A stretch of DNA of 64,000 nucleotides from NCBI GenBank assembly GCA_030425705.1, contig JAUHZU010000004.1, forward strand, positions 267,132 through 331,131, given 5' to 3'. This DNA is from Phycisphaerae bacterium. GTDB taxonomy: Bacteria > Planctomycetota > Phycisphaerae > Phycisphaerales > Phycisphaeraceae. The translations under genes were made by a program, and so were the position numbers. Below, one piece after another: positions 1 to 64,000 of the stretch; positions within the stretch are counted from its first letter, which is position 1; each line of letters opens with the position of its first letter. The notes under the pieces are model-generated. The model saw only the letters and a program-made list of their open reading frames with translations. It was not told the origin of the DNA and ran no database searches.

Positions 1-1
1 T

Positions 2-739
2 GCCGAGTTCGTCGATATGGACACGACCAGCACCCTCGACTGGGCCCCGGTCCGCGAGGCGCTGGCCACCCACGGCATCCGCAACTCCAACGTGATGGCC
101 ATCGCCCCCACCGCGACCATCTCCAACATCGCCGGCAGCTTCCAGTCCATCGAGCCCACCTACCGCAACCTGTTCGTCAAGTCCAACCTCTCGGGCGACT
201 TCACCATCGTCAACGAGTACCTCGTCCAGGACCTCAAGGACCTGGGGCTCTGGGACGACCAGATGCTCGACGACCTGAAGCACTACGACGGCGGGGTGCA
301 GCACATCGACCGCATCCCCGAGGACCTCAAGGAGCTGTACAAGACCGCCTTCGAGGTCGACGCCTTCGCCATGATCGAGTGCACCAGCCGACGCCAGAAG
401 TGGATCGACATGGGCATCAGCTTCAACCTCTACATCGACACCCCCTCGGGCAAGCTGCTCAACGACATGTACATGGCCTGCTGGAAGAAAGGGCTCAAGA
501 CCACCTACTACCTCCGCTCGCTGGGCGCGACCCGCATCGAGAAGTCCACCACCAGCGCCAACGGCAACACCTCGGCCCGCCCGCCGAAGAAGCAGGCCCC
601 GGCCGACGTCGTCGCCAACGACGCCGCCCCCGTCGTGCCGACCATCAAGGACCCGTCCATCGACCAGCTCCTGGACGGCAAACAAGCCGCCGGCAACGCC
701 TGCTCCATCGACAACCCCGACTGCGAAGCGTGTCAATAA
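2..739 (+). CDS. nrdA: Ribonucleoside-diphosphate reductase alpha subunit (class I), C-terminal part; 5' end lies outside the window
   Basis: The translation (NIAGSFQSIEPTYRNLFVKSNLSGDFTIVNEYLVQDL ... WKKGLKTTYYLRS) matches the conserved class I RNR large-subunit C-terminus, including the C-terminal CxxC redox tail (DNPDCEACQ). The frame is open to the window edge. Confidence 0.9.
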   Translation, partial: AEFVDMDTTSTLDWAPVREALATHGIRNSNVMAIAPTATISNIAGSFQSIEPTYRNLFVKSNLSGDFTIVNEYLVQDLKDLGLWDDQMLDDLKHYDGGVQHIDRIPEDLKELYKTAFEVDAFAMIECTSRRQKWIDMGISFNLYIDTPSGKLLNDMYMACWKKGLKTTYYLRSLGATRIEKSTTSANGNTSARPPKKQAPADVVANDAAPVVPTIKDPSIDQLLDGKQAAGNACSIDNPDCEACQ

Positions 740-755
740 CCTGACAACAACCCCG

Positions 756-783
756 CCTCGGCCCGGCTCGCGCCGGGCCGAGG
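756..783 (+). promoter_or_regulatory. Perfect 12-bp stem-loop (cctcggcccggc-tcgc-gccgggccgagg) in the nrdA–nrdB intercistronic spacer; possible attenuator or processing/stabilising hairpin
   Basis: The inverted repeat was read directly from the sequence, 17 nt after the nrdA stop and ~45 nt before the nrdB start. No strong U-tract follows it. Confidence 0.5.
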
Positions 784-828
784 TATTCTCGACCGACGAT
801 TTCCCGCCTCCAGAACAAGGATGTACCC

Positions 829-1887
829 ATGGGCTGCTGCGACGGACCGACCGAAGCTTTTGATCTGACCCAACCCGTCGACGTGAACGCCAAGCGGCTG
901 ATCAACTGCAAGGCCGTGGACGTCAACCAGCTCTGCCCGATCAAGTACGCGTGGGCGTGGGAGCACTACATCAACGGCTGCGCCAACCACTGGATGCCGA
1001 CCGAGGTCTCGATGCAGAAAGACATCGAGCAGTGGAAGGACCCCAAGCTCTTCACCGACGACGAGCGCCGCGTCATCATGCGCAACCTCGGGTTCTTCTC
1101 GACCGGCGAGTCGCTGGTCGCGAACAACATCGTGCTCGCCATCTTCAAGCACGTGACCAACCCCGAGGCCCGTCAGTACCTGCTCCGCCAGGCGTTCGAG
1201 GAGGCGATCCACACCCACACGTTCCAGTACTGCTGCGAGTCGCTGAACCTCGACCAGCGCGAGGTCTTCAACATGTACCACGAGGTCGACTCGATCGCCG
1301 GCAAGGACGACTTTGTCATGTCGCTCACCGCCGACGTCATGGCCGACGACTTCCGGACCGACACCCCCGAGAACATCCAGCGGTTCCTCAAGAACCTCAT
1401 CGGGTTCTACGTCATCATGGAGGGCATCTTCTTCTACTCCGGTTTCGTGATGATCCTGTCGTTCCACCGGCGGAACCAGATGGTCGGCATCGGCGAGCAG
1501 TTCCAGTACATCATGCGCGACGAGTCGATCCACATGAACTTCGGTATCGACCTGATCAACGGCATCCGCGAGGAGAACCCGGACGTCTGGACCGAGGACT
1601 TCAAGCAGGAGTGCGTCGAACTCATCAAGCAGGCCGTCGAGTACGAGGTGAAGTACGCGCAGGACTGCCTGCCCAACGGCGTGCTCGGGCTGAACGCCGA
1701 GAGCTTCGACCAGTACGTCAAGTACATCGCCAACCGCCGGCTGGAGCGGATCGGCCTGCCGACGCAGTACGAGGGCGTGCGCAACCCGTTCCCGTGGATG
1801 AGCGAGGTCATCGACCTGCAGAAGGAGAAGAACTTCTTCGAGAGCCGGGTGACCGAGTACCAGACCTCGGGCAACCTGGAGTGGTAA
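829..1887 (+). CDS. nrdB: Ribonucleoside-diphosphate reductase beta subunit (class Ia R2)
   Basis: 352 aa with the ferritin-like R2 di-iron motifs (EExxH-type: [20 protein letters not shown]). It lies immediately downstream of nrdA. Confidence 0.9.
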
Positions 1888-1945
1888 GGCGTCCGCGTAG
1901 CGGCGCGGCCCTTCAACGCAACGCCCACACACACAATAGATTCAC

Positions 1946-1975
1946 AGCCCCCGCCGCAAGGCGGGGGTTTTACAT
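1946..1975 (+). terminator. Rho-independent terminator after nrdB
   Basis: An 8-bp GC stem with GCAA loop followed by TTTT (agcccccgcc gcaa ggcggggg tttt). Confidence 0.75.
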
Positions 1976-2016
1976 TGCGAGAGCAGACGCTGCGTGTCGC
2001 ACGCTAGACGCCGTGG

Positions 2017-2817
2017 TCATTCTGACGCGTTGCGGATGTCGGTCGGGCTCTTGCCGAGCTCCCGGCGGACGGTCTTGTTGAAGAGCTGCAGGTCGGGGAG
2101 CCCGACGTCGCGGGCAATGACGCGGATGGGGAGCGTGGAGTGCCGGAGCAGGTGCTTGGCGCGTTCGACACGGCGTTGGCGGATGAAGGCGACGGCGGTC
2201 GTGCCGAAGCGCTGGCGGAAGAGGCGGGTGAGCTGGTTATTGGAGACGCCGACGGCCTTGGCGACCTCGGCGACGCGCATGGGGGTGGCGAGGTTGAGGT
2301 TGATCAGGCGGACGGCGTCGTCGAGCGCGGGGTGGTAGGTGATCGGCTCGCCGTCGATGCCCGCGCCGGGGGGGTCGGCGACCTGCCAGAGCACGTCCCA
2401 GACCCGGGCCGACGCGCGCCCCGGCGCGGTGCGGAACCAGTCGGCGGCCTCGCGGAAGTGGTTGTGCAGCAGTTCGAAGCGTCGGCCCAGGTCCTGCACG
2501 GCGGGGATGGTCGGCAGCCCGCGGGTCGACTCGTGCCCGGGCAGGCGGAAGTGGGCGAACGTGTGCTCGCACTTCGGCTCGTGGTAGCGGAACTCCTGGA
2601 TCACCGCGGGCGGGATCACGCCGACCGTGCGCGGGTGGATGCAGATGTGCCGGCCGTCCACGAACAGCTCGGCCTCGTAGCGGTAGAAGTGCAGGGACCA
2701 GAGCCCGGGGAGCTGGAAGCGCTCGACGGGGTTCCGGCCGTGCTCCGCGTGGCCGAGCATCACGACCTCCGGTGGGTTGTGCAGCGGGATGGGCCAGTGG
2801 GGGGTGGGTCCGGGCAT
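2017..2817 (-). CDS. AraC-family transcriptional regulator
   Basis: The C-terminal AraC-type HTH reads (MRVAEVAKAVGVSNNQLTRLFRQRFGTTAVAFIRQRRVERAKHLL ... IARDVGLPDLQLFNKTVRRELGKSP). The gene is divergent from the PSD1/DUF1501 gene pair. Confidence 0.8.
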   Translation of the reverse strand: MPGPTPHWPIPLHNPPEVVMLGHAEHGRNPVERFQLPGLWSLHFYRYEAELFVDGRHICIHPRTVGVIPPAVIQEFRYHEPKCEHTFAHFRLPGHESTRGLPTIPAVQDLGRRFELLHNHFREAADWFRTAPGRASARVWDVLWQVADPPGAGIDGEPITYHPALDDAVRLINLNLATPMRVAEVAKAVGVSNNQLTRLFRQRFGTTAVAFIRQRRVERAKHLLRHSTLPIRVIARDVGLPDLQLFNKTVRRELGKSPTDIRNASE

Positions 2818-3039
2818 GGTGGATTTCGACTAGCGTTGCTGCGGGGCTTGGGGCGAAAACCCCGCGAATGCCGCCGTCACAAAAAAGTTAGGAATGAAGA
2901 TGTTAGGCGATTCCCCGTCGCCTGTAATAGGATATAGGTGAGGAATGTCCAGCGCATGCCGAGACGCTCACGCCCGGCCGGTGTTACACGCATCGTGCCG
3001 GCGACCTGTCCAGAATCGACCAGCGAGGCCCCCTACTCC

Positions 3040-6000
3040 ATGCAGATGTCTCCCCGACACGCGGCGATCCGGTCCTTCTCCGTGACAGCGATGCTCGCCG
3101 CGGCCGTGCTGGCGTTCCCGGGGTGCGGGGACGGCGGGGGCTCGGCCCAGCATGCCGGCACCGGTGCCGACGACGAAGTCCGGCCGGCCGCGCTGGCCGC
3201 GCCCGACCGGCGTGAGGATCGCCCGATCGACTTCGGCCGGGACATCCGCCCGATCCTGTCGGACAACTGCTACTTCTGCCACGGCCCGGACTCGGCCGTC
3301 GCCGACCAAACCGGCGGGCTGCGGCTCGACTCGTTCGAGGGCGCGACCGCCCAGCGTGACGGGGCCGACCCCGCGATCGTGCCCGGCGACCCGGACGCCT
3401 CGCCCCTGATCCGCCGCGTCGAGTCGACCAACCCGAACATGGTCATGCCGCCGCCCGAGTCGCACCGCACGGTGACGCCCGCGCAGGCGGAGCTGCTCCG
3501 CCGGTGGATCGCCGAGGGCGCTGAGTACACCGGGCACTGGGCGTTCCAGACGCCGGTGCAGCCCGACCCGCCGGCGACCGCCGACGCGGCGTGGGTGCGC
3601 AACGCGGTGGACGCGTTCGTCCTGGCCGAGCTGGAGCGCCACGGGCTCGCCCCGTCGCCCGAGGCGGACAAGGCCACGCTGATCCGCCGCGTCACGCTGG
3701 ACCTGACCGGCCTGCCGCCGACGCCCGAGGAGGTCGACGCGTTCCTCGCCGACGACTCGCCCGAGGCGTACGAGAAGGTCGTCGACCGCCTGCTCGCGTC
3801 GCCGCGCTACGGCGAACGGATGGCCAGTGTCTGGCTCGACCTGTCGCGCTACGGCGACACCAACGGCTTCCACCACGACCACCACCGCACGATGTGGCCT
3901 TGGCGCGACTGGGTCGTCAAGTCCTACAACGAGAACCTGCCGATCGACCAGTTCTTCATCAAGCAGTTGGCCGGCGACCTGCTGCCCGACGCGACGCGGG
4001 AGGACATCCTCGCCAGCGGGTTCAACCGCAACCACAACATCAACGACGAGGGCGGCGCGCTCGACGCCGAGTACCGCGTCGAGGCCGTGGCCGACCGTGT
4101 CGAGACGACCGCGGCGGTGTTTATGGCGCTGACCTTCAACTGCGCCCGCTGCCACGACCACAAGTACGACCCCTTCACGCAGGCAGACTACTACTCGCTG
4201 TTTGCCTACTTCAACTCCGTGGAGGAGCGGGGGCTGTACGGCGCGAACCCGAACATCACCGCCTACCCGCCGAGCATGATGTACGGCACGCCGGAGACCG
4301 AGGCGGCGTACCGGGACGCGCGGGCCCGGCTGGACGCGCTGATGGCCGAGGCCGTGAGCCCCGACGCCGGGATCGCCGACGAGCAGGCGCAGTGGCAGCA
4401 GGCGCTGTTCGATCGGGCCGGCATCCGCTGGGCCGACGCGACGCTGACGGCCGCGGTGTCGAGCGAGGGCGCGACACTCACCGAGCAGCCCGACGGCTCG
4501 GTCCTCGCGACCGGCGCGAACCCCGGCAGCGACGCGCACACCTACACGCTCCGCACCGACGCGACCGGGCTCCGCCTGCTGCGGCTGGACGCGCTGACCG
4601 ACCCCTCGCTGGCCGGTGGGCGGGTCGGCCGGGCGCAGAACGGCAACGCGGTCATGAGCGGCATCGAGGTCGTCGCGACCTCCGTCGCCGACCCGACACA
4701 GTCGCAGGTGGTGTCCTTCCACTGGGCGTGGGCCAGCTTCGAGCAGCCCAACGGCGACTTCGACATCTTCAACGCGGTCCACAGCGACGGTGACGGCTGG
4801 GCCGTCGGCGGGCACCTCGACCGGGACCCGCGCACCGCGCTGCTGGTCGCCGACGCGCCCTTCGGCTACGCGGGCGGCACGGAGATCAAGGTCACGCTCC
4901 ACTACCGATCGCGTTACGCGAACCACGTGCTCGGTCGGGTCCGGGTCGCGCTGGGCGCGGCCGACACCGTCGACCTCGCCGCGCTGTTCCCCACGGTCGC
5001 GCGCGACTGGTTCCTGGCCGGGCCGTACCAGGAAGCGAGCTACGACGCGGCGTACAGCACGGCGCACGGCCCCGAGTCAGCGCCGTTCGTCTCGCCGCAC
5101 CTGGACTTCGGCGACGGCAAGCCGCGCTTCAGCCACCAGCCGGGCTACACCGACGGCAACGTTCACGGCCTGCAGGGCCCGCAGTCGGCGTTCTACATCG
5201 CACGCTCGATCTTCTCCCCCGTCGAGCGCACGCTCGACCTCGTGCTCGGCAGCGACGACGGCATCCGCGTCTACCTCAACGGCGAAGAGGTCTACGCCAA
5301 CAACGTCCAGCGCGGCCCCGCCGCGGCGACCGACCCGCTGACCGTCACGCTCCGGCCGGGCGAGAACACGCTGGTCCTCAAGATCATCAACGGCGGCGGG
5401 CAGGGCAGCTTCTACTACGAGCCCAAGCCCGACACGCAGAGCCCGGGCCACTTCAGCCCGCTCGCGCTGGTCCCCGGCGGCGACCGCCTGCCCGTGCTCG
5501 GCCAACGCTTCAACGACCAGTGGCGGCGGTCCTACTCGCCCGCCTACCGCGCGCTCATGGAACAGGCCGCGGTCATCGAGCAGGAGATCGCGGAGCTCGA
5601 CGCGCAACGCGCCCCCGTGCTCATCATGAAGGAGCTGCCCGAGCCCACGCCGACCTACATCCTCTACCGCGGCGAGTACAGCCACCCGATCACGGAAGAC
5701 GCGGAGACCGGCGAGCCCGTGCCACCGCTGACCCGCCGGCCGCCTTTGGAGCTCGGGGCCGACCTACCCGCGGACGCGCCCAACAACCGCCTGGGCTTCG
5801 CGCACTGGCTCACCCAGCCCGACCACCCGCTGACCGCCCGCGTCCACGTCAACCGCACCTGGGCGATGCTCTTCGGCACGGGCATCGTCAAGACCAGCGA
5901 AGACTTCGGCAACCAGGCCGACTGGCCCAGCCACCCGGGGCTGCTCGACTGGCTCGCGGTCGAGTTTGTCGAGACCGGCTGGGACCAGAAGCAGTTGCTC

Positions 6001-6732
6001 CGGCTCCTGGTCACCAGCGCGACGTACCGCCAGCAGTCGGTGATTAACCCCGACGCCCGCGCGCAGGACCCGGACAACCGCCTGCTCGCCTACTTCCCCC
6101 GCCAGCGCCTCTCCGCGGAGATGATCCGCGACCAGGCGCTGTTCGCCTCGGGGCTGCTGGTCGAGAAGCTCGGCGGGCCGTCGGTCAAGCCCTACCAGCC
6201 GATGGGGCTGTGGCGCGAGGTGTCGATCCCCAGCTCCAACACGCGCAACTTCCAGCGCGGCAGCGGTGAAGACCTCTACCGCCGGTCGCTCTACACCTAC
6301 TGGAAGCGCACCGCGCCGAGCCCGCAGATGGCGGCCTTCGACGCGCCGACACGCGAGTTCTGCGTCATCGACCGCGGCAGCACCAACACGCCGCTGCAGG
6401 CGTTGGTCCTCTGGAACGACGAGCAGTACCTCGAGGCCGCGCGCGTCCTCGCCGCGCGGGCGCTCGACGAACGCGACACCACCGACGAGCGCCTCATCCG
6501 GCTGTACCGGCTGTGCAACGGCGACGAGCCGGGCCGGGCCAAGCTCGCGGTGCTCCGCGACACGCTGGAGGCCTTCCTCGACCGGTTCGCGGAGACACCC
6601 GACGAGGCGCAGGGCCTGCTCGGTTACGGCGAGGCGCCGCTGCCCGAGACCTACGACCCGGCCGAGCTCGCGGCGTGGACAATGATCGCCAGCGCTGTGT
6701 TCTCTCTGGACGAAACCATCGTCCGCGACTGA
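3040..6732 (+). CDS. Planctomycete PSCyt1/PSCyt2(DUF1549)/PSD1(DUF1553) multidomain secreted protein, paralog 1
   Basis: Signal peptide (MQMSPRHAAIRSFSVTAMLAAAVLAFPGCG); PSCyt1 haem-like motif DIRPILSDNCYFCHGPD; DUF1549 block (ELERHGLAPSPEADKATLIRRVTLDLTGLPPTPEEVDAFLAD); CAxCHDHKYDP; a LamG/PA14-like insert (GIRVYLNGEEVYANN); DUF1553 C-terminus. The ORF is open from 2938, and the ATG at 3040 was chosen as the start. Confidence 0.8.
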   Translation: MQMSPRHAAIRSFSVTAMLAAAVLAFPGCGDGGGSAQHAGTGADDEVRPAALAAPDRREDRPIDFGRDIRPILSDNCYFCHGPDSAVADQTGGLRLDSFEGATAQRDGADPAIVPGDPDASPLIRRVESTNPNMVMPPPESHRTVTPAQAELLRRWIAEGAEYTGHWAFQTPVQPDPPATADAAWVRNAVDAFVLAELERHGLAPSPEADKATLIRRVTLDLTGLPPTPEEVDAFLADDSPEAYEKVVDRLLASPRYGERMASVWLDLSRYGDTNGFHHDHHRTMWPWRDWVVKSYNENLPIDQFFIKQLAGDLLPDATREDILASGFNRNHNINDEGGALDAEYRVEAVADRVETTAAVFMALTFNCARCHDHKYDPFTQADYYSLFAYFNSVEERGLYGANPNITAYPPSMMYGTPETEAAYRDARARLDALMAEAVSPDAGIADEQAQWQQALFDRAGIRWADATLTAAVSSEGATLTEQPDGSVLATGANPGSDAHTYTLRTDATGLRLLRLDALTDPSLAGGRVGRAQNGNAVMSGIEVVATSVADPTQSQVVSFHWAWASFEQPNGDFDIFNAVHSDGDGWAVGGHLDRDPRTALLVADAPFGYAGGTEIKVTLHYRSRYANHVLGRVRVALGAADTVDLAALFPTVARDWFLAGPYQEASYDAAYSTAHGPESAPFVSPHLDFGDGKPRFSHQPGYTDGNVHGLQGPQSAFYIARSIFSPVERTLDLVLGSDDGIRVYLNGEEVYANNVQRGPAAATDPLTVTLRPGENTLVLKIINGGGQGSFYYEPKPDTQSPGHFSPLALVPGGDRLPVLGQRFNDQWRRSYSPAYRALMEQAAVIEQEIAELDAQRAPVLIMKELPEPTPTYILYRGEYSHPITEDAETGEPVPPLTRRPPLELGADLPADAPNNRLGFAHWLTQPDHPLTARVHVNRTWAMLFGTGIVKTSEDFGNQADWPSHPGLLDWLAVEFVETGWDQKQLLRLLVTSATYRQQSVINPDARAQDPDNRLLAYFPRQRLSAEMIRDQALFASGLLVEKLGGPSVKPYQPMGLWREVSIPSSNTRNFQRGSGEDLYRRSLYTYWKRTAPSPQMAAFDAPTREFCVIDRGSTNTPLQALVLWNDEQYLEAARVLAARALDERDTTDERLIRLYRLCNGDEPGRAKLAVLRDTLEAFLDRFAETPDEAQGLLGYGEAPLPETYDPAELAAWTMIASAVFSLDETIVRD

Positions 6733-6783
6733 CCCCTACCGCACGACCCGCGGCGGGCCATCGGCCCGCGTTGAAGAAGAAGG

Positions 6784-8265
6784 ATGAACGCCATGGACCC
6801 GATGGAAACCCACCTGCTGAACCTCACCCGCCGGCAGTTTTTTGGCAAGGCGGCGCAGGGCATGGTCGCCGGCATGGGCGTCAGCGCGCTCGCGTCGCTC
6901 CTGGCCGACCCCGCGACGGCCTCGGCCGGCGGCGTGCTCCGCTCCCACCACCTCGCGCCCAAGGCCAAGCGCGTCATCTTCCTGCACCAGATGGGCGCGC
7001 CCTCGCAGCTGGACCTCTTCGACTACAAGCCCAACCTCCACGAGTACCGCGGGCAGGACCTGCGCGCCTTCCCCGAGATCTTCCAGGGCCAGCGCATCAC
7101 CGGCATGACGTCCGGCCAGGCGTCGCTCCCCATCGCCCCGTCTATCTTTAAGTTCAACCGCTACGACAACAACACCGACGAGGGGCTCTACGTCAGCGAG
7201 CTGTACCCGCACACCGCGTCGTGCGCGAAGGAGCTGTGCGTCATCAAGTCGGTCTACACCGAGGCGATCAACCACGAGCCGGGCATCACCTTCTTCCAGA
7301 CCGGGCACCAGCAGCCGGGTCGGCCGTCGATGGGCGCGTGGCTGAGCTACGGGCTGGGCAGCGCGAACGACAACCTGCCGTCGTTCGTCGTGATGATCAG
7401 CCAGGGCTCGGGCAACATGCAGACGCTCTCGGCCCGCATGTGGGGCTCGGGCTTCCTGCCCAGCGAGCACCAGGGCGTCAAGCTCCGCGCCGGGGCGGAC
7501 CCGGTGCTGTTCCTCAGCGACCCCAAGGGGGTCCGCCGCGACGACCGCCGACGCATGCTCGACGCGGTCAACGCGATCAACGAGCTGGAGCACGACCGCG
7601 TACAGGACCCGGAGATCATGGCCCGCATCGCGCAGGGCGAGATGGCCTACCGCATGCAGATGTCCGTGCCCGAGCTGACCGACTTCTCCGACGAGGACCC
7701 CGAGACACTCGCGCTGTACGGCCCGGACGTCCACAAGCCCGGCAGCTACGCGTCGCACTGCCTGCTCGCCCGCCGCATGGCCGAGCGCGACGTCCGCTTT
7801 ATCCAGCTTTACCACCGCGGGTGGGACGCGCACGGCAACCTGCCCCGCGAGATCCGCGCCCAGTGCGCCGCGACCGACCAGCCCCAGGCCGCGCTCATCA
7901 AGGACCTCCGCCGACGCGGCATGCTCGACGAGACCCTCGTCGTCTGGGGCGGCGAGTTCGGCCGGGGCGTCTACTCCCAGGGCGCGCTCTCCGCCGACAA
8001 CTACGGCCGGGACCACCACCCCAAGTGCTTCACCATGTGGATGGCCGGCGGCGGCGTGAAGCCCGGCATCAGCTACGGCGAGACCGACGACTTCGGCTAC
8101 AACATCATCGACAAAGAATCCAACGGCGTCCACGTCCACGACCTGCACGCCACCATGCTCCACCTCCTGGGCATCGACCACGAACGCCTCACCTACCGCT
8201 TCCAGGGCCGGCGCTACCGCCTCACCGATATCGCCGGCCTAGTGAAGCAGGAATTGATCGCCTAG
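6784..8265 (+). CDS. DUF1501 (sulfatase-fold) protein with Tat signal peptide, partner of the PSD1 protein, paralog 1
   Basis: Twin-arginine motif TRRQFFGKAAQGMVAGMG; conserved DUF1501 blocks ([41 protein letters not shown]). It starts 52 nt downstream of the PSD1 gene. Confidence 0.85.
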   Translation: MNAMDPMETHLLNLTRRQFFGKAAQGMVAGMGVSALASLLADPATASAGGVLRSHHLAPKAKRVIFLHQMGAPSQLDLFDYKPNLHEYRGQDLRAFPEIFQGQRITGMTSGQASLPIAPSIFKFNRYDNNTDEGLYVSELYPHTASCAKELCVIKSVYTEAINHEPGITFFQTGHQQPGRPSMGAWLSYGLGSANDNLPSFVVMISQGSGNMQTLSARMWGSGFLPSEHQGVKLRAGADPVLFLSDPKGVRRDDRRRMLDAVNAINELEHDRVQDPEIMARIAQGEMAYRMQMSVPELTDFSDEDPETLALYGPDVHKPGSYASHCLLARRMAERDVRFIQLYHRGWDAHGNLPREIRAQCAATDQPQAALIKDLRRRGMLDETLVVWGGEFGRGVYSQGALSADNYGRDHHPKCFTMWMAGGGVKPGISYGETDDFGYNIIDKESNGVHVHDLHATMLHLLGIDHERLTYRFQGRRYRLTDIAGLVKQELIA

Positions 8266-8338
8266 CACACCGCCGGCTAGAATCGAACCGCAGTCGGGTG
8301 GAGCCACTGCACGCGAACCTCATCATCGAGACGTCTCT

Positions 8339-11515
<3,177 letters not shown>

Positions 11516-11554
11516 CCCGCGCACCGACCGCCTCACACGCCAACGGAGCCCCGC

Positions 11555-13054
11555 ATGGACCCGCGACGCGAACACGACCTGCTCATGACCCGCCGGCAGC
11601 TCTTCGGCAAGACCGCCTGCGGTGTCGGCGCCGCCGCGCTCGGCTCGCTCCTCGGCGCCGACCTCGCCGCCGCGCTCGCGTCCCCCGGACCCTCCCCCGG
11701 CACCGCCGCGCCCGGCTCCCCCCTGCCCACCGCCGGCGGCGCGCTCGGCGCGCCCCACTTCGCGCCCAAGGCCAAACGCGTCATCTACCTCTTCATGTCC
11801 GGCGGCCCCGCACAGCACGACATGTGGGACTACAAGCCCAACCTCACCGACCGCTTCGACGAGGACCTGCCCGATTCCATCCGCAACGGCCAACGCATCA
11901 CCACCATGACCTCCGGCCAGGCACGCTTCCCCGTCGCGCCCTCCAAATACAAGTTCGCGCAGCACGGCCAGGCCGGCACCTGGGTCAGCGAGCTGCTCCC
12001 CCACACCACCCAAGTCGTCGACGACCTCTGCGTCGTCCGCTCCATGCACACCGAGGCCATCAACCACGACCCGGCCATGACATTCATCCAGACCGGGCAC
12101 CAACAGCCCGGCCGACCGTCCATGGGCGCGTGGGTATCGTACGGCCTGGGCTCGCTCAACCAGGACCTGCCCGCCTTCGTCGTCCTCCACTCCAAATGGA
12201 GCGCGCGCCGCGATGCCCAGGCCCTCTTCTCACGCATGTGGGGCACCGGCTTCCTCCCCTCCGAACACCAGGGCGTCCAGCTCCGAACCACCGGCGACCC
12301 GGTCCTGTACCTCTCCGACCCGCCCGGTGTCGATCGCGCCGACCGACGACGCGTCCTCGACGGCGTCGCCGAGCTCAACGCCATGCAGCACGAGCACTTC
12401 GGCGACCCCGAGATCAACGCACGCATCGCCCAGTACGAGATGGCCTACCGCATGCAGGCCTCCGTCCCCGACCTCATGGACCTCTCCGGCGAGTCCGAAC
12501 AGACCCTCGACCTCTACGGCCCCGACGCCCGCACCCCCGGCACCTTCGCCGCCAACTGCCTCCTCGCAAGACGACTCGCCGAACGCGACGTCCGCACCAT
12601 CCAGATCTACCACCGCGGCTGGGACCAGCACGGCGACCTCGCCGGCGACCTCCCGCTCCAGTGCAAGGACATCGACCAGGCCTCCGCCGCCCTCGTCACC
12701 GACCTCAAACAACGCGGCCTGCTCGACGACACCCTCGTCATCTGGGGCGGCGAGTTCGGCCGAACCGTCTACTGCCAGGGCGCGCTCAGCCGCGACAACT
12801 ACGGCCGGGACCACCACCCCCGCTGCTTCACCATCTGGATGGCCGGCGGCGGCGTGAAGCCGGGCCTGGTCTACGGCGCGACCGACGACTACAGCTACAA
12901 CGTCACCGAAAACCCCGTCCACATCCACGACCTCAACGCCACCATCCTCCACCTCCTGGGCATCGACCACGAACGCCTCACCTACCGCTACCAGGGCCGC
13001 CGCTTCCGCCTGACGGATGTGCACGGGAACGTGATGCACGATTTGTTGAAGTAG
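11555..13054 (+). CDS. DUF1501 protein with Tat signal, paralog 2
   Basis: [19 protein letters not shown] Tat motif and the same DUF1501 blocks as 6784..8265. Confidence 0.85.
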
Positions 13055-13136
13055 AACAGGCATTCCCGCGTGTCTAACTGTTTCCCCGGTGGGATAGGCG
13101 TCCCGCCTGTCATTCGGCGCAGCCGAACAGGCAACC
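13055..13136. repeat. REP-like structured repeat (copy A) made of small hairpins (acaggc..., ttcggc-gca-gccgaa)
   Basis: It shares the 23-bp core ttcggctgcgccgaatgacaggc (inverted) and acaggcattcc (direct) with copy B at 14482..14594. It sits immediately after the DUF1501 stop codon. Confidence 0.6.
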
Positions 13137-13294
13137 TCACACAAAGGGCCAGAGGCGCAGAGTAAGACAGTTGAAACCGTGAAGAAACGTCGATCGATGT
13201 AGGTGCCGAAACTATTGCACGGGTAGACTGTGATTCTACTTGGGCTGTTTATATGAAAATCGCGGACAAAAAGTACGTATAGTGATAAACGGCC

Positions 13295-13882
13295 ATGCGA
13301 CTACGACTGCCTCTAATCCGTTCCGGCTCAGACGACACCCCGACCGCGTGGTGGGAGTGGCTGTTCATGCCAATCATGATGCTGCTGGTTTGTCCTCTCC
13401 TGATCATCGGTACCATCATTTCGATACCTTTTAGTATTTTGTATTTCATTGTGCAGGATATAAAAGAACATACATTGTCTAGGGATCTTAAATCTCGCGG
13501 GCGCTATATACCGTGGTCGCAAGTCGAACATGAGATATCCCAAGGCAGTGGCACATTGATTGTTGAGCACTTTTCGCCAAAAGGCCCAATCCGCGAATGG
13601 TGGACGGAAGAAGATGTGATCGGAACCGCGCCTGTGACTCTTCCATCCTCTTTCCCCGCGGAAGACGTCGAAGGACTGAGATTCTATGCACAAGCGTGCA
13701 TCGAACGCTACACCGATATGAAGACTGGCGGAGCCAAACTGACCCGTAGAGAACTTCCACACGCTTCAAGCCGATTCCCACGGGCAAACATCGTAACATT
13801 GGTTAGATGGTCAGAAGAACCTGTCCTCGTTGCCTGCGATGCTGAAGCGGTATTCTCTGCCGAGTCGGATGAAGAACACTAA
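13295..13882 (+). CDS. Hypothetical membrane protein (ORFan) in a markedly lower-GC segment
   Basis: 195-aa ORF with an N-terminal TM helix (FMPIMMLLVCPLLIIGTIISIPFSILYFIV). Local GC is clearly below the surrounding ~70%. No recognisable domain. Confidence 0.5.
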   Translation: MRLRLPLIRSGSDDTPTAWWEWLFMPIMMLLVCPLLIIGTIISIPFSILYFIVQDIKEHTLSRDLKSRGRYIPWSQVEHEISQGSGTLIVEHFSPKGPIREWWTEEDVIGTAPVTLPSSFPAEDVEGLRFYAQACIERYTDMKTGGAKLTRRELPHASSRFPRANIVTLVRWSEEPVLVACDAEAVFSAESDEEH

Positions 13883-13983
13883 ATCCGCTTACCAACGTGC
13901 GGCAATACCTGCCTCCCTTAGCACCTTCGCGCCTTTGCGTGAGGCGCACCCACCCAATCCTCACCAACCCCCCAAGACCCTCC

Positions 13984-14475
13984 ATGCCCCGCACCGTCAT
14001 CTTCGGCAACTCGGGCTCGGGCAAGTCCACCTACGCCAAGGCGCAGGCCGCGCGGATCGGCTGCCCCCACCTCGACCTCGACACCATCGCCTGGCTGCCC
14101 GACATCACCCCACCGACCCGCCGGCCGATCGACGACAGCCGGGCCGACCTGCTCGCCTTCACCGACGCCAACGACGACTGGGTGATCGAGGGCTGCTACG
14201 CCGACCTCCTGGAACTCGCGCTCCCCCACGCCACGGAGATCGTCTACCTCAACCCCGGCACCGCGACCTGCATCGACAACGCCCGCCGTCGGCCGTGGGA
14301 GCCCCACAAGTACCCGACCCCCGAGCAGCAGGACGCCAACCTCCCGATGCTGATCGATTGGATCAAGGCCTACGACCACCGCACCGACACCTTCTCCGCT
14401 CGGGCCCACCGCCAACTGTACGACCGCTTCCCCGGCCCTAAGCGCGAGTTTCGGTCCAACGACCGCCCCCTCTAA
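13984..14475 (+). CDS. P-loop NTPase / adenylate-kinase-like (FlaR/topology-modulation-protein-like) small kinase
   Basis: Walker A VIFGNSGSGKST at the N-terminus, ~165 aa, architecture like the AAA_33/FlaR-like kinases. The ORF is open from 13897; the ATG at 13984 was chosen. Confidence 0.65.
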   Translation: MPRTVIFGNSGSGKSTYAKAQAARIGCPHLDLDTIAWLPDITPPTRRPIDDSRADLLAFTDANDDWVIEGCYADLLELALPHATEIVYLNPGTATCIDNARRRPWEPHKYPTPEQQDANLPMLIDWIKAYDHRTDTFSARAHRQLYDRFPGPKREFRSNDRPL

Positions 14476-14481
14476 CCACCG

Positions 14482-14594
14482 CCCGGTAGGACAGGCATTC
14501 CTGCCTGTTATCAGGCCACAGGCCTGACCGCCTCCCTGACCATCGTTGTTTTCGGCTGCGCCGAATGACAGGCAGGAATGCCTGTCCTACCGGG
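14482..14594. repeat. REP-like palindromic element (copy B): perfect 27-bp inverted arms (cccggtaggacaggcattcctgcctgt / acaggcaggaatgcctgtcctaccggg), each arm a 7-bp hairpin, separated by ~59 bp
   Basis: Read directly from the sequence, immediately after the kinase stop codon. It shares core motifs with copy A. Confidence 0.7.
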
Positions 14595-14624
14595 GAGGGG
14601 GCCGTGGAGACTCGGGGGCGGGTG

Positions 14625-15038
14625 ATGTCGGCGATGGGTTCTCGGCTGACGCTGCGGGTGGGCAAGGTCGCGGGGCTTGGCCGGGCCCGGCCCGCCGGGG
14701 CGAAGGGGTACACGTGGTTCTACTACGTGGGCGAGCAAAGCCCGGCGGAGCTGGGGCACTGGTCGTTCGGGGGCAACGCGCTGGAGCCAACGGTGGAGGT
14801 GGCGTTGTCGGGGGTTGAGCCGGGCTCGCCGGTGTGGTTCGCGGCGAACTGGTTTAATAGCCGGCTGCAGCCGGGGCCGATGAGCACGCCGGTGATGACC
14901 CGCGTGGCGGGCGGGTTTACGGGCGTCGCCCCGGGCGGCACGGCCTCGCCCGGCCACCGCATCACCCACGTCGTCGCCCGCGGCACGGCGGGCAGCGTGA
15001 CGGGGGCGGGCGAGGAGAGCGTGGGGCGGGCGGCGTAG
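14625..15038 (+). CDS. Hypothetical protein
   Basis: 137-aa ORF (MSAMGSRLTLRVGKVAGLG...). It has a high-GC third-position pattern but no recognisable domain, so it could be spurious. Confidence 0.35.
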   Translation: MSAMGSRLTLRVGKVAGLGRARPAGAKGYTWFYYVGEQSPAELGHWSFGGNALEPTVEVALSGVEPGSPVWFAANWFNSRLQPGPMSTPVMTRVAGGFTGVAPGGTASPGHRITHVVARGTAGSVTGAGEESVGRAA

Positions 15039-15145
15039 GGTAAATCTAAAGATCCGCGCTTGGTATCGCCAACAATCGATGTTCCCAACCCCTAAGATTT
15101 AGCTGGGGTGCGACACTTTGATGATCTGCAGATTTATCTACCCCC

Positions 15146-15586
15146 ATGGGTCTAAATCGTAAAGCAATCCGGGTGATTCTGATCGTGGGCGGCGCGTTGC
15201 TCTTGCCTGTTTGTTGCGTCTGGAGTTTTCAGAATCGCGTCGGCACCGCCGGGCGTCCGAGCGAAGCCGCGGTGAGCGGTCTGCCGAGTCAAGCAACGAA
15301 CATTGAGTGGTTCCTCCCGGGCGCGTTCGGCCCCAACCGGGTTTACGCCTTCGACACCAGCTTGGCGGGATTCCAGCAATGGGTGGCCCAAAGAAGCCGC
15401 CCCAAACTGACCGGGCCTCACACAGGGCCATACGAGATACTCGTCTACGACCATGCCAAGGGAAAATTCGCATCTCATCAGATAAGCAATGCGGTCGCGT
15501 ACACATGGTCTGAAGAGGATCGTGGGGTCCACATGGTGTACGACCAGGATACAGGGCGTGCATACTTCCACTCGCATACGAGGTAA
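15146..15586 (+). CDS. Hypothetical membrane-anchored protein (ORFan, lower GC)
   Basis: N-terminal TM/signal anchor (AIRVILIVGGALLLPVCCVWSF) and 146 aa. It is preceded by an AT-rich repeated-motif region. Confidence 0.5.
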   Translation: MGLNRKAIRVILIVGGALLLPVCCVWSFQNRVGTAGRPSEAAVSGLPSQATNIEWFLPGAFGPNRVYAFDTSLAGFQQWVAQRSRPKLTGPHTGPYEILVYDHAKGKFASHQISNAVAYTWSEEDRGVHMVYDQDTGRAYFHSHTR

Positions 15587-15714
15587 TGCGAGATTACCGC
15601 TGGTAACCGGTGACTACGGCACCCGCGAGTAGAATGAACAGGTCGGTCGGTACCGCACTCTTGAGGGTGGCCGGCAACAGCATTGATCCATGTCCGTTGT
15701 CTGGTGGATAGCCC

Positions 15715-16191
15715 ATGGAAACCAAAGCACCAACCCGGGCATTCTGCATGGGTTGTCACTATCCGTTACAGGGTCTTTCGGAGACGCGCTGCCCCGAGTG
15801 TGGACAGGCATTCGATCTGTCCGACGCTAGCACCTACTCCATCCAAGCGCACCCACCCCGTATCCAGCGGCGCTTAGGTACCGTCCTCGTCCTTATGGGC
15901 GCGCCTGTTTCTGCGTTGCTTGTTCTCATATCAGGCGAGTCGCTTCTCTTATGGAACTTTGGTCGCGCGACCGACACGATGGTGGGTTGGGGTGGGCGGT
16001 TCTGGATTGCGACAGCCGAGACACAATTCTCTTTTGGCACACTTTCGATGCTGGCGATGTTCGCCGGTCTGGTCATGGCAAGGGGCTGTCCGCACCATCT
16101 ACCCCTGCGTTGCCTGAGCTGGGCTGCCGGTATCTGGTGGCTGGGTTGGTTGCTGTCGTTTCAGTTTGGATGGATTGTCTATCACCTTTGA
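15715..16191 (+). CDS. Hypothetical zinc-ribbon (CxxC…CxxC) membrane protein
   Basis: The N-terminus has CMGCHYPLQGLSETRCPECGQAF (four Cys), followed by 3 predicted TM helices. Confidence 0.5.
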   Translation: METKAPTRAFCMGCHYPLQGLSETRCPECGQAFDLSDASTYSIQAHPPRIQRRLGTVLVLMGAPVSALLVLISGESLLLWNFGRATDTMVGWGGRFWIATAETQFSFGTLSMLAMFAGLVMARGCPHHLPLRCLSWAAGIWWLGWLLSFQFGWIVYHL

Positions 16192-16309
16192 AGCGAAGCC
16201 GGGCAACACTCCCCTCAGACCGGCAACGCCCCGGGGTAGCCCCCGGTGCTACAATCCACGCACGGCGGTTGGCCGTGCGGGTTCGTGTTTCCTTTCGGTG
16301 AGTGGGGCC

Positions 16310-16723
16310 ATGAGGTTGCGATGCTGGATGCGTTGCGGGCTGGCTGCTTTGGCGGCGGGGCTGTGCGTGTGGGGGGGCGGGTGCTCGCAGGCGAAGGTGG
16401 CGGGGGATGCGGGGGCTCAGGACGCGCCGGGGCGGATCCCGGCGCTGGTGCGGCAGGCGGACCCCGGCCGGGCCGGGGGGCAGGGGGGGCTGGACGAGCT
16501 GATCCGGGCGTTGGATGATGAGGACCCGGCGGTGCGGCTGTTCGCGGTGCAGGCGCTGCGGGAGCGCAGCGGCGAGTCCTTCGGGTATCGTTATTATGAT
16601 TCGCGTGCGGCGCGTCGGCCGGCGGTGCGGGCCTGGCGCGACTGGGCGGAGGCCCAGGATGACGGGGGCGGGACCGCCCCGCCGACGAACACGGCCGCCG
16701 CCCCGGCCGACGACACCCCCTGA
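16310..16723 (+). CDS. Secreted/lipoprotein-like hypothetical protein with HEAT-like repeat
   Basis: Signal peptide MRLRCWMRCGLAALAAGLCVWGGGCSQ; the DDEDPAVRLFAVQALRE segment resembles a HEAT/PBS-lyase repeat. The frame is open from a TTG at 16166. Confidence 0.45.
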   Translation: MRLRCWMRCGLAALAAGLCVWGGGCSQAKVAGDAGAQDAPGRIPALVRQADPGRAGGQGGLDELIRALDDEDPAVRLFAVQALRERSGESFGYRYYDSRAARRPAVRAWRDWAEAQDDGGGTAPPTNTAAAPADDTP

Positions 16724-16734
16724 ACCGGACCCCC

Positions 16735-17085
16735 ATGGCGAACGACGACTGCATCTCGAACATTGATCCGCAGGGCAGCGCGGTGATCGCCCGGCTGAAC
16801 GGGTCGCTCACCGTGGCGAACGCGCCGGAGCTGCGGCAGGGCCTGCTCGCGGCGCTGAAGCAGCACAAGCCCAAGACCCTCGCGCTGAACCTGATGGACG
16901 TGGACTTCGTGGACTCCAGCGCGCTGGGCGTCTTCGTCGAGGTCCGCCGGCAGGTCGCGGGCGACGGCGGGACGCTGGCGCTGACCAACCTCAACGACGA
17001 CATCCGCGGCCTGATGCGGATCATGAACCTCGACGCGGTCTTCAGCTTCTTGGACGATGTCTCGGAAGTCGCGACCGGCGCGTAG
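16735..17085 (+). CDS. STAS-domain protein (MlaB-like accessory / anti-sigma-factor-antagonist fold)
   Basis: 116 aa; the SpoIIAA-like STAS pattern (VIARLNGSLTVANAPELRQGL ... LNLMDVDFVDSSALGVFVEVRRQV) is present. It lies directly upstream of the MlaE-like permease. Confidence 0.7.
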   Translation: MANDDCISNIDPQGSAVIARLNGSLTVANAPELRQGLLAALKQHKPKTLALNLMDVDFVDSSALGVFVEVRRQVAGDGGTLALTNLNDDIRGLMRIMNLDAVFSFLDDVSEVATGA

Positions 17086-17140
17086 CCCCTTCTGACCCGG
17101 CCGCACGGACGCGGCCGACCGCCCCCCGCAAGGACGACCC

Positions 17141-17953
17141 ATGGGCGCCATCACACGACCGGTTGCAAAGCTCGGCGACGCCGCGATCGGCACCGTCAGC
17201 TTCATCGGCGCGCTGGGCATCCTGATCGGGCTCACCTTCGCCGCGAGCCCGCGCCTGGTGCTGCAGAAGCGCGGGCGTCGGCTGGCGTGGCGGAACCTGT
17301 GGTTCCAGGCGCACCGCGTGGGGGTCAAGAGCATCGGCGTGGTCGCGCTGGTGACGCTGTCGATCGGCGTGATCCTCGCGCTGCAGATCGTGCCGATCCT
17401 GGAGGGCTACGGCGTGCCGGACCAGATCGCGACGATCATCGCGATCGCGTTCTTCCGGGAGCTGGGCCCGCTGGTCGGCGCGATCGTGCTCACGGGCTTC
17501 GCCGGCGCCTCCATCGCGGCAGAGATCGGGACGATGGCGGTGAACGAGGAGCTGAAGGCGCTGCGGTCGCACGCGATCAGCCCGGTGCGGTTCCTGGTGG
17601 TGCCGCGGGTCCTGGCGGCGACGGTGATGACGGTGTGCCTGGCGGTGCTGTCGAGCGTGATGGGGATCCTGGGCGGGCTGCTGGCGACGCTGTCGATCAC
17701 GGACCTTCGCCGGGCGGAGTACCTGGAGCTGACGTTCGCGGCGGTGGACGGGTTCGACATCATGACGGGGCTGGTGAAGGCGGCGGTGTTCGGGATGCTG
17801 ATCGGGGCGATGGCCTGCCACCTCGGGCTGGCTGTGCGGGGCGGGGCGTCGGGCGTGGGCAGCGCGACGACGCGGACCGTCGTGCTCAGCATCGTCGCGC
17901 TGACGATCGTCGACCTGGGCTTCACCGCCGTGTTCTACCTGCTGGAGCTGTAG
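17141..17953 (+). CDS. mlaE: ABC transporter permease, MlaE family
   Basis: 270 aa polytopic membrane protein with MlaE-like conserved segments (QIVPILEGYGVPDQIATIIAIAFFRELGPLVGAIVLTGFAGASIAAEIGTMAVNEE). Confidence 0.8.
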   Translation: MGAITRPVAKLGDAAIGTVSFIGALGILIGLTFAASPRLVLQKRGRRLAWRNLWFQAHRVGVKSIGVVALVTLSIGVILALQIVPILEGYGVPDQIATIIAIAFFRELGPLVGAIVLTGFAGASIAAEIGTMAVNEELKALRSHAISPVRFLVVPRVLAATVMTVCLAVLSSVMGILGGLLATLSITDLRRAEYLELTFAAVDGFDIMTGLVKAAVFGMLIGAMACHLGLAVRGGASGVGSATTRTVVLSIVALTIVDLGFTAVFYLLEL

Positions 17954-17955
17954 CC

Positions 17956-18354
17956 ATGGAAAGAACGATTCACCACCTTTTCATTGCTCGCTATTCACCA
18001 GAAGGCAGGACGCTACCAGAAGAGTACATACAAGCTCCAACATGGGATCAGATCGTCGAATCGATCCTTCGCCTCGATCGATTCCAATACCCTTACATTG
18101 TTTTGTACCCCTCCGAGCATGAAGATGAAGGGGATGAACTTAGCATCATCGGCGGGAAAGGGGCTTGGACCGCAGGTGGTGGTAAATGGGAATACACCAA
18201 TGCAGAGGGTTCGGATGAAGAGATTGAACTCTGGGAGAGTGACCAGGGTTACGGCTGCACAATGAAGCACGTGATGACTGATTTGGACAAAGTACTGGAC
18301 CTCGCTAAACAGTTTTACATCTGCCCGAAACACGATCAGTTGGATATCGGCTAG
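17956..18354 (+). CDS. Hypothetical small acidic protein (ORFan), lower-GC insertion inside the Mla-like operon
   Basis: 132-aa ORF starting 3 nt after the mlaE stop. Its nucleotide composition is clearly more AT-rich than the flanking genes. No known domain. Confidence 0.45.
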   Translation: MERTIHHLFIARYSPEGRTLPEEYIQAPTWDQIVESILRLDRFQYPYIVLYPSEHEDEGDELSIIGGKGAWTAGGGKWEYTNAEGSDEEIELWESDQGYGCTMKHVMTDLDKVLDLAKQFYICPKHDQLDIG

Positions 18355-18363
18355 AACCAATCC

Positions 18364-19176
18364 ATGCCACCCACCGACGACAATATTATCGAGGTGCGCA
18401 ACGTCACCAAGACGTTCGGTAAGACGGATGTGCTGCGCGACCTGTCGCTGGACGTGAAGCGGGGCGAGCGGCTGGTCATCCTCGGCGGGTCGGGCGCGGG
18501 CAAGTCGACGCTGCTGAACATGCTCGCGGCCGAGACGCAGCCGACCAAGGGCACGCTCACGATCGATGGGAAAGAGGTCGGCGCGATGAACGAGCGCGAC
18601 CTCGACGAGTACCGCAAGACGATGGGCGTCCTGTTCCAGTCCGGGGCGCTCTTCAACTCGCTCACGATCGCCGAGAACATCGCGCTGCCCATGCAGGAAC
18701 ACACGGACCTGGAGCAGAGCACGATCGATACGATCGTCACGATGAAGCTGCACCTGGTGGGCTTGTTGGGCCACGGCGACAAGATGCCCTCGGAACTGTC
18801 GGGCGGGATGAAGAAGCGCGCCGGGCTCGGGCGGGCGCTGGCGCTGGACCCCAAGATCATCTTCTACGACGAGCCCAGCGCCGGGCTCGACCCCGTCTCC
18901 GTCACCGAGATCGACAAGCTCATGGTCGACCTCAACGAGACGACCGGCGTGACGACCGTCGTCATCACCCACGAGATGACCAGCGCCTTCCGCATCGCCC
19001 ACCGCCTGGTGCTGATGGACCAGGGCAAGTTCGTCGCCGACGGCACGCCCGACGAGATGAAACAGAGCGACAACCCGCTGGTCCACCAGTTTGTCCACGG
19101 CAAGCTGGAGGGACCGATGACCGACCGCCGGGACGGCGACGCCTACCGCCGGGCGTTGCTGGAAGACAAGCCGTAA
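18364..19176 (+). CDS. mlaF: ABC transporter ATP-binding protein, MlaF family
   Basis: Walker A GGSGAGKST, Q-loop, ABC signature LSGGMKKRAGLGRALAL, Walker B IIFYDEPSAGLD, H-loop ITHEM. Confidence 0.85.
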   Translation: MPPTDDNIIEVRNVTKTFGKTDVLRDLSLDVKRGERLVILGGSGAGKSTLLNMLAAETQPTKGTLTIDGKEVGAMNERDLDEYRKTMGVLFQSGALFNSLTIAENIALPMQEHTDLEQSTIDTIVTMKLHLVGLLGHGDKMPSELSGGMKKRAGLGRALALDPKIIFYDEPSAGLDPVSVTEIDKLMVDLNETTGVTTVVITHEMTSAFRIAHRLVLMDQGKFVADGTPDEMKQSDNPLVHQFVHGKLEGPMTDRRDGDAYRRALLEDKP

Positions 19177-19206
19177 CGCCGATAGACACGGAGTACGGAG
19201 CCGACC

Positions 19207-20544
19207 ATGACCCCATCCAAGTACGCCTTCCAGGCCGGGCTGTTCATCCTCATCGCGATCGGCGCGACCATCGCGATCATCGCGCGCGTCTCCGACTCGG
19301 GCATGCTCAGCAACGCACACACCTACACCGCGACCTTCGCGCCCGGCCAGGACATCTCCGGCCTCGCGGTCGGCTCGGAGGTACGGCTATTGGGCGTCAA
19401 GGTCGGGCGCATCACCGCGATCGAGGTCCACACCGACGACAACTCCGACGCCCACGTCCACGTCACCTTCGAGGTGCCCGATGACGTCCGATTCCGCGAG
19501 CCCAACCCGTTCCTCACGGGCATCCAGCAGTCCCCGCTGCGCACGTCCAGCACCGACATCGCCTTCGGCACGACCGCGGCCCGCGTCGAGGCACAGACCA
19601 GCTTCACCGGCGGGGCCTGGCTCAACATCCTCAGCTTGGGCGAGGGCCTGCCGCTGCCCGAGGGCTCGAGCGTCGCCGCACGCTCGGTCAACCTCAACGC
19701 GATGGTCGACGAGGTCCGCGCCGAGCTGACCACGACCCTCGCGTCGGTCCGCGGCGAGATCGCGGCCGTCGGCGATGAGATCACCCAGACCAGCGACGCC
19801 TTCGAGCAGACCGCCGCCGCCTTCGAAGACACCGCCAACGAGGCCACCGCGCTCATCAACGAGATCGAGCAGGAGATCGACCCGGCCATCGCGCGCTACA
19901 ACGCCTTCATGGATGAGGCGATCGGCGTCGCCGAGGAGGTCAACGCGGTGTTCGGCGACAGCGGCGAAGACATCCGCACCACCCTCGCCAACCTCAGCAG
20001 CACGACCACGACCTTCGACCAGCGCCTGCCGGGCATGCTCGACGAGGTCGACGCGGCGCTCGCGAGCATCAACACCCTGGCCGACGACCTGGGCGGCTTC
20101 GTCGACCGCGCGGAGGCGAGCGTGGACAGCATCGACGCCCTGCTCGCCGAGGCCGGCGGGCTGACCCGCGAGCTGCGCGCCACGCTGGGCGATAACCGCG
20201 TCGAGATCGACCGCATGGTCACCAACGCCCGCCGGACGGTCGTCGAGCTGCGCGGGCTGATGGAAGACCTCCGCGCCAACCCGTCGCGCCTCGTCTGGCC
20301 GCCGGACGAACGCGACCTGGCCAACCTGGAGCTCTACGCCGTGGCGCGCCAGTACGCCAACGCGGCCGAGGACCTGCAGGCCGCCGTGCAGATGCTGCGT
20401 GACGCGACGGTCGTTTCCGGGGGCGGCCCGTCGGATGACCCGGCCAACGCGGAGCGCCTCGAACAGATGCGCGAGCACCTCATGGAGCAGTTCGAGTACT
20501 TCGACGAGCTGCAACGCGAGCTGTGGGAGCGGTACGAGCGGTAA
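19207..20544 (+). CDS. mlaD: MCE-domain protein (MlaD-like) with long C-terminal coiled-coil
   Basis: N-terminal TM anchor; MCE domain (ATFAPGQDISGLAVGSEVRLLGVKVGRITAIEV); an extended helical C-terminus, typical of non-proteobacterial MCE proteins. Confidence 0.75.
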   Translation: MTPSKYAFQAGLFILIAIGATIAIIARVSDSGMLSNAHTYTATFAPGQDISGLAVGSEVRLLGVKVGRITAIEVHTDDNSDAHVHVTFEVPDDVRFREPNPFLTGIQQSPLRTSSTDIAFGTTAARVEAQTSFTGGAWLNILSLGEGLPLPEGSSVAARSVNLNAMVDEVRAELTTTLASVRGEIAAVGDEITQTSDAFEQTAAAFEDTANEATALINEIEQEIDPAIARYNAFMDEAIGVAEEVNAVFGDSGEDIRTTLANLSSTTTTFDQRLPGMLDEVDAALASINTLADDLGGFVDRAEASVDSIDALLAEAGGLTRELRATLGDNRVEIDRMVTNARRTVVELRGLMEDLRANPSRLVWPPDERDLANLELYAVARQYANAAEDLQAAVQMLRDATVVSGGGPSDDPANAERLEQMREHLMEQFEYFDELQRELWERYER

Positions 20545-20571
20545 AAAGAGTCCGAACTTTCCGGAGATACT

Positions 20572-20988
20572 GTGATTATGGTTAGTGTGCTTGTGCCATT
20601 GAGCAATGACGAAGCTATCTGCATTGAAGGAACTCTGTGCGAACTTCGCGAGTTCCATGACGAAATCAAAAAATTTATCAAGTCGGACACAGCGTCGCTA
20701 AAGACTAAAGCTCGTTTGGTTTCTTCACCTAGCCCGTATGAACGATCAATGTCTCGGATCGAGATCAACAAGAACGGAGGGAAGATAGGATTCTCGGTAA
20801 AAGGCGATACGCTTCAGATATCTGGTGACAACACAAGGCTGGTATTGTTCGCAGAAAATCTGCCTTACGATCTGAACGAAGGTCTCAATCACTATCACTG
20901 TCACTTCGATCGAATCGGCCACGAAGACCATTTTGTAGAAGACTCCCGCGACACGATACTAGCAATGAGCCACAGACCCAAGAGCTAG
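20572..20988 (+). CDS. Hypothetical small protein (ORFan, lower GC)
   Basis: 138-aa ORF in AT-richer DNA. Its end converges on, and overlaps by 4 nt, the AAA ATPase gene. Confidence 0.4.
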   Translation: MIMVSVLVPLSNDEAICIEGTLCELREFHDEIKKFIKSDTASLKTKARLVSSPSPYERSMSRIEINKNGGKIGFSVKGDTLQISGDNTRLVLFAENLPYDLNEGLNHYHCHFDRIGHEDHFVEDSRDTILAMSHRPKS

Positions 20989-22913
20989 ACACCCCCGCGC
21001 TCCAACGCCGCCAGCTCCTCAAACCAAGCCTGCCGCTGCGCCTCGTCGATCTCCGGGTCGGGCAGGAGCGACCGCCGCGTGCAGTTCACCAGCGCCTGCA
21101 GCGTCTGGTACCGCCTCGCCGTGCCGATGTCGGCGGGGAGCTGGTCGTGCACGGCCGACTCGACATCTTCCATCGACATCGTGCCGTCGTTGAGAGAGCG
21201 CATCGCCTTGAGCTGCGAGCGCAGCGCCGCATAGGCGGCCGACGAGTATCCGGTCGTCAGCTCCATCATCGCCGCGACGTGCTCGGCCGTGGGCTCGAGC
21301 TTCACCCCCCCCAGCACCCACTGCGCGAACGCCCGGTGGTCCTCGCTGCCCGGCTCCACATCCAGCACCGGGATGATCAGGTCGCCCACCCGCCCAGGCC
21401 GGCGGATGTCGGGGCTCAGCCGCTCGATCCGCGCGGTCATCAGCAGCCAGATGACCCGGCCGCGGAGCTTGGGGTCGCTCATCATCGCCTGGATCTTGCC
21501 GGTCAGCCGACGCTCGGTCTCGTGCGCGTTCGCGCCGACCCCGCCGAACTGCGTGTCTGCCTCATCCACAAACAGGATCACCTTGCCCAGCGCTTCGAGC
21601 ACCCGCCGGAGCTTCTCGAACACGACATCGGTCTGACCGAAATACTGGCTGCGGATGTTCTTCAGGACCAGCACGGGCAGCCCGAGCGAGCCGGCCAACG
21701 CCTCGAAGATAAACGTCTTGCCCGCGCCGATGGGCCCGGCGATCGCCGCGCCAGGGAGGGCTTCGTCTCCCGTCGCCCGGATCCGGGGGATCATCTCGTC
21801 CCGCAGGAAATCCTTGAGCCGCGTGTAGCCGACCACGTCATCGAGCGTGTGCTCGGGCTTGCTGAACTCGACGACGTCCTCACCGAGCTGGCCGACGATG
21901 TACCGCTCGACCTGCGCGATCACGCCCGGAGCGGTCACCGGCTCGCCGGCGTAGGCCGAGTGGATCAGCAGTTGCCGCAGCGCGTGGATCGACAGCCCCG
22001 CGGTGAGGTCGGCGAGCTTGTCGCGCGACAGGGTGGCACCGCTAGCGGGCCCGTGGGCATCCCCCAAGACAGGCACGCCCTTGCCCTGCTTCTCCTGGTG
22101 CGCACAGAACCAGTCGATGTAGTGCCGACGCTCGCCCGCGTCCGGCGACGCGACCTCGACCGACAGCACCTGCGGCAGCCCGGCTACACGCGGGTGCACC
22201 GCGCTGCGCGACTCGGTCAGCATCAGCAGCGTGTCCTCGCCGTCGATAAACGCCGGGTCGCTCAGCCAGTCCTCGAGGATCGCGACGCGGTGCCGGTCGG
22301 CCGAACCGAGCTGGCTTACCCCACCGCCCCCGCCCGTCGGTAGCAGCATGTCGGCCGCCTCGATCAGGATGATCAGCCGGAGGTCCTTGTTGTCTGGCGC
22401 GTACCGCCGCTGATGCCGGGCGCAGAGCGTGAGCTGACGCAGCAGTTCCAGCGCCGCCGTCGGCCGGCCGGTCGCCTCGCCGATGCGCTGGTCGAAGGCC
22501 TGTTCGAGCTGCTGCTTCTGCTTGCCCGCGTCCGGGTCGGTCAGGGCCTTGAGCGTGAAGTGGTCCGGCGAGAGCCCGGTCTTCCACTGGATCCACGCGT
22601 CGCGCAGCCGCCGCCGGTCGTCCGGGTCGACGCAGCGGATCGGCCCGTTCAGCTCGTAGACCAGCAGGACCACGCCGGGGATGTCGCACTGCCGGCAGAG
22701 GTACGGCATGAGCGGGAGGTACTCCCCCGCGAGCGCGTCCTGTACGGCGTTGCCTTGGTCCTGCGACTCGTCGAGCTTCGCGGCCTTGTCGCCCACGAAG
22801 AACAGGTCGTGCACCTCCCCCGCGACCATGACCGCGCGCGACTGCCCGCTGTTCACGATCCGTGCGATCCGGCTGAAGAAGGCGTACTTGGGGGGTGGGG
22901 TCTTCACGAACAT
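20985..22913 (-). CDS. Classic-clade AAA ATPase (Vps4/FtsH/CDC48-type AAA module) with ~350-aa N-terminal domain of unknown function; last gene of the PspA/flotillin operon
   Basis: Walker A GPIGAGKTF, Walker B ILFVDEAD, and a second region of homology with arginine fingers (TARIERLSPDIRRPGRVGD). Confidence 0.8.
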   Translation of the reverse strand: MFVKTPPPKYAFFSRIARIVNSGQSRAVMVAGEVHDLFFVGDKAAKLDESQDQGNAVQDALAGEYLPLMPYLCRQCDIPGVVLLVYELNGPIRCVDPDDRRRLRDAWIQWKTGLSPDHFTLKALTDPDAGKQKQQLEQAFDQRIGEATGRPTAALELLRQLTLCARHQRRYAPDNKDLRLIILIEAADMLLPTGGGGGVSQLGSADRHRVAILEDWLSDPAFIDGEDTLLMLTESRSAVHPRVAGLPQVLSVEVASPDAGERRHYIDWFCAHQEKQGKGVPVLGDAHGPASGATLSRDKLADLTAGLSIHALRQLLIHSAYAGEPVTAPGVIAQVERYIVGQLGEDVVEFSKPEHTLDDVVGYTRLKDFLRDEMIPRIRATGDEALPGAAIAGPIGAGKTFIFEALAGSLGLPVLVLKNIRSQYFGQTDVVFEKLRRVLEALGKVILFVDEADTQFGGVGANAHETERRLTGKIQAMMSDPKLRGRVIWLLMTARIERLSPDIRRPGRVGDLIIPVLDVEPGSEDHRAFAQWVLGGVKLEPTAEHVAAMMELTTGYSSAAYAALRSQLKAMRSLNDGTMSMEDVESAVHDQLPADIGTARRYQTLQALVNCTRRSLLPDPEIDEAQRQAWFEELAALERGGV

Positions 22914-23014
22914 GCCTCACGCAAAGACGCAAAGGCGCAAAGCTGCGGCGCGAAGACCAGGGGTGTGCCTGTTTCTCTTTGCGTCATTGCGCCGTTACGT
23001 GAGTTTCAGAAACA

Positions 23015-23848
23015 TCACTCCGGCAGCTTCGTCTCGCCCTCGCGCTCCATGCCGCCGCCGGTGTCGCCGCCCTCGTCGACCTGCTCGGCCAGGCCGATCA
23101 ACTGGTCGAACTCGCTGGTCGCCACGTTCTTCGTCGCGTAGTCCAGGAACTCGGCCTCCTGCACCTTCGTGTCGGTGCCGGCCAGCTCCTTGCTGACCTT
23201 GGCCTTCGCCTTCATCTCCTCGCGAAGCTGGCGCATGTCGCTCAGCTCCTTGCTCGTCCGGTCGGTGCTGATGCCCGCGAGCATGTCGTTGAGCTCGCGT
23301 TCTTCCTTCGCGGTGATGACCTCGGCGACGGTCGTCGCGGCCTCCTCACGCAGCGAATCGATCTCTCGGAGCATCTGCTGGAGCTGGACCTTGTGGCCGG
23401 TGATGTTGCCGTCCATCTCGCGGACCTCGGCCTCCAGCTCGGCGATGCGCGCGGTCTTCTCGTTGACCTTCGCGCTGAAGTCGTTGAAGGCGATCATGCA
23501 CTTCTGGTAGTCCTCGCCCTGCTTGATCTGCTCGACGGTCGCGCCGTTGGCCTTCATCTCCTGCGCGACGGTGCGGGCCTTCGCGGCCGCGCCTTCCTTG
23601 AGCTGCTCCAGCCGGTTCACCTCGTCGGTGAGGGCCTTGATCTTGGACATCTTCGCCTCGTGCTGGACGATGAGGCGGGCGATCGCGTCCTTGTACTGGT
23701 GCACGCTCTTGCGTTTGTCCTCGATGACCGAGTCGAAGGTCGCCTGGATCACGTGCGGGCTGGTGGAGATCGCGCGGCGGGCGGCGTCGATCCGCCCCGT
23801 GAAGAGGTAACCGATCGCACGGAAGTAACGGCCGACGGCTTTGAACAT
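23015..23848 (-). CDS. pspA: PspA/IM30/Vipp1-family protein (bacterial ESCRT-III superfamily)
   Basis: ~277 aa, almost entirely heptad coiled-coil with a PspA-like amphipathic N-terminus (MFKAVGRYFRAIGYLFTGRIDAARRAI...). GGAG RBS upstream. The ORF is open to 23872. Confidence 0.7.
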   Translation of the reverse strand: MFKAVGRYFRAIGYLFTGRIDAARRAISTSPHVIQATFDSVIEDKRKSVHQYKDAIARLIVQHEAKMSKIKALTDEVNRLEQLKEGAAAKARTVAQEMKANGATVEQIKQGEDYQKCMIAFNDFSAKVNEKTARIAELEAEVREMDGNITGHKVQLQQMLREIDSLREEAATTVAEVITAKEERELNDMLAGISTDRTSKELSDMRQLREEMKAKAKVSKELAGTDTKVQEAEFLDYATKNVATSEFDQLIGLAEQVDEGGDTGGGMEREGETKLPE

Positions 23849-23934
23849 GGTGGGCTCCCTGGGGAGGTGCACGGGTGGCGGGTGGGGATTGGCTAGTCGT
23901 GGGTCAACGGCATTCTAGTGGTATCGGCGATCCG

Positions 23935-24933
23935 CTACGGCTCGCGCTGTTTCTCGGGGTCCGCGGACGGGGGGGCGGCGTCCCGGCCGGTGTCGGCCTG
24001 CTGCGCGGCGTAGTGGAGAAACTCCTGCTCGTCGTAGCCGGACTGGTCGACCTTGTCGATCGCGCGCTGGCAGCGTTCGAGCAGGTCGAACACGGCCCGC
24101 TCGAGGTCGGCCGCGCCGCCCGACGTGCCCGCCCCGCCGACGGCCGAGCCGACCTCGCCCTCGAGGCGGGCCTGCTTGGCGAGGGCCTGGTCGGTGGCCT
24201 TCAGGCAGCGGTCGATGATCTCGGGGTAGCTCTGGAGCAGGGCCTGGCGGCGCTGCTGGAGCTGGACGGCGTAGCCCGCCTGGTCGCCGAGCCGGCCGGA
24301 CCACTCCGCGAGCTGGCGTTCGGTGGTGACCAGCTCGAGCACCGAACGCTCCATCAGCCGGTGCGATTCGCGGATCGAGTCGAGCAGCACGCCGGAGAAC
24401 GGCCGGTCGTCGCGCGACAGCTCATCGAGCATGTGCTTCATGTGCGCGAGCATGGACAACGCCTCGCGGACGCTGTGCTGGCGCATGTCGTTGGGCGTGA
24501 GCACGTCGGGCTTGCCGAGCCGCTCGGAGGCCTCTTTGAATGCGCGTTCCATGCGGCGCTGATCGGGCAGCTTGCCGGCATCGACCAGCGCGAGGATACC
24601 GGCCCATACCGCCAGCAGCGCGAAGGGCGCGAGCGCGAGCATCGTCGCAGTGTTCATGCCGGCCTGCGCGACCGAACCGAGCGACTCGATCAGCCCCGAC
24701 AGCGCCCCCGCCGCCCAGCCGCCCGCGGCGAAGAGCCCGGCGGTGACCCAGAACGGCAGGCCGAAGACCGTGAGCTTGCCGACCAGCCGCCACGGCCGGA
24801 GGAACTTGCGCAGTCGGGCGAAGCGTGGCCCGGGCTCGCGCACCTCGTGCAGGGGCGGCGCGGGGGTGGGCGGCGGGATCCGCCGGTCGCCTTGCCGGAG
24901 CAGGTAGGTCAGCTTGGGCTGGTCGGGAGGCAT
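23935..24933 (-). CDS. Membrane protein (2–3 N-terminal TM helices + cytoplasmic helical domain); putative PspA-associated membrane partner
   Basis: TM segments LTVFGLPFWVTAGLFAAGGWAAGALSGL and MLALAPFALLAVWAGILALV, followed by a ~200-aa helical region. Its position is between the giant AAA+ protein and pspA. Confidence 0.5.
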   Translation of the reverse strand: MPPDQPKLTYLLRQGDRRIPPPTPAPPLHEVREPGPRFARLRKFLRPWRLVGKLTVFGLPFWVTAGLFAAGGWAAGALSGLIESLGSVAQAGMNTATMLALAPFALLAVWAGILALVDAGKLPDQRRMERAFKEASERLGKPDVLTPNDMRQHSVREALSMLAHMKHMLDELSRDDRPFSGVLLDSIRESHRLMERSVLELVTTERQLAEWSGRLGDQAGYAVQLQQRRQALLQSYPEIIDRCLKATDQALAKQARLEGEVGSAVGGAGTSGGAADLERAVFDLLERCQRAIDKVDQSGYDEQEFLHYAAQQADTGRDAAPPSADPEKQREP

Positions 24934-24989
24934 CGGGCTCCATTGTCGGGCGCGGCCGGCCCCACGCCAAGCGCGGGCCGGGCGGCCGG

Positions 24990-27900
24990 TCAGGCATCGA
25001 CCTCGTCGTCATCGACGATCTCGGCCTCGGACCCCCCGGCCGGGCCGTGCTGTTCGAGCCGGTCGATCATGGTGTCGTACTTCTCGAGGATCGTCTCGAC
25101 CTTGGTGTGCAGGGACTTGAGCTGGTCGTCCTGGTCGGCGGTGATTCGGGTGAGCGGTTCGAGCCAGCCCTTCATGAGGTTGAACTGCTCCTTCATCACA
25201 TAGAGGAAGGTCGCGGGGATCTTGTTGACGACGCGGATCTCCTGGGAGACCGGCGCGGGCGCAGATGGATCATCGGCTAGCCGCCGCGTCACACGCGGCG
25301 GGGCGCTGTCGGCGGGCATCTCCATCTCTTCGCTGCGCTCGGGAGCCGGCTTGGTTTGCGTCGGCGTGACCGCCGCAACACCAGCCGGGAGCTTGCCAAG
25401 CTGGTCGACCAGGGCGTGGATCGCGTCGAGCGTGGCAGGGTCGAGCCGGGCTTCGACCGGGGCCGGTGGATCGCTCTTCTTCGCGGCGGGTTTGGCTTTC
25501 GCGGGTTTCGCGGCCTTGGCGAGTTGGGACGCGCCGTGGTCGAGCGCCTCGCGGATCGCGTCCAGCCGGTCGCCCAGCGTGCCGACCTGCGCGAGGACGG
25601 GGCCGAGCTGCTCGCTGAGGTCGGGCTTGTCGTTGCCCTCGGTCTCGGCCTGGCCGTTGCGCTCCTGCTGCGCGGCGCGCTGCGCTTCGGCGAGCTGACC
25701 GATCGCGCCGCCGATCGACTCGCGCATCGCGCCGAGCCCCTGGTTGAACCCGGCGAGCTGGCTGACCACCGCCGCGGCTGTGTCGCCCCCCATCGCCGCG
25801 ACCGCGTTGTTGCGAACGAACGCCTCCTTGATCGCGGACCAGCGCGCCTCCTCCTCCGGCGTGATGATCCCGATCATCTGCTTGAACTTCAGCAGGTTCG
25901 CCTCGGCCCCGGTGGTCAGGGTCTGCGCGTCCTGCTCGTAGGTCGCGACGACCAGCTCCATCAGCTCGGCGTCGTTCATCACCGGCACGATCTTCTCGGC
26001 GATGCGGTTCATGTTCCGGTACGAGCCCTGGAGCTGGAACGGCGGCTCGGTGCGGTACGCGTCCTCCTGCCCGGCCGAGGCGATGTACTGCAGGTTCACC
26101 TTCAGGATCACGTCGCGCACGGCCATGAGCTTGCGCATGACCGCCGACATCTCCTCGACCTCCTGGGCGCTGTAGCTACCCTCGAAGTCGATGCCCTCCC
26201 GGCTGCCGGTCTCGGCGATCTGGATGACGCCGTAGACGTCCTTCTGGCTGCGGGCCGCGAGCGCGTTGAGCGTCGGGTTGCTGGTGAGGCAGTTCTCCAG
26301 GTAGGACATCTTGAACGCGTCGCCGTGCTCGCCGATGATGTCGCCGAGGTTGTAGGTGTCGGCCCGGTTGGCGAGCATGTCGGGGATCTGGAACTTCTCG
26401 CCCGACTCGGTGTACGGGTTGCCGGCCATGACCACGGCGAACTTGCGCCCGCGCAGGTCGTAGGTGCGCGGGCGGCCCTTGTACACGCCTTCGATCCGCC
26501 GCTGCCCGTCGCACAGCGAGATGAACTTCTGCAGCAGCTCGGGGTGGGTGTGCTGGATGTCGTCGAGGTAGAGCAGGACGTTGTCGCCCATCTCAAACGC
26601 GAGGTTGAGCTTCTCGACCTCCTCACGGGCGGAGGCGTTGGGGGCCTCGTCCGGGTCGAGCGAGGTGACGCCGTGCCCGATCGCCGGGCCGTTGATCTTC
26701 ATGAAGACGATGCCCAGTCGGTTGGCGATGTACTCCATGAGCGTGGTCTTGCCGTAGCCCGGCGGGGAGATCAGCAGGAGCAGGCCCATGCGGTCGGTGC
26801 GCTTGCTCTCGCCGGTCGTGCCGATCTGCTTGGCGAGGTTGTCGCCGATGAGCGGGAGGAAGACCGAGTCGATCAGCTTGTTGCGGACGAAGCTGGTGAG
26901 CACCTTGGGCTCGAACTCTTCGAGGCGCATCTCTTCGCGCGCATCCTCAACAAAGCGGCGCTTCATCTCGGTGTACCGCGTAAAGCGCGGGACATCATCG
27001 TCGGCGAAGCGCGACAGTCGGGCGAGGAAGCGGTTGAAGTGCAGGTCGAGCGTGCCGTCGCGGAGGGCCGGATGGCTGCCGATAAGGCCGGTGACCTGCT
27101 CGCGGACCGGCAGGTCCACGGTGCGGGCGGTCTCGTGGTCGGGGTCGAGGAGCACGGCCGCGGCCTCGTCGAGCACGGCGGCGCTGTCGGCGAGGCCGGC
27201 CGGGGCCTGGTCGCTGCCGAGGTAGGCCGAGAGCCAGTCACGGATCAGCGCGAACTGGTCGGGCCGGCGGCCGTCGAGCGCCTCGATGCTCTGGCTGAAC
27301 TTGCGTGCGGCGCGGTGCTGCTTGAGGTGGTCCCGGAACGCGGCGACGAGGGCGGCGGCCTCGGGGCCGATGACGAAGCGTTCGCCACGCATGAGCTGCT
27401 GGCAGAGGTACGCCCCGGCCGGCTCGGCGAGGCCGGGGTCCAGCGCGTCGTGCTGCTCGGCAAAGGCGCGGAGCAGCGCGGCGGCGCGCTGCGCGTAGAG
27501 CTGCTGCTTGGCGGCATCAGGGAACAGCGCGTGGACCTGGCCGAACCCCGCGAGCTGGTTCGCCAGGCGGTGCGCCGCCGCGTGGGCGGGGTCGCGGTCG
27601 TCCGCGTCGGCCGCGGGCGCGGGGACGCCGTGCCAGTAGAGCGACGCGAGGGCGCGGGCGTCGCTCGGGTAGCGGAGCAGGTCGATCCGGCTGCCGATTG
27701 ATGCGAGGGCGCGGAGGACCTTGGCGGCGTCGACATCGTGCACGCCCTTGGTGTAGCCCTCGCTGTAGCGCGGGGCCATGAACCTCTGGACCAGCGCGAG
27801 CAGCGCCCCGTCATCGAGCGCGGCAAGCTCGGCCAGCGGCGGGATGCGGTCGTGATCTGCCTGGGGTTCGATATCGCCAGTTTCAGCCGCGGCTTCATCC

Positions 27901-30797
27901 GCAGATCCGCCTTGCGGCTCACCCGCGGCTTGGGGCAGGCGTGCAGCCACTGCCCGCGCGTGCAGTGCTTCGTTATAGATCAGGTACGCGAGGTACTCGG
28001 CGCGGTAGACGTGATCGTTTTCGGAGACGACTTCCTGGTCCCAGACGGGCCGGGTCGCGTTGAAGGCCGGGTCGTCGATGGGCTCGAAGAACCGCGTGCC
28101 CGCGAGGTGCAGCTGCATCGCGTCATCGCGCAGCACGGTCGTCAGGTCGATGTCCTGCGTGTTGATCGAGAACTTGTGCCGGCCGAAGCGGATGACGTTG
28201 CCGCCCTCCTGCAGCTCCTGCCGGTCCTTGAGCTGGCGGACCGCGTCTTCGCGGATCGTCTTGAGGCGGGACTGGATGTCGTCGACGCGGACGGTATCGT
28301 CGAGCCCGGCCAGCTCATCCACGATGTCGCGGACCTTGTCGATCATCAGGTCCGCGGCGAAGTAGCCGTGGATGGCGTTGATGTCCGTCATCTGCTCGAC
28401 ACGCGACTGCACTCCGCCGAGGATGCGGTCGGCCGCCTGCGCGAGCGCGTTGGCCCGCTTGTTGCGCTTCTCGATGAGCTGGAGCTTGCGGTTCTCAAAC
28501 GCGTTGTAGACCTCGTCGCGCTTCTCGGTCAGCTGCAGGACAAACTCATCAAACTCCGCGAACCGGCCCTCCAGCTCCTCGACCTGCACCATGACCTTCG
28601 TCAGGTACTGCTCGGTCTTCTCGGGCGTGTCGCTGAGGTCCAGGTAGTTCACGACCGACTGGTTCAGCAGCTTCAGCTGGCTGTTGAACTCGGCGACACC
28701 CTCGGTCCGGCCGAGCTGCTGGATGCGGTTCTTCAGCTTGGTGCGCGAGGCGTTGAGCCCGGCGAACACGGCCGAGATCGAGTCGATGATCGCGGTCCGC
28801 TGCGTCGCGTCGTCGATCTTCAGGTTGCCGACGATGTCGATGAGCATCTCCAGCTCGCCGGCCGTCTTGAGGATGTCGTCCTCGAGCGCCTTCGCCTCGG
28901 TGACCTTGGCGACCTGCTCGATCTGCCCCTCGTGCTGATCGGCGGACTCGATGTAGGGGACAAGCGCCTCGTCCTGAAGCAGGTACTCGGCCGTACGCTG
29001 GCTTAGCGCATCGGTCTGCTCGGTGATCCGCTGCTCCAGCTCATCGATGCGCGGCAGGTCGGCGTAGCGCAGTTCCTTGAGCGCGATGACCTTGCCGCGG
29101 ACCGCACGCAGCCCGCCGAGCGATTCGACATACACGTTGATCGAGTCGTAGATCTTCGAGGCGTTGCGGTTGACCAGGTCCTCGGCCTCCTGCGCGACAT
29201 CGTTGGTCTGCTTCGCGGTGGCCTTGCGGACACGGGTGACTTTCTCGAATTCGCCGACCGCGGCCTGCGCCGCGTCGCGGATCGCGCGGATCGTGTCCGC
29301 CAGCCCGTGGCACGCCGAGTCGCCCAGCCAGAAGTAGCTGTCCAGCAGCCCCTCGGCGGTCCGCACGATGTCGAGGTAGAGCTCGGCGTAGGGGTCGTCG
29401 CGCCCGATGAGCCCGAGCACCTCGACGCACTCGGCCATGCCGCGGACGATGTCGCGGTTGCCGATCTTGTAGAGGTGGCTGTCGCTGCGTGTCGGCGGCT
29501 CGTAGTTGGGCCCGACGATCGGGGTCCGCCAGACCTGGACGGCGTGGTGCTTCTGCGGCTCCTCCCCCGCGCGGAAATAGGCCATCGTGCCGTCGGCGAA
29601 GAAGGCGTAGCCGTTGCACACCGTCGGGGTCTCGACGGTCTGCGCGATGAGGTTATACGCCATCAGCGCGTACGCGCCGGTGTCGCGGTTGTAGAAGATG
29701 TAGAGGTAGTCCTCGCCGTTGGGCGCGGGGATGCGCCGCTCGAAGACCATGTTGGCGGGCACGGCCGGGAACGTCTGCAGCTCGCCGGACGCCAGGTAGT
29801 ACCCGTCGCTGAACATGAGGCCGTGGTCGTCGGGCAGCAGGACGCACGCGTGCCCGATCGTGTCGCAGCGGTGGACCTCCTGCAGCTTCGTGTTGAAGAT
29901 GAAGTAGCGGTAGGCGCGTTCCTGGTACGGCCGGATGCGCAGCAGGATCAGGTGGCCTTCGATGACGTATTCGTACTCGGCGTCGTCGAGCGTCTGGTCC
30001 GGGTCCTCGACGGGTTCGGAGTAGATGCCCTGGCCGGACTCGGTGTTGTCCTCAACCTTGATGGTGAGGTCGCCGCCGATGGTCTCGATAAAGACCTCGT
30101 CGTTGATGGAGACGTGCGGGTGCTTGCCGGGGCGCTGCTCGTCACGGCCGGCACGGGTCCAGGTAAAATCGTGCTGGGTGGGGTAGCGGACCTCGTGGTC
30201 GGAGCGGTTGTCGATGTACTGCAGCACGGCGTTGCCGTCCGCGTCCGTGGTGTAGGCCCACTTGAAGGCCTTGAAGTCGTTGACGTCCTGCCCGACACGG
30301 AACTTCATGTACAGGTGCGGGCCCTTGCGGAAGAGCTTGGCGAAAACCGTCTTCTTGTAGAAGCGGTAGAGGTCCTGGAAGTCCTTGCGGAACGCCGCGT
30401 CTTCGATCAGGTCCAGCGGCTCGGCCTCGAACCTGCCCTCTGCAAAGCGGTAGACGGCGAAGACGTCGCTCAGGTCGATCTCGGTCTTGAGCCCGAACTG
30501 CACGTTGTAGCCGACGAGGATGCGGTCGCCCACGGCCGCCATGTCGCGTGGCACGCAGTTGTGGTCGGTGGTCAGCCGGTCGGTGCCGGTGAGCTCGAAC
30601 TCGATGGAACCGAAGACCTGCTTGCGTTCTTCGTTGAGCTGGTCGAGCTGCTTGCGGAGGGTCTTGCCCTGGTCGCGCAGGCGGTTGCGGATGATGTCGT
30701 AGGTGCCCTGGTCGAGCTGCTCCCCCGCGGGGTGGCCCCCGGAGGATTGCGCCTTTGCTCCATCTGCTGGCTGGGTTGTGTCGTTCGTTTCGGCCAT
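24990..30797 (-). CDS. Giant (1935 aa) multidomain AAA+ (AAA_5/MoxR-dynein-like) ATPase with β-rich N-terminal region and long coiled-coil
   Basis: Mid-protein Walker A LLLISPPGYGKTTLMEY, Walker B VLLYLDDIQ, sensor-like AVVMAGNPY; a ~300-aa heptad coiled-coil (residues ~520–860); N-terminal ~500 aa rich in aromatic β-strand patterns. It is an unbroken ORF with strong codon bias. Confidence 0.75.
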   Translation of the reverse strand: MAETNDTTQPADGAKAQSSGGHPAGEQLDQGTYDIIRNRLRDQGKTLRKQLDQLNEERKQVFGSIEFELTGTDRLTTDHNCVPRDMAAVGDRILVGYNVQFGLKTEIDLSDVFAVYRFAEGRFEAEPLDLIEDAAFRKDFQDLYRFYKKTVFAKLFRKGPHLYMKFRVGQDVNDFKAFKWAYTTDADGNAVLQYIDNRSDHEVRYPTQHDFTWTRAGRDEQRPGKHPHVSINDEVFIETIGGDLTIKVEDNTESGQGIYSEPVEDPDQTLDDAEYEYVIEGHLILLRIRPYQERAYRYFIFNTKLQEVHRCDTIGHACVLLPDDHGLMFSDGYYLASGELQTFPAVPANMVFERRIPAPNGEDYLYIFYNRDTGAYALMAYNLIAQTVETPTVCNGYAFFADGTMAYFRAGEEPQKHHAVQVWRTPIVGPNYEPPTRSDSHLYKIGNRDIVRGMAECVEVLGLIGRDDPYAELYLDIVRTAEGLLDSYFWLGDSACHGLADTIRAIRDAAQAAVGEFEKVTRVRKATAKQTNDVAQEAEDLVNRNASKIYDSINVYVESLGGLRAVRGKVIALKELRYADLPRIDELEQRITEQTDALSQRTAEYLLQDEALVPYIESADQHEGQIEQVAKVTEAKALEDDILKTAGELEMLIDIVGNLKIDDATQRTAIIDSISAVFAGLNASRTKLKNRIQQLGRTEGVAEFNSQLKLLNQSVVNYLDLSDTPEKTEQYLTKVMVQVEELEGRFAEFDEFVLQLTEKRDEVYNAFENRKLQLIEKRNKRANALAQAADRILGGVQSRVEQMTDINAIHGYFAADLMIDKVRDIVDELAGLDDTVRVDDIQSRLKTIREDAVRQLKDRQELQEGGNVIRFGRHKFSINTQDIDLTTVLRDDAMQLHLAGTRFFEPIDDPAFNATRPVWDQEVVSENDHVYRAEYLAYLIYNEALHARAVAARLPQAAGEPQGGSADEAAAETGDIEPQADHDRIPPLAELAALDDGALLALVQRFMAPRYSEGYTKGVHDVDAAKVLRALASIGSRIDLLRYPSDARALASLYWHGVPAPAADADDRDPAHAAAHRLANQLAGFGQVHALFPDAAKQQLYAQRAAALLRAFAEQHDALDPGLAEPAGAYLCQQLMRGERFVIGPEAAALVAAFRDHLKQHRAARKFSQSIEALDGRRPDQFALIRDWLSAYLGSDQAPAGLADSAAVLDEAAAVLLDPDHETARTVDLPVREQVTGLIGSHPALRDGTLDLHFNRFLARLSRFADDDVPRFTRYTEMKRRFVEDAREEMRLEEFEPKVLTSFVRNKLIDSVFLPLIGDNLAKQIGTTGESKRTDRMGLLLLISPPGYGKTTLMEYIANRLGIVFMKINGPAIGHGVTSLDPDEAPNASAREEVEKLNLAFEMGDNVLLYLDDIQHTHPELLQKFISLCDGQRRIEGVYKGRPRTYDLRGRKFAVVMAGNPYTESGEKFQIPDMLANRADTYNLGDIIGEHGDAFKMSYLENCLTSNPTLNALAARSQKDVYGVIQIAETGSREGIDFEGSYSAQEVEEMSAVMRKLMAVRDVILKVNLQYIASAGQEDAYRTEPPFQLQGSYRNMNRIAEKIVPVMNDAELMELVVATYEQDAQTLTTGAEANLLKFKQMIGIITPEEEARWSAIKEAFVRNNAVAAMGGDTAAAVVSQLAGFNQGLGAMRESIGGAIGQLAEAQRAAQQERNGQAETEGNDKPDLSEQLGPVLAQVGTLGDRLDAIREALDHGASQLAKAAKPAKAKPAAKKSDPPAPVEARLDPATLDAIHALVDQLGKLPAGVAAVTPTQTKPAPERSEEMEMPADSAPPRVTRRLADDPSAPAPVSQEIRVVNKIPATFLYVMKEQFNLMKGWLEPLTRITADQDDQLKSLHTKVETILEKYDTMIDRLEQHGPAGGSEAEIVDDDEVDA

Positions 30798-30925
30798 ACA
30801 TCAAGCTCAGACAAATGCATCACGGAGGACACGGAGACACCGAGTGCGCGGAGGGGCCGTCGGGCCGGACGGCACGCGCCACTGTGGCCCCCGTGCCTCC
30901 GCGCCCCCTGTGACCGATCACCGCC

Positions 30926-33076
30926 CTACTTCTTCTTGCCGTCCAGCAGCCCGAGCGCCCCGACGGTCTGGTCGGCGACGCCGGCCTGCTTGGCGAGGCC
31001 CAGGAGGTGCTTGAGCTCGCTGGTCAGGTCGCCGTCGTCGCTCTTGGCCAGCAGCTTGGCGATCAACGCGGCGACGGAAAGGTTCTTTGCGTCCTCGCTC
31101 TTGATGCCGAACCGCCCGACGAGCTGCTGCACCTTCCGCTCGAAGTACTCGCCGTCGCCGTTGAAGAACGTGTTCTTGACGTCGGTGAGGGTCTGGGAGC
31201 TGCCGACCATGCGGTCGACACGCTTGCCCTGGGTGATGGAGTTCAGCAGGGTGTCGAAGATCTGCGTCTCGCCGCCGATGATGTCGATGTGGGCGGACTT
31301 GAGCGCCTCGCCCAGGATCTTCGCCTGGTCGGAGACGATGTCGCGCCGAATCTCGATCTCGGCCAGCTCGACCTTGAGGTCCTTCTCGAGCTGGAGCTTG
31401 TACTCCTCGTGCTCCTTGCCGACGCCGTCGAGCTTCTGCATCGCCTCGGCCTTCGCGGCGACGCCCTCGGCCTCGGCGGCGTACTTCTTCTGCATGCCCT
31501 CGGCCTGCGCGTCGTAGCCGGCCCGCTCGGCCTCGGCCTTCGCGAGGCCCTGGGCCTTGACGGCCTCGGCCTTGGCCAGCTCGCCGGCCGCCTCGGCCTC
31601 CGCCTTCTTCTGCACCACGTCCGCCTCGGCGCTGCCGTACTTCTGCACCGCGCCCGCCTTCGCGTCCATCACCTCCGCCTCGGCCAGGCCGATCGCCGCG
31701 TGCTCCGCCTGCGTCGCCTCCGCCAGCTTCATCTTCGCCTGCGCCTCCTTCTCCGCCGCGGCACGCTTCGCCTCGGCCTCGATCAGGATCTCGTTCGCCT
31801 CGAACTCGCTCGCCAGCTTGCTCGCCTCGGCCTTCTTCACTTCCTTGACCTTGTCTTCCTCGGCCTGGGCCTCCGCGGCGGTCACCTGCACCTGCTTCGC
31901 ACGCTTCGCCGTCGCGATCTCGTGCGTGTCCTTGATCTTCTCTTCTTCCTCCACCACCGCACGCTCCACGACCACACGCTCGCGGATCACGTCCTGGATC
32001 TTCTTCTTCTCGACCTCGACGGCCTTGTCCTTCTCGATCTGAGCCAGCGTCACCAGCCGCTCGCGCTCGGTCGCCTCGAGCTGCTGCTCACGCATCACAC
32101 GCTCGGTCTCGACCTTGTCCGCACGCTCGCGGTTCTTCGCCGCGATGATGATCTGACGCTGCTTGTTCTCCTCGGCAACACCCAGCTCCTCCTCCGTCGC
32201 GATGCGGGCCTTCTCCGACTTGTACCGCTCTTCTTCCTCGACCTTCTTCGCCTCGGCTTGCTCGCGGGCACGGACCGAGTCGATCTCGCGCTGCTGCTTC
32301 GCCTCGGCCTCGGCCTGCTGGCGGTCCAGCTCGAGGATCGCCTCGCGCGCCTCGACGTCCTGCTTGCGGATCGTCTTCTCCTTCTCCCGTGCGATGTCGT
32401 TGGCACGCACCGCCTCGGCGGCCGTCAGATCTGTGATCTTCTTAATGCCCTCGGCGTCGAGGATGTTGTTCGGGTCGAGCTGGTTGAGGTCGGTCTGCTC
32501 GAGGTAATCGATCGCCGCGTCGTCGAGTACGTAGCCATTCAGGTCCGTGCCGATGTGGGCGACGATCTCGTCCTTGAACTTGTCACGTTCCGTATACAGA
32601 TCGGTGAAGTCGAACTTCTTACCAACTGTTTTAAGGGCCTCAGAGAACTTCGCGTCGAACAACTCGATCAACGCATCGATATCCGATGCGCGGCGAACAC
32701 CGATGGAGTCGGCGACCTGTAGGACGTCTTTCTCGACGTTATTGACCCGGATAAAGAAGGCGACCTTGATATCCGCCCGGACGTTGTCCTGGCAGATCAG
32801 CCCCTCGCTGCCGTGGCGGTAGATCTCGATCCGGCGGACGGAGATGTCCATGATGTCCACGCGGTGGACGACGGGGAAGACCTTCGTGCCGTTGAACGAG
32901 ACGCTGGGGCCGCCCCACCCGCGACGGACCAGCGCCGTGCCGGGCTCGACCTTGCGGTAGAGCGCCGCGGCGACCATCACCGCACATAGCGCGACGAAGA
33001 AGAGGAAGATCACAATGGCGGTAACGGGCAAGACCCAGCTCGCCAGCGCGACGGTGTTGATGGCCTGTATCTGCAT
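30926..33076 (-). CDS. Flotillin-like SPFH/Band-7 protein (FloT/YqiK type) with long E/A/K-rich coiled-coil
   Basis: N-terminal TM hairpin, SPFH domain (VFPVVHRVDIMDISVRRIEIYRHGSEGLICQDNVRADIKVAFFIRV), then ~350 aa of EA-rich repeats. Confidence 0.85.
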   Translation of the reverse strand: MQIQAINTVALASWVLPVTAIVIFLFFVALCAVMVAAALYRKVEPGTALVRRGWGGPSVSFNGTKVFPVVHRVDIMDISVRRIEIYRHGSEGLICQDNVRADIKVAFFIRVNNVEKDVLQVADSIGVRRASDIDALIELFDAKFSEALKTVGKKFDFTDLYTERDKFKDEIVAHIGTDLNGYVLDDAAIDYLEQTDLNQLDPNNILDAEGIKKITDLTAAEAVRANDIAREKEKTIRKQDVEAREAILELDRQQAEAEAKQQREIDSVRAREQAEAKKVEEEERYKSEKARIATEEELGVAEENKQRQIIIAAKNRERADKVETERVMREQQLEATERERLVTLAQIEKDKAVEVEKKKIQDVIRERVVVERAVVEEEEKIKDTHEIATAKRAKQVQVTAAEAQAEEDKVKEVKKAEASKLASEFEANEILIEAEAKRAAAEKEAQAKMKLAEATQAEHAAIGLAEAEVMDAKAGAVQKYGSAEADVVQKKAEAEAAGELAKAEAVKAQGLAKAEAERAGYDAQAEGMQKKYAAEAEGVAAKAEAMQKLDGVGKEHEEYKLQLEKDLKVELAEIEIRRDIVSDQAKILGEALKSAHIDIIGGETQIFDTLLNSITQGKRVDRMVGSSQTLTDVKNTFFNGDGEYFERKVQQLVGRFGIKSEDAKNLSVAALIAKLLAKSDDGDLTSELKHLLGLAKQAGVADQTVGALGLLDGKKK

Positions 33077-33091
33077 CGGTCTACTCCTTGG

Positions 33092-33724
33092 TTAGAAACC
33101 CCGGACGGTATAAACGCCCCGCTCGTCACGCTCGGTGACGACGACCACTTCGTCGCCTCGGTTCAGGGGCGTGCTGCCCGCGGGCAGCCGGACGCTGATC
33201 CGCAGGGGTGACCCATCGGTCTCGATCTCGGCCTGGCCGTGGCGGTCGTCCAGGGTCGCGGAAATGACTTTGCATCGCTGCCCCATGACCTCGACTTTGC
33301 CCGCGTTGGCGTCGCGTTCAAGCTGCTCGAACAGCCGACGCAGCGGGTGGGTCAAGAACTTAGTCAACAGCAGCCCGAGGATGACCATCGGGACCAGGGC
33401 GAGCAGGTTGACCATCAGCGACCAGTCGCCGAACCACATCTTCGTCAGCACGCCGATGAGCCACAGGAACGCGACGAACACGGACAGCAGGATCATGATC
33501 GGCACTTCGCCGACGTTGAGGAATTTCAGAAACGACGTGAGGCCGTGGCCGCCCCCGCCGCCGACATCCGCGTCGGCGTCGGTATCGACATCCAGGTCAA
33601 GGTCGAGGAAGTCGAGGTCGGCCATCCCGACCATGACGACCAGCCAATACACAATCAGGCACCCGATCAGCACGGTGAGTGCGAAGTTGACGGGGGTCAT
33701 GATGGCGTCGATGAACTCGGTCAT
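33092..33724 (-). CDS. NfeD-like (YqiJ/YuaF-type) membrane protein with C-terminal OB-fold
   Basis: N-terminal TM segments, an acidic DLD repeat, and the C-terminal NfeD β-barrel (GQRCKVISATLDDRHGQAEIETDGSPLRISVRLP ... GDEVVVVTERDERGVYTVRGF). The canonical nfeD–flotillin pairing is present. The ORF is open to 33859. Confidence 0.8.
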   Translation of the reverse strand: MTEFIDAIMTPVNFALTVLIGCLIVYWLVVMVGMADLDFLDLDLDVDTDADADVGGGGGHGLTSFLKFLNVGEVPIMILLSVFVAFLWLIGVLTKMWFGDWSLMVNLLALVPMVILGLLLTKFLTHPLRRLFEQLERDANAGKVEVMGQRCKVISATLDDRHGQAEIETDGSPLRISVRLPAGSTPLNRGDEVVVVTERDERGVYTVRGF

Positions 33725-33952
33725 GATGGGTCGTGCGTAGGGACAGCGGGTCCCGGGTGGTCGCCGGGCGGGGGCGTACGTCCCTGCGGGTCGTGTTGGC
33801 CGGTCCCTCGGCCCCCCTGCCCGGGGGTGATCCGGGCCGCCTTCTGGCGTAGACAGCATAACGGCCGGCGGGTTCCCACGTCTGGGAATCGCCGGCCGCC
33901 GCGTCGCGGGGCCGTGGTGTGAAACTGGGGCGTCTGGACGCGCACCACGCCA

Positions 33953-33990
33953 CGAAAAACGCGGCGGCCGGTGAGGGCCGCCGCGTCTCT
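33953..33990 (-). terminator. Rho-independent terminator (minus strand) downstream of the 34016..34396 gene, insulating it from the nfeD operon
   Basis: gcggcggccgg-tgagg-gccgccgc stem-loop, followed on the minus strand by gttttt. Confidence 0.6.
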
Positions 33991-34015
33991 AGAGTCGCGT
34001 TCTCGGGGGTCGGGC

Positions 34016-34396
34016 TTAGCCGGCCTTGCCGAGGATCATCTCCATCTCTTCACCGTCTTCGACGACGACGATGTGGAGCTTGCCGACCGCGTCGATCGAC
34101 CAGTTGCCGGTGCTCTCCGGCTCGTTTTCGGGGTAGAAGGAGATGGTGCCGTCTTCGCTGGCCTCGTAGCGGACTTCTTCGGTCTGCTCCTGGCCGTTGA
34201 AGGTGACCTTCATGGAGATGGTGTCTTCGTCGACGAAGGTCAGGACCATGGAGACGCCGGGCGGCGGGGTCTCGCCGTTGAACGATTCGATGTTCCACGA
34301 GCCCATGAGGGCGGCGACCTCGGCGGCGTAGGCGGTGGTCGTGGCGGTCATGGCCATCAGCAGGGCCAACGAGAGGGCGGCGATACGCTTCATCAC
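34016..34396 (-). CDS. Small secreted protein (signal peptide; lipocalin-like β-rich), hypothetical
   Basis: MMKRIAALSLALLMAMTATTTAYAA signal peptide; 126 aa. Confidence 0.55.
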   Translation of the reverse strand: MMKRIAALSLALLMAMTATTTAYAAEVAALMGSWNIESFNGETPPPGVSMVLTFVDEDTISMKVTFNGQEQTEEVRYEASEDGTISFYPENEPESTGNWSIDAVGKLHIVVVEDGEEMEMILGKAG

Positions 34397-34474
34397 AATG
34401 CTCCAGGGTTGGGGTTAGGCGGTTCGGGGTAGGGCCTCATGATACGAGGCGGGGCTGAATCGGGTTCGCACAGT

Positions 34475-35494
34475 CTATCCGACAAACTCGTTGCCGACCT
34501 TGCGGGCCCGCTCGGGCTTGTCCAGGTCGATACCCAGGGTCGTGCCGGCCTCCACAAGGACGTTCCAGCCCGCGGCCATATACACATACCCCGTCAGGTC
34601 CCCCGCGTCGGGCACCCGGATCGTGGGGAAACGCGTCTGGCGTGTCGAAATCGCCACAATCTTCACCCCGACCCCCTCGACCAGCACCTCCTCGAACTTC
34701 TGCTCCTGCCCCTCGATCGGGTCGATCCAGAGCACCACGTCCCCGGCGTTCATGACTTCCTCCACCCCGTGGGCCGCGTACGTCCCCTCCAGGTAGTCGC
34801 TGGGCTTGCGCGTGATCTCGTTGGTCTTCAGCGTCAGCTCCTCGGCCACGCCGTCGTTCGGGCCGGCCCAGTAGATGACCGGGCTGTCGGCGATCGACCG
34901 CGTCACCGCCGCGGGGACCTCGGCCCGCAGCGCCGCGTCCATCGCGTCCGCCAGGCCGCCGAGCTTGCCCGCCAGGGTCTTGTCGCCCTCGGCCTCCTCC
35001 AGCAGCGCCTGGTAGAACAGCGCCTGCTCGACGACCGACTTGGTCGCCGCGACCGCGCCCTCCTCGCCGCAGCCCAGGACGTACTCCTGGTGGGCGAACG
35101 AGGCGAGCTTGCTGTCGGCGAAGGCGGCGAGGGAGAACAGCTTGTCGTGCCCCGCGTCCCGGAGCAGCTTGAAGAGCTGGATCACCTCGGCCGTCCGGCC
35201 GGAGTTGCTCATGCCCATCACCGCCCAGTCGGTAAGCCGGTAGGACTGGCTCTGGCAGCCGGCGTCGGTATGGAGGTGCGCCGCGTAGCCGCGCTGGCGG
35301 GCGACCTTGATCGCGTGCTTGGCCGGGAAGATCCGCGACGACCCCTCGCCGGTCATGTGCAGCTTCCCGGCCGCCTTCACGGCCGCGGCCGCAACGCCGG
35401 CCTGGTCACAGTCAAACCCGCGCACGATCGCGGGCGTGTCGAGCATGTCTTTACAAAGGCCGAATTCGGTGTAGCGGGGGTCGGTGGGGTTCAT
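34475..35494 (-). CDS. SIS-domain sugar phosphate isomerase/aminotransferase-like protein (AgaS/GlmS-isomerase-like)
   Basis: Two SIS-like halves; the motif MGMSNSGRTAEV (S-x-S-G-x-T) is present. Confidence 0.65.
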   Translation of the reverse strand: MNPTDPRYTEFGLCKDMLDTPAIVRGFDCDQAGVAAAAVKAAGKLHMTGEGSSRIFPAKHAIKVARQRGYAAHLHTDAGCQSQSYRLTDWAVMGMSNSGRTAEVIQLFKLLRDAGHDKLFSLAAFADSKLASFAHQEYVLGCGEEGAVAATKSVVEQALFYQALLEEAEGDKTLAGKLGGLADAMDAALRAEVPAAVTRSIADSPVIYWAGPNDGVAEELTLKTNEITRKPSDYLEGTYAAHGVEEVMNAGDVVLWIDPIEGQEQKFEEVLVEGVGVKIVAISTRQTRFPTIRVPDAGDLTGYVYMAAGWNVLVEAGTTLGIDLDKPERARKVGNEFVG

Positions 35495-35531
35495 ATGGGT
35501 TTCCTATCAATCCGTCAGATTCGAGCTGTAG

Positions 35532-36047
35532 CTACTCAAAGTACTGCGTAAAAACCGGCGAAGCCATGCCTTCTCTACCAGAACACAAGAAAGCGGAACA
35601 GACACCGGCATGATTCGGCTTCAACAGAACAACACGCCGCTGCCCATCAGGCAACTCATAGGCCGCGTAGACCTCGGCGTTGGTGTAGGCATACCAGTGC
35701 ATGTCCGGGTGCTGGGTCGAAAAGAAAAGACGCGAGGTATCATCAAGCGGTATATAGCTTGCTTTTATCAATACCTCCTCGATCTCTGTAAGCTCAACTT
35801 CCATGCGGCCGAGTCGAAACACATCGATACCACCCCAAAGCGCGAGCTTGATCCCTGTCGCGCTCGGTGGAGGGCGAAACTCGAATTCCGCGGCGATCGC
35901 TTGGTCGGCAGACACCTTGCCCGACGGACCCTGCCCAGACTTGTAGCGCCCGTGTGTCGCGTTGCTGCCACAGCCCATAACCGTGAGTAGTGCAAGCGCC
36001 ACAATGAGCCAGAAATAGGGATACAGTTGCTGAGCTCGTGGCATCAC
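35532..36047 (-). CDS. Hypothetical lipoprotein (lower GC)
   Basis: Signal peptide + lipobox-like LLTVMGCGS. Its start overlaps the PFK stop codon. Confidence 0.5.
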   Translation of the reverse strand: MMPRAQQLYPYFWLIVALALLTVMGCGSNATHGRYKSGQGPSGKVSADQAIAAEFEFRPPPSATGIKLALWGGIDVFRLGRMEVELTEIEEVLIKASYIPLDDTSRLFFSTQHPDMHWYAYTNAEVYAAYELPDGQRRVVLLKPNHAGVCSAFLCSGREGMASPVFTQYFE

Positions 36048-37324
36048 TTCTTCGCCTTCCTGATCGTCAGGTGCCCGTGCTCGGGGAGGTCGCCGATGAG
36101 GGGGGTGATGTAGTCGAGGAAGGCCTTGGTCACGTCCATGCCGTCGCTGCTGATGAACTTGTCGGGCATCTGGTGCTCGAAGTTGGCGACCTTGGCGAGG
36201 GGGGCGGTGCCGTAGCCCGCCTTGTAGGGCTCGCCCTTCTTGTTGGCACGCTGGATCGTGACCATGACGCCCGTTTCGCCCTTAGTCGCAAGCTGCACGG
36301 CCCGCTTGCCGCACTGGTAGGCCTCGGCGTAGTCGAGCTTCACGCCGCGGTCCTTCGCGGCCATCATGAGCGACTCGACGATCTGGAACTCGCCGCGCCA
36401 GCCGAACTTGTCGGCGATCATGCGGTGCAGCGCCATCGCGGCGCTGGAGCCGCCCATCGCGCCGAACTCGGTGTTGCCGAACTTGTCCTTGGTCCCGCTG
36501 GCCGAAACGGGGGTTCCGTCTTTGTAGGTGACGCCCTCGCCGCAGACGATGGAGACGTAGCCGTGCCTGGCGTGGGTCTCTTTGAGCTTCTTGAGGAAGG
36601 CGGTCTTGTTGAACGGCCGTTCGGGCATGAGGATGATGTGCGGCGGGTCGCCCTTGCGGCGTCGCGCGGCGGCGGCGGCGGCGGGGAGCCAGCCGGCGCT
36701 TCGGCCGACGGTCTGGAAGACGCTGAACTGGTCGACCTTCTGCATGTCGCGGTTGAGCAGCCCGCCCTGCTGGATCGACAGCGCGACATAGCGTGCGGCG
36801 GAGGGGAAGCCGGGCGTGTGGTCGGTGCCGTAGAGGTCGTTGTCGACGGTCTTGGAGACGCCGACGCCGCGCATGGCGTAGCCCTGGGCGTTGGCGTACT
36901 CGACGACGCGGTGGATGGTGTCCATCGTGTCGTTGCCGCCGATCATGAAGAAATAGCGGATGCCGTATTTTTTGAGCTGCTTGAGGATCGTCGGGAAGTG
37001 CTTGTCCTGGAGCTTGAGGCGGGACGACCCGAGCGCCGACGACGGCGTGTAGCGCACCTGCTGCAGGGTCTCGTCCGACTCGGCGGTGAGGTCGAGCAGG
37101 ACATCATTCAGCACGCCCTCGATGGCGAAGCGCATGCCGAAGACGCGGTCGATGGCCTTGGCTTTTTTTGCGGCATCGACGACACCGACCATGGAGGCGT
37201 TGATGACGGCCGTGGGGCCGCCGGACTGTCCGACGATGGCGTTGCCTTGGAGCATCTGCGTGGGTCTCGGGGTGCGGGTCTGGGCGGGAGGAGCGCTAGG
37301 GGCATCCCTACCGCGCGAAACCAC
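36044..37324 (-). CDS. 6-phosphofructokinase (PFK family A; possibly PPi-dependent)
   Basis: The PFK N-terminal motif AIVGQSGGPTAVINA and the GGNDT(M) variant of the GGDGS active-site loop are present. The true start may be the internal M at MLQGNAIVGQ. Confidence 0.8.
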   Translation of the reverse strand: MVSRGRDAPSAPPAQTRTPRPTQMLQGNAIVGQSGGPTAVINASMVGVVDAAKKAKAIDRVFGMRFAIEGVLNDVLLDLTAESDETLQQVRYTPSSALGSSRLKLQDKHFPTILKQLKKYGIRYFFMIGGNDTMDTIHRVVEYANAQGYAMRGVGVSKTVDNDLYGTDHTPGFPSAARYVALSIQQGGLLNRDMQKVDQFSVFQTVGRSAGWLPAAAAAARRRKGDPPHIILMPERPFNKTAFLKKLKETHARHGYVSIVCGEGVTYKDGTPVSASGTKDKFGNTEFGAMGGSSAAMALHRMIADKFGWRGEFQIVESLMMAAKDRGVKLDYAEAYQCGKRAVQLATKGETGVMVTIQRANKKGEPYKAGYGTAPLAKVANFEHQMPDKFISSDGMDVTKAFLDYITPLIGDLPEHGHLTIRKAKK

Positions 37325-37335
37325 GATTGTAAGCC

Positions 37336-38214
37336 ATGAAAGCTATCATGGCCCGCCGACCACTGCCGGGGGTTTCACCCAGCGCCGCCGACCGAGCCGA
37401 CATGAACGACACCGCCCCGCAACCCGTCCTGTACCTCGGCGACACCGCGTTGACCGCGGCCGCCGCCTACCTCGCCGGGGTGATGCACCGGGCGGGGCTC
37501 GCGTTCGACTACTGCCCCAGCGACACGCCGGTCGGCGATGCGCTGCGTGCCGACCAACGCCGGCTGATCATCCTCAGCGACTACCCCGCGTCCCGTCTCA
37601 CCGACGACCAGCACCGCGCGGTCGTCACCGCCCACGCCGCGGGCACCGGCGTCCTCATGATCGGCGGGTGGGAGAGCTACCACGGCCAGGGCGGCGGCTG
37701 GCACAACTCCCCCGTCGCCGACCTGCTGCCGGTGTCGATCAGCGAGCGCGACGACCGGGTGAACCACGACCAGGCCGCGTACCTCCGCAAGCAGCACGAC
37801 CACCCCACCGCCGACGGCCTGCCCTGGGACGACCGCCCGCCGTCCGTGGGCGGGTACAACCGCTTCCGGGTCAAAGCAGACCACTCCGGGGTCCGGCGGG
37901 TGCTGGATGTCGCCCGCCGCGGGATGCGCCGGGTCGGCGAGGGGTTCCAGCTCGCGTCGATGATCATCGACCCCATGCTCGTTGTCGCCGAGCCGGAGGA
38001 TGGGCGCGGCCGGGTCGCCTGCCTCGCCACCGACGCCGCGCCGCACTGGGTCGGCCCGCTGGTGGACTGGGGCACGGACAACGACGACGCGCCGTCCGGC
38101 CACGGCCGGGTCGCGTGCCACGCCCCCGGCGCGTTTGAGGTCGAGGTCGGCCAGCACTACGCCCAGTTCTTCACCCAGCTCGTCCGCTGGACCGGCAACC
38201 TCGAAGACAAGTAA
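37336..38214 (+). CDS. Hypothetical protein, possibly class-I glutamine-amidotransferase-like/ThuA-like fold
   Basis: 292 aa (LIILSDYPASRL ... GVLMIGGWESYHGQGGGW). The assignment is tentative. Confidence 0.4.
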   Translation: MKAIMARRPLPGVSPSAADRADMNDTAPQPVLYLGDTALTAAAAYLAGVMHRAGLAFDYCPSDTPVGDALRADQRRLIILSDYPASRLTDDQHRAVVTAHAAGTGVLMIGGWESYHGQGGGWHNSPVADLLPVSISERDDRVNHDQAAYLRKQHDHPTADGLPWDDRPPSVGGYNRFRVKADHSGVRRVLDVARRGMRRVGEGFQLASMIIDPMLVVAEPEDGRGRVACLATDAAPHWVGPLVDWGTDNDDAPSGHGRVACHAPGAFEVEVGQHYAQFFTQLVRWTGNLEDK

Positions 38215-38264
38215 CACGACTCTCCTGTTCACTGTTCACCATCCACTGTTCACTCGGCGAAGCT

Positions 38265-39080
38265 ATGCCCTTCCACTACGCCCGACACTCGGCCCACAAG
38301 GTCCACCGCTACGACACGCTCGAAGGCATCACCGGCAGCACGGATGTCTCGAAAGAGACCTGGCTGTTCGCCTGCCCGCACGACGACGACATCGCCATCG
38401 GGGCCGGGCTCTGGATGAAGGCCGCGTGCGACGCGGGCGTGAACGTCCATCTCCTCGCCGCGACCGACGGCCGGATGGGCTACTGCTCGCCGGAGGAGAA
38501 AGACACGATCGTCGAGACCCGCACGGCCGAGCTCTACGAATCCTGCCGCATCCTCGGGCTGGACGACCCCGCGAAGGTCCACCTGCTGGGCTTCCCCGAC
38601 TGCGACCTGGGCCGGTACCTCGGCCGCCGCCCCGCGGCCGAGGGCGAGCCGCAGATCGGCGGGTACACCGGGCTGCAGAACGCGTTCGTCAACCGGCTCC
38701 GCGCGATCCGGCCCGACCGGCTGTTCATGCCCTCCCCCATGGACTACCACCCCGACCACCAGCAGGTCTACAACGAGATGCAGATCAGCATCTTCCACGC
38801 CAACGGCACGATCTGGCCCGAACTGGGCGAGCCGACGGCGGTGCCCGAGGTCTACGAGATGGCGATCTACTGCGACTTCCCCGAGCCGCCGGACCTGCAG
38901 CTCCGCTGCGACGACGCGACATTCCAGCACAAGCTCGACGCCGTCGCCGCCTACCAGAGCCAGAAGCAGATCACGCTCCTGGTCGACAAGGTCCGCGAGG
39001 CTGGGGCGTACGAGTACCTCCGCGAGGTGAACTTCAAGTTCTACTCGTCCACGGCGTACAACCACCTGTTTGAGGACTAA
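38265..39080 (+). CDS. PIG-L/LmbE-family N-acetylglucosaminyl deacetylase
   Basis: Signature FACPHDDDIAIGAG (the AHPDDE motif) plus the downstream HPDH motif. Confidence 0.8.
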   Translation: MPFHYARHSAHKVHRYDTLEGITGSTDVSKETWLFACPHDDDIAIGAGLWMKAACDAGVNVHLLAATDGRMGYCSPEEKDTIVETRTAELYESCRILGLDDPAKVHLLGFPDCDLGRYLGRRPAAEGEPQIGGYTGLQNAFVNRLRAIRPDRLFMPSPMDYHPDHQQVYNEMQISIFHANGTIWPELGEPTAVPEVYEMAIYCDFPEPPDLQLRCDDATFQHKLDAVAAYQSQKQITLLVDKVREAGAYEYLREVNFKFYSSTAYNHLFED

Positions 39081-39094
39081 TCGTTTATCTAGGT

Positions 39095-39559
39095 CTAGCC
39101 CTCAAGCCGTACGGTTGTGCATTCATAATCGTTGATGCTCGCGGTGAGACTATGCCCCCAGAGATCTGGCTTGCAGAGGACACTCCATTCAGTCGAGTCG
39201 CCGTCAAGCTGAATGACGGCCGGCTTCATTTTTTCTAAGTAACTTCGCTTATCCGCATCTGGCCCATCATCTAGGTACAGGTCGCATAGAACTGTTTGTA
39301 TGGATCGCCAAGTGGTCGGCCAGTTGTCGAGGATGCAACGGCAAAGCTGGATATGATTTTCCCCCGGCTGCTCATCCTTGCTCAGGAATAAAAAGACCTC
39401 CGCTTTCCGGCCACTAACGCCCAAGCGTGGGCACAGTTCCCACAAGATTGCATCCGAGAGATAAGCTCTCGAACTAGTCACATCCCCAAACTCACCGAAC
39501 GGCCGCGTTTGAGGCTCGAATTTCGGGAACCACTTCCTGAATAGCCTTGACAGAGCCAC
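39095..39559 (-). CDS. Hypothetical protein (ORFan, lower GC)
   Basis: 154-aa ORF in an AT-richer segment. No domain recognised. Confidence 0.4.
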   Translation of the reverse strand: MALSRLFRKWFPKFEPQTRPFGEFGDVTSSRAYLSDAILWELCPRLGVSGRKAEVFLFLSKDEQPGENHIQLCRCILDNWPTTWRSIQTVLCDLYLDDGPDADKRSYLEKMKPAVIQLDGDSTEWSVLCKPDLWGHSLTASINDYECTTVRLEG

Positions 39560-39733
39560 GACCTATTTCCTTGGCTTGAGTGCAAACCATCATACTGGGG
39601 CGAGCAGGCCACGCTGCCTCCCCCCCCAACAAACCCCCCCAGATTCACCATCGCATCAACTCGCGCGGTCGGGGGCGACCGGGGGTGATACAATCCGGGT
39701 GTCCGTGAACCCTGTTCCCGAACCCCGGACCCC

Positions 39734-40504
39734 GTGAGGACCCCCACGATGGCCACCAGCTTCGGCGCCCTCTGCACCGACTTCTACATCAACCAGAAGC
39801 TCGCGCTCAAGATGGACCTGCCGTCCGAGCGCGAGACCACGCTGCACTTCTTTGAGCGCGTCCGCCAGGCCCTCCCGGCCATGAGCAAGTTCCGCAAGTA
39901 CGACGGCGAGATGGTCCTCGAAACCCCCCGCCGCAAGGACGACATCCGCAACTCCTGGCTGTCCGTGCGCAAGAACATCCTCCGCACCGGCACGGTCAAC
40001 CCCGACACGATGGAGCAGGCCTACCGCTTCCACGAGTTCGTCCTCCAGCAGGCCCCCTACCTCCTGTCCATCAGCCCGCTGGACGTGGACTACGTCGAGC
40101 TGACCTTCGGCTTCGACCTGGAGTGTGCCGAGAGCCAGGACGAGGTTATCTACCAGGCCCTCTTCGCCGACACCCCGCTGGGCAACGCGATGAACATCGA
40201 CGGCAGCAAGGTGCTGGACTGCCAGCCGTTCTGCTCGGTCAACCTGGACGAGCACGGGTCGATGCAGGCCTTCTTCGAGGTCCGCACCCGCCAGAAGTCC
40301 CGCCGCGGCGGCACCGGCCGGTACGCCGACGAGCCGATCGCCCTGAATCTGACCGTCCGCAAGTACGGCCCGGTCGAGAAGCCCGAGGACCTGAAGAAGC
40401 AGTTCCCCGACCTGGCCGAGACCTGCTCCCGCCTGGCGATCGACAAGCTGGTCCCGGACCTGCTGATGCCGATCAGCCGGTGCATTACGAGCAGTGCGGG
40501 GTGA
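39734..40504 (+). CDS. Hypothetical protein
   Basis: 256-aa ORF with typical high-GC codon bias. An alternative ATG start is at 39749. Confidence 0.5.
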   Translation: MRTPTMATSFGALCTDFYINQKLALKMDLPSERETTLHFFERVRQALPAMSKFRKYDGEMVLETPRRKDDIRNSWLSVRKNILRTGTVNPDTMEQAYRFHEFVLQQAPYLLSISPLDVDYVELTFGFDLECAESQDEVIYQALFADTPLGNAMNIDGSKVLDCQPFCSVNLDEHGSMQAFFEVRTRQKSRRGGTGRYADEPIALNLTVRKYGPVEKPEDLKKQFPDLAETCSRLAIDKLVPDLLMPISRCITSSAG

Positions 40505-40506
40505 TG

Positions 40507-40541
40507 TGGGGGCTAGGGTCTAAGGGCTAAGGTCTAGGGGG
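40507..40541. repeat. Left inverted repeat of the four-helix-bundle cassette (gggctagggtctaagggctaaggtctaggg)
   Basis: Its reverse complement matches 40936..40974 with 1–2 mismatches. It contains repeated CTAG-bearing units (gggtcta/ggtctag). Confidence 0.7.
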
Positions 40542-40547
40542 TGAGAC

Positions 40548-40907
40548 ATGAATGAGAAGGCGTACCGGAAGCTGGTCGCCTGGCAGAGGGCGATGGACCT
40601 TGTCGATGAGGTCTACCGGCTCGTCAAGCTGCTGCCCGCCGACGAGCGATTTGGTCTGACCAGTCAACTCACGCGGTGTGCCATCTCGGTGCCGTCCAAC
40701 ATTGCTGAGGGATACGGCAGGGAGCACCGTGGCGACTATGTCCGGTTCCTCTCGATCGCCCGCGGCTCGTTGATGGAGGTCGAGACACAGCTCATCATCT
40801 GTGCCCGCAACCACATCGACCGTGGCCAAGTGATACCGGCCTGGGAACTCGCACAGGAAACTGGCAAGCTGCTCACCGCGATGATCCGATCGCTGAAAGA
40901 GAAGTAG
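40548..40907 (+). CDS. Four-helix-bundle protein of the 23S-rRNA-intervening-sequence-protein family (TIGR02436/PF05635-like)
   Basis: 119 aa; conserved pattern (AWQRAMDLVDEVYRLVKLLPADERFGLTSQLTRCAISVPSNIAEGYGR ... FLSIARGSLMEVETQL). Confidence 0.75.
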   Translation: MNEKAYRKLVAWQRAMDLVDEVYRLVKLLPADERFGLTSQLTRCAISVPSNIAEGYGREHRGDYVRFLSIARGSLMEVETQLIICARNHIDRGQVIPAWELAQETGKLLTAMIRSLKEK

Positions 40908-40935
40908 CGCGTCACGGGCCAGCGCGTAAGCTTCC

Positions 40936-40974
40936 GTTAGACCCTAGCCCTTAGACCCTAGACCCTAGACCCTG
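40936..40974. repeat. Right inverted repeat of the four-helix-bundle cassette (gttagaccctagcccttagaccctagaccctagaccctg)
   Basis: It is the reverse complement of the left repeat and directly abuts the ddl reading frame. Confidence 0.7.
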
Positions 40975-40995
40975 AACAACCCACTCAACATCCTC

Positions 40996-41913
40996 GTGCT
41001 TCGTGGCGGCCCGGACCGGGAACGGCCGGTGTCATTGCAGTCCGGCGGTCAGGTCGCGCAGGCCCTGCGTCAGGCCGGGCATGCCGTGACCGAGTCGGAC
41101 GTGATGCCCGACGACCTGTCGGCGATCGACCACGCGAAGCGTGACGGGACAGACGTCGTCTTCCCGGTGCTGCACGGGCCGTGGGGCGAGGGCGGGCCGT
41201 TGCAGGCGGTCCTCGAGGACAGCGGGCTGCCGTTCGTGGGCTGCCGGCGGGACGCCGCCGCGCGGTGCATGGACAAGTGGGCGACCAAGCGAACGGCGCG
41301 GGAGCTGGGGATCCCCACGGCCGAGGCGGAGCTGCTGACGGCGCCGACCCAGCCGCGGACGGTCCGCGCCCCGGTGGTGATCAAGGCGATCGACGAGGGG
41401 TCGAGTTTCGGCATGGCGATCTGCCAGACCGAGGCGGAGGCCGACGCCGCGGTGGCGGACCTACTGTCGCAGTACCGGCAGGTCATGGCCGAGCGGTACA
41501 TCGTCGGCGACGAGCTGACGGCCGGGGTCCTGGCGGGTGCCGACGAAGCGCCCGTGGCCCTGCCGGTGATCAAGATCGTCCCGGCGGTGGCGTTCTACGA
41601 CTACGAGGCGAAGTACACCCGCGACGACACGCAGTACCTGTTCGACGCCGAGCCGGCGGACGTGCTCCATGAGGTGCAGGAGTACGCGGTGCGTGCGTTC
41701 GCCGGCCTGGGCTGCCGGCACCTGGCGCGGATCGACTTCATGCTCGACGCCGACCGCCGGCCCTGGCTGCTGGAGGCGAACACGATGCCGGGCTTCACCA
41801 GCCACTCGTTGGTCCCCAAGGCCGCGGCGCAGGCGGGCGTCCCCTTCCCCGCGCTGTGCGACAAGCTGGCGCGGATGGCGCTGGAGGCCCGCGTCCTGAG
41901 GTCCGAGGCCTGA
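40996..41913 (+). CDS. ddl: D-alanine--D-alanine ligase
   Basis: ATP-grasp Ddl motifs (VFPVLHGPWGEGGPLQAVLEDSGLPFVG; IDEGSSFGMAI; the C-terminal RIDFMLDADRRPWLLEANTMPGFT). The N-terminus starts at a non-ATG codon immediately after the cassette repeat, and the conserved first β-strand (…LNILVL) is encoded upstream without any start codon. Confidence 0.8.
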   Translation: MLRGGPDRERPVSLQSGGQVAQALRQAGHAVTESDVMPDDLSAIDHAKRDGTDVVFPVLHGPWGEGGPLQAVLEDSGLPFVGCRRDAAARCMDKWATKRTARELGIPTAEAELLTAPTQPRTVRAPVVIKAIDEGSSFGMAICQTEAEADAAVADLLSQYRQVMAERYIVGDELTAGVLAGADEAPVALPVIKIVPAVAFYDYEAKYTRDDTQYLFDAEPADVLHEVQEYAVRAFAGLGCRHLARIDFMLDADRRPWLLEANTMPGFTSHSLVPKAAAQAGVPFPALCDKLARMALEARVLRSEA

Positions 41914-42088
41914 GGTCCATAAGTCAGCACAGGACTCGAGAGTCAAGGCGCAAGCCCAGGCCACAACGTCACGCCCAACGTCCGCACGGGGTTACACGCC
42001 CCGAACCCGGTTCATTGTCGCCCGCACGCCCCGCGACCCGATAGCAACCCACTGGCGACGACCCCGACTGGTTCACCGTGGAGTTGAA

Positions 42089-43075
42089 ATGGGCTGGTTC
42101 CTTTCGAGCAAGACCAAGGGCAAGAAGAAGAAACCCGCCGGCCGCGGCGCGTCCGCGTACGGCGGGGGCTGGGACCCGCAGCGGACGCTCCTGGGCGTGA
42201 AGTTCGCCGGCGCGGCCGGGGCCCTGGTGCTGTCGGCCTGCGGGTGGGTCTGGCTCGAGGGCGGGCTGGTCAACTACGCCAACGCACACCACGCCTGGCC
42301 GGTCGGCCCGGACGACGTCACGTTCAGCGAGACGCCGGACTGGCTCACCCCCGCCGAGCTCAACCAGATGCGGACCGAGCTGGCCGGGCTCATCGGCCCG
42401 GGCCCGATGGACGACGAGGGGCTGCGTGCCGCGGCCCGCTGGCTGCAGGACCGGCCGAACCTTGTTAAGGAACTCCGTCAGGTCCGCCGGACCCCGCAGG
42501 GCACCGTCGAGGTCGACGCCGACTTCCGCCGACCCGCGGCGACGCTGCGCATGTTCGACCGCGGCGCCTGGCAGGACGCCCAGGACGGGTTCCACGTCAT
42601 CGACGCGGACGGGTACCACCTCTACGGCCCGGTGCACTTCGCCGACGTCGACTACCAGGGGCTGCCGCTGATCCTCGGGGTGGATTCGAGCTACCGCCCG
42701 CGCGACGAGCAGGGCGAGTTCCACTTCCAGGGCAACGAGGTGCCCGCCGCGCTGGCACTCATCGCCGCGCTGGAGGACGAGCCGGTGCTGGGCATGATCG
42801 AGTCGATCAGCGTGAACAGCCGGGACGCGAAGCAACGGATTCGGCTGGTGCTGACGGTGTCGGTCCTGCCCAACGGCGCGGCCGAGCCCGTGTCGTGCAA
42901 GATCGTCTGGGGCCTGCCGCCGGGCCACCCCGACGCGGTGATCGAGGCCCCGGTCGAGGAGAAGATCAAAGCGCTCAACGCGCTGGTGTCTTCGGACCTG
43001 TTCCGCATGGGCCACCGCCCCGAGGCGTGGATCAACACCGGCAAGGTGATCTTCCCGCAGGCGATCGCGCCCTAG
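42089..43075 (+). CDS. Membrane-anchored protein downstream of ddl; possibly an FtsQ/DivIB-like (POTRA) protein
   Basis: Lys-rich cytoplasmic N-terminus, a single TM (FAGAAGALVLSACGWVWL), and a ~270-aa periplasmic domain. The dcw-like position after ddl suggests FtsQ, but no motif-level proof exists. Confidence 0.45.
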   Translation: MGWFLSSKTKGKKKKPAGRGASAYGGGWDPQRTLLGVKFAGAAGALVLSACGWVWLEGGLVNYANAHHAWPVGPDDVTFSETPDWLTPAELNQMRTELAGLIGPGPMDDEGLRAAARWLQDRPNLVKELRQVRRTPQGTVEVDADFRRPAATLRMFDRGAWQDAQDGFHVIDADGYHLYGPVHFADVDYQGLPLILGVDSSYRPRDEQGEFHFQGNEVPAALALIAALEDEPVLGMIESISVNSRDAKQRIRLVLTVSVLPNGAAEPVSCKIVWGLPPGHPDAVIEAPVEEKIKALNALVSSDLFRMGHRPEAWINTGKVIFPQAIAP

Positions 43076-43117
43076 CGGCCTGCCCGGCCGGGGGCGTGCC
43101 CGGCCTATGATCTGGCG

Positions 43118-44098
43118 ATGGACCCGACGCCCGACCAGCCCGCGGACGGAGACGACGCGCCCCCGGCCGAGGGTGCCGCGCGGCCGTTCGCGCCCCGGCC
43201 GACCCTCGCGCTGGACCACGAGCCGCCGATCAACGTCGAGGTCGGCTCGGGAGCGCACGGCGGCCCCGCGCCGCCGCGGGTCGCGCGCCAGCCCGGCCCG
43301 CTCGAGGCCGGGGGGCTGCGGATCGTGATCGTCGCCTGGTGCTTCTGGCTGCTGGGGTCGTGGGCGATGTCGTGGGTGGCGGAGACGTCCAGCGTGCTGC
43401 GGATGTTCCAGTACGGCGCGTCCGTGCCGGTGGTGCGGTGGATGCTGCTGTCGGGGATGCTGGGGATGATGGTGGTCTGGCCGGCGTTCCGCCTGGGCCA
43501 GCCGGTACACCCGCGCGAGCCGGGTCGGGGCGCGCTGCAGGCGTTCCTGGACTGGCTGGCGATGGTGGTGGTGTTCCAGGCGGTGGTGTGGTCGCTGCAG
43601 GTGATCGCGGGGTGGACGGTCGCCCGGGGGCTGTGGCTGGACGCGGCGGTGGTGTCGTGGACGCTGCTGACGGCGTTGATCGTCGGGTGGGGGCGGACGG
43701 TCGCATCGGGGCTGGTGCGGACGCTGGCGATGGGGCTGTGCCTGGCGGTCGTGCTGGCCGAGCCGGTGCTGGGCTGGCTGCGGGGCACGGAGCTGGGGTC
43801 GGGGGCGATGCGGTGGAGCCCGCTGGAGACGGTGTGGGTGCTGACGCACCTGCCCGAGCGGGCACCGGTCTCGCCTTGGGACGAACGGATCATCGTTGTG
43901 GGGGTCTCGGCCGTGCTTGGCTGGGTCGTGCTCGCGGCGTGGGGGTGGTTCAGCCGACCGCGTCGTCCGTTGGCGCGGACCCTGGAGGACGACCCGTACG
44001 GGCAGCTGGTGTCGGTGGTCGATATCGCCGCCGGCCAACGGGAGCCGGGGCCATCTGCTACGATGGTCCGCCCGACCGACCCGCGACAAGGGGGTTAG
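43118..44098 (+). CDS. Hypothetical polytopic membrane protein
   Basis: Five or more Trp-rich hydrophobic helices after a Pro/Ala-rich N-terminus. Confidence 0.5.
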   Translation: MDPTPDQPADGDDAPPAEGAARPFAPRPTLALDHEPPINVEVGSGAHGGPAPPRVARQPGPLEAGGLRIVIVAWCFWLLGSWAMSWVAETSSVLRMFQYGASVPVVRWMLLSGMLGMMVVWPAFRLGQPVHPREPGRGALQAFLDWLAMVVVFQAVVWSLQVIAGWTVARGLWLDAAVVSWTLLTALIVGWGRTVASGLVRTLAMGLCLAVVLAEPVLGWLRGTELGSGAMRWSPLETVWVLTHLPERAPVSPWDERIIVVGVSAVLGWVVLAAWGWFSRPRRPLARTLEDDPYGQLVSVVDIAAGQREPGPSATMVRPTDPRQGG

Positions 44099-44211
44099 GA
44101 CGACACCAACCCGAGGGCGATCTCCGGCCGCGACCCCGCGGTTGAGGTCGCCTTTGCCGGTTGGTTTTTTGCAACCGATGGCCCGGCCGCGCCGGGAAAG
44201 GAGTGCGTGAC

Positions 44212-44676
44212 ATGGAATTCATCACCAGCGAAGAAAAAGCCAAGCTCCAGGCCAAGCTGCAGCACCTCCGCGACAACCGGCCGAAGATCATCGAGCGCAT
44301 CGCCGAGGCCCGCGCCCTGGGCGACCTCAAGGAGAACGCCGAGTACCACGCCGCCCGCGAGGAACAGGGCATGCAGGAGGCGGAGATCAAGCGGCTGGAG
44401 GAACGGATCGCCACCGCGCAGATCGCCGACGACGTCGAGAAGCCCGACGACATGGTCTTCCTGGGCACCATCGTCAAGCTGCGCGACACCGACGACGACA
44501 GCGAAGACCTCTACAAGCTCGTCGGCGAGGCGAGCGGCAACTTCGACGCCGACGAGATCGAGGTCACCGCCTCCAGCCCGCTGGGCGCCGCGCTGATGAA
44601 GTCCCGCGTCGGCGAGACCGTCAAGGCCGACCTCCCCCGAGGCACCAAGCGCTACGTCGTGGTGGAGATCGTGTAA
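44212..44676 (+). CDS. greA: Transcription elongation factor GreA
   Basis: N-terminal coiled-coil (KAKLQAKLQHLRDNRPKIIERIAEARALGDLKENAEYHAAREEQGMQEAEIKRLEERI) and the C-terminal FKBP-like domain (GETVKADLPRGTKRYVVVEI). AAAGGAG RBS upstream. Confidence 0.9.
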   Translation: MEFITSEEKAKLQAKLQHLRDNRPKIIERIAEARALGDLKENAEYHAAREEQGMQEAEIKRLEERIATAQIADDVEKPDDMVFLGTIVKLRDTDDDSEDLYKLVGEASGNFDADEIEVTASSPLGAALMKSRVGETVKADLPRGTKRYVVVEIV

Positions 44677-44729
44677 GCGCGGTGGATCGCGGGGTGAGGA
44701 GCGGGGATCAAGTCCAAGATACAAGCAAA

Positions 44730-44758
44730 GAAGCCCACGCCGTGACGGCGTGGGCTTC
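44730..44758. terminator. Bidirectional terminator: perfect 13-bp-stem palindrome gaagcccacgccg-tga-cggcgtgggcttc between convergent greA and the SUMF1-domain gene
   Basis: Read directly from the sequence. The identical 29-mer recurs at 53368..53396. Confidence 0.7.
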
Positions 44759-44811
44759 TGTCGTTGTGTTGCAAAGAGGTTGCTGAACCCCCACCTCTCG
44801 ATCCCCGCCCC

Positions 44812-46560
44812 TTACTCCTCCGGCAGGTTCACCGGGTCGCACACGAGGCGGATGCCCTGGTAGTAGTGGTCGCGGTACCAGAACCGGCTGTTGGGCTTCT
44901 GCGGGTAGGTCTCGTTCCAGACGTCCTGGTCCTCGACCGACTTCCAGTCGGCGGTGAACTGGTCCAGCGGGAGCATGAAGTGCCCGCCGACAACGTAGCG
45001 CCCGCTGCCCGCGTCGGCGACCCACTCGGCGGCGTTGCCCAGCAGGTCATAGATGCCCAGCGCGTTGGCCGGGTGGCTGCCGACGGGGCTGCTGAGCTTC
45101 AGCGCATCGGTGGGGTCGGCGAACGGGTCCGCGAAGGGGTCGTTGGGGTCGGAGGCCTGGGTGCCGGCGTTGTCGCCGAACGTCGCCGTGCTCAGGATCG
45201 ACGCCGGGTCCCCCGGTATGCCCCCGCCCAGCTCCAGCGCGAGCCGCCACTCCGCCTCGGTCGGCAGGCGGTAGCGGCGCCCGGTCTCCTCGCTAAGCCA
45301 CTTGCAGAACGCCTGCGCGGTCCGCCAGCTCATGCTGATCGCCGGCCGATCACCCAGCCCGATCTTGAGCTGGTCGCTGTCGCCGTACAGCGTGGACGGG
45401 CGCAGGTCCTGGTTCTCCAGCTCCGCGGCGGTGTTCGGGTCGATGTCCGTGCGGTAGGCCCAGTCGTAGAACATGTCCCACGTCACCTCGTGGCTGGACA
45501 TGTAGAACGGCGCGATCCCCGCCGCCGCGTCCCCGGGCACGAGCACCATCTCGAAGGGGATCGACGGCTTGTTGGGGTAGGTCACCGTGTCGGTGAACTT
45601 GGCCGGCAGCGCCGCGACATCGACCGCCGGCATCTGTGACCCGGTCGCGCCGCTGGCGAGCCGGCTCTCGATGCCGTCCACCCGGTCCAGCAGGGCGCGG
45701 AGCTGGTCCGCCTGGCCCTCGAGCCGGGTGATCTGCTGCTCCTGCGCGGCGAGCATCTCGCCGTACCGGCTGAGCGTGGCGACGACGATGTCTTCCTTCG
45801 CGCTCGACGCGATCGTCGCGCGGATGTTCACCAGGTCATCCACCACCGAGCCCGGGACGCTGCCGCCCTCGACGTTGTACGCCTCCCGGCTGACGGTGAA
45901 CCCGACGCTCAGCACCAATTCCTCGCCGATGAACTCGACCACCGCGGGGATCTCGACCTCGTTCGACACGCCGTTGAGCTGGAACGTGCCGCGGACCAGG
46001 TGCGTCCAGCCCTCGGGGGCGTTGGCGTACGCCGCGTCCGCGGGCACGTCGGCCCGCGCAACGAACTCGCTGGCGACCAGCGTCGCCTCGGGGTGTGTCT
46101 TGTAGTCCCACCACGGCTCGGTCGGCGGGATGCCTTGGCCCAGCACGGTGTTGGTCAGCCCCGACGGCGCGGGCGGGTGCTCGTCGGCGTAACCGATAAA
46201 GCCCTCCAGCAGGACGCGGACGTCCAGCGCCTTGAGCACCCCGGCCGCAGGGTCGTAGACGACGGCCCCGGTGAGTTGGCTCCACGTGCCGTTGTAGTCG
46301 TGCCGGGCCCCGCCGAGCACCTTGCCGGTGTGCCAGACGATCATGGTGTTGCCGCCGGTCAGGGCGTGGCTCAGCTCCAGGGTCTTGTCGCTGGCCTGGG
46401 GTGCGTAGCCGGCCACGTTGGACAGGTCCACTGTCGAGGACTCGCCCTCGACCTCGTGGGCCTGCTGGTTCATGACCACCTGGTACGCGACCGAGCCGCC
46501 GCCGAGCAGCAGCCCCCCCGCCGCCATCGCCCCGATCACCACATTCGTCTTCGCGCCCAT
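44812..46560 (-). CDS. SUMF1/FGE-sulfatase-domain protein (formylglycine-generating-enzyme family fold) with ~330-aa N-terminal β-rich (possibly YceI-like) domain
   Basis: The C-terminal FGE-type domain (RLPTEAEWRLALELGGG ... GIYDLLGNAAEWVAD ... RFWYRDHYYQGIRLVCD) and an N-terminal signal anchor. Confidence 0.7.
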   Translation of the reverse strand: MGAKTNVVIGAMAAGGLLLGGGSVAYQVVMNQQAHEVEGESSTVDLSNVAGYAPQASDKTLELSHALTGGNTMIVWHTGKVLGGARHDYNGTWSQLTGAVVYDPAAGVLKALDVRVLLEGFIGYADEHPPAPSGLTNTVLGQGIPPTEPWWDYKTHPEATLVASEFVARADVPADAAYANAPEGWTHLVRGTFQLNGVSNEVEIPAVVEFIGEELVLSVGFTVSREAYNVEGGSVPGSVVDDLVNIRATIASSAKEDIVVATLSRYGEMLAAQEQQITRLEGQADQLRALLDRVDGIESRLASGATGSQMPAVDVAALPAKFTDTVTYPNKPSIPFEMVLVPGDAAAGIAPFYMSSHEVTWDMFYDWAYRTDIDPNTAAELENQDLRPSTLYGDSDQLKIGLGDRPAISMSWRTAQAFCKWLSEETGRRYRLPTEAEWRLALELGGGIPGDPASILSTATFGDNAGTQASDPNDPFADPFADPTDALKLSSPVGSHPANALGIYDLLGNAAEWVADAGSGRYVVGGHFMLPLDQFTADWKSVEDQDVWNETYPQKPNSRFWYRDHYYQGIRLVCDPVNLPEE

Positions 46561-46645
46561 CGCTCTCGCTTTCTAGATAGCCGTGGAAAGTCCAATACAT
46601 CATTGTAGATGATGAACCGGCTGGACGCGGCGGCGGGGCCGGGGA

Positions 46646-47704
46646 TTAAGGCCGGGCTTCACAGACGAGGCGGAAGCCCTGGAAATGGTGCCGGCCGTAG
46701 TACCAGAACCGACTGGGTGGGTTGTTTGGATAACTCTCGTTCCAAACCTGATGGTCCTCGGTATCGGTCCAGTCGGCGGACATCTCTGCGGCCGGCACGG
46801 CGAAGTGGCCCCCCATCAGGTACGCCGGGCCGCCCGGCTCAACCACCCACTCGGCGGCGTTGCCCAGCAGGTCGTACAGCCCGAGCCCGTTAGGGGCGTA
46901 CGACTTCACCGCCACCGTGCGGACCATCTCGTCGTACATCGGGTCGCGCGGGTCAAGCGGCCCGAGGAACTCGTCCTCGTACCTCGAGTTCTCTCTGAAT
47001 CCCCCCAGCGCCAGCAACGCCTCCGTATCGTCCGGGCACCCGCCACCCAAACGCAGCGCCAACGCAAACTCCTCGGGTGTCGGCAGACGGTAGGTGCGGC
47101 CGGTCTTTTCGGAAAGCCAGAGACAGAATGCCTCGGCGGTGGTGCGGGAAAGCGTTACCGCGGGAAGGGGATCGTCCTCCCAGATCCTGAGCTCGATTGC
47201 ACTAAAGTCGTACAGTGGAGATGGTCGTAACCCCTCGGCGATGAGCCGGTGAATCTCCTCGATGTCCACGAGATCGCGGCAATACATCCACGATTCCAGC
47301 ATCGCCCAGGTCACCTTCGTCTCACCCATGTAGAACGGCTCGATGCCCAGAGCGGCATCGCCGGGGACACGGATCATGTCAAAGGGGACGGGGTCGGTTT
47401 CGATCGCGACGGTCTCGCCATCCACGTAGTCGCGCCGCACATACTGCGGGGCGGCGTCGGTGAAGCGTTCGAGATCGCCCCGGAGCGGGTCGGGCGGGGT
47501 CTCGCCGGCATCGTCCTCTGCGAGCGGTGCGGATTCAGGTCCGGCCGGTCCGCCGCGTGGGTGATCCGCCGGCGCGGAGCGCTCGCTGTTGCTTGGGGCG
47601 GGGGGCGGGGTCGGCTCGGTTGCCGGCTGCGACTCGCCGCAGGCGGGCAGAAGCAAGACGGCAAGGAGCACCAGCATCATCAGTCTCGGCGGTCGGTACG
47701 GCAT
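46646..47704 (-). CDS. SUMF1/FGE-sulfatase-domain protein, paralog 2
   Basis: Signal peptide plus the same FGE-domain blocks (TYRLPTPEEFALALRLGGG; GLYDLLGNAAEWVVE; RFWYYGRHHFQGFRLVCE). Confidence 0.7.
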   Translation of the reverse strand: MPYRPPRLMMLVLLAVLLLPACGESQPATEPTPPPAPSNSERSAPADHPRGGPAGPESAPLAEDDAGETPPDPLRGDLERFTDAAPQYVRRDYVDGETVAIETDPVPFDMIRVPGDAALGIEPFYMGETKVTWAMLESWMYCRDLVDIEEIHRLIAEGLRPSPLYDFSAIELRIWEDDPLPAVTLSRTTAEAFCLWLSEKTGRTYRLPTPEEFALALRLGGGCPDDTEALLALGGFRENSRYEDEFLGPLDPRDPMYDEMVRTVAVKSYAPNGLGLYDLLGNAAEWVVEPGGPAYLMGGHFAVPAAEMSADWTDTEDHQVWNESYPNNPPSRFWYYGRHHFQGFRLVCEARP

Positions 47705-47819
47705 GGCGGCCCCTTGTCATCAGCAGCGCGGTCAAGTTGAGCGAGGCGCGGACACGGGAGGTGGCGGGTTTGCCCCTTATGGTGTTGCGTTCTTCGGGGT
47801 TTGGGCGTCTGATAGGGCA

Positions 47820-49067
47820 ATGAACCAGTGTAAACCACGGACGGCGAACGGCCGGCTGGCGCTACGGACCCGTGCCCGGGTTGCCGGGAAGTCGGGCCGC
47901 TGGTCCGCACGAACCGCATTGTGCTGCGCGCTTGCTTCGGGCTTTCTCCTGATGCCCGGCTGCGACAACAAAGCATCGGAGTCGACCCGTGCCGATGGCA
48001 ACGGAACGACGGAGACAACGGCCCAAGACCCCTCTACCGCTGTTCCGAAAGCATCGGATGTGGACGCCGCGCTGGCCTACGCCGACGCCCGCGCCGCGGC
48101 GGACGGGCTGAGCCGACACACGTTTGCGCAGGGGCTGATGGGGACGCAGGTGGTGATCTCGGTGTACGCCGACGACGCGGCGTTGGCCCAGCGGGCGAGC
48201 GGGGCGGCGTTTGACGAGATGCGTCGGCTCGAGTCGGTGATGAGCGACTACCCGCAGTCGTACCCCGACAGCGAGGTGCTCCTGCTCGCCCGCGCCGCGC
48301 ACGAACAGCCCGGCGAGCCGAGGCCGGTGAGCGACGACCTCTGGCCGGTGCTGGTGCGGGCGAAGGCGGTGCACACCGCGACGGACGGCGCGTTTGATAT
48401 CACGGCCCGGCCGTACACCGGGCTCTGGCGGATCAGCCGGGAGCGGCGCGAGCTGCCCCCCCCCGCCGCGCTGGCCGAGCACGCCCCGCTGGTGGGCATG
48501 CACCACCTCGTGCTGGATGAAGCGAACCAGACGGCGTACCTGGACGCGCCCGGGGCCTGGCTGGACCTGGGGGGGATCGCCAAGGGGTACATCGCGGACC
48601 GCGCGCTCGACGTGCTGCGTGATCACGGCGTCTCGATCGCCGAGGTGCGCGCCGGCGGCGACATGGCGCTGGGCGACCCGCCGCCGGGCCTGCCCGGCTG
48701 GCCGGTGAACGTGCCCGACTTCCCGCGCACCGGCGCGGGAGAAAACGCGGAGGGGCTGGCGTTCTACCACGCGAACGGCGGGTGCTCGGTGTCCGGCGAC
48801 GCGTACCGGTTTGTCGAGATCGACGGCGTCCGATACTCGCACGTCATCGACCCGCGCACCGGGCTGGGCGTCGTCGGCAGCCGGTACTGCTGCGTCCGCG
48901 GGCCCAGCGCCTTCGCGACCGACGCCGCCGCCACCGCGGGGTGCATCCTCGACGGCGGCGCCTTCGACGCGGCGCTACTGGCTCTGGGCGAGATCGAGGG
49001 GCCGCTCACCGGCTGGCGGTTCCAGGGCGCGGCCCAGGCCGACACCCAAGCAGACCCCCCTGAATGA
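47820..49067 (+). CDS. apbE: FAD:protein FMN transferase ApbE (lipoprotein)
   Basis: Signal/lipobox (LLMPGCDN) and ApbE conserved blocks (MGTQVVISVYA ... DGAFDITARPY ... LDLGGIAKGYIADRALDVL ... YSHVIDPRTG). The ORF is open from 47589; the ATG at 47820 was chosen. Confidence 0.8.
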   Translation: MNQCKPRTANGRLALRTRARVAGKSGRWSARTALCCALASGFLLMPGCDNKASESTRADGNGTTETTAQDPSTAVPKASDVDAALAYADARAAADGLSRHTFAQGLMGTQVVISVYADDAALAQRASGAAFDEMRRLESVMSDYPQSYPDSEVLLLARAAHEQPGEPRPVSDDLWPVLVRAKAVHTATDGAFDITARPYTGLWRISRERRELPPPAALAEHAPLVGMHHLVLDEANQTAYLDAPGAWLDLGGIAKGYIADRALDVLRDHGVSIAEVRAGGDMALGDPPPGLPGWPVNVPDFPRTGAGENAEGLAFYHANGGCSVSGDAYRFVEIDGVRYSHVIDPRTGLGVVGSRYCCVRGPSAFATDAAATAGCILDGGAFDAALLALGEIEGPLTGWRFQGAAQADTQADPPE

Positions 49068-49259
49068 GGGAACCATCCCGCCCCGCCGGCCGTCTTAGAG
49101 GGTGGGGCGACGTGCGATAACCCGCATGAGCCCCCGCGGGCGGGGGTTGGCCCCCCGATCGCCGATATCCCTCGGGGGAACGGGCTGACCGCGCTATAAT
49201 GATGGCGGGGCCCGGGATCCCGCCCCTGATTGCCTGCTACTCCCCTTAGGAGGGACGCC

Positions 49260-51026
49260 ATGACCCGCTCCCGCTTTGCGACCGCCTCGCTACTCGCCGC
49301 CAGTGCTGCCCTCGCCGTGTTCCCCGCGGCCGGCCAGCAGTACGTCCAGGACGGCAACGCCCACGACGCCAACCACCAGGTCGGCTCGGGCGGTGCGAAC
49401 CGCGTCGAGAACCAGGTCGACTACAACCAGCGCAACCTGCTCATCACCGGCCAGGTCGGCGGCGGGCGGGCGTTCCAGGACGAGGTCGGCTACTTCACGG
49501 CCGGCGGGTTCCAGGACGCGCTGGGCAGCGACTCGCTGTTCAACTTCCAGCGCGACAGCATCTACTCCTCGCCCCAGGCACTAGGCGTGCAGGTCCGCAA
49601 CGTCGGCGGGCAGGTCGTCGTCACCCGCAACACTACGCAGGTCCCCGGGCTGCAGGTCTCCACCGCGCTGGGCACCGCGACCCGCACCGTCTTCGACACC
49701 AACTCGGGCACCCTCTCCTTCCGTCGCGACGACGGCGGGCTGGTCATCGTGCCCGGCCTCCGCGACCTCCAGGACGTGCCCAACCTCTACTCCATCGGCA
49801 CGGTCCGCACCCAGGACGGCGCGCTCGCCCAGGTCAACGCCTCGCCGCTGACCGGTATCCAGATCAACCCGCTCCAGGCCGACCCCTACCAGTTCAATAC
49901 CGCCCCGCAGACCAACACGCAGGCCGACCCGAACCAGCCAACCGAGCCCGCCACGCCCGGCCGGTACGAGCCCGTCCGCCCGTGGGACAACCTCTCGGAC
50001 CCCGACGGCCCCGACGCGGACAACGTCAACGACCCCAACGCGATGTTCTACAACAACGGCCGGGCCGCGCCGTCCATGGTCCTGGGCAACCAGATCAACG
50101 CGCAGCTCGCGATGCAGACCCAGCAGACCGACCCGCGCAACCTCGATGGCTCGCTGACCCAGCTCAACAACTTCCTGTTCGGCACGGTCCAGCCGGGCGT
50201 CGGGCAAGACCCCAACCAGCCGCCGCGCGCCGCACAGAACCCCTACGAGGCGATCCTCGCGCAGATCCGCGAGCAGGCCCAGATCGAAGACCCCGACGAC
50301 CCCGGGGCCGTCAACGACCCGGGCATCGAGAAGCCCGAGTGGATGAGCGTGCTGGAGAACCCCGACGAGGCGGTGCTCGAAGCCATCAACCGCGCGAAGG
50401 ACGACGCGATCCGCCGGTCGCTCGGGCTGGTCGATGAGGACGGCCAGGTGCTCCGCGATGTCGAGCTGCCCGAGATCGACCGCAACTCCGAACTCGGCCA
50501 GATGATCGAGAACCTGAACTACGACCTGCCCCGCGTCGCGACGCTGTCGGGCGAGGACCGCCAGGTCCGGCACAACAAGATGCTGCTCCGCGCCGAGCAG
50601 GACCTCGCCGCGGGCAACTACCTCTCGGCCGAGAACATCTACCGCCAGGTGCTCCGCGAGTCGCAGAACAACCCGCTGGCCAAGGCCGGGCTCATCCACG
50701 CCCAGCTCGGCGGGGGCATGATCCGCTCGGCCGCGTTCAACCTGCGGGCGCTGTTCTCCGAACACCCCGAGCTGATCGCCCTGCGCTACGACGAGAACCT
50801 GCTGCCCTCCGCCGAACGCCTGCGCTGGCTCCAGCGCGAGCTGCAGGAGATGATCTCGCAGGACATCCACGGTGCCGAGCCGGGCCTGATCCTCGCGTAC
50901 CTCGGCCACCAGCTCGAGGCCGAGCCGCTCGTGCAGTACGGCCTGGGCGTCGCGCAGGAACGCAGCCCCCGCGACCCGCTGCTGCCCGTGCTCGACCGCA
51001 TCTGGCTGGACCACGAGAGCGAGTAA
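49260..51026 (+). CDS. Secreted hypothetical protein, Q/N/D/P-rich with C-terminal TPR-like helical domain
   Basis: Signal peptide MTRSRFATASLLAASAALAVFPAAGQ; an AGGAGGG RBS 4–11 nt upstream; 588 aa with no known domain. Confidence 0.55.
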   Translation: MTRSRFATASLLAASAALAVFPAAGQQYVQDGNAHDANHQVGSGGANRVENQVDYNQRNLLITGQVGGGRAFQDEVGYFTAGGFQDALGSDSLFNFQRDSIYSSPQALGVQVRNVGGQVVVTRNTTQVPGLQVSTALGTATRTVFDTNSGTLSFRRDDGGLVIVPGLRDLQDVPNLYSIGTVRTQDGALAQVNASPLTGIQINPLQADPYQFNTAPQTNTQADPNQPTEPATPGRYEPVRPWDNLSDPDGPDADNVNDPNAMFYNNGRAAPSMVLGNQINAQLAMQTQQTDPRNLDGSLTQLNNFLFGTVQPGVGQDPNQPPRAAQNPYEAILAQIREQAQIEDPDDPGAVNDPGIEKPEWMSVLENPDEAVLEAINRAKDDAIRRSLGLVDEDGQVLRDVELPEIDRNSELGQMIENLNYDLPRVATLSGEDRQVRHNKMLLRAEQDLAAGNYLSAENIYRQVLRESQNNPLAKAGLIHAQLGGGMIRSAAFNLRALFSEHPELIALRYDENLLPSAERLRWLQRELQEMISQDIHGAEPGLILAYLGHQLEAEPLVQYGLGVAQERSPRDPLLPVLDRIWLDHESE

Positions 51027-51029
51027 GCC

Positions 51030-51509
51030 ATGCCCCGCGCGGCGACCCCGAGGCACCACGACACCCCGACGTATGGGGCGGTTGCGCTGCGCGTCATCGG
51101 GCTTACCGCGGTGTTCTTCGGCTGGTTCGTCACCGCCGTGTTTGTCGTGTGGGGCTGGTCCACGTTCCAGGCCCGCGCCCGCCAGAGCGACGCGCCACAA
51201 GCCACGCACGGGCTGGTGTTCCCGGCTTCTGCGACGATCCACTCCCATGATGTCGACCCCGACGTCGTCCGGCTGGACGGAGGCGCGACGACGCGACTGG
51301 ACCTCGCTGCGGCCGACCTCCCCGCGTTCCTCGCGCAGCTCAACATCCAGCAGGCCGTCACGCCCCCTACCGGGCCGCAGGCGTTCGACCCCGGATGGAT
51401 GCGGGTCCGCTACGAATGCACCAGCACCACCGGTGATGCCTTGGTGGTCGATGTCGGCGACCCGAACCAGCCGATCGTCCCGGTCCGGTTGTACACCGAC
51501 TGGAACTGA
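51030..51509 (+). CDS. Hypothetical membrane protein
   Basis: 159 aa with one TM (ALRVIGLTAVFFGWFVTAVFVVWGW). It is translationally coupled 3 nt after the upstream gene. Confidence 0.45.
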   Translation: MPRAATPRHHDTPTYGAVALRVIGLTAVFFGWFVTAVFVVWGWSTFQARARQSDAPQATHGLVFPASATIHSHDVDPDVVRLDGGATTRLDLAAADLPAFLAQLNIQQAVTPPTGPQAFDPGWMRVRYECTSTTGDALVVDVGDPNQPIVPVRLYTDWN

Positions 51510-51589
51510 CCCCGCGCCGGGATCGGCCGTGCTCCTATACTGTCGGGCCGCACCCGCCCCGCTCCCCGCGGGGCTTTGGCTTTGATTCC

Positions 51590-53341
51590 GTGACCACCCC
51601 ACCCCCGCCCCATACCGACGGCCCGCCGCCGATGCCCGCGCTCACCGAGCTGGTCGACCGCGAAACCCTCCAGGACATCCAGGACAACTTCACCGCGTTC
51701 GCCCGCCTCGCGACCGAGGTGCTCGACGCCGACGGCCGGCCCATTACCGCGCCGACCGACCCCACCCACCGCATCGCGTCGGACATGGCGCTACAACTGC
51801 TCATCGAGACCGAGCAGGCCCAGGACGGATCGCTGAGCGCGCCCATCGTCGTCAACGGCGAGACGCTCGGGTCGATCGTCATCCACCCCGGCCAGATCGC
51901 GCCCGACGCGGCGATCACCGACGCCGACCGCGAGCGGCTCGAATCGATCTGCGACCGGCTGAAGATCGCCGGCCGGGACCGGGCCGAGCTGTTCGACGCC
52001 GCCGAGGACACCTACGCCGCGAAGGTCGGCGCATCGATCCAGTTCCTCTACCTCATCGCGAACGCGATCGCCCAGCTCTGCTACGAGCAGCACGAGAACC
52101 AGCAGCGGCTCCGCGAGCTGTCGGCCCTGTACGACATCTCCACCGCGTTGGCCAGCCAGCGCGAGCTGGGGCCGATCCTCGAGACGGCGGCCCACACGGT
52201 TGCGCGCGTCCTCTCGGTCCGCGCGGTGGTCATCCGCCTGCTTCGCACCCGCCAGGGCAAGCCGGAGCTGCAGTCCGCCGCGGTCTTCGGCATGTCGGAC
52301 GAGCTGGCCGACAAGGGCAAGACGCTCGTCAACAAGAGCGAGCTGACGCGCAAAGCCCTGGCCGGCGAGATGGTCTACATCGCCGACATGACCACCGACC
52401 CGCGCAGCTTCTACCCCGAGGACTGCAAACGCGAGGGCGTCGTCTCCATGCTCTCCACCGGGCTGATGGTCCAGGACCAGGGCATCGGCACGATCCAGCT
52501 CTTCACCGGACAGCCGCGCACGTTCACCCACTTCGAGGAAGACCTCACCCGCGCGATCGCGCAGCTCGTCGCGACCGCCATCCGCAACGCGCAGCTCATC
52601 GACGAGCAGAGCCGCACCCGCGCGATCATCCGCCAGGTCAAGCTCGCACGCGACGTGCAGCGGCGGATGCTCCCCCAGTACGAGCCGGCCCTGCCGGGCT
52701 ACGACATCGCCGGGGCCTACGTGCCCTCCTACGACCTGGGCGGCGACTTCTACGACTACATCAACCTCGAGGGCTCGCTGGGCCTGGCGATGGGCGACGT
52801 GGTCGGCAAGGGGGTCGCGGCGTCGCTGCTCATGGCCCACGTCCGCGCGTCGCTGCGCGCCTACGCCCACGGGCTCTACGACCTGGACAAGGTCATGGAA
52901 CGTGTCAACCACGCGCTCACCCGCGACACCCGCGACAACGAGTTCGCCACGCTGTGGTACGGCACGCTGGACCCGCGCACCCGCCGGCTCACCTACTGCA
53001 ACGCCGGGCACGAGCCGGGCCTGCTCCTCCGCGACGGCCGGATCATCCCGCTCGACACCGGCGGCATGGTCGTGGGCATCCTCTCGCCGCTGCACTACGA
53101 CAAGGGCGTCATCGACCTGCGGCCCGGCGACACGCTGCTGCTGCACTCCGACGGCCTGCCCGACGCGATGGACGCGCAAGACCAGCGCTTCGGCCGGGAA
53201 CGCGTCGAAGGACTGCTGCGCGCCACCGAGGGCCGGACCGCGCGTCAGGCCGTCGCCGACATCCGCCGTGCCGTCAAGGAACACCAGGGCACCCGCCGCG
53301 CCGCGGACGACCTGACGCTGGTGGTGGTGAAGGTCTCGTAG
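51590..53341 (+). CDS. GAF-domain-containing PP2C-family serine phosphatase (RsbU/SpoIIE-like)
   Basis: N-terminal GAF region and a C-terminal PPM/SpoIIE domain (YDLGGDFYDY ... GDVVGKGVAASLLMAHVRASLRAYA ... LLLHSDGLPDA). It uses a GTG start. Confidence 0.8.
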   Translation: MTTPPPPHTDGPPPMPALTELVDRETLQDIQDNFTAFARLATEVLDADGRPITAPTDPTHRIASDMALQLLIETEQAQDGSLSAPIVVNGETLGSIVIHPGQIAPDAAITDADRERLESICDRLKIAGRDRAELFDAAEDTYAAKVGASIQFLYLIANAIAQLCYEQHENQQRLRELSALYDISTALASQRELGPILETAAHTVARVLSVRAVVIRLLRTRQGKPELQSAAVFGMSDELADKGKTLVNKSELTRKALAGEMVYIADMTTDPRSFYPEDCKREGVVSMLSTGLMVQDQGIGTIQLFTGQPRTFTHFEEDLTRAIAQLVATAIRNAQLIDEQSRTRAIIRQVKLARDVQRRMLPQYEPALPGYDIAGAYVPSYDLGGDFYDYINLEGSLGLAMGDVVGKGVAASLLMAHVRASLRAYAHGLYDLDKVMERVNHALTRDTRDNEFATLWYGTLDPRTRRLTYCNAGHEPGLLLRDGRIIPLDTGGMVVGILSPLHYDKGVIDLRPGDTLLLHSDGLPDAMDAQDQRFGRERVEGLLRATEGRTARQAVADIRRAVKEHQGTRRAADDLTLVVVKVS

Positions 53342-53367
53342 CGGAAGCCCGCCAGGGTCTACTAAAA

Positions 53368-53396
53368 GAAGCCCACGCCGTGACGGCGTGGGCTTC
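53368..53396. terminator. Bidirectional terminator; second copy of the gaagcccacgccgtgacggcgtgggcttc palindrome, between the convergent phosphatase and alpha-2-macroglobulin genes
   Basis: The sequence is identical to 44730..44758. Confidence 0.7.
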
Positions 53397-53421
53397 GGGA
53401 GATCCACTCAACACGCGTCGC

Positions 53422-56400
53422 TCACTCGCCCCGCAGCGGGGTGATCTCAACGGTCAGGCCGTCGGCCCAGTGCTTGTGCTCGTGGGTGTAGTACAGGTAC
53501 ACCCGGCTCGCGGGGCCGGTGTATGTCCCGGGCACGGCCGCGACACACGAGATCGGCAGTTCGACGACCTGCTCGGGCTGCATCTCGCGCCAATAGAGCA
53601 CAACGTCCCGGCCGATCACCTCGAACGACGCGATCGTGCCGGCCTCAACCAGCTCCTTGAGCTGGTCGTAACGCGGCTCCAGCCCGCCGGGGATGCCGAC
53701 GATCGCCAGCGGCGTGGGGAGCCCCTCGGCGGTGGTGTTGGTGACGGTGACGTTGATCTCGGTCGTCTCGCCCTCGCCGACCCGATGGCCGGGGTGGCTG
53801 CGGACGACCGGGCCGGCCAACTCGGTCTCGATCCGTAGCGCGCACTCGGGGCTGCTGGCCGGGGTCTCGGCGAAGAACTCGATGGCGATGGAGTACGGCA
53901 TCTTGCTGCCGCCGGTCATCTGCACCGCGACGGTGTGTTCGCCGGGCGTCAGCAGCGCGGCGATGTCGGGCAGCTTCAATGCGCCCTTGGTTTCTTCATC
54001 AAACGCCAGCGGTTCGCCGACGATGTTGCCATCGACGACCAGCACCAGTTCGCCCGGTGCCTTGGGCACGGCCCGCGCCGCGTCGTAGGCGACGATCGCC
54101 TTGAGCGCCAGCACGGTCGACTGCGTCGAGCCGAATGCCCCGGCCTTGCATCGCTCGGTCAGCCAGAGGATCGAGCGCTCGACCTGGCCGGTGAACGCGT
54201 CGTCCCTGAGCCAGGCGAGGATCGCCAGCGAGGTCGTCTCGATGTTCAGCGCGTTACCGCCGGAGCGGGTGATGCTGGTGACCGCGCCGTCGACGTAGCC
54301 CTCGGCGTTGAGCTTGTCGGCCAGCTTGGTCATCAACTGCTGTGCGATCCCGGCGTGTTGCTCGGCCATCGCTTCGAGTTTCGCGATGTCGCCCGCGTCG
54401 CTGCTCAGCACCGCGTCGCCTTCGTAGTGGCGGGCGACGATGTGCGCGATGTTAGCGCCCAACGCGATGATGTAAGCGTCCTCGCCGTCCCGCGCGAGTG
54501 TCAGCACACGCTCGATCGACGCCTCGATCCGCTCGGGCCGCATCCCCGCTTCGAGCAGCGACCAGACGATGTACGCGTCCGTCGTGTCCTGGGGTGCACG
54601 GCCGAACGAATCGAGCGCCTTGCTGTCCAGCTCGAACGAGCCATCAGTCCCGCAACGGCCGAGCAGCCACTCCTGCGTGCGGTCGATCATGGCCTGATCG
54701 ACGTCCATGACCTCCTTCATCTCGTTGAACTGCAGCAGGCCGTAGGCCGTGAGCGCCTCGTGCGGCGGCGTGGAGCCGAACCACTCGTAGCCGTCGTTGT
54801 CGGTCTCGAAGCCGACGAGGCGTTGGTAGCCGGCGTCGAGCTTCTCGCGCGCGGCAGCGATCAGCTCGGGGTCGACACCCTGGTGGGTGAGGAAGTACTG
54901 CTGGGCCATAACCAGCGGGAAGGTGGTGGAGCTGGTCTGCTCGAAGCAGCCGTAGGGGTCGCGGATGAGCGCTTCGAGGGCCTCGGTGAGGTTGGCCAGC
55001 GGCGTCGGGTAGACGGTGACGCTGGCGTGCAGCGAGCCGGGCACGACGGTGTCGGGCACGACGATGGTGTCGCCCGCCTCGCCGTCGGGCTGGAGCATGC
55101 CGCCGCTGCCCGCGTCGATCGGGAAGCCGCGCGGGACGACGCGGAGGCGTCGGCGGTTCTCGTCGAACATGCCGCCCGCCCGCGCTTCGATGTTGAACGC
55201 CAGGTCGCCGTACGTCTCGCCGATCGCCAGCTCGTACAGGGAACGCTCGCGTGCGTCGGCGCCGAGCAGGACCGGGTCGAGCGTGACGGTGCCGGCCTGG
55301 CCCAGCCGGCTGACCAGCAGCTCGACGGGCAGCTCGCGGTCGGTGTTGTTCACCATCGCCAGCGGCAGGAGCACGGTGTCCCCGGCGGTGAGCTCCAGCG
55401 GCAGCTTGGGCTCGACGTAGAACGGGCGGACCGACTCGATCAGCTCGCTGCCCGCGCCCAGCGCGCCGGCCGCGGTGAAGGCATCCGCCGAGACGCGGAA
55501 GCTAGTGACGCTGTCGGAGAGGTCGAAGGTGACCGTCGCGGTGCCGTCTTCGCCGGTCTTCGTGGCGGCGGACCAGTAGACGGTCTCGGTGAAGTCGGAG
55601 CGTTCGCCGAACGGCTTGCCGGCCGGCTGCTCGTGGGCGTACTCGCGGATGAAGACCATCTGCGGCATGGCGATGCGCGCCTGTGCCCGGCGGCCAGCGA
55701 CGTTCCCGGCCACGTCCTGGTCGAACAGGGCGTCGTCGGCTTCGGCCTCTTCGAGCGCCTGGGCGATGTCCTCGGCGTTTGCATCGGCGGGCGCCGGGCC
55801 GGCCTGCGCGGCGGGGTCGGCCCCGCCCTCGCCGCCCGCGACGCCGAGCGCCGCGCCGGGCGGGGCGGCCAGGGGCATGGCCAGCTCGTCGATCGCGCCG
55901 TCGTTCTCGGCCGCGGCGTCGGCGAAACGCTCGACCTCTTCGGCGTCGTCCGCCCGGCCGCCACGGGCACGCACCGCGTTCTGCGCGGCGCGGAGCTGTT
56001 CACGCCGGATCTCCGCCCGCACCGCCAGGGCGCGTCGGCCGTCGTCGCCGTGCTCCCGCAGGAACGCCGCGACATCCACCAGCGCGAACCGGCGCCAGCC
56101 CTGCGTGCCCAGCAGCAGGTCGAGCTGCTGCGCCGCGTCGGCGTTGTCGGGGTCCAGGTACACCGCCGCGTCCATCAGCTCGCGGACTTCCTGTTCGAGC
56201 AGCACCATGGCCGGCAGGTTCGCCGACTGCTCGCGCGTCTCGATCATCTCCAACACCGCGTCGTCGGTGACGGTGACCCCGGCGAACGCGGACACGGGGT
56301 TGCCCTCGCCATCGGTCGTGCGGATCGTGATCTGCACCTCGCCGGACGGCGTGTACTGCGCCGAGTTGGGCAGGACCTCGATATTCACGCGGTCCTTGGG

Positions 56401-57828
56401 CGCGCGGTAGATCAACCGCTCGGCCAGCGGGTGGCCGGCGGCGTCGTAGGCGGTGACGGTGAGGATGCCGGACACCTCGTCAGCCAAGGCCAATGAGAGG
56501 TCCACGGTCGTGTCGTTGGTCTGGCCCGGTTCGGTGGCTTCGCGTCCCGACAGGAACTGGAACACCTGCTCGGCCACGATACGCTCACGCTGTCGGACGA
56601 TCACCTTGCCCGCGCCGATGCCGTCGAAACTGATCCCCGCGAGGTGGATGGCGAGGTCCTCTCCCGCGGCGACGACCTCCTGTGGCGTCGTCATCGCGAG
56701 CCGGTCGGTGCGGGCCTCGGGCAGCCCGAATCGCGCCGTCACGCTCTCGGGCTCCATGATCTCAATGTGGTACTCGAACCGGTCTGACATCGGCACGAAA
56801 CTGAAGACGCCGCGGCCCTCGTGGGTCGTCTCGAACTCTAGCACCGCGTGGCGGCGGAGCGCGCGAGAGAGGCGATCGGTCGCGATAATGACACCCCGGA
56901 TGTCCGCCGGCTTTCCATACGGCGTCCGCGCCTCGAAGTAAACGCGGTTCTCAACGCCGGCCACCAGGTCGCCGCCCTCGGGGTAGAACTGGATATCGAC
57001 CGTCTGCAAAAGGATCGGGATGGTCTTGCTGGCCGTCTCGACCACGCCGCCGTCCTCGATGACGAAGGCGAGCGTGCCCTCGCCGCGCTCGATGGTGTTG
57101 GGCAGATCGAATCGCGCCTCGGCGCTGCCGGTGTTGCTCATCGTCACGGGGACGCGGGCGACCTCGACGCCATCAACGCGCGCGATCGCGGTGACGGTCG
57201 CGCCTTCGGGGACGCCGCCCTCGGCACGGGTGGCTTCGAGCGTGGCGACGACGGTGTCGCCCGGGCCGTAGCCGTCGCGGAGGAACTCGATCTGCGTCTT
57301 GATGCGTGGCGGGCGGTAGGCGCGGATATCGAACGTCCGCTCGGCCGGGGCGTGGCCCGACCAGGGGTAGGTGATCTTGATGGTGTATTCGCCGCCGGCC
57401 TGGCCCTGTGGGACTTCCCACGAGAAGCCGACGGTGCTGTCCTGCATGCCCGCCTGCCCGGACGCGACGACGGCCCCCTTGGGGTCCTTGATCTCGATCG
57501 TCGGGCGGGCGCTGTTGTTTTCGTCTTCGGGCAGCGGGGTGTGGTCGAAGGCGTTGAGCACGACGCCGCGGACGTAGACGGTTTCGCCAGCCCGGTAGAT
57601 GGGCTTGTCGGTGCTGAGGTGGGTGAGGTAGCGGGCTTCGCCGCCGAGCGCGTCGGTGAGGCGCTGCTGGGGCGTTTGTTCTTCCTCGGCCTGCTCGGGC
57701 TGTTCGGGTTGACCGGGGTTGGGCTCGCCGGGGGCGATCTCGGGCGGGCCGTCCTGGGCGGTCGCGGGGACCAGGAGGCCGAGCGTGGCGACGAGGGCGG
57801 CGTAGAGCGAGGCACGGGTGGGTGACAT
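53422..57828 (-). CDS. Bacterial alpha-2-macroglobulin family protein (YfhM-like), secreted
   Basis: Signal peptide MSPTRASLYAALVATLGLLVPATAQ; the thioester-region motif (…DPYGCFEQTSSTTFPLVMAQQY, a CxEQ box); ~1470 aa of MG-domain β-architecture. GAGGAAG RBS. The ORF is open to 58104. Confidence 0.8.
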   Translation of the reverse strand: MSPTRASLYAALVATLGLLVPATAQDGPPEIAPGEPNPGQPEQPEQAEEEQTPQQRLTDALGGEARYLTHLSTDKPIYRAGETVYVRGVVLNAFDHTPLPEDENNSARPTIEIKDPKGAVVASGQAGMQDSTVGFSWEVPQGQAGGEYTIKITYPWSGHAPAERTFDIRAYRPPRIKTQIEFLRDGYGPGDTVVATLEATRAEGGVPEGATVTAIARVDGVEVARVPVTMSNTGSAEARFDLPNTIERGEGTLAFVIEDGGVVETASKTIPILLQTVDIQFYPEGGDLVAGVENRVYFEARTPYGKPADIRGVIIATDRLSRALRRHAVLEFETTHEGRGVFSFVPMSDRFEYHIEIMEPESVTARFGLPEARTDRLAMTTPQEVVAAGEDLAIHLAGISFDGIGAGKVIVRQRERIVAEQVFQFLSGREATEPGQTNDTTVDLSLALADEVSGILTVTAYDAAGHPLAERLIYRAPKDRVNIEVLPNSAQYTPSGEVQITIRTTDGEGNPVSAFAGVTVTDDAVLEMIETREQSANLPAMVLLEQEVRELMDAAVYLDPDNADAAQQLDLLLGTQGWRRFALVDVAAFLREHGDDGRRALAVRAEIRREQLRAAQNAVRARGGRADDAEEVERFADAAAENDGAIDELAMPLAAPPGAALGVAGGEGGADPAAQAGPAPADANAEDIAQALEEAEADDALFDQDVAGNVAGRRAQARIAMPQMVFIREYAHEQPAGKPFGERSDFTETVYWSAATKTGEDGTATVTFDLSDSVTSFRVSADAFTAAGALGAGSELIESVRPFYVEPKLPLELTAGDTVLLPLAMVNNTDRELPVELLVSRLGQAGTVTLDPVLLGADARERSLYELAIGETYGDLAFNIEARAGGMFDENRRRLRVVPRGFPIDAGSGGMLQPDGEAGDTIVVPDTVVPGSLHASVTVYPTPLANLTEALEALIRDPYGCFEQTSSTTFPLVMAQQYFLTHQGVDPELIAAAREKLDAGYQRLVGFETDNDGYEWFGSTPPHEALTAYGLLQFNEMKEVMDVDQAMIDRTQEWLLGRCGTDGSFELDSKALDSFGRAPQDTTDAYIVWSLLEAGMRPERIEASIERVLTLARDGEDAYIIALGANIAHIVARHYEGDAVLSSDAGDIAKLEAMAEQHAGIAQQLMTKLADKLNAEGYVDGAVTSITRSGGNALNIETTSLAILAWLRDDAFTGQVERSILWLTERCKAGAFGSTQSTVLALKAIVAYDAARAVPKAPGELVLVVDGNIVGEPLAFDEETKGALKLPDIAALLTPGEHTVAVQMTGGSKMPYSIAIEFFAETPASSPECALRIETELAGPVVRSHPGHRVGEGETTEINVTVTNTTAEGLPTPLAIVGIPGGLEPRYDQLKELVEAGTIASFEVIGRDVVLYWREMQPEQVVELPISCVAAVPGTYTGPASRVYLYYTHEHKHWADGLTVEITPLRGE

Positions 57829-57980
57829 GGGGCTTCCTCGGGGCGTGCGGACGGGGTCGGCGGGCCTATGGAGGGCGCGCAGAACCATGGTATCCCGTGT
57901 TGGACGCGGTACGATGGGCCGGGTTCCCGCGACCTCGGGAATCGGCAACCCGACCGCGACAAGACCCCCGGCCGACCGCC

Positions 57981-59744
<1,764 letters not shown>

Positions 59745-59771
59745 CGCGTCTTCCGTCCTCGGCCACGAGAC

Positions 59772-60704
59772 TCAGGTCTGCCCGAGCCAGACGGTGCCGC
59801 TCTTCTGCTCTGCGTCGCGGAACGCCTGGCGGAGGGTCTGCACCACCTGGTCGCGGAGCGGGTGCTTCGCCGCGGCGTCGATATTGACCCGTGCGTTGAC
59901 CGTGCTGGTCGTGCCGACGATCGCCGTGTCCACGCCCTTCACCGCGAGGGTGAACTTCAGCGCGATCTCCGGCCACTCGACCTCGGGGTGGCCGTGGTAC
60001 CCCAGGTCGTGCGGGGTAACGTCCATCTCCTTGAGCCGCTCGTGGTAGGTCTTGGCGTACTGCTGGTACATGCCCCGCTGCTTGTTGAGCGGGTTCCACG
60101 CGGCGTTGGCGATCGGCCGCTTGGCGATCACACCGACGCTGTGCTCGGCGCAGGCGGGCAGGACCACGTCGATGTTCCGCTGGTCGGCGATATTGACAGA
60201 CATCTCGATCACCTCGACGCCGTCGAGCCCCGCGGCGTGCGCGGCCGTCTCGTTGTCGCCGGAGTACCCCGCGTGGCGGACCTTGCCCTCCGCGCGCAGC
60301 TCCAGCAGTGCCCCCAACGCCTCGCCCCGGTCCAGCACGTCGCGCTCGCAGCTGTGCAGCAGCACCACGTCCAGGTGGTCGGTGTGCAGGCGCTCCAGCG
60401 AACGCTCGACCGACGCGCGGATCAGCTCCGGCGACCAGGCGTCGTAGGAGAACGCCTTCTCGGCGTGCCCGGCCTTGGAGACGAGCACCACGTCGTCGCG
60501 GTGGCCTTTCAGCGCGTCGCCGAGCAGCTGCTCCGCGCCGCGGTACATCGCCGCGGTATCGAAGAGGTTGACCCCGCCTTCGAGCAGCAGGTCGACGAGC
60601 TTGCCGACCTGGGTCGGCGGCGTTTCGAGGAAGCCGATCGGCGCGGCGCCGAAGCCGAGCCGGCTGACCGTGAGGTCGGTTTGTCCGAGGGGGGTGCGTT
60701 GCAT
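59772..60704 (-). CDS. Aldo/keto reductase family oxidoreductase
   Basis: AKR signature blocks (LGFGAAPIG ... NLFDTAAMYRGAEQLLG ... HLDVVLLHS ... KVRHAGYS). Confidence 0.85.
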   Translation of the reverse strand: MQRTPLGQTDLTVSRLGFGAAPIGFLETPPTQVGKLVDLLLEGGVNLFDTAAMYRGAEQLLGDALKGHRDDVVLVSKAGHAEKAFSYDAWSPELIRASVERSLERLHTDHLDVVLLHSCERDVLDRGEALGALLELRAEGKVRHAGYSGDNETAAHAAGLDGVEVIEMSVNIADQRNIDVVLPACAEHSVGVIAKRPIANAAWNPLNKQRGMYQQYAKTYHERLKEMDVTPHDLGYHGHPEVEWPEIALKFTLAVKGVDTAIVGTTSTVNARVNIDAAAKHPLRDQVVQTLRQAFRDAEQKSGTVWLGQT

Positions 60705-60810
60705 AGACGGGCATTTTAGCCGGTGCCGCTGCGCCGGTCGGCCCCGTGACTAAAACTGCACAAACGGTGGAAGAACCGCGGCCGGGACCGCCTACCGGAA
60801 CAACCCGCGC

Positions 60811-61569
60811 TCACTTGAACCGGCGGGTCAGCAGCGCCCGGATGATCCGGCTGGACAGCTTCTGCTTGCTCTTGGGGGCGTGCATCTGCCGCGACCAGCG
60901 GTTGGCGAGGACCGTCAGGTAGCCGAACCACACGACCGTCGCGCCCAGTGTCAGCGCCGCGACCAGCCGGTGCACGAACATCTGCTCGTCCACGAACCCG
61001 ACGAACAGGTCCCAGCAGACGTGCAGCCCCATCACCCCGGCCAACCCCTTGGCGACCTGGGCTTTGCAGGGCTTCTTCATCACGACCAGCCCCAGCGCGA
61101 ACCCGCCGACCCCGCCCCAGCAGGTGTGCATCAGCAGCCGGACCGCGTCCTGCGCCCGCTGGTGCAGCATCGCCAGCCACGGGTCCGCCGGGCCGTGGAA
61201 CATGAACCACACGCTCTCGTACAGCGCCGCGCCCAGCCCCGCAATCGCCCCGTAGATCAGCCCGTCCATCGGGTCGTTGAAGTGCCTGCGAAACATCAGC
61301 AGCACCGCCACCGGCACCGCGAACTTGGCCAGCTCCTCCAGCGTGCCGGCCAGCAGGGCGTGGACCAGGTGGTGGTCGTAAGGCAGGCCCGACCGCGCCG
61401 CGGCCAGCAGCAGCGCGTTCTCCAGAAAAAACGCGGCCGACATCCCCACCGCCCCGCCCGCGACCGCCAGGGCGAGCATCCACCACGGCTCGCGCTCGTG
61501 CATGTCGTAGCGGTACACGACGGACCCGAACAGGAGCCCGCCCAGCGTGAGGAGGATGTACGACAGCAT
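60811..61569 (-). CDS. PrsW-family intramembrane metalloprotease-like protein
   Basis: Polytopic membrane protein with PrsW-like motif positions (EELAKF; LYESVWF; HTCWGGVGG). The ORF is open to 61707; the ATG at 61569 was chosen. Confidence 0.55.
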   Translation of the reverse strand: MLSYILLTLGGLLFGSVVYRYDMHEREPWWMLALAVAGGAVGMSAAFFLENALLLAAARSGLPYDHHLVHALLAGTLEELAKFAVPVAVLLMFRRHFNDPMDGLIYGAIAGLGAALYESVWFMFHGPADPWLAMLHQRAQDAVRLLMHTCWGGVGGFALGLVVMKKPCKAQVAKGLAGVMGLHVCWDLFVGFVDEQMFVHRLVAALTLGATVVWFGYLTVLANRWSRQMHAPKSKQKLSSRIIRALLTRRFK

Positions 61570-61722
61570 CGCGGAAGTGTAGCGTGTGCGGCGCATGTGA
61601 AACACGCACGTGCATACTCCACCGCTGACCGCGCGTGTTCTCGAAGCTCGCGAACAATATCCGTGGGACCCGGCCTCGGACGGGCCGGGCTTCTGCAAAA
61701 TCAACACAGCTCAAACACAGAG

Positions 61723-62094
61723 CTACATCGACATCAAGACATCTTCGCGCCCGTCCAGCCCGCCATCCTCAAACCCGACTTCCGTCTCCGGGCACCCCGC
61801 CGCGTCGCCGAGGTAGTCGTGCAGGATCTCCTCGCCGGGCAGGATGTCGCGCAGCGCGACCACCGTCAGGTCGTCGAAGTACGCGGCGTTGGGCGTCTCG
61901 CTGTGGTTGATGAACCGCAGGTCGCAGGTGACCTTCACCGGCTGCTCGCCGTCCACCCACAGGACGTAGGGCCCGTCGAGCTCGTGGTCGCCCGCGGGCT
62001 CGGTCGCTAGGTGGCCGACGACGGTCTCGGCGGGGATGAACGCACGGGCGAACAGCCCGCGCCCGTGCAGGGGGCTTTGTCTGACTTCAAACAT
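61723..62094 (-). CDS. SET-domain protein (putative lysine methyltransferase)
   Basis: GRGLFARAFIPAETVVGHL ... RFINHSETPNAAY ... GEEILHDY, the hallmark SET motifs. ~124 aa. Confidence 0.7.
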   Translation of the reverse strand: MFEVRQSPLHGRGLFARAFIPAETVVGHLATEPAGDHELDGPYVLWVDGEQPVKVTCDLRFINHSETPNAAYFDDLTVVALRDILPGEEILHDYLGDAAGCPETEVGFEDGGLDGREDVLMSM

Positions 62095-62252
62095 GAGGCG
62101 TGATCTCGCGGCGCGTGGGGACAACTCAACACAAACGCCCGGCGGAGTTTCGGAGCCCGCCGGGCGACGCGGGATGATAGCGGAACACGCCGATTTGTAA
62201 AGTGTTTTTCGATGCGCGCTAGCGATGTGAGCGCATGCGATTCCTGGCGGTG

Positions 62253-63668
62253 CTATCCGAATAAGACACTGAGCCGGTCAAAGGTGTCGCGCATCGTTTC
62301 GAGTTGTTCCCGGTAGTCCGGTTCATCCGCCAGGTTGTGGACCTCCAGCGGATCGGCCTCGCGGTCAAAGAGCTGTTCAATGACAGGGTCCGTGTCGTAG
62401 TAGCGCAGGTACTTGAAGCGCGGGCCGACGACACCCTCCGACCGCGGGATGGCCCCGTGACGGAACCGGTGTTCGTAGAAGAACGTGTCCCGCCAACCGG
62501 CGGGCTCGCCGTCGAGCAGGGGTGTGAGGTCCGCCCCTTGCATGCTGCCGACGCGTGGCAGGCCGGCGAGCCCGACCATCGTCGGCGCGAGGTCGAGGTT
62601 CAGCACCATCTCCTCGCGCACCTGCCCGTGAAGGTCTGCCGGCAACCGCGGGTCCGCGATGATGAGCGGGATGCGGATCGACTCGTCGTAGCCAATCCAT
62701 TTACCGGCAAGCCCCCACTCGCCCAGGAAAAAGCCGTTGTCGCTGGTGAAGATGATGACCGTGTGGTCGAGCAGCCCTTGGTGCTCGAGCTGCGCGACGA
62801 CCCGGCCGACCACGGCGTCGATCCCGCTGACCAGCCGGTAATAGTTGCGGACGGATTCCTGGTATGCGTCGTCGCCATCGAAGCGCAGCCGCCAGCGGCG
62901 TCGGCCCTCGTAGCCTTCGTTGGCGAGGAGCGCGGGCAGGTCCTCGAAGCGGCGCTGCTCGTGCCCGGCCGGGGGCGGGATCTCGACGCCTTCATAAAGA
63001 GGCATAAACGCGGGGTCGGGGATGAACTGGCGCGGGTCGTTGTCCTGCACATGCGGGGCCTTGAAGTGCAAGGAAAGGAGGAACGGCTGGTCCGCTGTGC
63101 AGGTTTCCAGAAACGCGACGGCCCGGTTGCCCAGCAGCGCGGTCAGGTGGATCGGGTGGCCGTCGTCGTCCTCGTGCTCGTAGCGCGACTGGTGCTCGAA
63201 CCAATAGTCGAACGAGGGGCGGTAGCGGTCGAGCTGCGCGATGCCGAACTTGCCGACAAACCCGCTGCGGTAGCCCGCGTCGTGGAGGATCGCGGGGTAG
63301 GTCTGCGCCCACTGCGCTTCACTAAGCGGCTGATTGAACTGGTGGATGCCGTGCCGGCTGGCGTACTGGCCGGTGAAGAAGCTGGCTCGGCTGGTGCAGC
63401 AGATCGGCGTGGTGACGTAGGCGTCCGTGAAGCGCGTCCCGCGCTCGGCCAGCGCGTCGATGTGCGGGGTCTGGACGATGGCGTTGCCCGCGCAGCCCAG
63501 CGCATCGTGCCGCAGGTCGTCGGCGAGGAAGACGATGATGTTGGGGCGCGGGGCGTCGGCCTGCGCAGCGTCGGAACCGTTCTCCTGGGCGGCTGAAACC
63601 ACGGGGGACAGCCACGCCACCGCGACGACGAGCCAGGCGATCGGGCGAGGCATCGGTGGGGTTCGCAC
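62253..63668 (-). CDS. Sulfatase (arylsulfatase family) with signal peptide
   Basis: IVFLADDLRHDALG ... TPICCTSRASFFTGQY (a sulfatase signature with Thr in place of the usual Pro) ... GKW ... metal-binding residues. A minus-strand stem-loop (cgcccggcgg…ccgccgggcg) lies downstream at ~62128-62158. Confidence 0.8.
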   Translation of the reverse strand: MRTPPMPRPIAWLVVAVAWLSPVVSAAQENGSDAAQADAPRPNIIVFLADDLRHDALGCAGNAIVQTPHIDALAERGTRFTDAYVTTPICCTSRASFFTGQYASRHGIHQFNQPLSEAQWAQTYPAILHDAGYRSGFVGKFGIAQLDRYRPSFDYWFEHQSRYEHEDDDGHPIHLTALLGNRAVAFLETCTADQPFLLSLHFKAPHVQDNDPRQFIPDPAFMPLYEGVEIPPPAGHEQRRFEDLPALLANEGYEGRRRWRLRFDGDDAYQESVRNYYRLVSGIDAVVGRVVAQLEHQGLLDHTVIIFTSDNGFFLGEWGLAGKWIGYDESIRIPLIIADPRLPADLHGQVREEMVLNLDLAPTMVGLAGLPRVGSMQGADLTPLLDGEPAGWRDTFFYEHRFRHGAIPRSEGVVGPRFKYLRYYDTDPVIEQLFDREADPLEVHNLADEPDYREQLETMRDTFDRLSVLFG

Positions 63669-63733
63669 GGGCTGCTCCTTGGGTTGTCGGGACCCGGGCC
63701 CATCGGGCGTGGGCTTCGCGGGGGCCGTGGCCT

Positions 63734-64000
63734 ACTACGCCACGGTCGCAACGATCGGCTCGAGCGACTGTGTGTCGCGCTCGCGGACGAGGTTCTCGAC
63801 GCACCGCTCCAGCGGGACCGCGCCCAGGTCGCCGGCGTCGCGGTGGCGGACGCTGACCGTCCGCGCCTCGGCGTCCTTGCCGCCGACGACGAGCATGTAG
63901 GGCAGGCGGTCTTCCTCCGCCGACTTGATCTTCCCACCCAGGCGGTCGTTGCCATCATCCAGCGTGACGCGCAGGCGCTCCTGCTTCAGCCGCGCTTCGA
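63734..64000 (-). CDS. thrS: Threonyl-tRNA synthetase, C-terminal anticodon-binding domain (5' part outside the window)
   Basis: Manual minus-strand translation gives …RLRVTLDDGNDRLGGKIKSAEEDRLPYMLVVGGKDAEARTVSVRHRDAGDLGAVPLERCVENLVRERDTQSLE*, which matches the ThrRS C-terminus pattern (…KIREH...VPYMLVCGDKE...VAVRTR...LG...). Confidence 0.7.

Follow-up and report, generated by a model that had tools for sequence, protein, structure and literature searches.

A composite operon joining a YqiJ–flotillin–giant AAA+ module to a PspA-like protein and its tandem AAA ATPase in Phycisphaeraceae

Six closely spaced genes aligning an NfeD-type protein, a flotillin, a giant AAA+ protein, a PspA-like protein and a second AAA ATPase raise the question of which system they encode, and whether it is the novel membrane-remodelling machine proposed by a preliminary description of this DNA. 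In the window (the whole analysed stretch of 64,000 nucleotides), the co-directional block described at 20985-33724 was confirmed on the minus strand, with all six ORFs present:

33092..33724, minus strand: YqiJ/YuaF (NfeD-type) inner-membrane protein, 210 aa
30926..33076, minus strand: YqiK-type flotillin, 716 aa
24990..30797, minus strand: giant soluble AAA+ protein, DUF3686, 1935 aa
23935..24933, minus strand: clade-restricted TM/helical membrane protein, 332 aa
23015..23848, minus strand: divergent PspA/IM30 (ESCRT-III superfamily) protein, 277 aa
20985..22913, minus strand: tandem AAA ATPase, 642 aa

From gene 1 to gene 6, the intergenic gaps measure 15, 128, 56, 86, and 101 bp, no terminator-like site was found on the minus strand within the block, and the sole one (20565-20551) lies 3' of the last gene. 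The ATG of the YqiJ-type gene at 33724 coincides with the start of its homologues; a longer ORF reaching 33859 was rejected, having no support in alignment A9. The PspA-like start was set at Met9 of a 285-aa ORF, giving 277 aa, in line with homologues of 273-279 aa.

The first three genes compose a recognizable module (module A). Gene 1 matches Pfam YqiJ_N above the cutoff (E=4.3e-9), a domain found in 14/14 of its homologues, and resembles E. coli YqiJ by BLASTP (E=4e-6) and by hhalign (E=9e-6), the latter match reaching into the C-terminal domain; TM segments are predicted at 14-32, 76-94, and 103-121, with a soluble C-terminal domain. The gene 2 sequence alone found no match in Pfam, NCBIfam, or PDB sequences, and hhalign (A2) aligned it to E. 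coli YqiK over 431 columns (99.9% probability, E=1.5e-31, 30% identity); its layout comprises an N-terminal TM segment (the single one predicted, at 21-39), an SPFH-like domain, a coiled coil of ~330 aa rich in E/A/K, and a C-terminal domain. These comparisons support the assignment of gene 1 to the YqiJ family and of gene 2 to the YqiK-type flotillins, bearing out the NfeD-type and flotillin calls made initially. The giant had been called unprecedented, which is refuted by its membership in Pfam DUF3686 (E=3.6e-186, residues 47-489), accompanied by DUF7902 (E=1.6e-26, residues 610-693) and by matches to AAA (E=1.5e-6) and AAA_5 (E=1.2e-5). A coiled-coil/helical region, variable Ala/Pro-rich linkers, an AAA+ module at ~1300-1640, and a conserved C-terminal helix at 1851-1895 complete the protein, the AAA+ module being its best-conserved part (~90% identical to the window sequence across 17 homologues). 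Its nucleotide-binding motifs are as follows:

26742-26768, minus strand: Walker A, SPPGYGKTT
26550-26576, minus strand: Walker B, LLYLDDIQH, with DD instead of DE

The identity of gene 5 emerges from its family. The window protein alone scores E=0.14 against Pfam PspA_IM30, below threshold; no Pfam family is matched by more members than PspA_IM30 (28/133 at E<0.01, with 3.4e-7 the best value), NCBI or JGI apply the name PspA/IM30 to some homologues, and the 133-sequence family profile (A5) places Vipp1/PspA at the top of a PDB search (E=2.1e-8, two collinear stretches). The AF2 model (mean pLDDT 76) has a long helical hairpin, and its best Foldseek matches are Vipp1 structures (6zvr/7o3w/8qbw), with modest E values (1e-3) and TM-scores of 0.37-0.49; by hhalign, neither YjfJ nor PspA of E. 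coli was specifically similar. The initial assignment to the PspA/ESCRT-III superfamily therefore survives the profile and fold tests, which support a divergent PspA/IM30 protein. Specifically, three stretches of genes 4 and 5 merit attention:

23795..23848, minus strand: N-terminal cationic amphipathic helix of the PspA-like protein, residues 1-18, candidate membrane-binding H0
23018..23158, minus strand: conserved C-terminal tail of the PspA-like protein, candidate AAA recognition elements
24007..24030, minus strand: EQEFLHYA of the TM/helical protein (residues 302-309), corresponding to the motif of the PspA-like family

The N-terminal stretch is helical in the AF2 model and combines a net charge of +3 with the highest hydrophobic moment of the protein (0.59; mean 0.28). 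The tail carries EAEFLDYA (231-238), EFDQLIGLA (246-254), and the terminal KLPE (274-277), whose positions are invariant or nearly so in A1, recur in the A5 consensus, and are seen in all genomic contexts. The TM/helical protein, which found no match in Pfam, NCBIfam, PADLOC, or PDB and has relatives in only 11 clusters among 5.8 billion proteins, consists of a Pro-rich N-terminus, a TM hairpin (strong prediction at 99-117), a helical cytoplasmic domain of ~200 aa, and the C-terminal motif (AF2 mean pLDDT 47). It also bears the E-x-E-F-L-x-Y-A motif of the PspA-like family: in the six-frame ORFs of the 80 loci (1.23 million residues), EF[LIM]x[YF]A occurs 75 times, 73 in PspA-like proteins, 2 in TM/helical homologues, and 0 elsewhere, and the stretch aligned by hhalign of A3 against A1 is exactly the EQEFLHYA region.

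The last gene codes for a tandem AAA ATPase (Pfam AAA, E=2.3e-15) composed of a degenerate N-terminal AAA (~1-340) with no Walker A and an active classic-clade AAA (~380-590); the two halves can be aligned with each other (197 columns, E=4e-4). No catalytic or pore-loop residue of the C-terminal domain varies, and these motifs are invariant in 28 homologues:

21714-21737, minus strand: Walker A, GPIGAGKT
21636-21647, minus strand: pore loop, QYFG
21555-21578, minus strand: Walker B, ILFVDEAD
within 21381-21434, minus strand: RRPGR of the SRH; the segment quoted earlier, ARIERLSPDIRRPGRVGD, is present at residues 494-511

By profile search (A6) against the PDB, the active domain is closest to the D1 domains of VAT/AFG2/Cdc48/p97/NSF (E=4e-29 to 5e-22), and Vps4 is absent from the 60 best PDB sequences. 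Hence, of the claim of a Vps4-type classic AAA ATPase, the classic-clade part stands on the intact Walker A, Walker B, pore loop, and SRH, whereas the Vps4-type part does not, given the lack of an MIT domain, the degenerate second AAA, and the Cdc48/VAT-like best matches.

Conservation of the gene order was analyzed in 80 species-representative loci, each holding a relative of the PspA-like gene. The giant, PspA-like, and AAA genes occur in the same order in 17/80 loci, with YqiJ and flotillin upstream wherever the contig extends far enough, and identities down to 65% (PspA-like) and 57% (giant); two further loci keep the giant–PspA-like order without the AAA gene, and in both genomes the chromosome also carries, at another site, a PspA-like…AAA locus (L024/L037, L025/L030). 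The linkage is thus kept, and the gene order is not due to chance. The 19 composite loci are confined to one family, the Phycisphaeraceae, and their PspA-like proteins form one clade nested in the wider PspA-like/AAA family; the nearest loci, from Phycisphaeraceae/Phycisphaerales MAGs (PspA-like identity 92-95%), agree with the planctomycete origin presumed at the outset. The TM/helical gene is variably present among them, at the same position in L007, L008, L011, L013, and L016 (identity 41-90%). Conversely, the PspA-like and AAA genes (module B) occur without the giant in 42/80 loci, the AAA gene following the PspA-like gene in 59/80 overall, and the two modules sit apart in most genomes holding the PspA-like family. 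This family ranges over Planctomycetota (with the pair in some, not all, loci), Verrucomicrobiota, Hydrogenedentota, Sumerlaeia, and others, the pair being found also in a Deltaproteobacteria-labelled MAG, in Sumerlaeia, and in a Nitrospiraceae MAG; in other phyla, module B belongs to an operon of 8-9 genes (NMT1-like, VWA, OmpA, 2TM-helical, PspA-like, substrate-binding, permease, ABC ATPase, AAA).

As for novelty, each of the two associations, YqiJ–flotillin–giant AAA+–PspA and, separately, PspA–(inactive AAA + active AAA), was already described from comparative genomics by Ravi et al. (2024, mSystems; PMC11237479), which does away with the notion of a novel machine; what is new is that both modules are joined in one operon in Phycisphaeraceae. 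Their flotillin operon (Dokdonia donghaensis ANH61663.1; PMC11237479) shares with the window the 3TM YqiJ-type and flotillin core, the TM–SPFH–coiled-coil–flotillin architecture, the DUF3686 giant (β-propeller, coiled coil, and AAA+ in their operon), and a PspA superfamily gene. However, their PspA is of the YjfJ type and lies upstream, after a CesT/Tir (YjfI) chaperone, whereas the window protein, of another subfamily, is encoded downstream of the giant, with no CesT/Tir partner but with its own AAA ATPase. Their dyad (Clostridium AEY64321.1/AEY64320.1; Handelsmanbacteria OGG56892.1 with OmpA, ABC transporter, and TM-Snf7) couples a PspA-family gene, as in the window, to an AAA of two domains, the N-terminal one degenerate. 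Operons of the wider PspA-like family likewise contain OmpA, a TM-helical protein, an ABC ATPase, a permease, and a substrate-binding protein; the window dyad, by contrast, is out of that operon and fused behind the flotillin/giant module. From architecture and context, we infer that the window dyad belongs to the same family. Similarly, E. coli yqiJK shows the same pair and order, with no adjoining PspA gene, and B. subtilis ydjFGHI ties an SPFH protein (YdjI, of another subfamily than the window flotillin) genetically to a PspA homologue, both loci lacking an AAA ATPase and a giant.

Altogether, a composite envelope-maintenance operon of a Phycisphaeraceae planctomycete is well supported, in which module A, the widespread YqiJ(NfeD-type)–YqiK flotillin pair with a DUF3686 giant, is joined to module B, a divergent PspA/IM30 protein with a dedicated tandem AAA ATPase. 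The overall explanation, including the following working, is placed just on the probable side. On the cytoplasmic side of the inner membrane, YqiJ and flotillin would form a scaffold or cage of the SPFH type, as SPFH proteins build closed cages (PMC10936438; PMC7619361), and one may speculate that the soluble giant, with its propeller, coiled coil, and AAA+ ring, drives the assembly, tethering, or remodelling of this scaffold by ATP. The PspA-like protein may dock on stressed membrane through its N-terminal amphipathic helix and polymerize in ESCRT-III-superfamily fashion at or beside the flotillin platform. The tandem AAA, possibly a Cdc48/NSF-like hexamer, would grip the acidic/aromatic tail (EAEFLxYA, EFDxLIGLA, KLPE-COOH) and pull subunits through its aromatic pore loop, leading to polymer disassembly and recycling; in Vipp1, the C-terminal tail is the binding site of a disassembly chaperone (PMC13051332). 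The TM/helical protein, with the same ExEFLxYA motif, is probably a membrane-anchored adaptor or a competitor for the same partner. Such working would parallel Vps4 on ESCRT-III with an ATPase from a different AAA lineage, a kinship by analogy only: ESCRT-III/Vps4 (CdvB/CdvC; archaea, eukaryotes) likewise pairs an ESCRT-III superfamily gene with an adjacent classic-clade AAA, and the PspA-like C-terminal motifs could be an ATPase handle comparable to MIM motifs, but the window ATPase has a degenerate D1-like AAA instead of MIT and is nearer to Cdc48/VAT/p97 D1 than to Vps4, and ESCRT-I/II and CdvA homologues are missing. The PspA-like/AAA pair is a concrete candidate for ESCRT-III-type polymer recycling in some bacteria. 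Against this explanation were counted the separation of the modules in most genomes, the two AAA-less composite operons, the DD of the giant Walker B, the PspA_IM30 score of the window protein (E=0.14), and the modest Foldseek scores; moreover, the ancestral surroundings of module B, with OmpA, VWA, and an ABC transporter, hint that its function is linked to the cell wall or to the transport of solutes, not to recycling alone.

An unlikely alternative is membrane-protein extraction and quality control, with the flotillin cage holding clients, as HflK/C do around FtsH, the tandem AAA (and perhaps the giant) extracting or unfolding them, and the PspA-like protein acting as adaptor or membrane sealer rather than substrate. 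The nearest relatives of the active AAA are indeed segregases/unfoldases, its aromatic pore loop is canonical, and the literature describes membrane compartments enclosed by SPFH cages (PMC10936438). Nevertheless, the operon has no protease domain or gene, and the constant partner of the AAA is the PspA-like protein, not the flotillin, because 42 of the 59 AAA-paired loci lack flotillin and giant. That the modules are functionally independent and adjacent by chance in one lineage also appears improbable: their separation elsewhere, the AAA loss in two genomes, and the coming and going of the TM gene fit such a view, but 19 species-level loci keep the order, with short gaps and protein identities of 57-92%, in Bacteroidetes an unrelated PspA lineage, of the YjfJ type and with a CesT/Tir partner, has its own link to this triad (PMC11237479), and the membrane localization of B. 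subtilis PspA depends on the SPFH protein YdjI (PMC10936438; PMC7619361), the recurrence of independent PspA–flotillin associations arguing for function.

A Cdv/ESCRT-like scission machine for division or endomembrane shaping is quite improbable. The locus pairs an ESCRT-III superfamily protein with an AAA ATPase of its own, a membrane anchor is also present, and planctomycetes are not known to carry FtsZ; yet the pair occurs equally in Verrucomicrobiota, Hydrogenedentota, Sumerlaeia, and a Nitrospiraceae MAG, is not in all Planctomycetota loci, forms the composite operon in one family only, and has no division genes nearby. Lastly, an anti-phage defence or abortive-infection island, suggested by the frequent defence role of large multi-ATPase operons without assigned function and by weak PADLOC matches to IetA for the AAA domain (E=1.5e-6), is barely credible, as PADLOC matches are limited to the generic P-loop region with no system-level match, the surrounding genes have housekeeping functions (SIS, PFK, and Mla in the window; ribosomal proteins at L003), mobile-element signs, tRNA, and Rfam features are absent from the window, and conservation is stable and vertical, with the composite-operon PspA-like proteins in a single clade.

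The Mla-type operon reported next to the block is real at 16735-20544:

16735-17085, plus strand: STAS
17141-17953, plus strand: MlaE
18364-19176, plus strand: ABC ATPase
19207-20544, plus strand: MlaD

It is, however, convergent with the six genes, and its adjacency is kept in the closest relatives only, indicating opposite-strand local synteny outside the system.

Six minus-strand ORFs fill positions 20985-33724 of the GC-rich window (63-73% GC), with gaps of 15, 128, 56, 86, and 101 bp, as proposed when the co-directional block was first recognised. In order, they code for a YqiJ/YuaF-type protein (gene 1, 210 aa), a putative flotillin (gene 2, 716 aa), a giant AAA+ protein (gene 3, 1935 aa), a TM/helical protein (gene 4, 332 aa), a PspA-like protein (gene 5), and a tandem AAA ATPase (gene 6, 642 aa). 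Alignment of homologues places the start of gene 1 at 33724 and not at 33859, the in-frame extension up to 33859 being unconserved, and that of gene 5 at 23848, so that its protein has 277 aa (273-279 aa in the homologues). No minus-strand terminator-like hairpin lies inside the block, and the sole one found, at 20565-20551, follows the last gene. The same strand carries, upstream of the block, genes for a SIS-domain protein and a phosphofructokinase. No match to a sigma-70-like promoter is found in the 20-35 kb part of the window, including the intergenic region 33725-34474; Rfam and tRNA scans of the window are empty, with no Rfam match in that same region. The long opposite-strand ORFs within the block are the usual artefacts of high GC content.

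Features flanking the six-gene block
16735-17085, plus strand, STAS/MlaB-like gene of the Mla-type operon
17141-17953, plus strand, MlaE gene of the Mla-type operon
18364-19176, plus strand, ABC ATPase gene of the Mla-type operon
19207-20544, plus strand, MlaD gene of the Mla-type operon (445 aa, with a long helical C-terminal extension)
33725-34474, intergenic region of ~750 bp between the SIS-domain gene and the start of the YqiJ-type gene
34475-35494, minus strand, SIS-domain gene upstream of the operon

Downstream, the adjacent Mla-type lipid-transport operon (16735-20544) is present, as had been noted, and complete. It was considered as a part of the system and rejected because it is convergent with the AAA gene and only the nearest relatives (the homologous loci L007, L011, and L013) have it beside the block.

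The PspA-like protein is recognised through its family. Alone, it scores E=0.14 against PspA_IM30 (PF04012; 12.2 bits, cutoff 33.9), with nothing at E<0.01, and single-sequence searches of Pfam, NCBIfam, and the PDB (phmmer) return only coiled-coil noise (Rad50, SMC, sigma-1); a shallow 31-sequence profile reaches Vipp1 in the PDB at E=0.03 only. The Vipp1/PspA match needs the depth of a 133-sequence profile (A5) built from 50%-identity representatives, of which the family counts at least 581. The top PDB sequences for this profile are Vipp1/PspA chains (E=2.1e-8 to 2.4e-6), aligned over two collinear stretches (39-96/30-87 and 132-249/98-212) with the ELAG-x-D motif in common, and no Pfam family is nearly as frequent among its members as PspA_IM30 (28/133, best 3.4e-7). 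Comparisons by hhalign of the PspA-family profiles with single E. coli PspA or YjfJ are uninformative (probability <2%). The AF2 model (mean pLDDT 76, >90 over residues 40-170) is a long hairpin of helices 31-100 and 112-223, and its top four Foldseek matches in the PDB are all Vipp1 (E=1e-3 to 7e-3, ~230 columns), at TM-scores of only 0.29-0.55; residues 1-18 are its most amphipathic stretch, where the hydrophobic moment peaks. By family-level homology and predicted fold, the protein is a divergent member of PspA/IM30 in the ESCRT-III superfamily; the initial PspA call stands.

The ATPase encoded next to it (Pfam AAA, E=2.3e-15) has a C-terminal domain of the classic AAA clade, with Walker A, Walker B, aromatic pore loop 1, and a two-arginine SRH all present, and its motifs (GPIGAGKT, ILFVDEAD, pore loop QYFG, SRH RRPGR) are invariant in 28 homologues. 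Its best solved relatives, by profile against the PDB, are VAT, AFG2, Cdc48, p97, and NSF D1 (E=4e-29 to 5e-22), Vps4 being absent from the top 60 PDB sequences, and NCBIfam scores CDC48 at 1.1e-15 against 3.2e-4 for CdvC. Moreover, the N-terminal 340 residues align with the protein's own C-terminal AAA domain over 197 columns (E=4e-4, with alignments trimmed so that the halves do not overlap), spanning a degenerate Walker B region, the sensor region, and the lid helices, with no P-loop. Such an arrangement is what Ravi et al. (PMC11237479) call “inactive classical AAA + classical AAA”. No MIT domain is found in searches of Pfam and the PDB. The ATPase, with a second, degenerate AAA domain instead of MIT and with these nearest relatives, is thus not the “Vps4-type” enzyme of the preliminary description. 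Because the defining features were looked for and not found, the locus does not belong to the Vps4/ESCRT system, though it may work alike. At least 1445 clusters make up the AAA family, and the phyla named among them include Verrucomicrobiota, Hydrogenedentota, Planctomycetota, and Sumerlaeota.

One genome per species was scanned, which gave 80 loci with a relative of the PspA-like gene, and all six proteins were mapped onto each of them.

Gene arrangements at the 80 loci with a PspA-like gene
17 loci: giant, PspA-like, and AAA genes in the order of the window, with YqiJ and flotillin genes upstream wherever the contig allows
2 loci: giant and PspA-like genes without an AAA gene
13 loci: PspA-like gene with the AAA gene immediately downstream
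29 loci: PspA-like gene with the AAA gene ~1-6 kb downstream
19 loci: no giant or AAA gene found; in 11 of them the downstream flank extends for 8 kb or more, and the whole locus gives no AAA match

The linkage is kept in related genomes (17 full and two AAA-less loci of the 80), and a PspA-type protein of this family appears to be almost always encoded with a dedicated AAA unfoldase that is, judging from its motifs, catalytically intact. All 19 giant-linked loci are from Phycisphaeraceae-type MAGs, and in an NJ tree their PspA-like proteins group as one clade inside the rest of the family. Two complete Phycisphaeraceae chromosomes, OY763327.1 (L024/L037) and OY771506.1 (L025/L030), each have two PspA-like paralogues. 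The first follows YqiJ–flotillin–giant and has no AAA gene with it, and the second is part of a transporter-type operon, with the AAA gene ~3 kb downstream. Outside the clade, the pair is found in an operon of 8-9 genes coding for NMT1-like, VWA, OmpA, 2TM-helical, and PspA-like proteins, a substrate-binding protein, a permease, an ABC ATPase, and the tandem AAA ATPase, in a planctomycete, a Deltaproteobacteria-labelled MAG, and a Sumerlaeia MAG.

Loci with the 8-9-gene operon
L001, 4472-15577
L090, 1-9821
L091, 1-9824

Ancestrally, the PspA-like/AAA pair apparently belonged to this operon. The operon of the window is therefore most readily explained by a single fusion event, in a Phycisphaeraceae ancestor, that joined the pair to the 3' end of an operon of YqiJ, flotillin, and DUF3686 genes. 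Some relatives have, between the genes for the PspA-like protein and the AAA ATPase, a small one (L003, 10895-11158; 87 aa, Pfam DUF7710), and the gaps of 370-530 bp in L008, L011, L013, L014, and L016 might hold it as well; the corresponding gap in the window, of 101 bp, is without a DUF7710 gene.

The upstream part of the block begins with the YqiJ/YuaF-type protein, which has three predicted TM segments and matches Pfam YqiJ_N above cutoff, as do 14/14 homologues. It is related to E. coli YqiJ by BLASTP (E=4e-6) and by hhalign (E=9e-6), the latter reaching the C-terminal domain, and its domain, its position (15 bp from the flotillin gene), and a predicted C-terminal OB-like domain identify it as an NfeD-type SPFH partner. 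Gene 2 has no Pfam or NCBIfam match at E<0.1, leaving Band_7 (PF01145) and Flot (PF15975) unmatched, and finds nothing among PDB sequences, even by a 15-sequence profile (A2). The hhalign comparison of A2 with E. coli YqiK (99.9% probability, E=1.5e-31, 431 columns) spans the TM, SPFH, and coiled-coil parts, and by itself settled the assignment of the predicted protein to the flotillins. A TM segment is predicted at 21-39, and the order of the two genes is that of E. coli yqiJ–yqiK. The flotillin C-terminus (30926-31060, minus strand; …ELKHLLGLAKQAG…) loosely resembles the EFDQLIGLAEQ element of the PspA-like protein (23087-23113, minus strand), a likeness that may be due to chance.

The third member, described at first as “unprecedented”, is less exceptional than that, being a full-length member of the DUF3686 giant AAA+ proteins (PF12458, E=3.6e-186, profile positions 2-448 of 448). 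It also matches DUF7902 (PF25472, E=1.6e-26) and, above cutoff, AAA and AAA_5, and homologues with an identical Pfam set are present in L002-L004; no paper on DUF3686 came up in a literature search. The AAA+ matches fall at residues ~1340-1465, within a module (~1300-1640) that is the best-conserved region across 17 homologues, and the helical/AAA+ core is flanked by variable, partly indel-rich Ala/Pro/Lys-rich linkers (~950-1000, ~1700-1850). The scores for AAA_5, the MoxR/dynein type suggested at first, and for AAA are alike (25.8 vs 29.2 bits), and the best solved structure for the P-loop region is p97 D1 (E~2e-5). The giant also has a conserved stretch, MAGNPYTESG…IPDMLANRAD, which resembles the MoxR pattern. 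Its Walker B (26550-26576, minus strand) reads LYLDDIQH, with Asp-Asp and not Asp-Glu, and is kept in 17 homologues, which raises the question of slow ATP hydrolysis or of a nucleotide-dependent switch. After the second linker, a C-terminal helix (residues 1851-1895; ...VNKIPATFLYVMKEQFNLMKGWLEPLTRI...) is strongly conserved and could be a tethered interaction element.

The TM/helical protein occupies an identical slot in five related loci (41-90% identity), and its relatives amount to just 11 clusters among 5.8 billion proteins. TM prediction and AF2 (12 sequences, pLDDT 47) give it a TM hairpin and a helical cytoplasmic domain; no Pfam, NCBIfam, or PADLOC family is assigned to it, and its profile finds nothing in the PDB below E=0.06. 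In its place directly upstream of the PspA-like gene and in its architecture, it is like the 2TM-helical partner in the ancestral operon; hhalign between the two families is not significant (E=0.023), and the partner family has no match to Snf7 or another Pfam family. Compared with the PspA-like family, gene 4 is significant by hhalign at a shared motif only (local E=0.05; near-global P=0.004 at 8.6% probability). Specifically, three elements are conserved at the C-terminus of the PspA-like family, namely ExEFLxYA, EFDxLIGLA, and KLPE at the very end, and it is exactly the ExEFLxYA stretch that is aligned in the profile-profile comparison, the C-terminus of gene 4 being DEQEFLHYA, invariant in close homologues and with Leu replacing Phe in distant ones. 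Six-frame ORFs of the 80 loci, 1.23 million residues in all, contain the pattern EF[LIM]x[YF]A at 75 places, of which 73 are in PspA-like proteins, two in gene 4 homologues, and none elsewhere. The motif may be a docking peptide common to the two proteins, and the tandem AAA ATPase, as the partner of the PspA-like protein throughout the family, is the natural candidate for reading it.

Tentatively, and with low confidence, the PspA-like/tandem-AAA pair could be explained as an independently evolved bacterial counterpart of ESCRT-III/Vps4, in which a Cdc48-type hexamer would recognise the ExEFLxYA/EFDxLIGLA/KLPE tail and disassemble a PspA-type polymer for membrane repair or scission, and which in Phycisphaeraceae would have been connected, by a membrane adaptor mimicking the polymer's tail, with a flotillin cage and a 1900-aa AAA+ machine.

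In the most likely working model, proposed with moderate confidence, YqiJ and flotillin would form an SPFH scaffold on the inner membrane, which the soluble giant, with its AAA+ ring and long coiled coil, would assemble or remodel. The PspA-like protein would bind the membrane via its amphipathic N-terminus and then polymerise, and the tandem AAA ATPase, as a Cdc48/NSF-like hexamer, would grip the acidic/aromatic tail, pull out subunits, and recycle the polymer. Gene 4, showing an identical tail, would serve as a membrane-anchored adaptor or as a competitor. Several findings from other systems are counted as outside support: another PspA lineage (YjfJ type + CesT/Tir) is independently linked to the YqiJ–flotillin–giant triad (PMC11237479), the membrane localisation of B. 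subtilis PspA requires an SPFH protein and SPFH proteins form cages (PMC10936438, PMC7619361), and Vipp1 is disassembled by Hsp70 through its C-terminal tail (PMC13051332).

Two other explanations are serious. The machinery may extract membrane proteins from the flotillin cage, a role for which the Cdc48 kinship of the ATPase speaks, or the modules may be functionally independent, to be weighed both with the loci where the PspA-like/AAA pair stands away from the giant and with the 19 where the giant and PspA-like genes are linked. A Cdv-like division role (planctomycetes are not known to have FtsZ) and a role in defence (PADLOC-DB gives no system-level match, only generic ones to IetA at 1.5e-6 on the AAA P-loop region and to JetC/LmuB at ~3e-4 on coiled coil) fall outside these two.

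If the counterpart of ESCRT-III/Vps4 were real, the block would be a multi-ATPase membrane-remodelling apparatus without a characterised equivalent, possibly shaping the envelope or endomembranes of FtsZ-less planctomycetes. Reviews of 2024-2026 describe bacteria as lacking Vps4-like partners of ESCRT-III (PMC7619361, PMC10936438), and with a Vps4-like ATPase apparently absent from bacteria, the regulation of PspA/Vipp1 polymers has been left open (PMC10936438, PMC7619361, PMC13051332), a gap that the PspA-like/AAA family addresses. “Novel” was too strong a word for the machine, since Ravi et al. 2024 (PMC11237479) computationally described both the YqiJ–flotillin–giant–PspA association and the PspA–tandem-AAA pair. 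Their supplement contains no Phycisphaerae example and no combined operon, and a literature search found no experimental work on either association. What appears new in the locus, from sequence comparison, is the combination of both modules, the use of a distinct PspA subfamily encoded after the giant, and the addition of a clade-specific TM protein with the tail motif of the PspA-like family. Overall, the domain calls of the preliminary description were mostly right, and its interpretation went too far in the wording “Vps4-type”, “unprecedented”, and “novel” and in the weight given to the Mla operon.

The Phycisphaeraceae version links the PspA-like/AAA pair to flotillin, a membrane organiser of poorly understood function in bacteria, and to an uncharacterised DUF3686 giant, making ATP-driven turnover of bacterial ESCRT-III-like polymers and its coupling to SPFH/flotillin directly testable. 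Experimental handles are the conserved tail motifs, Walker B trap mutants, and the genome of Phycisphaeraceae bacterium D3-23, which carries gene 4 and is at least one genome without a MAG label.

Follow-up and report, generated by a model that had tools for sequence, protein, structure and literature searches.

A conserved gene pair for a PspA-like protein and a Cdc48-related tandem AAA ATPase in a Phycisphaerae bacterium, probably a functional analogue of Snf7-Vps4

A dyad of PspA and an ‘Inactive-Classical-AAA+Classical-AAA’ protein was described by Ravi et al. (mSystems 2024; PMC11237479), with AEY64321/AEY64320 of Clostridium sp. BNL1100 and OGG56892 of Handelsmanbacteria as examples, and ATP-dependent membrane remodelling was predicted for it. 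The same authors also described an extended operon with OmpA, SBP, permease and ABC ATPase genes, and, as a separate PspA context, a YqiJ-YqiK-DUF3686 operon built on a CesT/Tir-PspA pair (PMC11237479). Because both the association of the dyad and its interpretation have thus been published from comparative genomics, the idea that the ATPase remodels a PspA-like polymer is not new; a search of the literature for interaction or activity experiments on a PspA-like and tandem AAA pair found none. Disassembly or recycling of bacterial ESCRT-III-type polymers (PspA, Vipp1) is the question to which the dyad speaks, and reviews from 2024-2025 still call a Vps4-like ATPase missing from bacteria (PMC7619361, PMC10936438). 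Two further precedents are the established role of E. coli PspA as a negative regulator of the AAA+ protein PspF (PMC7619361) and the need for an SPFH protein in PspA localisation in B. subtilis (PMC8581546; cited in PMC10936438). Here we analysed a stretch of 64,000 nucleotides from a Phycisphaerae bacterium (the window), the relevant features of which are collected in Table 1.

Table 1. Positions in the window of the gene pair, its protein parts and the upstream operon
Feature	Position	Strand	Extent and basis
PspA/IM30-like gene	23848..23015	minus	ATG 23848 to stop 23015, 277 aa; ORF and translation
Candidate membrane-binding alpha0 (N-terminal amphipathic helix)	23801..23848	minus	residues 1-16, MFKAVGRYFRAIGYLF
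Conserved C-terminal tail	23018..23113	minus	residues 246-277: EFDxLIGLA, variable acidic linker, terminal (K/R)[LI]PE
Intergenic spacer	22914..23014	minus	101 nt, from sequence
Tandem AAA ATPase gene	22913..20985	minus	ATG 22913 to stop 20985, 642 aa; inactive D1, active D2, conserved C-terminal helices
D1, degenerate AAA domain	21879..22913	minus	residues 1-345
Four-helix insertion in D1	22398..22631	minus	residues 95-172, where pore loop 1 would be expected
D2, active classical AAA module	21138..21878	minus	residues 346-592
Conserved C-terminal helices	20988..21137	minus	residues 593-642; RRYQTLQALVNCTRRSLLPDP...W
Lineage-specific membrane protein	23935..24933	minus	332 aa; two TM segments and a helical cytoplasmic part; between the DUF3686 and PspA-like genes
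Giant DUF3686 + DUF7902 + AAA+ protein	24990..30797	minus	1935 aa; PF12458 E 4e-186, PF25472, AAA 1340-1465
YqiK-type flotillin (SPFH)	30926..33076	minus	716 aa; BLASTP vs E. coli YqiK
YqiJ/NfeD-like membrane protein	33092..33988	minus	298 aa; PF21001 YqiJ_N E 1e-8; BLASTP vs E. coli YqiJ E 1e-5

Both genes of the pair carry a clear coding signature (GC3 0.92-0.93, with 0.93 for the PspA-like gene, and GC2 0.39-0.44, in a genome of ~68% GC), and overlapping plus-strand ORFs were rejected as genes because they fail this GC-position signature. The ORFs, translations and coding signature bear out the gene positions and the 101-nt gap given in the original prediction, which had been made from the sequence alone. 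A scan of the spacer gave neither a terminator-like nor a promoter-like site, and since such matches are absent the two genes are likely co-transcribed; the RNA fold of the spacer is ordinary (z -1.2). The linkage survey covered 80 related loci around ATPase homologues, with a 10-kb window for the PspA-like gene. A PspA-like gene lies on the same strand in 54 of the 80 and on the opposite strand in 0, and in 34 of the 54 it is directly upstream of the AAA gene at <400 nt. Seven of the 80 loci have full flanks and no PspA-like gene nearby. Of the loci that are informative, 61 in all and drawn from Planctomycetota, Acidobacteriota, Nitrospiraceae and Hydrogenedentota, 54 show the same-strand arrangement. 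Reciprocal look-up starting from homologues of the PspA-like protein recovered the AAA gene in the same operon. The pairing is therefore far beyond chance, and the gene pair originally predicted from this one locus is a conserved module. An SBP-permease-ABC ATPase cassette separates the two genes in about a sixth of the loci; there the ABC ATPase stop and the AAA start overlap and the PspA-like gene is 3 kb from the AAA gene. In four loci (L020, L081, L082, L083) the operon is extended by genes for an OmpA-domain protein, TM coiled-coil protein, SBP, permease and ABC ATPase. At one locus (L066) the dyad stands alone between unrelated genes, and across phyla the smallest unit that is conserved is the dyad without the transporter. 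The ATPase is carried by at least 554 species-level genomes, and the pair is chromosomal, with >50% identity kept across phyla. Distant tandem-AAA relatives (~25% identity) are found on Bacillota megaplasmids, among DUF262 and hypothetical genes.

The assignment of the 277-aa protein depends on sub-threshold sequence signals. PF04012, for which the gathering cut-off is 33.9 bits, matches it at E 0.14 and 12 bits in a near full-length alignment, with residues 39-242 of the protein covering positions 29-204 of the 220 in the profile. Among its homologues, of which 902 were found, PF04012 is the family most often matched (27 of 40 at E ≤ 1, best E 4.4e-6), and it is matched in 10 of 42 members of a more diverse set at E ≤ 0.01; it alone recurs as the leading family in both sets, again with near full-length alignments. 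A profile search against PDB Vipp1/PspA gave an in-register match at E 0.06-0.35, and hhalign against the single E. coli PspA and YjfJ sequences found nothing. The AF2 model shows a hairpin (31-100/112-~190) with pLDDT >90, the Foldseek top five are all Vipp1/PspA over ~247 columns, and several homologues are named PspA/IM30 by NCBI and JGI. The protein is thus a probable divergent PspA/IM30 helical hairpin of the ESCRT-III superfamily; the family label first given to it survives, at a lower strength than originally stated. A PspA-style amphipathic helix, predicted to be a membrane-binding alpha0, was computed at its N-terminus, with residues 3-16 predicted helical, a hydrophobic moment of 0.68 for residues 1-16 and the basic residues K3, R7 and R10 on one face, and the motif MFxAIGRYFRAxGYLxTG is kept in all phyla sampled. 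At the other end, the 42 diverse sequences compared all have E246, F247, I251, G252, P276 and E277 and differ in the linker in between, and the low pLDDT of this tail in the AF2 model suggests that it is disordered. We infer from this pattern that the tail is a candidate ATPase docking or entry motif.

The C-terminal half of the ATPase matches PF00004 (residues 391-510, E 2e-15) and has a Walker A of GPIGAGKT (393-400), a Walker B of ILFVDE (446-451), a pore loop RSQYFGQTD (421-429) containing SQYFGQ, a sensor-1 region T493-A494-R495 and an SRH of DIRRPGRVGD with the arginine fingers R505 and R508 in R504-R505-P-G-R508. These catalytic motifs are invariant in 41 homologues, with a mean column identity of 0.87, in agreement with the classical-clade module with canonical SRH and two arginines that had been proposed. 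The fold model is confident. The best solved-structure relatives of D2 are the D1 domains of VAT/Cdc48/p97, all 60 best PDB sequence matches of the ATPase are of Cdc48/VAT/p97/Afg2/NVL type, and a CDC48 model is the best match in 41 of 41 family members, with CdvC second; robust clustering with FtsH or proteasome ATPases was not seen. The sequence therefore supports an intact classical-clade AAA nearest to Cdc48/VAT D1. Against TIGR01243 (Cdc48/VAT/p97) the ATPase scores 57 bits, the family cut-off being 802.65 bits, which by sequence makes it a relative rather than a member of that family. The C-terminal region has an invariant block Q603..P618 and helices at 597-610 and 624-639.

The N-terminal 338 aa gave zero Pfam matches even at E ≤ 10, so that the domain had fairly been called unassigned. 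The suggestion that it might be an MIT-like recognition module did not hold: PF04212 is not matched, and the N-terminus is a degenerate AAA domain. In hhalign the N-half and C-half of the ATPase alignment match with a probability of 92% (E 6.8e-7, 146 columns), the Walker-B strand, the sensor-1 strand, the ‘VEVxxPD’ motif and the lid being aligned. D1 has no P-loop, as VMVAGEVHD replaces GxxGxGKT and IEAAD replaces hhhhDE. Between its strands 92-94 and 179-184 lies an insertion of four helices (97-112, 116-125, 127-146 and 151-171) with conserved residues W107, W110, G113, P151, E156, R159 and Q160, which on the model is a candidate substrate-docking element.

Homologues of YqiJ, YqiK and DUF3686 lie directly upstream of the dyad in one transcriptional direction. 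The flotillin matches E. coli YqiK at E 9e-43 (29% identity over 447 aa) and has a TM segment at its N-terminus and, after it, a long coiled coil. The DUF3686 giant gene is syntenic in L001-L013 and L044, and the whole YqiJ-YqiK-DUF3686 context is confined to these Phycisphaeraceae-type loci; it is an add-on outside the conserved core of the dyad. The 332-aa membrane protein is unmatched in Pfam, NCBIfam and PDB and has just 11 homologues, its gene being present only in L001, L005 and L006 among the surveyed loci. It occupies the CesT/Tir position, and no CesT/Tir gene was found in the window operon with Pfam; the transporter cassette is absent beside the window dyad. That the dyad is appended to a YqiJ(NfeD)-YqiK(flotillin)-DUF3686 operon suggests a membrane-microdomain or membrane-repair function in this genome, and the flotillin context has a precedent in the dependence of B. 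subtilis PspA on an SPFH protein.

On the most economical reading of these data, the ATPase would use ATP to remodel a polymer of PspA/ESCRT-III-like type. As a whole they are best explained, with a probability of roughly 0.55, by an autonomous dyad in which a Cdc48-like motor remodels a membrane-bound PspA-like polymer. The two genes would form an autonomous, co-transcribed module; the PspA-like protein would probably bind the inner face of the cytoplasmic membrane via its N-terminal amphipathic helix and polymerise, probably driven by its long helical hairpin. The ATPase, a relative of Cdc48/VAT, would be a hexameric AAA unfoldase of type-II-like build, with a D1 ring that has lost nucleotide binding and hydrolysis and may serve as a scaffold or docking ring, and a D2 ring, in which Walker A and Walker B are intact and both the aromatic pore loop and the arginine fingers are kept, that would be the motor. 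This motor would engage the PspA-like subunit, plausibly at the invariant C-terminal EFDxLIGL...[LI]PE tail, and pull subunits from the polymer, so that the membrane-bound scaffold is disassembled, recycled or remodelled. Such an action would be analogous to that of Vps4 on ESCRT-III and would have evolved independently from a Cdc48-like ancestor. The analysis itself shows that the genes are real, that their linkage is conserved, how the domains are laid out and that the catalytic motifs are kept; from these features we infer polymerisation, membrane binding, physical interaction, the direction in which the dyad acts and the part played by the tail.

The action could also run the other way, since PspA is known as a regulator of the AAA+ protein PspF, and the ATPase could serve the transporter instead, since the cassette intervenes in about a sixth of loci with overlap of the ABC ATPase stop and AAA start. 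In one alternative the PspA-like protein would be an adaptor or regulator rather than a substrate, which senses membrane stress and recruits or gates an unfoldase acting on other clients, such as damaged membrane proteins, co-encoded ABC transporter or OmpA parts, or here the flotillin/DUF3686 complex. This is unlikely. In its favour, besides the PspA-PspF precedent (PMC7619361), related operons translationally couple the AAA gene to the ABC ATPase with the PspA-like gene 3 kb off, and a 34%-identical relative keeps OmpA, permease and ABC genes adjoining its AAA gene; neither of the two upstream ORFs compared at that locus gave a match to the PspA-like profile. However, the minimal unit is the dyad without the transporter, directly adjacent in 34 loci and isolated in L066, the window itself has no cassette, and an invariant, exposed C-terminal tail on a polymer-type protein resembles a translocase handle. 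A further reading, in which the 277-aa protein would be a coiled-coil hairpin of generic type (COG1579-like or SMC-like) unrelated to PspA/ESCRT-III and the pair would act outside membrane remodelling, is improbable; PF04012 is the sole recurrent leader in both homologue sets at near full length, the Foldseek top five are all Vipp1/PspA, the N-terminal amphipathic helix is conserved, a Zn-ribbon is not present in the sequence, the neighbours include membrane proteins (flotillin, NfeD, OmpA, transporters) and Ravi et al. class the partner of such ATPases as PspA (PMC11237479).

A true bacterial ESCRT-III/Vps4 system, with the ATPase as a meiotic-clade Vps4/CdvC orthologue that was either acquired from archaea or is common to them and bacteria, is very improbable and already disfavoured. 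Neither Vps4_C nor MIT (PF04212) was matched in the Pfam search of the ATPase, two AAA cassettes stand in place of the single one of the Vps4 layout, the lid (521-592) is all helical in the model without a beta-domain, the SRH is of the RPGR type and aligns to VAT, and the preference for the CDC48 model (41/41) and for Cdc48/VAT/p97/Afg2/NVL-type structures (60/60) is uniform. The identity of the ATPase as a Vps4 homologue is accordingly not supported by its sequence, and of the ‘Snf7-Vps4-like pair’ originally proposed, the conserved module with a classical-clade AAA stands and the Vps4 homology lacks support, although the ATPase may be Vps4-like in function. An anti-phage defence or toxin-like system at the membrane is hardly credible. 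Weak PADLOC matches to IetA over the P-loop region (E 1.5e-6) and the megaplasmid-borne tandem-AAA relatives at ~25% identity among DUF262 and hypothetical genes would favour it, but the IetA matches are confined to generic AAA motifs, the pair is chromosomal and keeps >50% identity across phyla, unlike fast-evolving defence genes, and its neighbours are housekeeping or membrane-homeostasis genes.

For remodelling by a Cdc48-like motor, the dyad offers a concrete two-protein system in which disassembly of PspA/Vipp1-type polymers can be studied in vitro, with the invariant tail of the PspA-like partner as the obvious candidate handle for the ATPase. The expectation is also sharpened, to a tandem AAA of Cdc48-like type whose D1 ring is dead and not a Vps4 with an MIT domain. 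In a more far-reaching and tentative form, doubtful as it stands, the dyad would be a self-contained bacterial ESCRT-III/Vps4 counterpart of independent Cdc48-like origin, in which the dead D1 ring and its four-helix insertion replace MIT as the receptor for the PspA-type tail, D2 threads subunits for ATP-dependent membrane remodelling or repair, and in Phycisphaerae the system is coupled to a flotillin/NfeD microdomain and the DUF3686 giant. If true, this would overturn the textbook view of bacteria as lacking an ATPase that disassembles ESCRT-III-type polymers.

Among known systems, the dyad of Ravi et al. has the same two-gene core and the same ATPase layout, inactive AAA first and active classical AAA second, and their Handelsmanbacteria example has its match in the extended operon carried by relatives of the window genes. 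The identity of the window ATPase with their PspA-associated tandem AAA ATPase rests on this matching architecture and operon content. The window dyad differs in having no transporter cassette and in being appended to a YqiJ-YqiK-DUF3686 operon from which CesT/Tir is absent. With the published operons of YqiJ, YqiK (flotillin) and beta-propeller/AAA+ (DUF3686) genes it shares the YqiK and YqiJ homologues and the DUF3686 giant upstream, and the B. subtilis PspA-YdjGHI (SPFH) system gives an experimental precedent for functional coupling of SPFH proteins and PspA (PMC8581546). The E. coli phage-shock pair likewise couples a PspA-family protein genetically to a AAA+ ATPase, but PspF, which is divergently transcribed and inhibited by PspA (PMC7619361), belongs to the NtrC-type enhancer-binding proteins and has a DNA-binding domain, whereas the ATPase here is a classical-clade unfoldase without an HTH, encoded on the same strand as the PspA-like gene. 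Compared with Cdc48/p97/VAT, the ATPase lacks the N-terminal double-psi-barrel domain, since D1 starts at about residue 10; its D1 has lost both P-loop and catalytic Glu and contains a helical insertion of 78 aa, and its conserved C-terminal helix pair is family-specific. With ESCRT-III/Vps4 (CdvB/CdvC; Snf7-CHMP/Vps4) the dyad shares a helical-hairpin membrane protein, predicted to form polymers, encoded beside a classical-clade AAA whose pore loop is aromatic. In addition, a flexible linker in the hairpin protein leads to a conserved C-terminal motif, at a position analogous to the MIM. The ATPase nevertheless differs in lacking MIT, beta-domain and Vps4_C, in its extra degenerate AAA ring and, from CdvC, in being closer in sequence to Cdc48/VAT, and by this analogy the dyad is probably a functional analogue, rather than a homologue, of Snf7-Vps4.

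The PspA-like gene and the AAA ATPase gene are separated by 101 nt on the minus strand, and our analysis of ORF positions, strand and spacing confirmed the original prediction in its factual description of both. The window has a GC content of ~68%, and both ORFs showed a third-position GC content (GC3) of 0.92-0.93, that is, the strong third-position GC bias of this genome's real genes, which was absent from the overlapping plus-strand ORFs. A site scan of the spacer returned no promoter-like or terminator-like sites, and a role for the spacer as a regulatory RNA was rejected given that its fold was no better than those of shuffled sequences (z -1.2) and that it had no Rfam match. The pair (hereafter the dyad) was found to be the end of a co-directional run that begins with a YqiJ/NfeD-like gene and continues through the genes for a 716-aa protein, a giant DUF3686 protein and a 332-aa membrane protein. 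The Pfam label of DUF3686, 'ATPase involved in DNA repair', fits oddly with its fixed place behind flotillin/NfeD genes, and no mention of DUF3686 was found in the literature searched.

Features of the window and of related loci (L numbers denote genomic loci carrying relatives of window genes)
Feature	Locus	Position	Strand	Remarks
YqiJ/NfeD-like membrane protein, 298 aa	window	33988..33092	-	YqiJ-like
YqiK-type flotillin, 716 aa	window	33076..30926	-	BLASTP vs E. coli YqiK, E 9e-43
DUF3686 + DUF7902 + AAA+ protein, 1935 aa	window	30797..24990	-	DUF3686 E 4e-186; AAA+ module residues 1340-1465
Membrane protein, 332 aa	window	24933..23935	-	two TM segments, helical cytoplasmic tail
PspA-like gene, 277 aa	window	ATG 23848 to stop 23015	-	ORF
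AAA ATPase gene, 642 aa	window	ATG 22913 to stop 20985	-	ORF
Four-helix insertion of D1	window	22398-22631	-	residues 95-172
Terminator-like hairpin	window	20565-20551	-	between convergent AAA and Mla-type genes
STAS (MlaB-like)-MlaE-ABC ATPase-MlaD-like lipid-transport operon	window	16735-20544	+	converges on AAA gene 3' end
Lower-GC region	window	~14500-16200		GC 0.61-0.64
Two consecutive PSCyt1/PSCyt2/PSD1 + DUF1501 pairs	window	2938-13054	+	1264 and 1085 aa; 496 and 512 aa
PocR-GAF-SpoIIE phosphatase	window	51437-53341	+	adjoins alpha-2-macroglobulin-like gene
Bacterial alpha-2-macroglobulin-like protein, 1583 aa	window	53422-58173	-	MG2, A2M, TED domains
ABC ATPase stop/AAA start overlap, 4 nt	L020	9899-9902
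Same, 4 nt	L081	11773-11776
Further relative, cassette separating the two genes	L083	5255-8109
Distant tandem-AAA relative, Paenibacillus thiaminolyticus plasmid	L089	4698-6314
Distant tandem-AAA relative, P. polymyxa pSC2	L090	4689-6311

Elsewhere in the window, synteny of the Mla-type operon with the AAA gene was kept in the nearest relatives only (L001, L002, L005, L006). The pairing of a PSCyt1/PSCyt2/PSD1 gene with a DUF1501 gene is typical of planctomycetes, and here it is tandemly duplicated. ORFs in the lower-GC region lacked the GC3 coding signature, and neither Pfam matches for them nor a tRNA or Rfam family were found there.

We searched for relatives of the dyad and obtained more than 2300 homologues of the AAA protein and 902 of the PspA-like protein, mostly from Planctomycetota, many of them on contigs that are identical in length; a scan with one genome per species placed a relative in at least 554 genomes. 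When the window proteins were mapped onto the best 80 loci of that scan, the PspA-like gene lay within 10 kb of the AAA gene and shared its strand in 54, either directly upstream (<400 nt; 34 loci), further upstream (13) or downstream (7), and on the opposite strand in none of the 80. It was missing from only seven loci with full flanks, the flanks of another 19 being too short to judge. The pairing of the two genes is thus conserved and the finding is real. Since the linkage extends from Planctomycetota to Acidobacteriota (L052), Nitrospiraceae (L053, L075) and Hydrogenedentota (L066, L071), since the dyad in L066 stands alone between unrelated genes, and since a reverse look-up from two PspA-like homologues again found the AAA gene within the same operon, the dyad itself is the conserved core.

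The dyad occurs in three settings: alone, split by a transporter cassette, or appended to the YqiJ/716-aa/DUF3686 genes, the last in Phycisphaeraceae-type loci only (L001-L013, L044), including the window. A cultured Phycisphaeraceae bacterium, D3-23, has the operon as well. In the transporter setting (L015, L020, L022, L025, L029, L046, L047, L081-L083), a cassette of SBP, permease and ABC-ATPase genes lies between the two genes, and genes for OmpA-domain and TM coiled-coil proteins precede; the overlap of stop and start codons in L020 and L081 implies that translation of the AAA ATPase is coupled to that of the transporter ATPase. A TPR protein adjoining the AAA gene in L014 was considered as a recurrent partner and dropped, being common to L028 only. 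At a distant locus, L087, two upstream ORFs gave no match to the PspA-like profile. The Bacillota megaplasmid relatives in L089 and L090 are ~25% identical over part of the N-terminal domain plus the C-terminal module and neighbor hypothetical, DUF262 and DHHA1/NrnB genes with no PspA annotated nearby; therefore, PspA linkage cannot be assumed for the whole tandem-AAA superfamily.

The 332-aa protein is far more restricted: a set of 5.8 billion proteins contained just 11 homologues, and the gene was confined to the closest relatives (L001, L005, L006); in L008-L013 it is absent and the PspA-like gene directly adjoins DUF3686. In L020 and L081 the corresponding position is taken by a TM coiled-coil protein of 248 aa, and no similarity was detected between the 332-aa protein and the one of L020. 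We rejected the 332-aa protein as the 'TM+Snf7' partner of the literature given this lack of similarity, the absence of Pfam or PDB support and the small number of homologues, and it was treated as a lineage-specific insert before the PspA-like gene.

The C-terminal half of the ATPase (D2) is an intact classical AAA module and the best-conserved part of the protein (mean column identity 0.87). The Walker A (GPIGAGKT), pore loop (RSQYFGQTD), Walker B (ILFVDE) and SRH arginines (R504/R505/R508) were invariant in 41 of 41 homologues, and the predicted canonical SRH was present as DIRRPGRVGD. The N-terminal half had, as anticipated, no Pfam assignment; rather than the MIT-like recognition module suggested for it, this half (D1) is a dead AAA ring. 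Where pore loop 1 would be, D1 carries a conserved four-helix insertion (conserved residues W107, W110, G113, P151, E156, R159 and Q160), which could be the substrate-docking element that had been sought. In the PspA-like protein, the N-terminal helix (MFxAIGRYFRAxGYLxTG) is amphipathic and basic with a hydrophobic moment of 0.68, and the C-terminus has an invariant EFDxLIGL that is joined by an acidic, variable linker to (K/R)[LI]PE at the very end; both the helix and the C-terminal motif were kept in every phylum sampled. The protein is probably a member of the PspA/ESCRT-III superfamily.

The analysis establishes the linkage of the two genes, the architecture and the conservation of the motifs, and the best-supported mechanism, to which we assign a probability of about 0.55, is that a PspA-like membrane polymer is recycled or remodeled by a hexameric ATPase. 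The PspA-like protein would assemble on the membrane, and the ATPase hexamer, in which the dead D1 ring would be a scaffold or docking platform and D2 the motor, would extract PspA-like subunits, probably starting at their exposed conserved C-terminal tail, so that the polymer would be recycled or remodeled. The proposed functional analogy with Snf7–Vps4 is reasonable, with two corrections: the N-terminal domain is not an MIT-like module, and the ATPase resembles Cdc48 rather than Vps4.

A less probable but serious alternative is that the PspA-like protein acts as an adaptor or regulator while the ATPase works on other clients, as suggested by the PspA-PspF precedent and by those transporter-containing loci in which the AAA gene overlaps the ABC-ATPase gene by 4 nt. 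That the 277-aa protein is a non-PspA coiled coil is unlikely. An hhalign comparison of its family profile with E. coli PspA and YjfJ, each as one sequence, found no similarity, which is uninformative given the low power of a one-sequence coiled-coil template. It is highly improbable that the ATPase is a true Vps4 orthologue; by sequence it is Cdc48-like. An exhaustive search of representative sequences with the D2 module, aimed at the closest AAA outgroups, gave matches of which all 150 listed belonged to the same large family. Least credible is a defence system; PADLOC was negative, giving generic P-loop and coiled-coil matches only, and this reading was rejected for that reason.

The literature searched yielded no experimental work on this ATPase family, and two reviews (PMC7619361, PMC10936438) still hold that bacteria lack Vps4-type ATPases. 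In B. subtilis, an SPFH protein is needed to bring PspA to the membrane (PMC8581546). Exactly this association of PspA with a tandem AAA protein was already described by Ravi et al. (mSystems 2024, PMC11237479), who read the system as ATP-dependent membrane remodeling comparable to Snf7/Vps4, and who described a separate context in which CesT/Tir-PspA is accompanied by YqiJ/YuaF, a Band-7/flotillin protein and a beta-propeller + AAA+ protein. The window differs from the latter context in having the YqiK-type flotillin and YqiJ-like genes without a CesT/Tir gene, which is absent from the window, the lineage-specific 332-aa membrane protein taking the place before the PspA-like gene. Since the flotillin is YqiK-type and the 298-aa protein YqiJ-like, the window combines both published contexts; the association itself is already published as a computational prediction, and this hybrid flotillin context is the sole new element.
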